From contig MQRK01227105.1 in assembly GCA_001938485.1 (NCBI GenBank), positions 10,077-63,034 of the forward strand: DNA of 52,958 bases, written 5' to 3'. Under the pieces are notes generated by a model. That model made no database searches. It worked only from the letters and a program-made list of their open reading frames with translations, and was not told the origin of the DNA. Both the position numbers and the translations under genes were made by a program. The first letter of the stretch is position 1; each line of letters starts with the position of its first letter. Of the stretch, positions 1 to 52,958 are shown piece after piece. Source of the stretch: Girardia tigrina (taxonomy: Eukaryota).

Positions 1-114
1 TATGTACGTGTTAATATATGTAAAATTTTAAATTGTAATAAATGTTATTTTTCTGTTGTACATTCATTTTTTGAACTTTATGTCATTTTGTTCTCAAATA
101 GCTGCCGCACCCTG
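1..114 (+). mobile_element. 3' end and TIR of a Tc1/mariner-superfamily (maT-like) transposon, same family as 9391-10553
   Basis: Near-exact reverse complement of 9391-~9504; ends ...GTTCTCAAATAGCTGCCGCACCCTG followed by TA. Confidence 0.9.
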
Positions 115-149
115 TATGTGTACTCGATTTCATAACTATTGAGAGAAGG

Positions 150-320
150 TCGCCTGTAATACACTACATCAGATCTTTAGATCCTAAGATGAATGTTCAA
201 AGGAGACTCTCTACAACTCTATTGAGCATGCTTACTTATATGAGCAGATTTAAAATTCATTTTTGTTGAGACTTAATGATGACGGTTATTCCGTCGAAAT
301 TAATTGTCCTGAAGAATGAA
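150..320 (+). mobile_element. Penelope-like element 3' remnant (end of GIY-YIG ORF plus ribozyme-like motif)
   Basis: One frame reads HYIRSLDPKMNVQ, like the PLE endonuclease C-terminus (IxxxxPxLNxQ); a minimal hammerhead-like motif follows. Confidence 0.5.
256..320 (+). ncRNA. Degenerate minimal type I hammerhead ribozyme
   Basis: GAC-UUAAUGAU-[GACGG uuauu CCGUC]-GAAA-UUAAUU-GUC; stem I GAC/GUC is extended by UUCAUUUUU/AAGAAUGAA; core deviates from CUGAUGA. Confidence 0.5.
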
Positions 321-1501
321 AATTCCAAATATTCCTCACAATTATAATTATTATAAGTAAATATAATAGAATTAATTCACAATTCTCAACTAAGATCAAT
401 ACGGAAAAAATTCACTTATTATTCATTTATGAAAATACAACTTCTTAACCGTTTTCTGTACCGCCAATCGGAACTTTCCTCACCTTATTTATCGGATCCT
501 AACACATGATATTATCTTATAAATACGACCAGTACAAATCTGACCTGCCAATTGGCGAGCTCTGGTTTGTGTTTCAATTGTGCCGCGATTTCCTGATAGT
601 TGCACTCACTCGCTGCTAACCAGAATTTTATATCTCTCTCATTGATCTTTAACATTTCCAACAAATAACGATTAATCATTCAATTATTTCTACCGGTTGT
701 TCGATACTTTTCTGTGAATCAGTTTTGTTCATTAAATCAATGTAATTTGATGAAAAAGAAAGGAAAATAAAATTGCAAATATTTTTTTAATAAATATTCA
801 AAATGTTGACATGTTGTAATTGACACATTTTACTTTAATTAAACAAATGAATTATCGACAAAATATTTAAATCTTGAATTTTTATTATTATTTGTTGTGT
901 AATATTTGATTCACTGTCAAAAAAAATAATTGATGAAGAATAAAAATATATTATTCTAAATAGAAGCTGAAAATAAAAATTTTTAATTACATTTAATCTG
1001 ATCTATATTTAGCTTTTATTGAATCTAACCTAAAACATGAAGTTTTATTTGTTCAAGTATGATAAAAGTAAGTAGTTTAAAGCATTTAATCAAATTCTTT
1101 ATTAAATATTTCTTGACGCTGAAATTTTTTTGAGATAAATATAGTTTATTAACTATATACTTGAATTAATTTTAATCGGTTAAATTTTAAAGTTAAATGA
1201 GTTTTTCAGTATGTAGTTAAGAAATATTGACCAAATTCTTCATTATCCAACGTTTCCTAAAAGCATTTCAAAGAATTTTTGTTAACATAAATCTCAAAAA
1301 TCTGTTCCTAATTGTTGACACGATATTTTGACTAATCAAAATGACAAAATGCTATGTTCCATTATATCGTTTTTCACCTAATGCTGTGGTTAAAAATGAC
1401 AATTTTCTAATTAATGTAAGAATCACTAATTTAAAAATGTTAATTGACGCAAAAAACTGACACTTTAAGTTTTATCTCTTGAATGGAATTGTCATGTAAT
1501 G

Positions 1502-4500
1502 TGTCACGACCCATTTGTTCGTAGCAATTTTGAACGCTCAGAGCCCCCAGTGACTATTAAGGGTCAGTCACAACCCAGTCTTAATTTATTCTCCAACTAT
1601 GACTATATATATTACTTATACATTATAGGGTCGGACGCCTCTTCTCGCTCGACATCTGCCTGGCAGTGCCGAGTCTGAAGGGCCTGCGGGTTCGGATAAA
1701 GATGGGATGGGCTATGGGCCCTCCACCTAGCGGATTGTCGTTCGGGGATGATTTTTCTTTTCTAACTATAATTCGATGCCTTAACTTCTATGATGAATAA
1801 CTCGCAATTATCAGTATCGGAACTAAATTATCAGAATCGTCACAACAGTCTTATAAAAGTCGGAAATAAGTCAAAACAAATTTGTCAGTGACGTTACCAA
1901 ATCATTACTACTCGAGATAGTAGCGCACTATGAAACCGAAAATTAGAATAGCTTTCGCCCTCACATGAATTCAACTTATAGATCAGTAAATAACATGGGT
2001 TAAAATTCCTACAACGATCCGATAGTTACTTTATTTGTCAACTCGATTCCTAAAATACTCAGCAAGCAAAATTTTATTAAATAAATTCGGATTACGTTCA
2101 TTTATCTATCAAGATTGTTTACCTCTAATTTAGTTATGGATCTATAATAAATTCATTTTCCCCTTAACTCGTAAAATATTTTAAATCGTAAGTGCGATCG
2201 TTCATAGTTTTTATTGTTTATCGACACCATCAAGTGAACGGTCAACAGCAGCTTTAAATAAATCTATCCTACAATTATTCGATGGACGCGCTTATAAATC
2301 GCTCAACCCGTAAATTTTCTATAGCTCGGTTTTACTATACACTTATATTGTCGAATTACTCGAGAAAATCAGACTTTAATAAGATTCTCACCTCCTATTT
2401 TATTTTACCGGTTTCTTTTAAAAACAATCCCACAAGGCAAACCACTTAAGATAGATTTATTACTAATATTCATTTAATTCAACCCTTAAAATTAGTCGTC
2501 AAATTGGATTAACTAATTACCTAAATTCGTATCTCGTTCGGTTGCAAAATTCACCTAAAATATATTTGCTGACGAGATAAATTAAATCAACTCTCATTTT
2601 AGATCGTAATACGCTAGAAAATTCAAATATTGGATCGTAATTTCTTAAAATTCGGTTAAGCTAAAATGTTGCTCATTAATATAATTACTAACACATAAAT
2701 TCGACCAACATAAGTTAATTAGATATATACATTTTAAAACTAAAATAACTAAAATACAATTATGAATCTTTTATCGGCGCAATAAAATTCGATATCATTC
2801 GTTTAAAACTCGGTTGCTGCAGTTATTTGTTTTAAATACTCAACTTATATCACAGCTTTAGGCACATTTTCAATTCTCAAGGAAATTTTGATCCGAAGAC
2901 TTGTTAACTCATTTTTTAAGAAAATAACCGCATAAATAGAATAGGTAATTCCTTTAGTGAATTTTATGACATGAAATTTATTGGTAACTTCTTATTAACC
3001 TTCTAATTTTAAGACATAAACGAAAACCATGTTCCTAATCACTACATAAATCGCTTAACATTCCTAACCCACTTTACTAATTATCAACGAAACTTCACAT
3101 ATTAACTATTTATAGGTCAGAAAAATAAAAACGATAAAAGGCAATTAACAAATTAACTAATATTATGGGGAAAAACTATATTTAAGGTTCAAATATTTCC
3201 CAAGTGACTCCACCACTATTGTCTTAAAAATCAGATCTATCGATAGTTAATCACTAAATTAAAAAAAATAGAAAAGAATTTATCAACAGATTATTATCGC
3301 AATCATAATCAACACTAAATTAGCAGTAACAATTAGTAAAATTTCTTTAAAATAACAATGTCATGCCTAGAATAAGAATTAGATTTCCGGTACTAACGTC
3401 AACACATGTCTATAAAAATTGAAGTTACTGATAACAACAAAATCATATTTATAAGAACTGAAATTAATAGAAAAACTTCAAAGAAAAAGTGAAAACTCTA
3501 CGTCAAATTCACGCCAAAATATATTTATTTAAGTAGTATAAGTGACTCTCGATCGAACTCAAATTCGAGTTTGGGTTGGAGCTCGCGGTTACCTCGCTCG
3601 GTATGGGCGAACCTGCGAACCTACGAAGTCGAGGAAGGATTCAATGCAGCGCCCCCCAAGAAACGCTTCCATCGAAATCGAAAATACGTTGATAATTACC
3701 GGTACTGGGTGATCTTCTATGCGCTCTATCGGAGTACTCAAACGCATGATACCTCGGGGCATCCCACTGAGGAACGGTGACGGCGGCGACGGGGCTGAAC
3801 CTACTCTGGTACGGAAGGGGAGTGCTTATTACATAAACGGCTCATTAAAACTTCTTAAGTAACTATGATAATAAAATAATAAAAAGATAAATAAAATAAA
3901 TCGTAATAATGTTAACCAAAACGTTTATTAATCGATAAAGACTAGTAGTCGCAATTAACTGGCATAATAAATCAAAATTTACAATTAAATCGAGATTCCG
4001 GTTGAATGTTTCGGTCGTCAGATACTTTTCTCGTCGGTTATTACTCGGATCAATGTGTTCGGTATCGCTCGTCCTGTATTTCTCCTAGTCGGGGTTTCTC
4101 TCTTTCTTCGTAGTTGTCTTCGCGTCGAGTCCTGGTCACACGTTCCGTATATTTCTTTAACTTGGTCGAAGTTGTGAGATTTTGTAAAATCGTGAGGAAT
4201 TGTGCAAGTAAATTTACAAAAGTCGTAAAAAAAATTGTGCAAATAATTGTGAGTGAGTATCGTATTTATAACACTCATCATTTCATTTGTCGGGGTGTCT
4301 TTTCCTCGTGGCCGTTTCTGGTTGGCCAGGTTGGTTATTTTCGAACCCTGATTTGTCGAGCTGGTTTGTTGTTAGGCCGTGTGTCTGACTCCAGACAGTG
4401 ATTGTTGGTCACAAGGCTCCTTTGTCACCGATGACTATTCACCGTGTAACGCTGTTCTTTATTTGTGAGCCTGACTCACCGTAAGTTTTATTTACTATTC

Positions 4501-5036
4501 TTTGTTCATTAATTGGCCTTTGTCTTTCTTTAATTAATTTACGTATCTTTTCAGGGGTGTAACTCTTCAGGGGAATGCGTCAGAACTTTGCGGATGGCCT
4601 TCAAGGATTCCTCATCCTCGGGGCTACAAGTGGAGGGTCGGTTGACCCCTTAACAACAACGGGTCGTCCAAGAGGTGATTTAATTCATTTTGACCTCTTT
4701 TTAATTAATTATTTTCTTTTTTAATCGATTAACTTCTTTCTCCGCGTTTCCGGGGTTCGGCAGTTCAAATTCGGCGACCTACTATGTTATTTGGTTCTTC
4801 TCATCGGGTATGCTTTCAATTCACTTGTTTGATTTTCCTTATCTATTGTTTTTAGTTGTGATACAATGCTGCCCCCTGACATGGATGATCAAAGACGATC
4901 CTGGGACCCACCTTTTTTATTTATAACGATTAAAATAAATGTATTATTCTCATGGGTCTTCCTTTTTATATTCCTTTTCTTAATGTTTATAATTATATGT
5001 ATTTTATATTATGTATTTGATTTCTCGACCGCAACA
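1502..5036 (+). mobile_element. Long (3535 bp) solo-LTR-like element, copy 1
   Basis: TGTCACGAC...CCGCAACA termini; 4-bp TSD AATG (1498-1501, 5037-5040); colinear homology with 33824-36730; no long ORF. Confidence 0.85.
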
Positions 5037-5129
5037 AATGCATAAATATGTTAGAAGATATAATATAAACACAGAAAAAGTTCTGTCTTATTAAATAATT
5101 TCTTGATAATTTTGTTGCTTTCGTAGGAA

Positions 5130-5560
5130 GTAATGACGTTTTTCATGGAGAGGTTTCAGACAAAGATTTGTGATGGGGCCTTGTTCATTAAGTTATATTT
5201 TCAATGAAGTCATTAAAACAGCTATACTGAAAAGTTTCGTGGGTGGAGTAACCCTCATTGCCGATAGTGATTATTTATTATCATTGATACCTAGATCGAT
5301 CGTACCAGTAAAAATCTTAATATACTGATGAAAACATTTTTCCGAATTCGGTTTGATTATTAGTGCGAATAAAACAAAATTCATGTACCTTACTGACAAT
5401 TTGCATACGGGAGTATGGCTAGTTAAGTGTGGTTACATCGTCATAGAATGGGTGAAGTAATTTTGTTATCTTAGCAGTATATGGATCACAAGTTGTAGCT
5501 GCAACCAAGATATTAGTATAAAGGTAACGCTGCGGAATAGAGTAGCTAAAATAAAGTACA
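5130..5560 (+). mobile_element. Decayed non-LTR (RTE-like) reverse transcriptase fragment
   Basis: Frameshifted pieces GFRQRFVMGP, FSEFGLIISANKTKFMYL, IEWVK*FCYLSSI..SCNQDI match LINE RT motifs GxRQGC, GLxISxxKTK, FxYLGS. Confidence 0.6.
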
Positions 5561-5845
5561 GAATTCTATGAGTACTGTCAGGAGAAGATGGAATATAATT
5601 TTCATAAGATCTAATTAGTACAAAAAACTTCGTAATTTTCTTCTGCATCTTAGTGACAATAAATTTAAAATAACTCCCAAAACCACGATATTAAAAGAAA
5701 TATTTAATGTAATTTAATTTCATGTTTTTCTAAATTAATTCGTTTTTTGTTAATTATAACCGAATTTGTTTTAATTATTTAATTTTAATTAGTTAACGAT
5801 TGGAAATTATTTTTGGGAAAGACAACATGAACATACTCAGCATCA

Positions 5846-6150
5846 TGTTGAGGTATAAAATAAAAAAATATTTTAAAGTAGAGTTTGTTTTAATTAATAG
5901 ATATAATAAGATATTATTTATCTATTTATCATAATAAATATAATAAGATATTATTTATTTATTTATCATAATAAATATAAGTCACGTGTAAACGTGTAAA
6001 ATAAAAAAAATTAAATTATTTCGAAGGAAGAGTATAAAAAGAAAATGATTTTACAAGAAAAAGAGAGCCCTTAATTATATCATATATGAAAAGAGGTTGA
6101 GAAGAAAGTTATAAAAGAACAAGAAAAACCGAATTATTATTATATAAGAA
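5846..6150 (+). mobile_element. Partial short LTR (TGTTGAGGT... family), right boundary uncertain
   Basis: Starts TGTTGAGGTA; resembles the reverse complement of 41650-41950; TATA-like AGTATAAAAA; no matching TSD found. Confidence 0.5.
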
Positions 6151-6272
6151 GAAAATTTTTAATTATTAATAAAATTGGCATTTAAAAGAAGGAAAATGAA
6201 TTTAATCTAAAGAAAAAATCAAGATTGCCAATAGACAATTCAAATCGAGGATCTACTGTATACAAGCAATTG

Positions 6273-7058
6273 TTAATTTAAACGAATAGTCAGTAGAAGT
6301 AAATTATAACCAACAATACGGAGTGTTGTTGCATTTTTGTGTAATTCGATTGTGCATTTCGTTTCGAAATTTTCTTTGAATAAATCATAATTTTCCGGTT
6401 CGAAAATCGCCTCCATCTTTAAATCGTGCTGTTGCGGTACCTCTGAAAAAATATTTTCACAATAACACAATAATTCTCGTTTGATTGATTTAATTTGTTT
6501 ATGTTTCGCAATTATGTTGACAGATAAAAGAGCGACATCGATCGGAACATTCAATTTCTTTATTAATATTCGAATAACGTCGAGAGATTGTTGTTTTGTG
6601 GATTTTTCGGTTTCAAATTGATGTGACAATCGTGAATCATTTTCTTTATCACACCCGGTGGAAAGCATAGTTTTGTACTCGGATTCAACGTTTTACTAGT
6701 CAGAATTTTTGCGACATCTTTAATTAAATTATCCATCACAAATTGTCTCTTTTTCTCCTTCAATTCGAACTCTCCTTTCTCCAATATAATTTTACAAATC
6801 TCCAAAATATTCGTCGTTTGAAAAGCGTCTTTCGAATTGTCTTTGCTCGCGATTTCCGCTTTCGACACATTCGTGTAAATCAGTTCATTTTGCAGAGTTT
6901 GGATTTGAAATTCAAGTTTTTGTCGCCAAGTGATCACTATATTCGGAAAATACGCTATTTCAAATCAACGACGTTTTCTATCGGTTTTTTATGATTAATA
7001 TCACATCTGAAACATTTGTCAATCGCTTTTGATTTGTCAAAGAAAATAATGACATCAT
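6273..7058 (-). pseudogene. SBDS: Intronless, frameshifted SBDS/Sdo1 ribosome maturation factor pseudogene
   Basis: MMSLFSLTNQKRLTNV, FEIAYFPN..W, IYTNVSK, AFQTTNILEICKIILEKGE, LNPSTK, KSTKQQSLDVIR follow the SBDS motif order; in-frame stops and at least two frameshifts. Confidence 0.9.
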
Positions 7059-8394
7059 AAAATTCTAATTTCAATTACTAATTGTATTCCAAAATTAAAA
7101 ACTCGAAATTCAATCACAACTGTTTATTCTTAATCGACATTCAATCTTTTATAATTTACAATCATATTATTTAAACAAATTACATTTTTCGAATTTTCCA
7201 GATACCAACATTAATTACAATTTAAAACTTTTTTTAACAAAAAATTACAATAAATTTTATAAATATATATAAAAAATTTTTTCTACTTTTAATAAAAAAT
7301 TATATATGTATATATATATATATACAATAACCAATTAAACTTTGAAATCTTCCCCTTTTATATTAAGGCAATATTATATAATATTATATAATATGCCCCG
7401 GGGTCAGTTGATGCAATTGAAATTTTCATTGCAATTGCACATTCCGGTGATGTCATGACATATGAAATCACCGGAATTTAAACTCATGAGATTTGACATC
7501 ATTGGAGTTCAATATTACTGAATGTGGTGAGGAATGACATCACCACAGATGACTTAGCAAAATATAAAGACCGCTTAAATTTTGAGAGGGGTCCTTGACG
7601 ACAAATAGGAATTCAAACCCCTATCAAAAGGCACTGTAACCAAAAAATAAAATAATTCTTTTGAAAAAAATGAATATCCATGTGAGGAGTATTTTAAATT
7701 TGATATACTGAATTTTGTATGATGAGTTTAGTATTTGGAAATGTGTTTCTCCCACTTCAGATGGAAAATTGGTATTTTTTATTTTCACGATGAATAGCTT
7801 TTCAAGCATAGCTTTGTTAGGGGTTTTTATGACTTTTAAGTTGTTAAATAATTAATTTGTAATATCATATTTATAATTAAATAATTTCAAATGATTTATT
7901 TATATAATTTTTTTAAAAAAATAACTATTTTGGATTAATAAAAATTGTAATTAAATTTTTAATTCATTACATTTAAAACTTTTTAAAAATAAATATTTCG
8001 GATTAATAATACAAATTGTAAATAAATTTTTAATTTATTGGACAAGACGTTTTTAGAAATAAATAGTTCGGAATAACAACACTGTAAATAAAATTAAGTT
8101 TTAAAATAAAAAATCATGTTTTTTTTATAATTAATTATAAACCAAAATTTGTATTAAAAATAATTAAGTGAATGTTTTAAAAATTAACGAAGAATAAAAA
8201 ATATTTAGGAATTTAATTTTAACAGTAGACATACCATTCAAATATTTTAAAGATCTAAAATTATATTTAAGTTAAATGCTTTATAAATGAACATTATTGA
8301 AATAACATCAAAATAATTTTAAATTAATAAAAATCGTTTTAATTTAACTAAAATACATTTTAAAATGATATAAAATAAAACAGTATTTTCATAA

Positions 8395-10920
8395 AACTGA
8401 AAATATTATCGTGCGATTCAGTGAAATAGTGAAAGAATTAGAATTACGTGATGGTATGGTACAACATTGTCTTCTAAAAAAGCTTCCATCGGATATGTTA
8501 TTGGAATATAAGAAATAGAACTGTTCTCACACTGAAGAGTCAAACTTTAAAAAACTTCACTAGTGGATTTCCAAAGAGACCATGCTGAGGAGAAACACTC
8601 AAGAGACAATGTTCGCAGTTAGTAAATTATTCAAAGGTGGGAATAAAAGGAAGTACATCACTCAGTTGGATTCAGATTGCAATCTTCAGATGAAAAGACA
8701 AAAACTCACAATAGAGGCCCTTTGAGAGAACTAGAAAAGGGACTATCACAATAATGGAATTAATTTCGGAGGAAAGTACGTGCTATGCAAAGAAAGTCAC
8801 AATTTGAAAGAATGTCATGAATTTAATGAGTAAACGAAGGAAGAAAGAGTTAATCTAGTTTAAGACAAAAGATTGTACTTTAACTGCCTTCAATAACGTT
8901 TTCTAGAGTGTATTTTTTAACGTTAAATTTAGGATACAAAGGTCTTATACATATTGCTTCACATGTCACTCTCTCCCAATAAGCACAGAGAAAGAGGAAT
9001 TGTCATGATGAGAAAGGAAAGCGACACAACAGACATAGATTTCGAAACGATAAATGATATAATTTTCTTTGTAGATGTTAGTTTTTTTTCCTTGCATGAT
9101 GTATTTCATGAAATCAATTTCAATAATTGGAGTGTAATTTTAGACATGGATTGATCACCACAAGCATACTTGAAAAAGTATGAAGACTGAAACGAATGAG
9201 AAACAACAAGAATCCATGAAAACACAAAATGCAAGATTGAGCCATCATATTTGTCAAAAGGACGCAGTCACCGAAGAACTCCTATACATTTAACTTATAG
9301 AAGATTGAAACAAAAATGATCTTTGCAGAATAAATAAATGACCAAACCGATCATCTAAACGCGCGCCAATGAACCAGAGATGGGTACATACAGTGTGCGG
9401 CAGCTATTTGAGAACAAAATGACATAAAGTTCAAAAAATGAATATACAACAGAAAAATAACATTTATTACAATTTAAAATTTTACATATATTAACACGTA
9501 CATAAANNNNNNNNNNNNNNNNNNNNNNNNNNNNNNNNNNNNNNNNNNNNNNNNNNNNNNNNNNNNNNNNNNNNNNNNNNNNNNNNNNNNNNNNNNNNNN
9601 NNNNNNNNNNNNNNNNNNNNNNNNNNNNNNNNNNNNNNNNNNNNNNNNNNNNNNNNNNNNNNNNNNNNNNNNNNNNNNNNNNNNNNNNNNNNNNNNNNNN
9701 NNNNNNNNNNNNNNNNNNNNNNNNNNNNNNNNNNNNNNNNNNNNNNNNNNNNNNNNNNNNNNNNNNNNNNNNNNNNNNNNNNNNNNNNNNNNNNNNNNNN
9801 NNNNNNNNNNNNNNNNNNNNNNNNNNNNNNNNNNNNNNNNNNNNNNNNNNNNNNNNNNNNNNNNNNNNNNNNNNNNNNNNNNNNNNNNNNNNNNNNNNNN
9901 NNNNNNNNNNNNNNNNNNNNNNNNNNNNNNNNNNNNNNNNNNNNNNNNNNNNNNNNNNNNNNNNNNNNNNNNNNNNNNNNNNNNNNNNNNNNNNNNNNNN
10001 NNNNNNNNNNNNNNNNNNNNNNNNNNNNNNNNNNNNNNNNNNNNNNNNNNNNNNNNNNNNNNNNNNNNNNNNNNNNNNNNNNNNNNNNNNNNNNNNNNNN
10101 NNNNNNNNNNNNNNNNNNNNNNNNNNNNNNNNNNNNNNNNNNNNNNNNNNNNNNNNNNNNNNNTCAACCTGCAGTTCCCTGCCCAGTGACCTCATCGACT
10201 TCCCAGGGTTCTCATCGATGACAGATTGGACTCGGCTTACAAATTCTGCATTTCTGATACTGTCCGAACGTCTACAAACTTGGTTCCGTTGCGAAGTTTC
10301 AGCCCCATCACCCTTCGCAGCTCCTAATTCTGTACGAACTTTAAAAACAAACGACCGGGCGACTTTCAAAAAATGTAGCAATTTCTGAATCGGTGTGTCC
10401 TGCAGCTAATGACACAATAACTGCATGCCTTTTCATTTCATTCGTAAGAGTAGCTTCTGCCATGTCTACCAGCAAAAATAAAATTATGTAATTATAACAC
10501 ACAAAAAGATATGGTGTCTATATTACGTGTTCTCAAATAGCTGCCGCACCCTGTAACTATCTTGAGAAGCTAAAAAGCTTTATAAAGATAAATGGGTGAA
10601 GAGTCGAGTTTGTGAGAATCAGAATCAACTCGAAATGTTAAATCTGTGAAGCATCATTTGATAGAAACAAGAGCAAGTCACCAGATTAAGAAGATTTTCT
10701 TTGATGTCAACAAAGGAAAATTTAAAGAGCTAATAACCGATTTCAGAGTTAGCTAAAACTTTCTGTCAAAAGAAAATATATTACAAGTGTTATCAAATGA
10801 GATTACAAATAAGAATCTTGCCGTTCACTTTAATAATTGCTTTACAGCCTCAACACATCTGGAAAAAAGAAACGACTCCAAGTGTCGACCAATGTGACTT
10901 TTGATTATCAGCCTAAAACT
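8395..10920 (+). mobile_element. Heavily decayed BEL/Pao LTR retrotransposon fragments, interrupted by a mariner-type element
   Basis: LLKKLPSDMLLEY gag segment, LCKESHNLKECHEF..EERVNLV..KRLYFNCL zinc-knuckle region, and pol-like fragments on both sides of 9391-10553. Confidence 0.6.
9391..10553 (-). mobile_element. Tc1/mariner-superfamily (maT/DD37D-like) transposon spanning an N-gap
   Basis: ~26-bp TIRs CAG(T/G)GTGCGGCAGCTATTTGAGAACA, TA on both sides; transposase N-terminus from 10463 (MAEATLTNEMKRHAVIVSL.., IDENPGKSMRSLGRELQV) with a frameshift. Confidence 0.85.
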
Positions 10921-11716
10921 TGAAACGACTCTAAATCATTCTAAAGACTTTGACAGCCATAGGTTCCAATGAAATAATCACAGACATTTACAAATATGAG
11001 GAAATATTATATATAATTAATTAATTGATAGTGTAAAAATATTAGAATAATGAATAAATAAAACTATTATTATTAATCAATAAAATTCAACAAAAATAAA
11101 AATAAATAACATTTCATTCATATAAGCTTCTATAATATCATTATATTACCTTTCTGAAGGTGATCAAACATTTTGATCTTAACATTTTTAAGTAATTTTT
11201 TAAAATGTGCTCTATAAATTAATAAATATATAATCTAAGTATATTTAAAAAAAACTATTGATTTAACCTTTACATGTGCTATGAAATTAAGAAATGTTAG
11301 GAAAATTTTTGAAATAAGGTTAAATTAAATTTATACAAATTAAAATTTAGATATATTTAAAAACGCAAAGTTTGTAAAAGACATTTTAAAAATTAATAGA
11401 TGTAATTCAACTGTTAAGAATTAAGAAATTTTTGAGATAGTTTAAAATAAAATAAACAAATGTAAATATAGAAAATTTTTTAATGTGTAATGATTTTTAA
11501 AAATTAATAAAATTAAACGAAACGAATAAATATTTTAAAATGTTATCGTAATGTAAAATTGATAAAATTTATTAATTACAAAATTTATAAAATTAAAATA
11601 AAATCAAATATTAGTATTATAAGTATTTTTATTTATACCGGTTTGAGATTTATAAAACTATTTGTTTCTCAAAAAAAAGTTTGTTTAGATATTAGTTTAA
11701 AATATTTTTTGTATTA

Positions 11717-12262
11717 ACGGATAACATCAAATAGTAGGTGGACATGAAATAGTAGGTGTAATGAAGTTTTCAAAAAATTTTCCACCTACTATTAAAATAG
11801 TAGGTGGAATCAAATAGTAGGTGTATCGTTTTTAAAGAAATTTATAAAAAAATATTTTTAAAAATGAAAAAAGAACTTTATAAAAATTAAAAAATGTGTC
11901 ATATAAATTTTAATTTGTTTTATTAATTGAAATTACTAAGTTCTATTTACATTTATACAAAGTAATTTTTAATATTGTTACATTTTTTAAATAATAGCCC
12001 AACGATGACAAAAAGAATGTTCAGTATAGCTTTCAAAAATGAAGTGGTAGCATTTATGGAAACTGGCAAAACGGCTTATGCTGCAGCGAAATACTTCTCC
12101 ATGCGAGATAAAACAGTTTAATTCTTATTTATTTTTCAAGTTTAAGACAAGTTCAAAACAAAAGCACCAAATAGTAGGTGTAAACCAATATTGGGCGCCT
12201 TTTCAATTTTTTTTCCACCTACTATTAAAATAGTAGGTGTCCTACTATTTCATGTTATCCGT
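11717..12262 (+). mobile_element. Non-autonomous pogo-like element (deletion derivative)
   Basis: TIR ACGGATAACAT(C/G)AAATAGTAGG flanked by TA; repeated subterminal AAATAGTAGGTG in both orientations; 12005-12121 encodes MTKRMFSIAFKNEVVAFMETGKTAYAAAKYF (Brinker/HTH-like). Confidence 0.75.
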
Positions 12263-12559
12263 TATAATAATTGTTGTTCATAATTATAACAGATTTATTT
12301 AAATTAAATACAAAGGGCTCTAACATGGGATCTTGAAATCAGTGTAGAAAAATCATGAAAATGACCTGTTTTATGGTAAATGCCTTGAGAAATGACTCTA
12401 GTATACAAGTATTTATTTATTCTTTAAGTTCAACTTACTGGTATTCCTGCATCATCCTCAATAAATAAAGTGATGTGTCGATTAAGTAAACATTAATATT
12501 TTCGGATTTTTTAAAAATAACATTTGTAAATTTTATGTACCTATTTTTTTAAAAAGTTA

Positions 12560-13110
12560 TTTCCTCTGTATTAAGAACATGGATACTAGTCTCATTTGAA
12601 TTTTTATTACTTTCACATTTAGAGTCATTACAACTCTCAGAAAATCTCTCATCGTTTGACATCTTAATAATTGTTGATAAAACGAAATCCAGATGAAAAT
12701 CATCTTTTAATAACAATAATTGGTTTTATATTTTTATTTTTAATCATGATTATTCGAACAATTTTTCAAAATCTTTTTAAAGCATTGAATTTTTCAAAGT
12801 ATTAATGAAAAATTATAATTTAAACCATTTCTAAATAAAAAACTAAAATGATAAAAAATGTTATCAAATTATTGAAACTAAATTTAATTTAAATTTTATT
12901 AAAAATATTAAACTTAATTTTAATTGTTAATTTAAAAAATATAAACTCATCAAATTCTTATTTTATTTATGTTCGAATAGTCAATCACTTTAAATTTAAA
13001 AAGTACCAATTTCTATCTGGGTGGGAGAATCACCACTCTAATTTCAAAATACTTAAATCAACATACAGTATCAATACATTTACACTTTCAAACAATTTAA
13101 AATATTCGAC
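12560..13110 (-). repeat. Diverged duplicate of ~19745-20210 (5' exon and upstream region of an unknown gene family)
   Basis: MSNDERFSESCNDSKC (ATG 12662) vs MAKDERPSESFNDSKC (ATG 19849); shared upstream ACCAATTT.ATCTGGGTGGGAGAATCACC; a third inverted piece near 7680-7785. Confidence 0.7.
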
Positions 13111-14369
13111 ATACAATGAAATTTTTATTGATGAAACAATGTGATTCAATAAAATACATATGATAGATTTTTTTTGATTTATAAATATTTTTGTTTTTTG
13201 AGGAATTATTTCGGTGGCTAAATTGATACGCATTTATGAATGAATTTTTTTATAAGGATTACTAGTGATAATTTATCACAAATATAATTTCGATTCTAAA
13301 AATTTGATAATCAAATTATTTATTTTCATAATAATTAGAAAATTAAAAACGTGCCTATATTAAAATTCATTTCTAATTTCGGGATTCAAAATCGTACTCT
13401 GAAAATGGCATCACGTCTACCAAACTGTAAATTTTCTGTAAGGCATGCAATTAAATTTTGGAAAAATAGTTTAATATTGCTTATAGTGAACTCTTTTCGA
13501 TGCTGCTCTTTGACCATTTCACGTCAGAGAAAAATTGCAGTAAAGATCTTTATGTATTCAAGTTGTAAGGAAACTGCTTACAACTGAGGATTGTTTAAAA
13601 TCGTAGTTTTCTCATAGTGTGAGGAAACTTTCCTAATAAAAAATATGATTCACTACAGTCGTCTGACAAAATGTTCATGGTTAAAATTTCTCTTATTGAA
13701 GATAATTTAAGATAACTAAAAATCTAAAATTATAATTATACTAATAAATAAACTTAAAACCTTAAACCCAAAATAAAACAAAACAAACTTCACAAACTAC
13801 ACTACTTTTATTTATTTATTTTTTAAAAATTTTAAAGTTATTTAATTATTTAAAATTGTTTAATTATTTACATAACTTATTTATTTAATTAAGCATAGAT
13901 ATCAAATTTTCTATTTTTCCTTATTCGTCGAAGAAACATTTAATCATTGATTAAAAGGAATGAATAACTCTTTATGCTTCAAGGTTTCATACTTTGCAAT
14001 GACCCAAACTCTATACCAATATTACTTCTCTGACATCAAAAGTTTTGCATCTTTATAAGACATGGTTTGCATTTCAATTTTTCCTGCATTTATTTTACCA
14101 AGTTAAATAAACATTAAAAATATAAAATGAAATATTAACAATAATAAATATTACAAGTTAAATTTTTTAGTAATTTTAGAACAAACTTGACTATTTTCAG
14201 AATGACTTTTGTCCATAAACCTTTAAGTATATATGTATTATACAATTTTCTTAAAGTGAACAGTCTTTGTAGACAAAGTATACCATCAAATGAAATTTTT
14301 CATTTAAAATTTGAAAAAGCTATAAAAGAAAAAATTTCGATTAGAAAAATTACCACCGATCTTCATTTG

Positions 14370-14630
14370 AATAAGTAAATGATCACTTTGATTGTTAAAA
14401 CTTAAGGAAGTAACAACAAAATTAACTAGCTTTCCATCGTAAGAACGTATGACAAAAAATAATAACACAACTTGAAACATTCATTAAACAGTTGATAGAA
14501 TTCTTCGGCTTGATAAATATAAATTTGAAGTTGAGGTTGGAACATGGCTTTCATTTAAAACAATACCTTTATGATTGTGGACGAGTTAACTCGTGAAATC
14601 ATGGTAGCTTGGTGAATATACCAATAAGTT
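14370..14630 (-). pseudogene. Possible decayed CUB-like extracellular domain fragment
   Basis: YSPSYHDF ... FVIRSYDGKLVNFVVTSLSFNNQSDHLLI resembles the CUB motif pattern; broken by stops and frameshifts. Confidence 0.25.
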
Positions 14631-15120
14631 AAATAGTCTTAATATTTCTTATATTCCTGATATATTCTTGTCCCAATATTAACGTTTAAGTCCACTCACT
14701 GATTGAGAACAATTCAATCTCAAATATTAATTGAAATTTTCTTATAATCAAATTCAAATAAAATATGGTAATAATAAGTCATGTCATTTCAAATTCCTTA
14801 ATTTTAAATCGAAAAATCTTTCTGAACATTTATTTAATTACTTTTATTTATTTATTTTTTAAAAATTTTAAAAGTTATTTATTTAAAATTGTTGAATTCT
14901 TTACATCACTTATTTATTTAATTAAACATAGATATCAATTTTATTAGATTTACTAGTTTATCGCTTAAATATTTTTGTTTCGGAAAAAAAATCATTCATA
15001 AAAAAACGAAATTTTATTTTACTAAAATTGATAAATTAATATTTATTTAACATTAATATATTTATAAATGATAATTTGTTTAAATATTCATTCTTTGTTT
15101 GTTGGATAGAAAATTCAAAG

Positions 15121-15520
15121 ATGAGTGACAGGCAAATGGCCGGTTGATCATATTGGACAACAAATTCGACGAATTGAATATCCGTGAATGCGCCAAACAA
15201 GTACTGAGAGATATGAACGTTATGAATCTGACTCCCTTTCAAGCGAGTTGTATTCCGCTTCTTTTGGAAGAAAAAGTTCTGATGGGCGCTGCTAAAATTG
15301 GCAATGCTAAAACTGCACACACTCATAATCGACGAGGCCGAAAGACTAATGGAACATGGATTCCTCGAGAACGAAAGTAATCGTCCGAAACGACAAACGG
15401 TTTTGTTTAGCGCCACTCTCAAAATGAACGCGGTGAAATTGAAACCGAAAATAAAGAAAGTCGTCGTTAAGGATTCGTCGATAACGAAGAGAAAGTGTCG
15501 AAGGAAGAGAAAGTGTTGAC
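15121..15520 (+). pseudogene. Internally deleted DEAD-box RNA helicase pseudogene (Has1/DDX18-like)
   Basis: Q-motif region FDELNI..LTPFQASCIPLLLEEKVLMGAAKIG joined by a frameshift to LIIDEAERLMEHGF and RQTVLFSAT; motifs Ia/Ib and domain 2 absent. Confidence 0.8.
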
Positions 15521-16252
15521 GCTGGTGGGTTTGAGTTTGCGGGAGAGTTATGTGACTGTGGACTTGAGTTGTTCGACTGACACAAGAATATCACGTGGAT
15601 AAGTTGCGATACAGATTTCGAATTCTCTACACGTTTCTGCGAATAAATAAAGAGAAAAAGGTGAAAATTGATAATTGAAATTTAATTTTTTTATAATAAT
15701 TTTGATTAAATATTTTTTAATACTTTTAATTATACAATTATCATAAAAATTATAATTTTACCGTTTGCAATTCAATTTTACATTACTGAAAATCAATTTA
15801 ACACAAATGAAAAGATGAAAACATAAATGAAGATAAGTATCAGATATAAATCGCAGCAGAATGTTCGGACGCGGATATCATTTCCTCGGATCTGCGACAA
15901 AACGCCGCGAACAAAAACGTCGAATTTATTGATTAAAATAATATTACAGTGATTTTCGATCTATTACGGCGTTGTTGCATTTGATTAGGTCAATTAGTAC
16001 GATTATAAATCACAAACAACAAATAAGAATGTACAGTGTCATGCGGTTAACTGCAGTTAACCGCATTTAAGAGAAAATGGCGGATTCTGATTTTTTCTTA
16101 ATTAGGCTGAGAAATTAATTTGTTAAATTTAAAACAGTAAGATTTTTTATAATATTAATTGCAGAACATTTACTACAAAAAATAAGATGTTTCTGCATTC
16201 AATCGTTCTTCAGAATGCAGTCAACAAAGAATTTCTTCGGATGATGAAAGTA

Positions 16253-17668
16253 CTATTGTTGTCAATTAACTATACAGTGAGGTCCATTTAATTATATAAG
16301 AAGTCCATTTGATAGTAAATCCATATCTAAATTGACGGAAAAATAAAATTTAACCAATCAAAATGTTAATTTAACAAACATACTTACTCAAATGTCCATT
16401 TGATAATAAAATGTCCACTTGAGAATAGAAAATATATGAAAAAATATTTTCCACCCCTTAACACACATTCATACATACCTATACACTCATAATACACACG
16501 TTATATTAGGACCATTTGATAATATAATGTCCATTTAACAATATAAAATTTTTAATTAAATTTAATGTATTTTTTTACTTTAGTAATTGTTAAAAGAAAT
16601 TTTTGAAAAATATGATNNNNNNNNNNNNNNNNNNNNNNNNNNNNNNNNNNNNNNNNNNNNNNNNNNNNNNNNNNNNNNNNNNNNNNNNNNNNNNNNNNNN
16701 NNNNNNNNNNNNNNNNNNNNNNNNNNNNNNNNNNNNNNNNNNNNNNNNNNNNNNNNNNNNNNNNNNNNNNNNNNNNNNNNNNNNNNNNNNNNNNNNNNNN
16801 NNNNNNNNNNNNNNNNNNNNNNNNNNNNNNNNNNNNNNNNNNNNNNNNNNNNNNNNNNNNNNNNNNNNNNNNNNNNNNNNNNNNNNNNNNNNNNNNNNNN
16901 NNNNNNNNNNNNNNNNNNNNNNNNNNNNNNNNNNNNNNNNNNNNNNNNNNNNNNNNNNNNNNNNNNNNNNNNNNNNNNNNNNNNNNNNNNGATATCATAA
17001 AAATATTTACCTTCCATTAGTTATAAATGTAGATCCAAAAAATCCACGATTTAAAAGTTTCGCTATTAACAAATGGATACTTGTTATTAACGAATGGACC
17101 CCACTGTATCAAATCGGGCAATTAAATATATAACTTAATGTATTTATTTATTTGCGTCAATAATCAACCAATCAAATCGCATATACTACATGCTTATTTA
17201 GCCGAATTCGGACAATCAAGCATACAATCTGACAATTAAGATGTATAATTTATTATAGAAGTTGTATGCAACAATGTTTTCTAACCCCAAACATACATAA
17301 TTGCACACAAACATACATGGATACATACAAACATACATGTAGACAAGTGCTAAAACACACATACACATTTGGATATTTAAATATATAATTGGACATTTAA
17401 GATTATGTGTCTATTGTAAATAAATTTTTAATAAAATTTTCATATTATAAAATTTCTTGAGGCATTTAATCATAATGTTGCCAAAACGACAGGAAAAATA
17501 AAATTTATCCTTTCCGAAAATGGCTTTTTAATATTGCCTAAATGTAATCTTAGATTTTGAATCGTTTGATTTGGTTGATTTGATTGGTTGATTCTTGACG
17601 CAAATAAATAAATACATTAAGTTATATATTTAATTGTCCGATTTGACATAGTTAATTGACAACAACAG
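16253..17668. mobile_element. TA-flanked MITE with ~100-bp TIRs inserted in the transposase
   Basis: CT(A/G)TTGTTGTCAATTAACTAT..CAAATCGG.CAATTAAATATATAAC.. at 16253/17109 is the reverse complement of ~17575-17668. Confidence 0.85.
16275..17106. mobile_element. Tc1-type MITE nested in the left TIR of the previous element (spans gap)
   Basis: TA|CAGTGAGGTCCATT ... AATGGACCCCACTG|TA; repeated GTCCATTT subterminal motifs. Confidence 0.8.
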
Positions 17669-19199
17669 TAATTGGACATATTTTTGTTGCTTTCATTTGC
17701 TGCCACAGCCTCGATTTTCTCCTGCAAAACGACCAGCCTTTGGTGATGGCTTAGTGTCAGGAGGCCTGGATGGTTTGTTATTGCTGTCCTGACTTCCCGC
17801 TTCATTTTGCAAAAAACGCCTCAATTGGATTGAGGAATGGAGAATATGGCGGCAAATTGACCATTTCATGATTGGAGATAGTGTTGAAATGGATTCTGGC
17901 ATTATCCTGGATTAAATAATGCGGTGTCCCTGGCAGAATGCTCGATAAGTCATTTATGAACGATTGATATTTGGCATGATCCACACTGCCACAGTATAAT
18001 TTGAATAGCAGGATACTCTTCCTGTCTATTGTCATAATGAGGGACATATTTTTTTCCCCTGTTTGTTGGGATGACAATATTCACCGGAATACCTCTCTTT
18101 GAACGACCGAATTGGCGGTTGGTCCATAGATTAAATCCGATTTCGTCAATGTAAACACATTGACTCATTCGCCAATCTTCCTTCATAAATCGGCAGGCAT
18201 ATTGAAATCGGAGGTCCTTCACTCGATCTGAATTTCGTTCTTGNNNNNNNNNNNNNNNNNNNNNNNNNNNNNNNNNNNNNNNNNNNNNNNNNNATGGTTA
18301 TTAATTTACCGGTGAGGAAGCGGGAAATTGTAGATTCCGATATATTGATTTCCCTGTTCTCCTCAATATACCTTTTCATCTCTCCCAACGTCGATTGCGG
18401 TTTCGCCTCCACATACCGAATGATCGTCTCGCCGATTTCGTCGGTAATAATGGTTTTTTTGTGGCCTCCATGTTTACCGACCGATAGGAGACCGCATTTT
18501 TGATATTTATATATGATGTTCTTGGCAGCTGATTGGGATATATCGAGCTGCCTTGTCAGAATCAAATAGTCCTCTGACATATTGTAGGCTCTGACGAGTC
18601 TTTCTTTGTCGATGAGACTTATTCTTGAATAATTTTATCATTTTAATTTGAAATTGTAAATAAAAATTACGATTTGCGAGTTTTCTTTATCCTACAAGGT
18701 TGTGTTTTTTGGCTGTCCTCGGTATCTATGTTATGATTATTTAATAAAATATCATGATTGACAATAAAGTACCTTATCTCAGTGTCATCGGCACTGCTAA
18801 CGGGCGATAAATTGTAATTTTCCAGCATTTTTGAAATTTATTTTTTTTACTCTTAACGTCTGGATTCACTCTTAAACGCTGGCAAATCAGGTGTGTATGA
18901 GGTGTGTTTTTGTCTCTGTATGTATGTATTGTATGTGTGTTTTGTGTATATGAAGGGTAGAACATACTTTTCTATAATTTAAACTATTCTTAAATGTTGT
19001 GAGTTAATTTTATCATCTGTTTAAACGTATTTTATGATTTTTAATTTTATTTATTTTTAGATTTCCAATTTTCATTTGGATTTTTCAATCAAAGGATGTT
19101 AAGTCACTGTTAATTGCAAGTGACTGTAATAAGAAATATAAGAATATACAGTATAAGAATTATAAAATAAGAATAAATACAACTGCTAAAAATAAATTT

Positions 19200-19725
19200 A
19201 TTAACATTCAATAGTCTCTCGATTCGAAGACATGGTTAGATACTTAAACATGTTTTGGTAGTATTCATTACAATCCGATGTACTAATTTCATTGAAGGCA
19301 CTTTCAATTCGATATTTCAATTGCAGTTCAGTTGTACACGCTATTCTGATCACCAAATTCTTCCATTTACTAAAGCAGTTTTCAATGGGATTTAAAAATG
19401 GACAATAATGTGGCAGGTATAAAACTTGAAATCCATCAAAATTCAGGTTTTTTAGTGGTGGATTCGCGCATTGTCCGTAATTAAAACAGGCAATTCAATA
19501 CCAAAATCCGCACAACGTTCTTTCAACTCGTTTACACAGGTTTGAAAGTTTGCGCCGTTAACCGCTCGATCATGTATCTTATGAAACAAAAGCTTGTTTC
19601 GGTTCATAACAGCAACCACAGAAATGTTTCGACTTCTTGCCAATGGAACTGTTGTAGTTGCTCTTACACCCGCCAAAGACCTTCAACGTTTTGGTCTTGT
19701 ACAAAATTTAAATCCCACTTCATAT
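19200..19725 (-). mobile_element. Second IS630/Tc1-like transposase fragment
   Basis: RSRNISVVAVMN..LITDNARIHH..YLPHYCPFLNPIENCFSKWK with stops and a frameshift. Confidence 0.85.
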
Positions 19726-20819
19726 AACAGTATTTCTTATACTGTATATTTTCATTATCAAGAACATTTAAACAAGTCTCGTTTGAATCTTTATTGCAAT
19801 TACATTTAGAGTCATTAAAACTCTCAGAAGGTCTTTCATCTTTTGCCATCGTTCTAATTGGTTTTCTTATTTCTGTTTTTAATCATGATTATTCGAACAA
19901 TTTTTCTGAGTTATTTTTTAAAATATTTAACCTCTAAAAAATATTAATTAAAAATAATAATTTGTACCATTTCTCAATAAATCCCAAAATAATAAAAATG
20001 ACATCAAATTATTAAAAATGCATTTAATTTAAATTTTACTAAAAAATATTAAACTTAATTTTAATTATGTTCGAATAGTCAATCACTTTAAATTTAAATA
20101 AAAAAATACCAATTTCCATCTGGGTGGGAGAATCACCATTCTAAATTCAACATACTTAAATCAACATACAGCATCCATACATTTACACATTCAAACAATT
20201 TAAAATATTCCTCACACTCATATTTGTTATTATATTCTTATTTTTTGTTTGTGATTTATAATCGTACTAATTGACTTAATAAAATGCTACAACGTCGAGA
20301 TAGGTTGCAACAACTTCGTATTAGATCCAAAATTACTGTATTACAATTATTTAATTTAGTAAAATTTTATTTAAGTAATTTTAGCATTATTAAAATAAAT
20401 ATTATTAATTGAAAACTTTTCAAAAATGGCTTAAATTAACCTATAAATAATCTGAAAATGTCTGGAAGTGGCAAAAAAATTCAATGCATATTGAATAAAA
20501 ATTGAATAAAATATGATTTTTTTCGGTCAATCACGAATTAAACGATCACATATCAAATAATTTTTACAAAAAATTGCATAAAATTCATTCACATAAATAT
20601 CAATTTTTAGGGAAAGTCATTTCAACGGTTGATTTAATTCGGTAGAGATTTTGTTCGAATCTTCATAAAAAATTGCACAATTAACAATTTTATTATTATT
20701 TTAACTCTCGTCGAAACAATGAGTTTCGCCAAAGATTTGTAAATAATACGAAACAAAAGCAGATTTCGTCAAAGTGGTTTCTAAATTTACCCTCAAAATG
20801 TTTCTAGATATTTCGTGTT

Positions 20820-21330
20820 CATGGCAATACTAACCGATCACAGAAAGACCAGCAATTGCTTCAGATAGTGATACTTCTTGTGATTGGAGAGACTCATTTG
20901 ATTCCTCTTCTCCTTCGACATGCTCACTTCGAGCTTGTTTTAAGATTTTTTTCCGTCGCAATGTCTTCATCGATGTAAACAAATTTTTCCATAGATAACT
21001 TTAAACTGAACGTGAAACCAAAATCTTGCCTTAGAAATTCTCATATGAGCTGAATTTCAACCAAATCTTCCCGTGGTAGAGTAAATTCTACAGGAACAAT
21101 GATTATTTCTATTTATTTATTCCGGCCTTTCAAAAACAATTAGCGACAGTGACTTAACTGACGCTTTCCCATGATTTTGCTTTGAGATTAATAGAATCCA
21201 AAATACTGACGCGGAATTCTGCCAATGATTTCTTCAATTCAATATGAAGAAGAATTCACTTAACCATGGTACTTCTATAATGCATCTTAAAAGCTGCAAT
21301 AATTCCTGGAGCAAGGTTGATTTGACAAGT
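20820..21330 (-). mobile_element. pogo/Tigger (CENP-B-like DDE_1) transposase C-terminal remnant
   Basis: LAPGIIAAFKMHYR, KSWESVS*VTVANCF*KAG and acidic tail EEESNE..VSLSEAIAGL. Confidence 0.75.
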
Positions 21331-21675
21331 CCGTGAATTCTTCGATTATTGAGAATGAAGATAACTGAGTCAACTTACACAATGATATGTTAATCTATCA
21401 AATGGAGAGGCAGATTTCGATTTCTGAAAATATAGGAGAAAAAAGGTGAAAATTGATTTTTGAAATTTATAGTTTTGATAAAATATTTTTTAATACTTTT
21501 AAAATTATATAATTATTTTATAATTATTAATAAAAATTATTGTAGAATATTCGTCATAACATATTATTTTATGTAAAACAAAACTCATCTATTTAAAAAT
21601 GATTCCCTGAAAAATGAGACCATATAAACTTAAAAGATTCAAGTAAATTGTATAAAATAAAAAAAATCGTATTAA

Positions 21676-22700
21676 CCACTTAAAGCACCTATTATTTTAG
21701 AATTTGGTGGTAAAAAATTATGATATTTTTTATTATTGTTTTATGTATAAAAAATCATAAAAATAAGGTGAAAAAAATCAAAACTGTATTTTTTGTATAG
21801 TTTAGGGGCCATTGCATAATTACGCAACGCTCGAGGGTGGGTAGGTGGGGTCCTTGAAAACGTTATAAAACGTTACGTGGGTGGGTGGGTGGTGGGTCAC
21901 TGAACGTTACGTAACGCTTTTTTAAAAATTAAGGCACGACTGTAGTGTCTTAAGACAAAATTATTTAAGACAAGTTACAAGAAATACAATTTCAAAATTT
22001 AAATAACGCAAATTTCATTTTAATTCTGTCAATTTAATGCATTTTAAAACTTTTGGCTATTTTTGGCGTTATGTAATTATGCAATGCCCCCTTACTTTTT
22101 ATTACAAATTTACCTATAAATTATTACATTTCTGGTAAATTAAAGTAATTTACAAATAGATGAAAAACGTAGCCTAATAATCTTTTCTTGTGTGATATAT
22201 CTCAAAACAAGGGATATAGCACAATCCCACATTGCAATCTTTGTAGTAAGCGTACGTTTCTCTTCTAATTTTATTTCCTTTAGCATCTCGCTTATTGCAA
22301 CAAATGACACAACAGCGGGTTGGTGTCGCTTTATTTCCCGTCGCGGAATGTGTGCTGGAAAATGCCGTTCCGTGAGCCTTAAAGGACTTCGCTCATAAGA
22401 TGGTCGACCTGTCTTTTCGAAAATTTTCTGATACTTTTCAATCAGTTCTAAAACTAAACACATCCAAAAGTATAAATTGTTCTTTGTGCCGCTATGTTTT
22501 TGGTATAAAACAAAGGTGTTTCTAATGCAGAGATCTAATAAGTGGTGAAAAATGTTTTTGTAATATTTTTGCCTCTTTCTGGTAATAGGGTAGTCATGGA
22601 TATGTTGATCTAATCGGTCAACACCACCCATTGTATCGTTGTAATTGACTACCAGTTTCGGTTTACGAATCGCACTGCCGTCTTTATGTGTTTTATTTGT
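21676..22700 (-). mobile_element. piggyBac 3' half (transposase C-terminus to terminus)
   Basis: KPKLVVNYNDTMGGVDRLDQ, RLTERHFP; frameshifted Cys-rich tail RCCVICC..DCNVGLCYIPCFEIYHT; terminus TTAA|CCACTTAAAGCACC at 21676. Confidence 0.85.
21805..22091. mobile_element. PIF/Harbinger-type MITE (287 bp)
   Basis: TIRs GGGG(C/G)CATTGCATAATTAC..AACGC; TTA target duplication on both sides. Confidence 0.9.
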
Positions 22701-23186
22701 TACTTCAGTCAGTGAGAGTGTATTTTGTATGCTCAATAGTCTCTGGATATCCATCGGCATTGCACGAAAGAATGCTGTCCGCAAAATATTGTCATCGTCG
22801 CCAGTGATGCTCAAACTGCGGTAATTACGCTGCAGGGTTCTAAGAAATTCTGAGGGGCGACGGTCGCCAAGATTACTTGAGAACAGTTCATCAAAATAAA
22901 CCGAAACTGGAACTTTGCGGCTGGGTATAATCGCATTTTTGAGGTCGGAAAACGGTGTTGTGGAATCCGTGTCAATGAAATTCTGGAATTCCGTCAATTT
23001 CTGAGGAGGCAGATTTGCTGTGAGATGTAAAAACTTCGTTTGCTCTGTAGAAATGCCGGAGATCTTGAATATGGAATCGATTTGTTTAAACCACATCTCG
23101 ATGTTGTCGAAGATTGGAGGGATTTTCGGGCTCACGTGGTTGCATTCGAGCGAACCGCTCCTGGCACCATTATAATCTTCTAGCAT
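22140..23186 (-). CDS. Chimeric ORF: Gypsy-type Gag (capsid-like) fused in frame to a piggyBac transposase C-terminus
   Basis: First ~160 aa: PKIPPIF..EMWFKQIDSIFKISGI..TKF..LGDRRPSEFLR..ILRTAFFRAMP (Gag); remainder piggyBac motifs; 348 codons open. Confidence 0.7.
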   Translation of the reverse strand: MLEDYNGARSGSLECNHVSPKIPPIFDNIEMWFKQIDSIFKISGISTEQTKFLHLTANLPPQKLTEFQNFIDTDSTTPFSDLKNAIIPSRKVPVSVYFDELFSSNLGDRRPSEFLRTLQRNYRSLSITGDDDNILRTAFFRAMPMDIQRLLSIQNTLSLTEVTNKTHKDGSAIRKPKLVVNYNDTMGGVDRLDQHIHDYPITRKRQKYYKNIFHHLLDLCIRNTFVLYQKHSGTKNNLYFWMCLVLELIEKYQKIFEKTGRPSYERSPLRLTERHFPAHIPRREIKRHQPAVVSFVAISEMLKEIKLEEKRTLTTKIAMWDCAISLVLRYITQEKIIRLRFSSICKLL

Positions 23187-23897
23187 TATTTAAATACTGA
23201 ATAATTTAAATTGATAAAAGAAAAGATTGGTTATTTGAAAAGTTTATTAATAACAAAATCTATAGATTTAAACAATCGATAAAAAATCATTATTTTTAAT
23301 TCAACAAAAATTGAATTAAAAATAATTTATTGATTAAGTAAAGTTGTCACTTTACAAACAACTAAACATAATGATGGTATAAAAAATTTAATAAAACACA
23401 AACAACAAACCACAAAAATCTTAACGGAGGAAGACCCATATACTCAAGAAATGAATGAACATACATAAATAATAAATTCGGAATATGATCCTAGTTCAAT
23501 ACCTCAATATCCGGATGAAAAAGACGGAGGTTATAAGATACAAAAAAAATACATTAAGTGAAATACAAGAAAATCAAATTAAATCATTTTCATTTAACAG
23601 AGGAAATAGCAGTAATTATTGAAAATAAAATACAAGGAAGGCCAACATCAATGAAATTCTCCTTTTTAATAGACATTATTTAAACAAATAATTATTCATA
23701 TTTTTCATATTAAATATTTCATTTAATAAATAAATTTAACATGTAAGACTCCTCCCAGATTCTTCGTCATAAAAATCTGTATCTAAATACAGATATATTT
23801 ATATTGAGCTAAGTACTTTCAAAATATGTTATAAAATTGGAAATATCTACATCAATACTTTTTCTTATTTCAAATACTATGGACCATGCGTCTTGAA

Positions 23898-24122
23898 TTA
23901 AGTTACTAGGGGCCAAATGAAAAGCACATGTAAAACTAATAATTCTTTTGAAACGGTCGTTCGAAAAATATAAAGGTTTAAATCAAGTTCCATGCATTTC
24001 CTCCATACTGCTTGTGCAAAATGAAAGTAACATCCTTTCATCTCAGTTAATGGAAAATTGGTTCTAAAAGCATTAAATAAACTAAAACAGTTGACTGACT
24101 CAGTATCGAAGTTAAGAGACAT
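23898..24122 (-). mobile_element. MULE transposase fragment
   Basis: NAFRTNFP..MKGCYFHFAQAVWRK is the MULE CxFH motif. Confidence 0.8.
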
Positions 24123-24559
24123 ACATTCAACTTTCTCGATGCAACCAAAAAATTTAAATTTTTCCTTTCTAGTTGATTCCGGTTCAGTTTGAACTTAAAT
24201 TTTTTAATACTTAATTTTAAATACTTAAAATTAATTTTTTTTACTTTTAATAAATTTTTATAAATACATTCTCAGAAAACGCATCGAACAATTCAACATT
24301 CCAATAATTATATTATAATAGAAATAAGAGAAAAATGTTATATTGTTATGGCACAATGTTAAAAAATATTGGTAAAATCCTCAGATAAAAAAAAGATATA
24401 AGGTTGGTAAAACCACAGTAAAATGCCACCAAATGTTTCGATTGAACACTGAATTTAGTACTCTGAAAAAATTAAAACTTTTAATATCATATAATTTCAT
24501 TAAAATCAACTTACTTAAAATTTTTAAATTCTTCTCTTCATATTCCATTAACTGAAAAT

Positions 24560-24890
24560 CCGCGCATTTGTTGGAAATAATTTTTTATATTATTTTAAGA
24601 TATTACATCAGCGCTTTGCTTTATTGCAGCCTTTAATTCCTCTCTATTAGTGCTATTGTCGTTTTCAATTGCATTTTTCTATTCAAAGAAAACCTCTTCA
24701 ATTAGGTTTATTTGTGGGCTGTATGGTGGTAAATAGATTATCTCATGGCCACATCATCATTTGCTTCCATGTTTTATGAATTCTGCAGTTATCCATGATG
24801 ATTTTTAAATTATTCATGTTATTTTCCTACATCAATTTCATTAGTTCATTCAGGTAACACACGAAAGCCTCACGATTATAGCACGCCGTT
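24560..24890 (-). mobile_element. Third IS630/Tc1-like transposase fragment
   Basis: GHEIIYLPPYSPQINLIEEVF..REELKAAIK, many stops. Confidence 0.7.
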
Positions 24891-25378
24891 CATCATCAGA
24901 AACCTTGCGTTTTTAATTCGTTTACCGCAATGTCATTTTTCAAATTCCCGATTTCATCTTCCAATTTTGAGGATTTTAACGCCACATCTTTTATTTTTTT
25001 AAAGAGAGTTGAGATAGAAGCCGAGTTCTTGCGACACTCGGTGCAGATTGGCGTTCGGTTCTGCGACACCAGTAAAGGCTGATGTAACATCGTAACATGC
25101 GCTGCAATTAATTATTTATTTCTGAGACACCAGTAAAGGCTGAACTAACATCGTAACATGCGCTGCCACTGTGTTTACAGGGAGTTGTGGTATGTCCTGT
25201 TCCAAATTCATGTCTTCTACTTTCAATTTTCCACTTTCACCTTTCTGAAGTGAACTCTGAGCGACCTCTTTATAGCTCGATCTCGTCTGTTGCTCCGCCT
25301 CGAAAAGTAATATTAAATTAATATATAAATATATATTTATATTTATTTCTTTCGCACCACATTTCCCAGCCTCCTGAA

Positions 25379-25927
25379 GCGAAAGGGAATCAGTTTTACA
25401 TTCCTGAACTTGAATACGGAAATGTGGTTATTTCGGTAACACAAGCGAACCAGAGACGTCATCCAGTGTTTCGTGAAGAGTTCTCTTTTCTTTGTATACA
25501 TACCATGTCCCTAGAATCAGGTTATCTGGAGAAAGGGACGTGAAATGTCAAAAGCACCGCGGTTCTTGTGGTGTCCGAAGCGCCCCTGGTGGCCCTTGAA
25601 AATCTGAGGGAGCAGTTATAAATTTCGTTTCAAGCCGTACCGATATCCGCAGCAGGTCTCCAAGGTGAGCAGTCTATAGTCTTAGAACAATGTAGGTAAG
25701 GGAAGTCGGCAAATTAGATCCGTACCTTCGGTAAAAGGATTGGCTCTAGAGACCGGGTATGATGGGCTTAATCAAGAAGTTGATTGAATTGGAATTGGGC
25801 TGTTTTGATTCTGTTTCTTGGTAACTTGAGATGGAGTTGAAATGGAACTTTTTCGACTTGATTGATGGGCGGGTTAGGCGGATTCATGGTCGTCATTGTA
25901 CAATTATCGGTCAACCTAGAACTGGCA
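25379..25927 (+). rRNA. Isolated 28S (LSU) rRNA fragment, D7-D8 region (pseudogene)
   Basis: CGAAAGGGAATC, GAAGAGTTCTCTTTTCTT, ATATCCGCAGCAGGTCTCCAAGGTGA, GTAGGTAAGGGAAGTCGGCAAATTAGATCCGTA, AGGATTGGCTCTA, AGAACTGG; no other rDNA nearby. Confidence 0.93.
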
Positions 25928-26705
25928 TACAATTTAAAAGTTCAAAATAATTTTTGCGGTAAATCCTTCACGTTTGTTATTTCTTTTTCAAACAAATTTC
26001 TAATCAACATAAAATCACGCTTCCGTTAATCGGTTACTGAGACCGAAATAATACTCATGAATTTATTTATCTTCTAACAAATAATGCTCAAACAAATTCA
26101 TTTCATCTCTTATATTCCAACCTTAAAAATACCGACGCAATTAATTTCATTTTTAATCTTCCATAAAAAATCCTGTGCCAAATAAGTTTCATCTAATTTT
26201 ATTTATTTGTCTTCTAACTAAATATCCTATACCAAAATAAACATAGAATTTTATCAAAGATAAAAACTTATCACTTATTTAATATTAATTAACTTTTTTT
26301 AATAATTTCCACTTTTGTCACAATGCTTTTAGTTACTGTACCCTCTAAAATACAGATTGAGATAAATCGTCGAAATTAATTGTCAATGAAAACAGAATTT
26401 GAAAAAAGATGGAAATTTTTTATTAAAAACAAATAAACGCCATTTAAAAATATATTTCGCGATAATTAGGGCAAATTTTTGTTGCCCTAAAAAACGGAAT
26501 AGTTGCTTTTTCTTTTTGGAAAAGTTGCTTTTATTTGATTATCACTTCAAATGATGCTTTTTGTCTGTATTTTATTCCAAAAATCGTGCATCCAGTGCTA
26601 TAGACATTCATTCCCATTGTAATCACTCGCCCTACCACTACATCAGAAAAGTCCGCAGAAATTGGTAACTCAGAATCGATATTAATTCCAAAAAAAATCA
26701 ATCAA

Positions 26706-27065
26706 TTAAACTGTATTGTAGTACATGATCAAGTACTTTTTAATGTTGTCATCGCGGAATGGACAGTCTTTGCACAAAAGCTTATTCAACATTGAAAAAC
26801 TTCTTTCTACTGACACAGAGGTAGCCTGGCAGCGTTGAAGACACAAGTATTGACTGGAAGAAATATCGTCGCGGGCTAGTGTCGCAATAGCAATGAAATC
26901 TGAATTCTTTTCTAAGCGCTTCCCAATATACTGCTTGATGCTGCAGGAGTCTTCGGCGAAGTCAAGCGACATTAAATCGTTATATGCAGTGATTATGTCG
27001 TATTTTTGCTATTCAGATTTTTCAACAAGAGGAATCAGACATTCATATTCTTTCTTGATTGCCAG
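26706..27065 (-). mobile_element. hAT-family (CGGBP1-like) transposase C-terminal fragment
   Basis: LQRCQATSVSVERSFSMLNKLL..F..DNIKKY dimerisation-region motif. Confidence 0.75.
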
Positions 27066-27109
27066 TATATAACTAATTTCCTAAAATGAATCATAATTAA
27101 AGATTCTAA

Positions 27110-28130
27110 TATTCCGGGAAAAACTAAGTTCTAAAAAACTAAGTATCTAAAAATTGTCCGGGAAATGTCCTAAAATTTCTGTTCTCAGTTTATCCTCCAA
27201 ATGTTCGAAGATGAAACCATAGTATTGATTGATATCCTAAATAAAATTTGGCAATAAACAAATAAAATTTATTTTCAAACATACGTTAGGGGGCCGCTGC
27301 CGTGCTCTTTGATGGCATCTTTTCCAGATGCCTTCTGCTAGCTTTTCTGGCGGAAATTCTCTACTTTGAAAGTTTTTATTCGTTTCTCTAAAAAATTTTT
27401 TTTGAAATTGTCCTTCCTGCAATATTTAATTTTAAATATTATCAATATTGACTTATTTATACCAATTGCGACGGAATTAATGCCGTAAAATCATCCATAA
27501 AATCTTCGTGTTTTGGTTTAATATTTTCCATCTTAATTAATTGAATTAAATTTTATTAAATCAAATTATATGCAAATGAAATTAAATAAAAATAAAATCA
27601 AACATTAAAATGCATGTTTCTCAAACTAAAAACCTAACTCTACAATCCTTATGTAGCCATGTATGTTAGCTCACTGCAATTCGATATTAGTAGTGCAACC
27701 GGAAATATAGGGGTTCCCGTTCAAATGAATAAGTGTTGCAATTTCAAATCAATAAAAAAATACTCATGACACATGGAACTTAAAAATAATTATTGTTTTT
27801 TTATTTGTATCTTAATAATGATCTAATTAAATCTGCAAATTAAATTTATTATTTTCGTATAGTTATTTATTGATTATGGATTGACTTACAGATTGTTCAT
27901 TTCGTAAAAGGATATAGAATATAGAAAATAGAAAAAAAATTAAAAATGCTAACTCGTTTAACGAATAATGACACTTACCGGAAAACATGCAGTAAAAAAA
28001 TATCGATTTCATTCACTATTTCAAAAAGTGAATTTATTCAGATTGTACGTTAATTTACGATTTGATAAAGATAACATTTTTAAATCACTGATATTAAAAT
28101 TATTTGAAATACGAGTTTGCGTGATTTTTT
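27110..28130. repeat. ~1-kb direct duplication, copy 1 (copy 2 at ~28710-29705, offset 1575)
   Basis: Near-identical from ~27215 onward; divergent in the first ~100 bp. Confidence 0.92.
27147..27531 (-). CDS. Predicted 3-exon orphan gene, 96 aa (exons 27531-27463, 27416-27285, 27236-27147)
   Basis: Two phase-0 GT-AG introns of 46 and 48 nt join MENIKPKHEDFMDDFTALIPSQL / EGQF...RPPN / DINQYYGFIFEHLEDKLRTEILGHFPDNF*. Confidence 0.65.
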
Positions 28131-28189
28131 ACATTAAAAAAAGAATATATTTACGAAATTTAAATTCTTAATTTAAAATTCTTAAATTA

Positions 28190-28521
28190 GTTGAGAGTGC
28201 TGTTTGAACATTGATTTTCGCTTCACATGATCTTATCAACAATGCTTCACATGACTCTCTCTCCCAATAATTTAATCATTTATGCGTTTTTTATGTTCAG
28301 CAATATTACTCTTTCCCCCTTTTTGACTGTCTTCTTGGACTCTTGCAGAGATGACGGGCAGTCTCTCCGATGTATGTGACATTGCACCCATTACATGTGT
28401 ATTGATAAACAATGTCCGAACACAATCCTAAAGGAGAATGTGATTTATTGTAAAACATATTCTCAACTTTAAATGATTGAGAAATAATTTTTAAATGTAA
28501 AATATTATTTGTTGATTTCAA
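28190..28521 (-). mobile_element. Penelope-like GIY-YIG endonuclease remnant
   Basis: IVYQYTCNGCNVTYIGETARHL ... EALLIRSCEAKINVQ. Confidence 0.8.
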
Positions 28522-28724
28522 GATTGAATTCGTGATTTTTTTTACGGATATTCATAATAAATTTTATATTCATAAAATTTTTATATAATAAAATTATATA
28601 TATCATAAACATTTTATATCATAAAAAACAAGACATTTTTAGAAAATTTTATTTTTCTAAATTTTTTCCCGGATATAACTAATTTATTAATCCCTAATTA
28701 AAGAATCTAGTTATCCGGGAAAAA

Positions 28725-29106
28725 CTAAGTTCCCGGGAAATATCCTAAAATTTCGACTTTCAGTTTAGCCTCCAAATGTCTGAAGACTACACCATAGTAT
28801 CGATTGATATCCTAAATAAAATTTGGCAATAAACAAATAAAATTTATTTTCAAACATACGTTAGGGGGCCGCTGCCGTGCTCTTTGATGGCATCTTTTCC
28901 AGATGCCTTCTGCTAGCTTTTCTGGCGGAAATTCTCTACTTTGAAAGTTTTTATTCGTTTCTCTAAAAAATTTTTTTTGAAATTGTCCTTCCTGCAATAT
29001 TTAATTTTAAATATTATCAATATTGACTTATTTATACCAATTGCGACGGAATTAATGCCGTAAAATCATCCATAAAATCTTCGTGTTTTGGTTTAATATT
29101 TTCCAT
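28725..29106 (-). CDS. Second copy of the 3-exon orphan gene, 95 aa (exons 29106-29038, 28991-28860, 28811-28725)
   Basis: Exons 1-2 and introns match copy 1; exon 3 DINRYYGVVFRHLEAKLKVEILGYFPGT*. Confidence 0.65.
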
Positions 29107-29700
29107 CTTAATTAATTGAATTAAATTTTATTAAATCAAATTATATGCAAATGAAATTAAATAAAAATAAAATCAAACATTAAAATGCATGTTTCTCAAA
29201 CTAAAAACCTAACTCTACAATCCTTATGTAGCCATGTATGTTAGCTCACTGCAATTCGATATTAGTAGTGCAACCGGAAATATAGGGGTTCCCGTTCAAA
29301 TGAATAAGTGTTGCAATTTCAAATCAATAAAAAAATACTCATGACACATGGAACTTAAAAATAATTATTGTTTTTTTATTTGTATCTTAATAATGATCTA
29401 ATTAAATCTGCAAATTAAATTTATTATTTTCGTATAGTTATTTATTGATTATGGATTGACTTACAGATTGTTAATTTCGTAAAAGGATATAGAATATAGA
29501 AAATAGAAAAAAATTAAAAATGCTAACTCGTTTAACGAATAATGACACTTACCGGAAAACATGCAGTAAAAAAATATCGGTTTCTTTCACTATTTCAAAA
29601 AGTGAATTTATTCAGATTGTACGTTAATTTACGATTTGATAAAGATAGCATTTTTTAAATCACTGATATTAAAATTATTTGAAATACGAGTTTGCGTGAT

Positions 29701-30943
29701 TTTTTTCATGGAACTAAATAACTTTATTTTGTAATGTGTAGCCCATTTTTAACAATGACCCTTTGCCATCTTTCAGGCAGCATCATAATCCCACGTTCAT
29801 AAAACTTCCTGTCTTTATTAGCAAAAAACTGAATTAGGTACGATTTGATATCATTATGGAAGTTTTTATCATTCAATGAGTTTTGTAAAGATCGAAACAA
29901 AAAGTAATCAGATGGTGCAAGGTCAGGACTATATAGTGGAAGTGGCAAAATATCCCAACCAAGCTCCAGTAATTTTTTCCGAGTGACTAAAGATGTGTGT
30001 GGCCTTGAATTGTCATGATGGAAGGCAACACCTTTTGGATTTGTCAATTCTGGCCGCTTCTCCTCAACTGCTTTGTTTAATTTCGTTAGTTGTTCAATGT
30101 AGATATCAGAATTGATCGTTAGGTTTGGTGGTAAGAGTTCAAAGCAGTCAATTCCTTTGTAATCCACCAAACGGGTAGGACAACCTTCTTTTGATGAATG
30201 TCAACTTTGGATGTTGTTTGAGTTGGTTCACCTGGCCTGCTCCACGATCTTTTCCGCTTGATATTGTTGTAAACAATCCATTTTTCATTATCAGTCGTTT
30301 TAAAAATGGATCACTTTCATTACGTTTCTTTAGCAAATCGCAGCTGTAAATGCGTTGTGTTAAATGCATTTCTTTCAGTTCGTGAGACACATGAGATCGC
30401 AGAGAAGCTTAATGTATCGCATACATGCATTGAAAATCACTTAAAACAACTTGGCTATGTTCAAAAACTCGATACATGGGTGTCTCACGAACTGAAAGAA
30501 ATGTGACGATTTACTGTGACGATCCGAATCGATTATTGTTTTGATTAAGATTTCATCAACTTCAAATGGACGACCATGGCGATTTTCATCTTTGATTGAA
30601 AAATCATCAGAACAAAATTTGGCAAACCAATTTTTGCAATGTAATACTTATAAGGCTTCGTCACCATTAACAGCACATAACTTTTAATAAGCTTGCGATG
30701 TGTTTTTCACTTTGCGGAAATAAAAAAAATGACTAAAATGTTCCTTTTGATTTTCTATTTTTCAACGAAGGTCAAACGAAAACTATGCAACTGATAAAAA
30801 AAACTTTCTTTTCTGATTGACAGCTGAATTGCCAACTATCAAAGAACATAATGTGTTTTACATTTGTACTAAGTCTACAAACCTAAAAATTTAACTGAAT
30901 TCATCTATGAGTGAAATCCGCAATTACTTGGTAGCCAACCCAA
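29701..30943 (-). mobile_element. mariner (DD34D, mellifera-subfamily-like) element, decayed, 3' TIR missing
   Basis: TA|TTGGGTTGGCTACCAAGTAATTGCGG TIR; WVSHEL, HHDNSRPH, YSPDLAPSDYFLF; frameshifts and an internal inversion. Confidence 0.92.
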
Positions 30944-31428
30944 TACGTATTCATTTAGTTGCAAAACTTAATCATTTGAACAGGAACCCCTATAAATTAG
31001 AAATTCTAACAAAATCGAGTTTTCCAATTTTTCGAGACTTTTATATATAGTTCGAATTAAAAATGTAAAAGTGGTTGTGTGTAAAGAACCTTCTTAAAGA
31101 ATTTCAAGTTGCTATTTCAATTATCAAGTGTAAAATAAAGCTTTGAAATATAAAAACACACATCACATTTAACTTTTGAATTCATGTCAATTATAATAAA
31201 TGTAACAAAATCGATCAAATTATTTTATTCTACTAAATTTTTATTTGTACGTTGTGAGGATTGTTTGTGAATGATGTATTGCATGATGAAATGTATCGAG
31301 ATTAGTGTATTGTCTCTCAAAACATAATTGTCAATTGTTAAGTAATTAAAATTAAATAATAAAAACGGACTAAAAATTTGTTTTATTATCAAGGTTTTGG
31401 CAGTTATTTTAAATTTATTGTCACGAAG

Positions 31429-31740
31429 ATGGAGAAGAAAATTGCGAAGTCTTTAGTACTAAATAAATTGTCTGAAAAATGTCTTCCGTCTACTCTTAAC
31501 ATACGTGTTAAATTTTCAGTAGACACGTAGACACTTTACCATATAAACAGACACATCAAAAGGGACCATTCTGTGTCTGCTTTCACTAACCCTGATCAAC
31601 CCAACGTGAAAATTACACAACAAAAATTACCATTCCAATGTACACTGTGTAAAAAGTCATACAAATCAAAGTGGAGGCTGATTAGGCACCTCACACAGGA
31701 TCATAAATTAGAGGAAAATAATAAAATCTCCTTAAATTAG
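31429..31740 (+). pseudogene. C2H2 zinc-finger coding remnant (one in-frame stop)
   Basis: ..HINRHIKRDH and PFQCTLCKKSYKSKWRLIRHLTQDH. Confidence 0.65.
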
Positions 31741-32184
31741 TAAAACTTCAACACAGAATTCGAAGCAATAAATAATAAATTATAATAATTACGAATTAAA
31801 AATTAAAACAGAAACTTTCAAAGATGAAAATTCAGCTCCCCGTCAAATATGATGGGTCTTTTTATAGTTTAAAATATTTATAAATTACTGAAATGACTCA
31901 GTTGTTTGTAAATTTCTTTGCCAAATTGATTCCATTTTTAGACAGGCCGTTACTTGGCCTGCCGGCGCTTCTCGCGTTCGTATTTCTTGAAGGCTTTTCC
32001 CTTGACGTTGACTTCCGTCTGTGAGTCTTCGATATTTCACCATTTCTATTCTTATTCTTTGTGCCAATCCTTCTACTCTCTTAAACAGCTCCTTTCGGGT
32101 TAGAAGCGGCACAAGTACCGTTTCGTTGTTTGTCTTCTCGTGATAAATGTTCATTCTATTCAACAACAATTTTATCATAGTTAT

Positions 32185-32879
32185 TGTTAGGGTTCCAAAA
32201 TATTATTTAAAATTTTTAATCAAAAAATCTAGTAAAAATTAATTGCAAATAATTCTTTTGTTAAAAGGAAAAATCAATAATTTTCAATTTACATTATTTT
32301 AATAAAATTAGTAGAATAATTATGGATATTTTGTGATTTCTTTTAGTTATTCTATTTTCAAGGTTAGAAAAAGTTAGTATATAAACAACAACGAATTCAG
32401 TCATAATCATAACAATAATTTCATATAACAAACTTTAAAAGAAGATTCCATGTAGAGTAAATTTATTTAAATTTTGTCCTTTTTATTTTTTTATCTTGAA
32501 GTTGAACTCAGTATCCTGTATAGGAGAATAAGATTTCATTTAATTTTGGGAGTCTAACGGTTATCGTTCGTTTAGAGGATTTATAGTTTCGATATTAACA
32601 AACTGTGATCTGATAAACTCGCATCGATTGTCCGTTTGTGAATATGTTTATTGATGCTATTGATTTGAACAATATAAAGCTGTGTGGTATTTTGTGTTGT
32701 TGAAAAATAAAGTTTTATAAAAGAATTTGCGTTCATTCATTTATATATTTATGTTGGAAGTCCTTATTGATTAATTGGAGTCAGATTTGCAATTAAAGTT
32801 TAAAGAGTAAAAATTAAAGATTAAAAATTTGTGTTTCTAAGAAGTAAATATTTCAGATTAAAGATTTTAATACCCAACA
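32185..32879 (+). mobile_element. Solo LTR (695 bp)
   Basis: TGTTAGGG...CCCAACA, TSD TTAT, TATA-like AGTATATAA and AATAAA; homologous to 39963-41378. Confidence 0.85.
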
Positions 32880-33823
32880 TTATTCTTAAAGTGATACCAG
32901 AAAAAAATAAAAATAAGGACTACAAATTTATACAATGTTAAAAGTTATATTATTATTAAAACACGAAACATTAAAACATCAAATATTAAAATGAATTTTG
33001 TCTGCGAATTTCTGAGTCTTCGCTGATCTGACACGAGGGATTTTTGTATTAGTCTCAAACACTCTGTCTACTCTTTATGTCCCAACTAATTTCATGAGTT
33101 AGTCGGAGCACAGATTGCCATCTCCTCTCGATTGCAACGCTCACCTTAACTCTTCTCGGTTCAGATCCTTGTTTCATTAATTTATTTACTCACCCATTGT
33201 TAAACGCGCATTGGGATTGCACGTGGTTTTTGTACAATTGCTTGTCGTTGAGTCATATTAAGATTTCTTCTGCTTTTGTCTTGGATTAATGGCAACGAGA
33301 CACCCACAATTTCGATGTCTTCTTGTTCATGACTCATCTAATATCAATGATTAACTTCCACAAATTAAAATTATTTACAATGTCATAATTAGATACAAAT
33401 AGAGGATATATACATTTACTACAAAACTTTTCTTAATGTAATTTACAATAAATAAATAAATAGTATAATAAATTAAGTTGGTACGAACAAGCAACGCAGT
33501 CTTCGATTAAAGTGGATTAAATTCAGAATTATATATTTTCTTTGAACAGAATTATTCAAACCACAATTCAATTAATTATACCCAGCATTAAACGTATAAA
33601 CCACCAACATTTACTATAAAATTTTAAATAAAATTATAAATAAATAACATAAATAATAAAATTCACAAGACAAAAAATAAAAACACAATAAATCAATAAT
33701 ATTTACACTTCATAATATAACATCAATATATTAATTTTTAATAATGAATTAATATTTTTTACATTATTTTTTAAGCTAATCATGGATAAAAGAAGTTATC
33801 ATTTTAAAATTTTGAAATAAATT

Positions 33824-36730
33824 TGTTGCGGTCGAGAAATCAAATAAATGTATAGTATAAAATACATATAGTTGTAAATAAGAAGAAAGAGGATATAAAA
33901 AAGAAAGACCCATGAGACTAATACATTTATTTGGGGATCATTATTAACACAAAAGGTGGGTCCCAGGATCGTCTTTGATCATCCATGTCGGAGAGGCAAC
34001 ATTATAATACAACTAAAAACAATAGATTAGGAAATTCAAACAAGTGAAATAAAAACATACCGGATGAGAAGAACCAAATAATATAGTATATATCTGGAAT
34101 TGAACTGTCGAACCCCGAAAACGCTGAGAAAGGAGTTAATTGCTTTAAAAAGAAAACAATTAATTAAAGGGATCAAAATTAATTAAATCACCTTTTGGAC
34201 GACCCATTGTGCGTAGAAGGCCAGCCGACCCTCCACGCGTAGCCCTCGGCGAGGCCGATCCTTGAGCGCCGCCCGTAGAATCGCAGTACCTTATTGGGAA
34301 AAGATATAACCCTGCAAAGAATCAAAAATTAATAGACAAATAACAAAGACTAATTAAAAAATTACTGTGACTCAGGCCGCAATCTAAAAATAAATCCATA
34401 TGACCTGAATTGACCGCATACAGACTTCGACAGCGATGACGTTGAATGGCACACGATCTCCAAAACCTATAATAAAAATAAAATTTTAGAATTTCAAAAA
34501 TTTATTCAAAGGCACACTCACTTGGCCATCCAGCCAGCAACGACAAAAATCTAGACGGCCGGCTGATTGGTTGAAGCAAGAATCCAGGGTGTCCTTCCAA
34601 ACCTATAAATACAAGAAACATATAATCATTATTGCACAAAAAATTTATCGCAAAATTTCTATCGCACAAATTCTACAAACGCTAATTTGAAGCACAGTTG
34701 AACACTAATCAGAAGAGTGATAATTACGAATCGAAGGAAACAAAGTCCTATAAAGCAAAGAGGAACTCCGCCAGAGACCATATTTCCGAGGAGAATAGAA
34801 AGAGATACGACACAGTAACCGACAAGAAGAATCGATCGACCGAAACATTCCAACCGATCTCGAGCCGTAATAAAAATGTAATTTAAGTGGAGTTATTACT
34901 TATTTTTTTTTATATTTTTATATTTATATTTATATATGTATTGAAATTAATCAGCTTATTCGTTTATTTATTTATTTTGTTATTCAATAATTAATTAGAA
35001 AGAATGCAAATTACCTCTAAGTTTCTAAGCAGTAGCACCGTCGTCCCGCCGTCGTCCCTCGTCAGTTATGTCGAGGGTCGAACCCTCGCTAAGTGCGGTG
35101 TTAGAGGACGCGAGAGACCCAATCATCCTCATCATAGTCAGCGTAAGATCAATAAAAGAGTCTGAATTTTATAGCAGTCGCCGCATCGACTCGTTCCTTG
35201 ACGAGGTGGGGCCGCCAGTGCGCTCCTATCGGACGCGATAGTCCGAAGGGACACCGATTCGCGTCGAGCGAGAAGATCCATCATAATTTATTTTCTTGTT
35301 GCGATAAACATGCCCAATTGATATATTTAAACAAAATAAACTTTTACTATTTCGATAATTCTAAATTAATGATTTCCGTTGCAAATTAATTTTGTTGATT
35401 CCGAGAATTAATTCATAAATTTTATACGTTCTAAATTAGAAAAAAAATTTCATTTAAAGTTAATAATTATTTCTAAGAATTAAGTCGAGGCGAGATCAAT
35501 TTAGAAATAAACTAAATTTGATCACGAATTTTAGTTAATAAATGTTAGCGATCTATAACTAATAAACGAGTCTTAACGATTTTAATGATTTACGATTTAA
35601 TATATAAATGATATTTGATCGAATTTATGATTTAAAATATTTTCTAACGAGTTACGAATCAGTGTGAAAATGAATTTGATTTATATCGATAATTAAGTTA
35701 AAGTTAAATTTTTTAGATAGATAAATGAACGCAATCCGAATTTATTTAACGAAATTTTACTTGATGAATATTTTAAGAATTGAGTTAGCAGATGAAGTAA
35801 ATATCGGATCGCTGTAGAGATTTTAATCAGCATTATTTATGGAGTTATAAGTTAAATTTATTTGCAGGCGAAAGCTACTCTAACTTTCAATTTTATATTA
35901 CGCTGCTACTTCGAATGGTAATAATTTTATTACGATACCGACAAATTTTGTTTTGAATTATTTCCGACTTTTATATTTTAGTAAGACTATTATGATGATT
36001 CCGATAATTTAGTTCTAATACTGATAATTATAAGTCATTCACCTTCCGAAGTGGATAATTTAAGTAGACTTAGGCATCGCGCCGCTAAATAGTCGAGTAA
36101 CGACGTAGTGTTGATTATACGATGGCTAAAACGAAGTCTGACGAATGACTCTCGAGACGAATAGCTAAGCTGAGAAAACATTGATTTCCATCTGATGTTG
36201 ATACTTGTCCTTGCAACGCCAGTAACGATTCGAGATGATAAATCTTGAAGAAGGGCTATATAGGACATAACAATGCCGCAAGTTTAATCCTACATCACAG
36301 TGCAGTAAGTTTACAAATATACGTAACAGTGCCTCAAGTTTCCGAAACATAGACACACAGCAGTATAGCGAGTTTCATGTTATACATAACAATACCGTAA
36401 GCCTCATGTTACACAAAGACAGAGTACAAATCATCCCCGAGCGACACTCCGCTAGGTGGGGGGCCCGTAGCCCATTCCATCTTTATCCGAACCCACAGGC
36501 CCTTCAGACTCGGCACTGTCAGGCAGATGTCGAGCGAGAAGAGGCGTCCGACCCATAAATGAATAAGTTTTAAAGTGGTTTGTATAAGTTGAGAGATAGA
36601 GATAAGTAGTTTAATAATTAAGGGAATGAGTTATAAAATGTTAAAAACCGAAACTGGGTTGTGACTAACCTTTAATAGTCACTGGGGGCTCTGAGCAATC
36701 AAAACTGTCGTAAACAATAGGGTCGTGACA
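33824..36730 (-). mobile_element. Long (2907 bp) solo-LTR-like element, copy 2
   Basis: Reverse complement has TGTCACGAC...CCGCAACA termini; TSD AATT; colinear with 1502-5036. Confidence 0.85.
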
Positions 36731-36991
36731 AATTGTTTAAACGGAAAACAGCTCATTTTTTCACAAAGAAAATTTTGATAACAATTTTTGAAATCCTAAT
36801 TATTAATTATTATTAGCAATTAATTTCAGTTTCGGAGAAAATTGTAATTCAAACCATTTTCCTTAGTCATTAGTTGGGATCGTAATATCTCGATTTAAAT
36901 CGAGAGTAAGTATACATGAGTCGACGTCTACAACTCTAGAAATTTATGAAATCATATATTAATTATGAAATTACAACTTATACTTACTTAT

Positions 36992-38006
36992 AGATACTTA
37001 TTCAAAATCGGAGGAATAAGGAATACTTCTTTCTTCCAAAAATCAAGATAAGGGTCATCTGTATTAGTTGATAAATAAAAATTACTTCTCGAAAAAAGAG
37101 TTACTTAAATCTATTGATAACATAAGGAATACTATTCGTACCAACATGACATCATAATTGGCACCTTTGGATAATTGGTTTTCATCGATATTATATTCTT
37201 GTCCTATTGGACCTACAAAATTGTCGATTGAACACAATCGACCATGAGTGACGATAATTACTCATGATGTCAGATATTTTCAATCGTCCTGCAATGTTCC
37301 TTTTTACAATAACCATTTGCTTATTGTTTATATTATAAACAAGTTTATTGGTATAATCTGTGTTGTTATCCAATCGATTGAAGGTTACAGGTTTATTTCC
37401 ATTTAAATCATATTGCATCCATTTATAGAAACTAAGTGGAAAATAATGGGGTGTATTTGCAATATTATATAACATAGAAATGATAACCGAAATGGGTGCT
37501 GATGAATACCATTCAGATGTTAAAGGCACTGCCTTTGTCATGTATAAATGTTTTACTCTTTCTATTTGGGCGTCTTTGTGTTTTTGAATCTCATATACTC
37601 TTCTGTTATCCTTATTTATATATTAATTATAATATATTAATTATAAAATTAAAACTACCGATTGAGATACTTATTCAAAACTGGAGAAATAGGGAATACT
37701 TCTTTCTTCCAAAAATCAAGATAACGGTCATCTGTATTAGTTGATAAATAAAAATTACTTCTCGAAAAAAGAGTTACTTAAATCTGTTGATAACATAAGG
37801 AATACTATTCGTATCAACATGGCATCATAATTGGCACCTTTAAATAATTGGTTTTAATCGATATTATATTCTTGTTCTAATGGACCTATAAAATTGTCGA
37901 TTGAACATAGTCAGACATGAGTGACGATAAGTACTCATGATGTCAGATATTTTTGTTTGTCCTATAATTTTCCTTTTTACAATAACCATCTTTTTATTGT
38001 ATATAT
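36992..38006 (-). repeat. Tandem duplication (period ~673 bp) of a decayed coding-like unit; second unit resumes at 42158 after an insertion
   Basis: 36992-37340 matches 37665-38006; ORF 37191-37541; TATAAACAA continues at 42162. Confidence 0.75.
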
Positions 38007-39962
38007 TGTTGGGGTATCAATGTGATTTAAAAATAGAAGAAATTAAAAATATCGATATAGTGTTTTAAATATTTTATTTATAGTACACGATTTACAAATA
38101 TTTATAAAATATTTAGACAGGACTTAATCCTATTGTTGGGGTTCCAAAAAATATAAATTAAATTTTTAAATCTAATAAAAAAAATTAAATATCCATTTTG
38201 TACAATGAATTTCTTCTATATACAAATTTCCCTTATAACGCCGACAAAGGCGTGTGTTGATGTAAATTATTAGGGAATTGTGGGGACTCGGGGATAATTA
38301 TTTAGATTTCCCTCAAAAAAGAAAAAAAGGAAAATAAATATTAATAAATTAATCTTTTCAGTGAACACGGCTTTGAAGAAGCCGTCCGGGGGACTCGGGG
38401 TTCTTTTTGTGGGAATAAGAAAGGGAAAATTGATAATTTATTTAATATATTATTTATTAGTTTCATGAATAATATCAAAATTTAATAAAATAATAATTAC
38501 TATATATTTTTATATTTTTCACTGTAAAAATAATTTGTTATAAAATATTTTTATCGAAAATAGGAAATTGAAAATATAATTAAATAAATTATCAGTGAAA
38601 CCGTAAAAATTGATGAATAAAAGTATATTTGTCTTCATAAAATAATTTCCACAGACTCAATTTATCGGGTCTATTTTCATCAGGAAGACGGCTTCCGATT
38701 GTTAATCGTTGCAGATTCAATTTCTGATATCCATTCACTCATTAATGCCATTCATTTTTTTATCATCCTCGATCCTTTCTCGCCAATTATTTTAAATAAA
38801 ACTACATAAAAATATATTACAAAAGTAATATAAATATATATTTGAAAATAATTTTGTTATAGTTTCTGAAGAAATTGATTTTTGGGTGTGTTACGAAATT
38901 TGAAATTACATCATAATAATTTAATATATATTAAATTTAATGTTGGTTTTATAAAATTTAAGTTATTTATTTTAATTACTCCAGATATTATTGGATCATA
39001 AATGGCAAATATTTTTTGAATATAATTGAAGATTTGAAGATTGTAAAAAGCTTTACTTTGTCCATTTTAAATGTTTATTAATTGGTTGGAGTGCCATATT
39101 AATAACGATTGAGACACTTCGCAGATCATTGTTTAAATATTCTTGGACGACGATTGAGGGAAAAATGTACATAAACAAACATAGATATCACAATTGAAAT
39201 ATTTTCAGAACTAATGAATAAGGGAAAGGAAGACGCCTGGGAGGAATTGTCATAAAGAATAAAAAAAATATTTCATTAAATTTTTCACAAATTAGAAATA
39301 TTTTTAAATTTTCATAGAAATAATGTTTCATGTTTTATAACTATTTGAGTCTGAAAATTTAATTTTAAAAATAATTTAAGTAGAAAACATCTTATTTAAT
39401 CTGTAGTTAAGAAATATTTTGAAAAACTTTCTATTTATAATAAAAATATTAAATCGTCTAAACAGATCATAAAATATCGATTTTAGATTATTAAGATAAT
39501 AATATTTTAATTTAAATTTCCTTTATTTTCGATTCTAAATTAAAAAAAAATAAAATAAGTTATTAATATTCTTAATATTTTGATTCAGTTGTACCTTTGC
39601 TGAAAAACTATGATTCGGTAACTACGAAAAGAGGAATATATTGTATATAAGGCTAATCTAATTAAATTTAGCATACTCATTCCCAAAATATTTGAAAATA
39701 AAAGAAATAAATATTTTATTTTGAAAAGTAGTAACTAACTTTAATGAAATAAATTATTATTATTATTTTTATTTTTTTTGTTTTGTTTAAAATCAGTAAT
39801 CAATGCTAAGTGAATATAAATTATTATTATTTGATTATTGAAGGAATATTTTCTTTTTAGTGAATATTGTTTTTATCAAAGTAATATATGTGTATATAGA
39901 TGTATTTCTTTTGTTAATATTATACAATATCGAGGTCGATATTTAATTATTTGGTGGAGATT

Positions 39963-41378
39963 TGTTGGGGTTCCGAAAAATATAAATTAAATTTTTAAAT
40001 CTAATAAAAAATTTTTAAGATAATTCGCTGGTTAAAATTAATAATTTTTTGATTAATATAATAGTATTTTAATAAAATTTATAAAATATATGTAAATATT
40101 TTGAGATTTGTTTTAGTTATTCAATTTTAAAGGTTAGGGAAAACTAGTATATAAGCAATAGTTATTTCAGTTACAGACGCCCATTGGATCACTCAAAAGA
40201 AAAATTAACTTTAAATTATATGCGTGGTAAATTTGTTTGTTGATTTCTTATATTATTATTTTTTTAAACTAAAGAATAGAAAAAGTTTTTAGTATACTGT
40301 AAAGGAGAAATTAAGTTTTAAAAATAAATTGTAATATTACGAATGTGTTGGTGTATGGAGGGTGATCGAGTTTAATTTAAATAAACAGTAGGATAAAACA
40401 AGAGACTCTTTTTATAAAATATTTTTATTTTATAATTTACAAATATTACACGATTTATTANNNNNNNNNNNNNNNNNNNNNNNNNNNNNNNNNNNNNNNN
40501 NNNNNNNNNNNNNNNNNNNNNNNNNNNNNNNNNNNNNNNNNNNNNNNNNNNNTCAAATGTTATTGCTCGATCACAATTTGATCTCGATTTTTATATTAAT
40601 CCGACTGAATTTGATTATCTCTGCGTGAGATATCAAAATGTTAATTTGTAAATTCTGACTGAATTTGATTATCTCTGCGTGAGATATCGAAACGTTAATT
40701 TGTAAATTCTTTCGATGACCTTTTAAATATAATTAAGATCTTCTTGTTTAGAACTTTCTTTCAATTTGATATCGCTTTTACTTTTGTCTTCTACGTGTTC
40801 TGCTTTTGTTCTTGAATCTTTCCTCTTTATATACTATCTTTTTGACCTAATTTGTTATTATTTATTCTTAAAATAATTTAATTATCCTTTTCCATGAAAT
40901 AATCTTTTATCATAAATTCTTTATTTATCTTTTATTCTTATTATTTATAAATATATTATATTTACTAAGATAAATAGGGTAAACAAAATTTATTTAACCC
41001 AATGATTTAAACAAAAAAATACAAAGATTTTACATTAAATTAATTTTTAACTCAAAATTAATTCTTATACTCAACAAATGTATCAGTATCCTATAAGTTT
41101 TAAATAAATCATTCTAGCATCGCTCGAACTAAAAAGTTGTTGTAACTGTTTAATTGAAGTGTATTCTTTGAATTGTTGCGTACTGTTAGAGTTGAATTTA
41201 TATTTGTAATTCAATTGTTGTTTGCAGAATAAATTATTATTAAAAGGTCTTGTTCATTCTTCATATATTAATGTTGGAAGAAACCTTTTGTTCATTTGGA
41301 GTCACATAAGTAGTTTAATATAAATAAAGATATAAACGAGATTTAACTGTAATATGTTAAATTTAAAATATATAACAA
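39963..41378 (+). mobile_element. LTR of the 32185 family, interrupted by another solo LTR
   Basis: TGTTGGGGTTCC start preceded by purine-rich GGTGGAGA; 3' part matches 32690-32790; ends ATAACA. Confidence 0.65.
40346..41076 (-). mobile_element. Nested solo LTR (spans gap)
   Basis: TGTTGGTG...ACTCAACA with TSD AATG; internal ~55-bp tandem duplication near 40602-40710. Confidence 0.8.
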
Positions 41379-43244
41379 TATGGTGATCACAATTTTTGTT
41401 TTCAGGTTTATTTGATTACTCTAGTTTTGACTCCTTTTTCTCCGTTAATCGATTCGATAATCAGAATTTTCGTTTTTTGTTTTTGTTAAGTTAGTTCTGA
41501 CCGAGAACTTTATATAACTGCTCAAATCATAATTTATGCAAATTAAATCTTCGAACGAGACTCTGTCTAGACGATTCTCAAATTCTTGACCTTTTTGAAT
41601 CAATTAGCTATTTTCTTGATCTTTTAAATTAATTAGCTATTTTCTTGTTAGCTTTTCAATATATAATGTAGGGTCATCATCTTACTGAAAATCTTATCCT
41701 TTTATACTTTTCTTTTACATTTTATTTTTCTTTATTTACTTCTTAAAATAGTTTGATTATTTTTTTCTTATAAATATTTCTTTATCTAATCTTATTTGTT
41801 TACTTTTCTGGCTATTCTTAATTTAATTATTTATATATAAATTATATTTAATTTGATAAAAAGATAAATAAAATCTTATTTTATCTTATTAATTAAAACA
41901 AAGTCTATTTTTTACTACTTTTATTATTATTCTTAATAATTACCTCAACATTCGCAATAAAATTTATGTCCCCATAAATGATAAAAAGAAAACATACGTA
42001 AGAAGGAATAGTGCATACATAATATCAAGAGAAGAAAGAATGACAACATAAATACATACAAATTAAATAAACCAATACATATAAAAATCAAAAAAAATCA
42101 AAAATCAAGTATATTTTTTTACTACTTTTATAATTATTTTTAATAATTACTTCAACAATATTATAAACAAATACGATGATTTTAACAATCAATAAGTAAT
42201 GATAAAGGATTTAGATTTGATCTTATATTCAGTTTTTTAATAGGTGTGGCCTATTCTTTATTGAACTGTTGCATCTATGGGTTAGTATGGAAGTTATCCT
42301 CCGCAACCCGACTTAGACTCAACAAAGAAGATTTCATATCTTCAAATTCTCAAAGTTGAGGATTGATATTTTATAGGGAAGTCAATCCTAACTCAGTCAA
42401 ATAAGTCCGGATTAAAGTCCTTAGTCCTTGAAAATAATATTTAAAATTCAATAATTCAAAATAAAACAACAAGACAATGTCTTAATAATTATTTTGAAAT
42501 ATAATAATCTACAATTAATTTAATCTTTTTACAAAATTATTTATATAATTAACTTAATATGTGATGAGGAACTTAGATGACGCAACAAATCACCGTTTGG
42601 TGGTCAAGTTTTATATTAATATATAAATATTATTATTTTAATATAATCCGTAATAGAATTGACAAAATTGATAATTAAAATTTGAAAATTAAAGATAAAT
42701 TTTATTATAACTAAACGGAATTAATCCTTACTATATGTTACGGCACAAATACGATTTGGAGAAAACTCCCCTCCATGCTCAACGCCCCGCTCGCACGGAA
42801 ACCTTGTCAAAGTTTGTGCGGATAGTCAAACTCGACTATCCCCGTTAGTTGTAAATAGGCTTCGCGTGCGTATGGGACAAGAGGCATGAAGTGGGGATCC
42901 GCAACCCGTGATCGTCTTCAGAAGGCCCTGGGGAAACCTTTAAAAAAATTTTTTTTAATTAAAAATCTTGATTTAAAACATAAATTACCCGTAATCACTG
43001 GCATCAACAAATAGCTGCATGATCAACGGCAGTAATTGATTCCAGTAATTGACCCAGGATGTCGCATAATTATTATGATCGAAATCATTTCCTCTCTGCC
43101 CCCTCGCATTCTGACGCTGAGCGACAGACAGTTGTGTCTGCGAGTAATTGTTTGATTGTTTCCATCCTGTCGTTGGGGGATCGCATACAGGATACTCGAA
43201 GATGACGGGTAACATGTGAACGTATATATACGCAAAACATTTAA

Positions 43245-43477
43245 CCCTTAAATGCATGATTTTTTATTTTTTCATGAAATATTTTTTTCTGTTTATATTA
43301 TTTTGACGTTTATATCAATATTGGCGGGAGTTTTGACATGTTTTGTTATAATCGTCATAGACAAAAAATGTACAAAGATAATTTATTTACAAAGGACAGC
43401 AATTATTTACACAAACTGGATGCATGGCACTTTCAAACGTTTGTTGTATCATTTTTGATACAAGATGCATTCAAGGG
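43245..43477. mobile_element. piggyBac MITE (233 bp)
   Basis: TTAA|CCCTTAAATGCAT ... ATGCATTCAAGGG|TTAA. Confidence 0.9.
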
Positions 43478-45092
43478 TTAATAATACTTTGCCACAAATC
43501 TATCGCACAATTTTTGAACACAATTTGCGCATATTTGTGGCGAATTTAGAACATCATTTTAAAACGTAAATAACCAATTTTATACTATCAACCGAAACAT
43601 TTACTATTTGGAACAGAATCATTTTATCGCGGAATCATAATTGTGAATTTCAATCGAGGTATAACTTGGTTTGATACTTTTGTTTATCCCTATTTACTGT
43701 ATTAATATGTAATTGATAAAAATATAAATTAATTGGATTGATAGTCTCCACTTTATATGTTTGATTTATTTATTTGTTTTATTGCCATTTATACTAAATT
43801 TCAGTAAAATTTATTTTGATTGAGGAAGAAGTCAAAGATTGCAATAACAGTCATAGCACTATGAGGGCAAACTTGGTAAGACCCGACCAATATGGTAATA
43901 AGCGTAGGATAACGAAGTCAACCTTCAGAATCTTTTCGGAATCGGGGGGNGGGGTTAACGAGGAGTATTCCAGGGATGCGCTGTAAAGCTAGAGAATGAA
44001 TTGCTCAGCACCCGTGTAAATAGAGTGTAATCCAAAATTAATTGATTCTTTTGTTTATTGTATAAATTCGAGTTTATTAATTTCGAGGAACTGTATAGTT
44101 TATAATCTGGGCTACCTTCAACGGATTTTAATTTTTCAACAGCTTGCATTACACTTAGCAGTCTAACTCAGGATGTTTTAATAACCCATCTTTTAAATTC
44201 AATTTATGATTTGGTACATCTGTCATCTAGTCTTACTAATTTATTTCTATTATGTTTTCTATCTTAATTTAGCTTTCATAACTCTATATTTTATTCATAA
44301 TGTTTTAGTAATAATCTTATCTTAATTTTCTTAATCCGGATTTAGAAAACACCTTTATTAATTGTAACATTATAATCATTTATAGTAACCTCTTCACAGG
44401 ATTAATGTTATGAATAGGGGTTATGCTATTCATAAGCGATAATTAACAATCAAACGCAAAAGATAGATAATAATTTGTCGTAGTCACAAGTCGAAATAAT
44501 ATGACACCAGAAGATTGTAAATGGAAATTAACATTATGATAATTATTTATGGATTATTAGTTTATGATTTTTAATGATGAAGTTACTTCATATTTATTTA
44601 GTAAATAATACAAACCATCCATGTCTCACATTTATAACTCTTTTTTCTTTTGTGATTTAATTTAGTAATGAGTAGTGTATAATTCCATATCTTTGAGTCC
44701 CTGCCTTATCCTTAAAGATAACTGAAGAAAATGAAGATAATATATAGAACGAAAATCGAACCGACAAAATCGAAAGTTAAATTGAATCAATTGAAATATT
44801 CACAAATTGCAGGAATCGATACAAATGAAAATATGATAATTATGACAATCAATGGACAATTTTCAAGTATGTCCAGTAAATGAGGTAGTTAATTAATGAT
44901 GTCGATAGATTAATGAAGAGGTTGTTCTGTTAGAAATTCGTCAGTGTTCGAAGAGGAAGTGTGATTATAACCGCTGAGGAAAGCATTTTTTCGTCCAGGA
45001 GTTCTTTTCGTTTGCAGAAGATTTTAAACATCCGTAAGTGTTGCGAGTAAAGGTCATGTCGTGCTTATGATAATCGATAAATAAATAAATGC

Positions 45093-45214
45093 TGGGTCTG
45101 GAGCGTTTTCGCGTCCGGATATGTCGGGACGGGATATGGGCCACCCAACTAGCTCAACATCGATCGGAGTATTGTGTTTGAGTAACAAAATAGAGAAATG
45201 TTTATTAGTGTATG
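45093..45214 (+). repeat. Local copy of 46031-46152 with an internal 29-bp inversion, flanked by a 26-bp direct repeat
   Basis: Direct read; flanking TATGATAATCGATAAATAAATAAATG at 45066 and 45211. Confidence 0.92.
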
Positions 45215-45906
45215 ATAATCGATAAATAAATAAATGAAATAATAGATAAACAAATAAAAAGCTGATTTAATAGCGTGGTTTCGCCAAAAATTTCAATTTA
45301 TTTTACGTACAAAAGATTTTAATAAAAATTTCTAAGCGAACGTTATAATTGAATTAATTTAAAATTAGATTATATCCATGAGATTTAAATAACTGTATGA
45401 TTTGTAATGGGATTGGCGTAGTGTAGAGGTAAATAGCAAAAATCAAGCAGAATATTTAGGTAAAGTCAACTAAAGATAAATGATTTTATGAAGTAAATAA
45501 ATAAATTAATAATCATAAGGAAAAGAGCGAGGAACCTTTTGGAGATGACGTAGGCTGACCGCAGCATGCAAGGGGCACGCGGACAGACCGACGTTTATCT
45601 CTTTGGGGCTCTCTTCGTTTCATATATTTTAAAATGATAACGTGAAAATACAATCCATAACGATAGCATGAAATGACATCTACCCCTCAGCAGCTGAGAC
45701 CACCAGTCGGGTCATACTCGGTACTGGTTCGAGCCCGAAGCACACACAACTTGTTGATGTGCGCGGAGGAGACGCGTCTGTTCCTCATGGGTGTAATATG
45801 AATATACAGGAAGGTAAGGAACATATTGGAGTTGCCGTTGAACTCAAAAAAAACGGATGGGGGCTCTGAATCCACGAAAATGTTGTCGAGAGAAGTGAAC
45901 ACGACA

Positions 45907-48127
45907 TATAATACTCAACTGGAACACTGCAGAGAAAATCTCATTAAATTTTATCTCATTTTTATATTTGTGTCCATTCTCAGAAGGTGGTCTGACATGC
46001 CTCTCTCGCCCATCATGTACAATGTAGTGGTGGGTCTGGAGCGTTTTCGCGTCCGGATATGTCGGGACGGGATATGGGCCACCCAACTAGCTCAACATCG
46101 ATCGGAGTATTGTGTTTAATAAACATTTCTCTATTTTGTTACTCAGTGTATGCATCACTCATGTCGGTGTTGTAACTGCTTGCACTTAAACGTGGAATTT
46201 CGATTGTTTATTGAGGTGGAAACAATATGGGAACGCGGTTTATGTACTGTAAATGATAAAATATTTATTATTATTCACAAACTGTATTAAGTTGATTATC
46301 AAGTTTTTATTATAATAATCGAGATTCTGTTTTATTCATTAAATCCAAGACTTAAACCAATTATCATAGTATAAATTAGCTTGGATGAATTATCATTTAT
46401 TACTGTAGCTACACTCATAATATATCCAACCGAATATACGAAAACGATACTTATTAAAAATAAAAGCATTATGTTCACTAAATTTATCTATAAACATTAT
46501 TATATTTATTCGAAGTAAAAAAATATTATATATTCTCTACAATTCTTTACACTCTATCCAACTGATTCATCAAGCCATCATCATCATTTGCATATCATTT
46601 CTAACAAGCGGAGTAATTATTTAATCAGTGGAGCTGTTTCTACCAATGAAATTATCGGATGACTATGATTTGTTCTATCAATTATGCACTGCTGTAGATA
46701 ATCGATTTCTCCGCTCACGGAATGTTTGTTTCACGTATGAAGATTCTGACGAAACCGAATTCATCTCTTGTTTGCTTACGATTTTCAAGAACAACCGTAA
46801 TTCCAGAGTTTTTTTTCTCACCAACGACTTTTATTTTTTACTGGATTCTCTTTAAAAGATATAAAGTGATTATTTCAATAACTCTGGGAGCCAGAGGGGA
46901 ACGACGAGACGACTGGAGTGACGGTTGTTAGTGGGCTAAAATAATCTCAGATATTAGTTAATCAGTCAAATATAACAAATTGAGATAATTTAAACAGAGA
47001 TACTAATATCAATGAGGAAATTATTTAATAAATAACGAAAAGTAATATTGTTTAATACATTTATTAAAAGAATAAATAATATGAATACATAAGAAAAACT
47101 CTACATTTTGACATTTATCAATGGCTAATCAGAGGAAAGTTTTTCGTTCGGAGCCTTCTTCGGTGTGGTAAATTCCATTGTTATCCGATAGAATTTTACT
47201 AGGTCGAACAACTCTATTTCGATTCTAGTAATTTGTCGTTAAAGGCTTTTGCGCTTGAGTTTCGCGGTCAATTGCGTAAAATAATCTTTTTAATTTGTCC
47301 AAAAGTTGGTTGGTTCTACTTCGTCTCAAAATGTTGATTGTATTTATAAATCTCGATATTAACCATGCTCCGTTGTTGGTTTATGATTCGTTGTTGAACC
47401 TGGTTGCCTAATATTAATCGTTCACCATTTGTCATGCCATTCTCTCTGTGTGGTGTGCTGCGATATTGTCATGTCGCGTGAACAGTCATGGATTGTCAGT
47501 TGATCTATGAATCATGATGATTATTATTCAGAGGCTGATTGTTAAATTTAACCTTAGCGTTGACTCACTATAAGTTTTTAATTAACTTCTTATATATTTA
47601 ATTATTTTTTGTTATATTTCAAGGGGCTATATCTGGATTCGGGAAGGTTGGATTTCAAAACAAGTAAAAAAGTATAGATATTCCTCATTTGCATCGTTAC
47701 GGACGATGTCGGTTGATCGATTTTGACCAAAGGAAAACTCGGTATGCTGTTAGCATTGTTCTGCCGTATGCTCAATTAATTTTTAATTGTAGCGGAGGAT
47801 GAACGTGAAATTCCGATCTCAATGAAGGGTAAGGGGTGACGCTTCCTCAGCTGACTTACATCCTTACTGGTCAAATGATCTTTTGTGTTACTTAGTGTGA
47901 GGATAATGAGGCGATTATCGATTGAGAATGTCGATGGATTTTTGAATTGACCAGATGCCGAATAAAACAAAAAAGCATAAAATTAAAAAACCGAAAAACT
48001 GCTGATCGATTGGAAATATTTTCTTGCGAACTGAAATTCGATAACCCTTTATTCGATAATCAATGACTTGATTTTACGATAATTTGCATCATTTGAAGTA
48101 TTTATCTCGATCAGTGCGACGGTAATA
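45907..48127 (+). mobile_element. Part of a fourth related long LTR-like element (boundaries uncertain)
   Basis: GAGGGGAACGACGAGACGAC motif (~46893) and TGACTCACT-ATAAGTTTT...TTTCAAG-GGG (47561-47626) parallel 3768-3790 and 4472-4557 of copy 1; no TSD confirmed. Confidence 0.5.
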
Positions 48128-50372
48128 ATAATATTGAATTGAAATATTGAATTGAAATAATGAATTGAAATTTCAACAAAAAATCTTTATTTACAACATT
48201 GGATTTTTTTATGTTCTATACATTTAAACAAAATCCTTGTATAAAAAATATCGAATTAGCAAAATATCAATTAATAATTCTGTAAATAATACAAATCGAT
48301 TTTTAACACTTAAATATTTCAAATATTTCATTATAAATTTTTCCATTGAATAATACACATAATTGTTGTGGTACACAACACTTAGATTCTCAAATAAATG
48401 TATTGTTTTTTTATTTCTTTTGGGAATTGAATATCGAGTTATTATAACATATGAACCACAACAATTGCATGTTGTGCGACATTAGTTACACATAGATCAA
48501 ATTTTTATGCGCTGAATGTGTCAACTCACTTTTTCAAAATTTCTTCCAAATAACCTATTATTTCTTCATTCTCCGTTCGTTATGCTTTTTCTGTTTTTGA
48601 TTTACTATTTCTTTTCTCTATATTTTGTCTTGAATATTTTAAAATCTTATTCCTTTTTTTAAAAGCTTCGATATCCGTTAACTATTATATGTAACATATT
48701 CATATCTTCCTGTGCATTTTCTATACCCCCTTCTTATCATAATGTAAGCATTTTTAAAGAATAATTTAGGAATAGGAGTGCACTTAGGGAAAAAAATATT
48801 TACAAGAAGTTCAAAACCTAATTCAATTAACATTAATTCGTAATCAAAAATCTAACATTCACATCTATTTCCAGATATAGCTAATATTCAAAACTAAAAT
48901 ATCCAGAAGCTCACTGAAGTTAAATCTTTATAGCATTTTTATCCCCATTAAATCTTTATCCTGTACTTCCATATGACCATAAACCTGATATAGAAATTTT
49001 TGTTTTGTTTTGGTTAATAAACGTTTCTTTTAGATTTTGAATATTTTCGTGTTTTATCTCGCTGATACAAAGCGGTTCCAAGTTATAATCGATTAAATTC
49101 ATAATACAAAAATGAATCAGTGTTTTTATTGTTACATTTCATCATCGGCTCATTTGGTAAATTTGAGTCAACAATTTACTGCTGCATTTACGTTTGAAAA
49201 ACATTTAAAATTCGACTTTTCTAGCAATGATTTTTTCACAAGAATTTTATTTGATTCAAAATCCTTTCAAAAAAAATTCGCTAAGTCACTTTCAAGAAAA
49301 ACTAAACTTCACTTAATGTTCGATTCACAAAATAAGAACGATTTAAATTAAATTCTTACCCCAAAATTTCATTCATAAAAATATTCAAGTCACGTACAAC
49401 AATGTTCCAAATTTCTAAATTAATTATTATTTTATTTTTATTGATTTAAACTAAAACAATTTTTTTAAATCAAATTTTTAAAGATTAAAAATTCTTAATT
49501 GTCTTTTTTTAGAAAAAGATTTTCTTCCGATTTATCAAATTCTGTCGATTTCTTTTCTTTTTCAAAAAATTGCCAAAATTAATTTATCAGATTGAAATTA
49601 AAAGATTCAATTATTATATTTGCAATATCTTCCGATTTTGATTGATAAAACAAACTTTCTGATTCTCGAACAGTAATCTTTATATTTGAAATTTTTCACG
49701 TTTTTAATAATGAGCAAAGAAATTCTTTTTTTGTATAGGAAAAAATTATTTTAGTCTTTCTAGTCCAAATAAAAACGTGGTTTAAATTTTTTTACATGAT
49801 TTATTTTTATATTTTTTATTTGTATATTTATTTTATTTATTTGTATGATATTTACATATCATACAAGACTTAAACTAGAAAAACTGAATTAGACAACTTT
49901 CATCGAACAGGAATATTGTTTTTTGAGAAAGAAGCGAACGACCTGAATACATTTTGTGAAAAAAATGGAAAATTGACAGAATTTTGTGATAAAAAGAGAG
50001 TAATCATATAGACAGAGCTATCAAGAAGACCAAATGTTAGTTAGACTATGAAGATGTTTGAAAGTGTTAAAATAATACAATTGGGCAGTCAATTCGTTAC
50101 AGACTTCCTTACGGCCTAGAAGCGTGAACATTATACAAAAACATGCCAAGTAAATCTATTTTCATTGGTGTTTTTATATTTAAGATATTTAACAATCTCG
50201 TAAATGTGTTTACATAGGGAAAATTCCTGAAAATTCTCTTTTTAAACCCATCTTATTGAATATTTCTTATTGTTTAATTACTTGTAGAAACATCCAAAAA
50301 AGCGAAGCATCGAGTCGAATTTAGGTCTAATAAGATTTATGCATTATATTATGTATAAAAAGATACAACTTT

Positions 50373-50700
50373 TGTTGAGTTCTAGTTGTGTTTTATGAAA
50401 AATTAATAAGAACACGAAGATTTAAAAAAATGTATTTTATATATTTAAAATTTACAAATAATAATATTCAATAAGTGGGTAGTATTTTATTGGCCCCTGG
50501 TCGATTGTATACTTAGGAACCGAGGGCCTTTAGCGACAACTCGGGTTGATTAAATATTTAAAAGTTTGACACACACTTTACAGTGTGTTTTTATATAAAA
50601 ATATAATAATTTTAAAATTAAAATTTATCTTCAAGAATTACTTTTATAATTTTCAATCTTGTTTTAGTTCTCTCGTTTAAGGTACGCACTATTTCAGTGT
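50373..50700 (-). mobile_element. Partial short LTR end (family of 38007/40346)
   Basis: TGTTGAG start and similar TATTTT.T...ATTTACAAATA segment; other end not found. Confidence 0.4.
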
Positions 50701-51085
50701 GACGATCTTGTTCTGAAACTTCTCAATTTGACTCGCTTTAAAAATAATTTGACAGTTAATTTATGCAATGTCTATCCACTTGTAAATAACTTCTCGTCTT
50801 TCTTTTTACTCTTTTTGGAATTGATATATTTTTCCAGTATATCAATATATATGATGATTTTATCTCAATTTTTTGTTATTTTTATACTAATTTTCCTGAT
50901 AGTTGTTGCAATAAATCATAAATATTTTAATGATCTGGAATTACAGATCTTTGAAATTGCGGTAGGAATTAATTTCTTCTGACAGTCGACAACAGACTAA
51001 AGTCAACTAAATTCCTTTCTTTTTCTTTTATTTGACTAGGTCGATTCGTGATGATTCGCGCTGATTCCAGACACCGAATGGATGT

Positions 51086-52702
51086 TTATTTTCCGGCCGT
51101 AAACGATCTCGAAAGGTGAGAATTTAGTCGAATCTTGCACAGTTGCATTGAGACTGAATTCAATCCGAGGCAACCTAAAAATGACCGAAGTTGAGAACAG
51201 TGCGGTTCCTCTGCGTTTTCAATCTTTTTGATTTTCATATTATTCGTCCGAATACCTTCTGCATTTATGGTGTGACCCAAAAAAACTAACTCATCTTGAT
51301 GAAACTAACATTTTTCCGGATTTATTTTTAACCCCCATTGACTTAACCGCCGAAATACTTTTCTCAGAATATTGTCATGGTCCTCTAGCGTTTTACCATA
51401 CACCAGAATATCATCTAAATAAACAAGTACTCCTTTGAAAATCATACCTTCAAGCATCTCATGCATTAACCACTGAAATGTCGCTGGTGCCGTTGACAGA
51501 CAGAATGGCATCTGATTGTCCTTATTTAGAAATGAACGCTGTACAAAGTTTAGATTCCTCTGACAAATCAACTTGGTAATATGCTTGACCCAAGTCTATT
51601 GATGAAAACCACCGTGACTCTGACAAACAATCCAACAGTAAATGAGTGTCGGGCATCGGAAACGAAACTTTGTTCGTCACAGCATTTAACAAACGATAGT
51701 CGACGCACATTCTTATGGATCCATCTTTCTTACCCACGATTACCAGCGGTGAGTTCCATGGACTTTTGTATGACCGAATAATGTTCGACTGCAAAAAATT
51801 ATGTATCATTTCATCAATCTTACTCTCCAAATGCATCGGCTGTCGGCGGGGATGTTGGCTTATTGGTACATTTCTTGTCACAATGTGATGTTGGATCTTC
51901 CGAGTATGTCCCAAATCAAACTTTGAATATATTTCCAAATTCACAGATAAGCTGTTGAGGAGCTTCCTGTTTGTGATTCTTGTGCCGTTCCAGGGCTAAA
52001 CTCGTCCGCTCCTCATCAGTATGAGTATTCTTCAATAAATATGCGTCAATATTATTAACTTCTAATAGTTGTACTCCAAACATCTGCATAGTGTCAATAC
52101 CGCCAATGAACGGTAGATGTGGTGTTACACAATGACCACCTTGATTTTCCTCAACTTTTTGTTCCAACGAATATCTAATAAAACAACACCCATGGGCATA
52201 TCAGTACCGGTCGAAAACACACCGTTTAATCGAACTCCTGATTCTGAAAGTCTTGGTTCTCCAATCTTCGCCAATATTCTTCATTCATCACCGTAACCGA
52301 TGCTCCGAATCCCATAACATCTCTAAACGAACACCTTCCACCTCTACCGTACTCCACATTCTTCTGTCAGTTGACTTCCGCATCTCGTCCCGCTTTTCCA
52401 CATTCCGATTTTTGCTCTCATCATTTATTCCAATCATTGAAATATAAGCATTTCATCCGTTTTTGAATCCTTCCATAATTCCCCAGCTTCTTCAGACAAT
52501 AATAAATCAAATGCACTCTCCAAAGGCAAGTCATTTAATGACAGCCATTCCTCGATATCCTTTAGCCATTTTCCCGCTTCTTGCGAATCTCTACCGTCAA
52601 ACTTACGGACATTGAAATTGAGAACTTCTTGAGTCTTCTTCGGCAGCGACGCAAGTAAAATATTTCTTTGTTGGCTTCTCGTAATTGCGTTGATATTTTC
52701 GG
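51086..52702 (-). mobile_element. Decayed Ty3/Gypsy gag-pol
   Basis: Gag FDG..AGKWL; GIDTM (protease end); RT motifs SPWNSPLVIV.KKDGSIRMCVDYR.LN, FSSIDL..AYYQ, MPFCL..APATFQ, YLDDILV, LKINPEKC, FLGHTI..GI, LRSFLG; multiple frameshifts. Confidence 0.92.
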
Positions 52703-52713
52703 CGTGGTCGCCA
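52703..52713 (-). promoter_or_regulatory. Probable primer-binding site (tRNA-Arg type) of the Gypsy element; 5' LTR likely extends to the window end
   Basis: TGGCGACCACG on the minus strand directly after ...ACGTAAC and before gag. Confidence 0.55.
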
Positions 52714-52958
52714 GTTACGTTTTTGATTTCTTTAAAATCCATTCTCAAAGTCAAATCAAAACTATATTTCAAATCGCGTAAACAAACAATATTTAATAAT
52801 TAATCCATCACACATAACTTATAATAAATAATTAATATACTTTATGAGGGGTTAATTTTAAATTTTTATCTCACCTGAATAGTTTATTATTTTTTTTGAT
52901 TTAAAGGGTAAAATATTTTTATGTTAATTTGCTTACTAAATATTTTAAAAATTAAAAA

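Follow-up and report, generated by a model that had tools for sequence, protein, structure and literature searches.

Solo LTRs of a giant Burro-type Ty3/Gypsy element in Girardia tigrina probably encode a small protein under purifying selection

Burro elements are among the largest known retrotransposons and are a chief obstacle to planarian genome assembly. Genes borne by LTRs, or spliced antisense RNA made from an LTR, are familiar from HIV nef, foamy virus bel and HTLV-1 HBZ, the last of these being antisense. In dugesiid planarians, Burro1-4/GYPSM1 have been described as having an interior of about 25 kb, a total length of about 31 kb and thousands of copies, with a Gag that carries CCHC, a ubiquitin/SUMO-like domain, an env placed after gag and ahead of the protease, a dUTPase that separates protease from RT, accessory ORFs that precede gag, and a single polyprotein of ~5000 aa (PMC6431247). 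In the parts of that paper drawn on here, the Burro account does not deal with the anatomy of the LTR, the primer tRNA, solo LTRs, any LTR-encoded protein or antisense splicing (PMC6431247). BURRO RNA is under PIWI control in a planarian stem-cell model (PMC8532177). The GAG-ENV-POL errantiviruses of Platyhelminthes, Nematoda and Bryozoa have an RT of Ty3/Gypsy type and, between gag and pol, a viral fusion glycoprotein; the main text of that study does not contain 'Burro', 'Schmidtea' or 'planari', and the portions consulted mention no multi-kb gene-bearing LTRs (PMC13524379). MMTV Sag/Naf is a protein gene inside an LTR that also has an extra promoter (PMC9412291), and the Ogre elements of plants, which also belong to Gypsy, have extra ORFs and LTRs that measure several kb (1.9-6.5 kb) (PMC6431247).

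The window analyzed here is a stretch of 52,958 nt of the Girardia tigrina contig MQRK01227105.1, and the features discussed below are collected in Table 1. An earlier note on this DNA had described three elements with TGT starts, ACA ends, 4-bp TSDs and no long ORF, and these observations hold for all three (E1, E2 and E3): the termini and TSDs are exact, and the only stop-to-stop frames that overlap them are of 117 and 105 aa. The AATGTTTCGG motif, said to be common to the three, indeed occurs once in each and nowhere else in the window (three exact matches); among genomic copies it is restricted to some subfamilies, and E4 is without it. Other parts of that description need revision. The orientations were inverted, as the strand of the PBS, the PPT and gag-pol places the sense of E1 on the minus strand and that of E2 and E3 on the plus strand. 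Nor do the elements represent three copies of one family: E1 and E2 DNA aligns only in blocks, at 75-92% identity, and E3 is a separate lineage, whose sole DNA match to E1 is a piece copied from E4 and which matches E2 only weakly (E 6e-4). The fourth relative proposed at 45907-~48127 exists, but with different borders, namely those of E4; a TSD-bounded relative of E4, 3705 bp long and with an N gap, is present at locus L124. Rfam at gathering thresholds gave no match within the elements, its only matches in the window being LSU rRNA pieces at 25245-25982.

Table 1. Positions of the LTRs in the window and of the features within them
Feature	Position	Strand	Remarks
E1, solo LTR, Burro-type Gypsy	1502..5036	-	3535 bp; LTR 5' end at 5036; TSD AATG at 1498-1501 and 5037-5040
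LTR 3' end (U5 end) of E1	1502..1760	-	GC-rich, best-conserved block; adjoins PBS in full elements
E1 micro-ORF	3589..3762	- (sense)	57 aa; purifying selection
(C/T)CG-repeat motif	3779..3792	-	just upstream of micro-ORF ATG; common to most subfamilies
AATGTTTCGG motif (CCGAAACATT in sense)	4005..4014	-	about 250 nt upstream of micro-ORF
TATAAATA box, likely main LTR promoter	4263..4270	-	about 770 nt from E1 LTR 5' end; start site behind it predicted
Short GT-AG introns (three), antisense to E1 in U3	4481-4554, 4675-4725, 4808-4855	+	acceptor of 4675-4725 reads AT in E1
E2, solo LTR	33824..36730	+	2907 bp; TSD AATT; E1's termini; sister subfamily to E1
E2 micro-ORF	35068..35241	+ (sense)	57 aa; homologue of E1 micro-ORF
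E3, solo LTR, second lineage	42736..45906	+	TSD TATA
TTAA-flanked insertion with terminal inverted repeats in E3	43241..43481	.	241 bp; missing from three related copies
Sense ORF in E3 middle island	43861..43986	+	41 aa; slot equals that of E1/E2 micro-ORF; no sequence homology
Templated insertion in E3	45092..45210	.	~120 bp; between 26-bp direct repeats
E4, truncated LTR, third lineage, E1-related	45945..48463	-	without about 80 bp of U5 end
Unrelated TG..CA element nested in E4	47896..48380	.	485 bp; 5-bp TSD CTTAG

The earlier note took these to be solo LTRs from a Burro-like lineage of giant retroelements, a reading borne out by the PBS and PPT, by the domains of the interior and by LTR ends that occur in pairs. 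Searches of the genome with four LTR-end queries returned 3203, 417, 3346 and 930 first-look candidates, indicating a high copy number; 40 candidates were scored per query. Most gap-free genomic copies have an LTR length of 2.4-3.6 kb. Among 40 loci picked by the end searches, 24 had both ends, and a 4-bp TSD was present in 22 of these, while one further both-end locus is a 3' LTR on a PPT; overall, the TSD extends to 5 bp in just 1 of 32. Exact junctions of an E1-type LTR end with a PBS were found in 28 other genomic copies (control 0), and tRNA-Pro(TGG) of the same genome pairs over 18-19 nt with 7 of the 12 PBS junctions that were fetched, pairing of at least 13 nt in all 12 being forced by the search pattern. 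Beside E1-type LTRs there are also 11 junctions with a hairpin and polypurine tract (PPT), again with a control of 0. For the E3 type, a PBS for tRNA-Pro was detected in 3 of 16 matches and the PPT hairpin in two copies (L108 and L109), and the 8.7 kb that could be followed 3' of the PBS, which stop short of env and RT, are homologous to the gag region of the E1-family interior (tblastx down to E 1e-23).

On the PBS strand of the interior, Pfam detected a Ty3 capsid (E 1e-6), CCHC (1e-5), a ubiquitin-like domain (1e-4), a Monjiviricetes fusion protein, i.e., env (3e-82), whose frame also takes in protease and dUTPase, and RT (5e-37) followed by RNase H and integrase; the matches to protease, dUTPase and ubiquitin are mostly under Pfam cut-offs. 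A single frame of 1097 aa carries env, protease and dUTPase, with the ubiquitin-like domain upstream, and had no sequence match in the PDB. The order PR-RT-RH-IN, together with a Gypsy-type capsid and RT, assigns the element to Ty3/Gypsy. We estimate the interior at about 24.8 kb from two overlapping contigs, one of which has a 1.4-kb gap, between two LTRs of about 3.0-3.6 kb each. Paired LTR ends around one interior were found in three internally deleted elements, which have both ends inside one TSD (C212335, GAAG; C212405, AAAT, with 349 bp at 98.9%; C249123, TATT). No single contig holds a complete, intact element, and all interior copies seen are broken by stops, frameshifts or gaps.

The published Burro layout is shared by these elements, and the class is a known one. 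Size, Gag with CCHC, the ubiquitin-like domain, the positions of env and dUTPase, the accessory ORFs and the copy number all match the description of Burro1-4/GYPSM1, as far as that description was available. In contrast, the BIR, BCL2, MATH and ankyrin domains present in Burro, according to the same partial source, had no Pfam match in 28 interior ORFs, which come from broken copies and in which remote domains may escape Pfam. The fusion glycoprotein between gag and pol is shared with the GAG-ENV-POL errantiviruses (PMC13524379, in part). Ogre resembles the present elements in its multi-kb LTRs and extra ORFs, but is of a plant lineage, has internal extra ORFs and, in the passages seen, no described env (PMC6431247).

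The earlier note regarded these LTRs as non-coding, but in both E1 and E2 a sense ORF under purifying selection occupies the middle GC island. The E1 and E2 proteins are 42% identical, in a region where blastn finds no DNA alignment; across subfamilies the ORF measures 57-63 aa, with protein identities of 26-95%. Among 40 occurrences at loci picked regardless of the ORF it is intact in 28, and the selected ORF is present in at least 150 copies. In a codon test on 46 copies, omega was 0.47 (2dlnL 74 against omega=1), a moderate value obtained from ORFs chosen as open frames and with a tree blurred by recombination. The conserved core consists of a hydrophobic strand (P-I-I-V/I-D/N-V/I-x-S) and a short helix, modeled by AlphaFold at low confidence (pLDDT 60, pTM 0.30). 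RNA-like contigs, which are unstranded, cover the island.

One alternative is that these are ordinary solo LTRs in which the island is kept as a DNA or RNA element (a promoter, packaging or dimer signal) and the ORF is a by-product. In line with this, omega is only 0.47, neither E3 nor E4 has a detectable homologue of the micro-ORF, and the databases are nearly empty of relatives: Pfam gave no family, with no match at E<=1 for four of five micro-ORF queries and one at E 0.29 for the fifth; a word-index search returned no candidates; the best ESM Atlas score was 0.77, below 0.8 and not a lead; and an HMM search of 1.84 billion representatives retrieved one true homologue (P0001, 60 aa), a second match being repeat-rich and due to chance. 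However, the rate of change at third codon positions is roughly double that at first or second positions (tree lengths 5.7/4.5/10.2), and the signal is specific to the frame, as four of the five other frames of the region fit omega >=1 and the mirror frame, at about 0.6, has 1.8 stops per copy. Moreover, the length of 57-63 aa, the start codon and the core P-I-I-x-x-x-S-x-x-E-x-F persist where the DNA no longer aligns. A by-product ORF appears improbable, and the micro-ORF likely encodes a small accessory protein of the element.

Such a protein appears to be undescribed so far in this known class of element. Our literature search found no Burro LTR-encoded protein and no paper on planarian solo LTRs, although Grohme et al. 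2018 or the Repbase entry GYPSM1 may already describe the LTRs. The micro-ORF, at only 57-63 aa, has no sequence link to MMTV Sag/Naf, nef, bel or HBZ. It lies downstream of the likely TATA box, on the R/U5 side, whereas in those vertebrate retroviruses, in the sources as far as seen, the ORF is in U3.

Upstream of the micro-ORF, the TATAAATA box is likely the main LTR promoter, which would give a U3 of about 0.8 kb, and the (C/T)CG repeat is predicted to be an internal promoter or leader element. Most TATA-bearing copies have 1-5 upstream ATGs in the stretch that separates the TATA box from the micro-ORF. ORFs beginning across the TATA box itself (MVSVIN..) vary in length (28-143 aa) and were dismissed, since they reflect the DNA motif. 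The U5-end block of E1 folds below shuffled sequences (z -3.1).

The earlier note had also placed introns in a 3' part of the elements. Introns are present, but they lie on the antisense strand of U3, the layout having been read on the wrong strand. Contigs from a single sample, guessed to be of RNA, show two of the three spliced out. The sequencing runs share at most 0.18 of the query words, all as contigs, and thus yield no start site, strand or level; the lack of a sense-strand (CT..AC) splice joint among the joints listed for RNA-like contigs is likewise uninformative. Removal of the three introns leaves an antisense frame of 116 codons that is almost free of stops (0.6 per copy, versus 7.7 and 4.2) and has hydrophobic stretches at its end. 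Together with the splicing, this would suit the idea that the main cargo of the LTR is a spliced antisense RNA for a small membrane protein, rather than the sense micro-ORF. Against this, omega for the frame is 1.27, no different from 1, no start codon is shared, in-frame stops occur in E1, E2 and L044, the frame is preserved by no more than 10 of the 104 indels in the exons, and the splicing comes from that one sample. An antisense protein cargo is thus highly improbable, and the spliced antisense RNA is likely non-coding.

Finally, the notion of stand-alone mobile non-coding RNA elements, raised in the earlier note and here taken to mean elements that borrow an integrase, can hardly be right: most both-end copies are solo (22 of 24) and copies are very numerous, but full elements would be under-counted in gapped contigs, in other copies these ends adjoin a PBS or a PPT and bracket deleted interiors within one TSD, the solo copies themselves have no PBS or PPT for reverse transcription, and the coding content contradicts the idea.

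We consider it very probable that E1-E3 are solo LTRs of Burro-type Ty3/Gypsy elements and that the E1/E2-type LTR carries a selected ORF of 57-63 codons, likely for a small accessory protein. Recombination between both LTRs of full elements likely leaves the solo LTRs. Transcription would start about 0.8 kb inside the LTR, behind the TATA box, and template switching may swap LTR segments between subfamilies; identity of E1 to other copies forms a patchwork along its length. The LTR would drive expression of the micro-ORF, perhaps from a separate CG-rich start, and therefore solo copies could still make the microprotein, while U3 may also give the spliced antisense RNA. The hydrophobic strand resembles, in what we take to be no more than a resemblance, a SUMO-interacting or PxIxIT-type docking motif (SUMO, calcineurin). 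Tentatively, the microprotein is predicted to dock on a protein of either the host or the element and to control whether the element is expressed or silenced. When SUMO of the host was sought, the six best PF11976 loci examined were all ubiquitin-type and not SUMO. More doubtful is the broader idea that Burro LTRs are self-contained gene cassettes comprising a promoter, a docking microprotein and a spliced antisense RNA, such that the many solo LTRs that remain once the element has deleted itself would go on expressing an element-encoded regulator, e.g., a decoy that counters silencing by piRNA/SUMO-dependent repression in the progeny of planarian stem cells.

The analysis fixes the anatomy of the LTR in this genome, namely its strand, tRNA-Pro primer, PPT, 4-bp TSD and length. 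Without the microprotein this would be ordinary annotation of a known class; with it, sequence normally masked as non-coding repeat harbors a selected microprotein; should solo LTRs allow its translation, it would regulate the transposon and outlive the element that encodes it.

E3 and E4 also carry insertions of their own. An insertion of E3 into E4 was considered and is unsupported, as the missing end of E4 is absent from the far side of E3. The ~120-bp insertion in E3 has its source in neighboring E4, at 46028-46145, and is partly inverted; the length of E3 includes both this and the 241-bp TTAA-flanked insertion, which is presumably a piggyBac-like MITE.

Three copies in the window, E1, E2 and E3, have TGT..ACA termini and exact 4-bp target-site duplications (TSDs), as the earlier note had stated, and AATGTTTCGG, which it had listed as a motif common to them, has a single occurrence in each of the three and is otherwise absent from the window. 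E1 and E2 have their terminal 11 and 13 bases in common and align blockwise at 75-92% identity. In contrast, the sole match of E3 to E1 is a piece copied from E4, a truncated LTR, and E3 matches E2 only weakly, so the proposal of a single family did not hold. The genome (1.43 Gb, 255,254 contigs) was searched with four end queries, giving 3203, 417, 3346 and 930 first-look candidates; among the 40 scored per query, the best other genomic copies of the E1 ends are 97-98% identical.

LTR copies, micro-ORFs and internally deleted elements (positions in the window, or contig)
Feature	Position	Sense	TSD	Remarks
E1	1502-5036	-	AATG	exact 4 bp
E2	33824-36730	+	AATT	exact 4 bp
E3	42736-45906	+	TATA	exact 4 bp
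E4	45945-48463	opposite to E3		~80 bp of U5 end missing
E1 micro-ORF	3589-3762	-		57 aa, middle GC island
E2 micro-ORF	35068-35241	+		57 aa, middle GC island
Deleted element	C212335		GAAG	LTR ends 95 bp at 96.8%
Deleted element	C212405		AAAT	LTR ends 349 bp at 98.9%
Deleted element	C249123		TATT	PPT present

From the E1-end searches, 40 loci with room on the contig were fetched (20 of the 40 other matches in one search, 20 of the 39 in the second). Both LTR ends were found in 24 and one end only in 16; 22 of the 24 have a 4-bp TSD, the others being L001, on a purine tract, and L027, which is gapped. The common flank of two one-end loci (L008 and L012) is a primer-binding site (PBS). The exact junction of LTR end and PBS occurs 28 times in the genome (control, 0), and tRNA-Pro(TGG) genes of the same genome pair with the PBS over 18-19 nt in 7 of the 12 fetched junctions, 17 nt in one and 13-14 nt in four, the search pattern itself having imposed 13 nt of this pairing. 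At the opposite end, 11 sites (control, 0) have a hairpin and polypurine tract (PPT) directly ahead of the LTR. The PBS at one end and the PPT at the other set the LTR sense, minus for E1 and plus for E2 and E3. The earlier note had read these copies as solo LTRs and had named paired copies with PBS and PPT as a check; three internally deleted elements do keep both ends within one TSD. Together with the PBS and PPT junctions and a Gypsy gag-pol interior, these establish the copies as LTRs with integrase-type TSDs and bear out the solo-LTR reading. Recombination between the two LTRs of an element is the established origin of solo LTRs whose TSDs are intact. The identities of the paired ends suggest recent activity. 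In three of the four tRNA-Pro(TGG) loci examined (L100-L103) two of these genes lie 646-647 bp from each other, which suggests tandem arrays. An E1-type LTR with a different 5'-terminal ~200 bp (L048:3340-3560) shows module exchange even at the LTR terminus.

The parent element, from the coordinates of contigs C200761 (PBS to RT) and C239447 (env to PPT) with one 1.4-kb gap, has an interior of ~24.8 kb and spans ~31 kb with its LTRs. After the PBS come ~6 kb with several 150-160-aa ORFs and then Ty3 capsid, CCHC and ubiquitin-like domains (Pfam E values 1.4e-6, 1.1e-5 and 1e-4), followed by a 1097-aa frame in which a Monjiviricetes-type fusion glycoprotein (2.6e-82) is joined to protease and dUTPase. 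RT (4.9e-37), RNase H and integrase lie 3' of this frame, and the element closes with more ORFs that match no Pfam family, the PPT and the 3' LTR. Several of the ORFs between PBS and gag are conserved, in sense and without Pfam match (L049:3689-9278, L052:700-6168, L056:171-1177), and the same region has a conserved antisense frame (L049:5629-6153) and a CG-repeat motif ahead of an antisense ATG; the region appears to be an accessory gene array. Long sense ORFs without Pfam match also occupy ~4.5 kb between integrase and PPT (L066:5230-9590, L069:369-2393, L073:359-3737). Candidates for ubiquitin-like domains number 2210 genome-wide; in L159-L164 many lie within longer frames, some preceded by what we take to be HSP90-like pieces.

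According to a review (PMC6431247), Burro/GYPSM1 has an interior of up to 25 kb, a total of >30 kb, a Ubi/SUMO-like domain, an env placed in frame between gag and PR, and dUTPase between PR and RT, and Burro-like elements have already been reported from three dugesiid planarians, by which the host here is likely a planarian too. The parent element shares this layout, size, Ubi-like domain and placement of env and dUTPase; it works like Burro and by layout belongs with it, the two being compared by description. The BIR, BCL2, MATH and ankyrin domains of Burro were not detected in the parent-element interiors examined, all of which are broken copies. GAG-ENV-POL elements have been catalogued in flatworms (PMC13524379).

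E3-type ends adjoin the same tRNA-Pro PBS as the E1 type in 3 of 16 matches, the same hairpin and PPT occur at E3-type LTRs in two loci (L108, L109), and 8.7 kb past an E3-type PBS match the E1-family gag region (tblastx, E down to 1e-23). TSDs match at three E3-type loci (L086, L114, L122), are off by one base at two (L081, L113) and do not match at L112. E3 itself carries a 241-bp TTAA-flanked insertion, missing from L098, L109 and L110, and the ~120-bp piece copied from E4. This templated insertion (45066-45236) comes from 46028-46145, at a distance of ~0.9 kb; it is partly inverted, lies between 26-bp repeats and may represent a template switch during repair. The left flank and 5' part of E3 (41921-44328) recur on a second contig (L110) at only 91-92%, probably because this segment is duplicated or the haplotypes diverge strongly. 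An unrelated TG..CA element of 485 bp, flanked by a 5-bp TSD, lies nested in E4; the relative of E4 in L124 measures 3705 bp (N gap included), with TSD AATA and E1-like ends. At L125:1262-1342 and L126:4308-4388, too, an E3-type end adjoins E4-type sequence, at another point than in the window; apparently the two lineages have repeatedly nested in each other or come to lie side by side.

The earlier description of the elements as non-coding has to be revised, since the middle GC island of E1 and E2 holds a sense ORF (micro-ORF) under coding selection (omega 0.47; 2dlnL 74 relative to omega 1; tree lengths of 5.7, 4.5 and 10.2 for codon positions 1, 2 and 3). Of the other five frames, four have omega >=1 and the mirror frame ~0.6, and all carry 1.2-3.0 stops per copy. 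The predicted E1 and E2 microproteins are 42% identical although the DNA there no longer aligns. A profile search recovered 46 ATG ORFs out of 4377 small ORFs, mostly 57-63 aa long and situated some 1.2-1.4 kb into the LTR from its 5' end, and 10 of 20 fetched distant-homologue loci (38-60% identity) show the two LTR ends with a 4-bp TSD. Internal stops occur in 9 of 150 scored own-genome matches, a score-ranked set that favours intact copies; of 40 occurrences at loci chosen irrespective of the ORF, 28 are intact, 11 are broken or incomplete and one is cut by a gap. Among ORF clusters in 75 LTR pieces, that of the micro-ORF is the largest and most divergent (37 members, all sense, identity down to 26%). 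E3 has in this slot a 41-aa ORF without homology to the microprotein, and other E3-type LTRs have ORFs of 34-41 aa. A (C/T)CG-repeat motif 5' of the micro-ORF ATG in most subfamilies returns before an antisense ATG in the interior, which suggests a promoter or leader element.

The microprotein has no family in Pfam or Atlas, and one outside homologue was found. In a weak structure model (pLDDT 60), residues 12-21 form strands and residues 31-50 helices; the hydrophobic strand, which is conserved, looks similar to SUMO-interacting and PxIxIT-type docking motifs and is at most a putative motif of that kind. Remote look-alikes of 57-71 aa (L001:402-572, L074:1511-1723, L095:6071-6286; E 4e-4 to 1e-2) possibly stem from further LTR lineages. 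A protein gene inside the LTR, as proposed for E1 and E2, is known from MMTV, where Sag/Naf lies in U3 (PMC9412291). No description of a Burro LTR-encoded protein was found in the literature searched, which extended neither to Grohme 2018 with its extended data nor to Repbase; PMC11410931 and PMC13238120, as far as examined, say nothing on LTRs.

The introns proposed in the earlier note are real, although their strand was misjudged, since they are antisense to the element. In an alignment of 28 5' LTR segments, of which five are divergent or off-target, introns 1, 2 and 3 are present in 27, 28 and 26 rows, with GT/AG kept in 22/26, 25/24 and 22/23. Intron 3 is exactly skipped in sequencing-run contigs X1, X3 and X5, and intron 1 in X1 at a joint flagged 'between: not known' (one sample, RNA status guessed); X2, the sole run recorded as RNA, has no such joint. 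In the spliced frame omega is 1.27 (7 of the 28 rows, being off-target, divergent or deleted, were left out), in-frame stops occur and the copies have no start codon in common, so this putative antisense RNA of U3 is likely non-coding.

Transcription would start from a TATA box ~770 nt into the LTR. Identity along E1 is a patchwork, which may reflect template switching among subfamilies packaged together. The microprotein might regulate the element; BURRO RNA goes up when SMEDWI-2 is lost (PMC8532177), from which an anti-silencing role is a reasonable guess only.

Elsewhere in the window lie eukaryotic LSU rRNA fragments (25245-25982; Rfam RF02543), local direct duplications at 27059-29709 (~1.07 kb, 94%) and 36951-38007 (~0.38 kb, 89%), and other mobile-element relics (22140-23189, 18146-18634, 29724-30200, 51522-51995), namely DUF7041 and a piggyBac-type DDE in one frame, Tc1/mariner pieces and an RT fragment.
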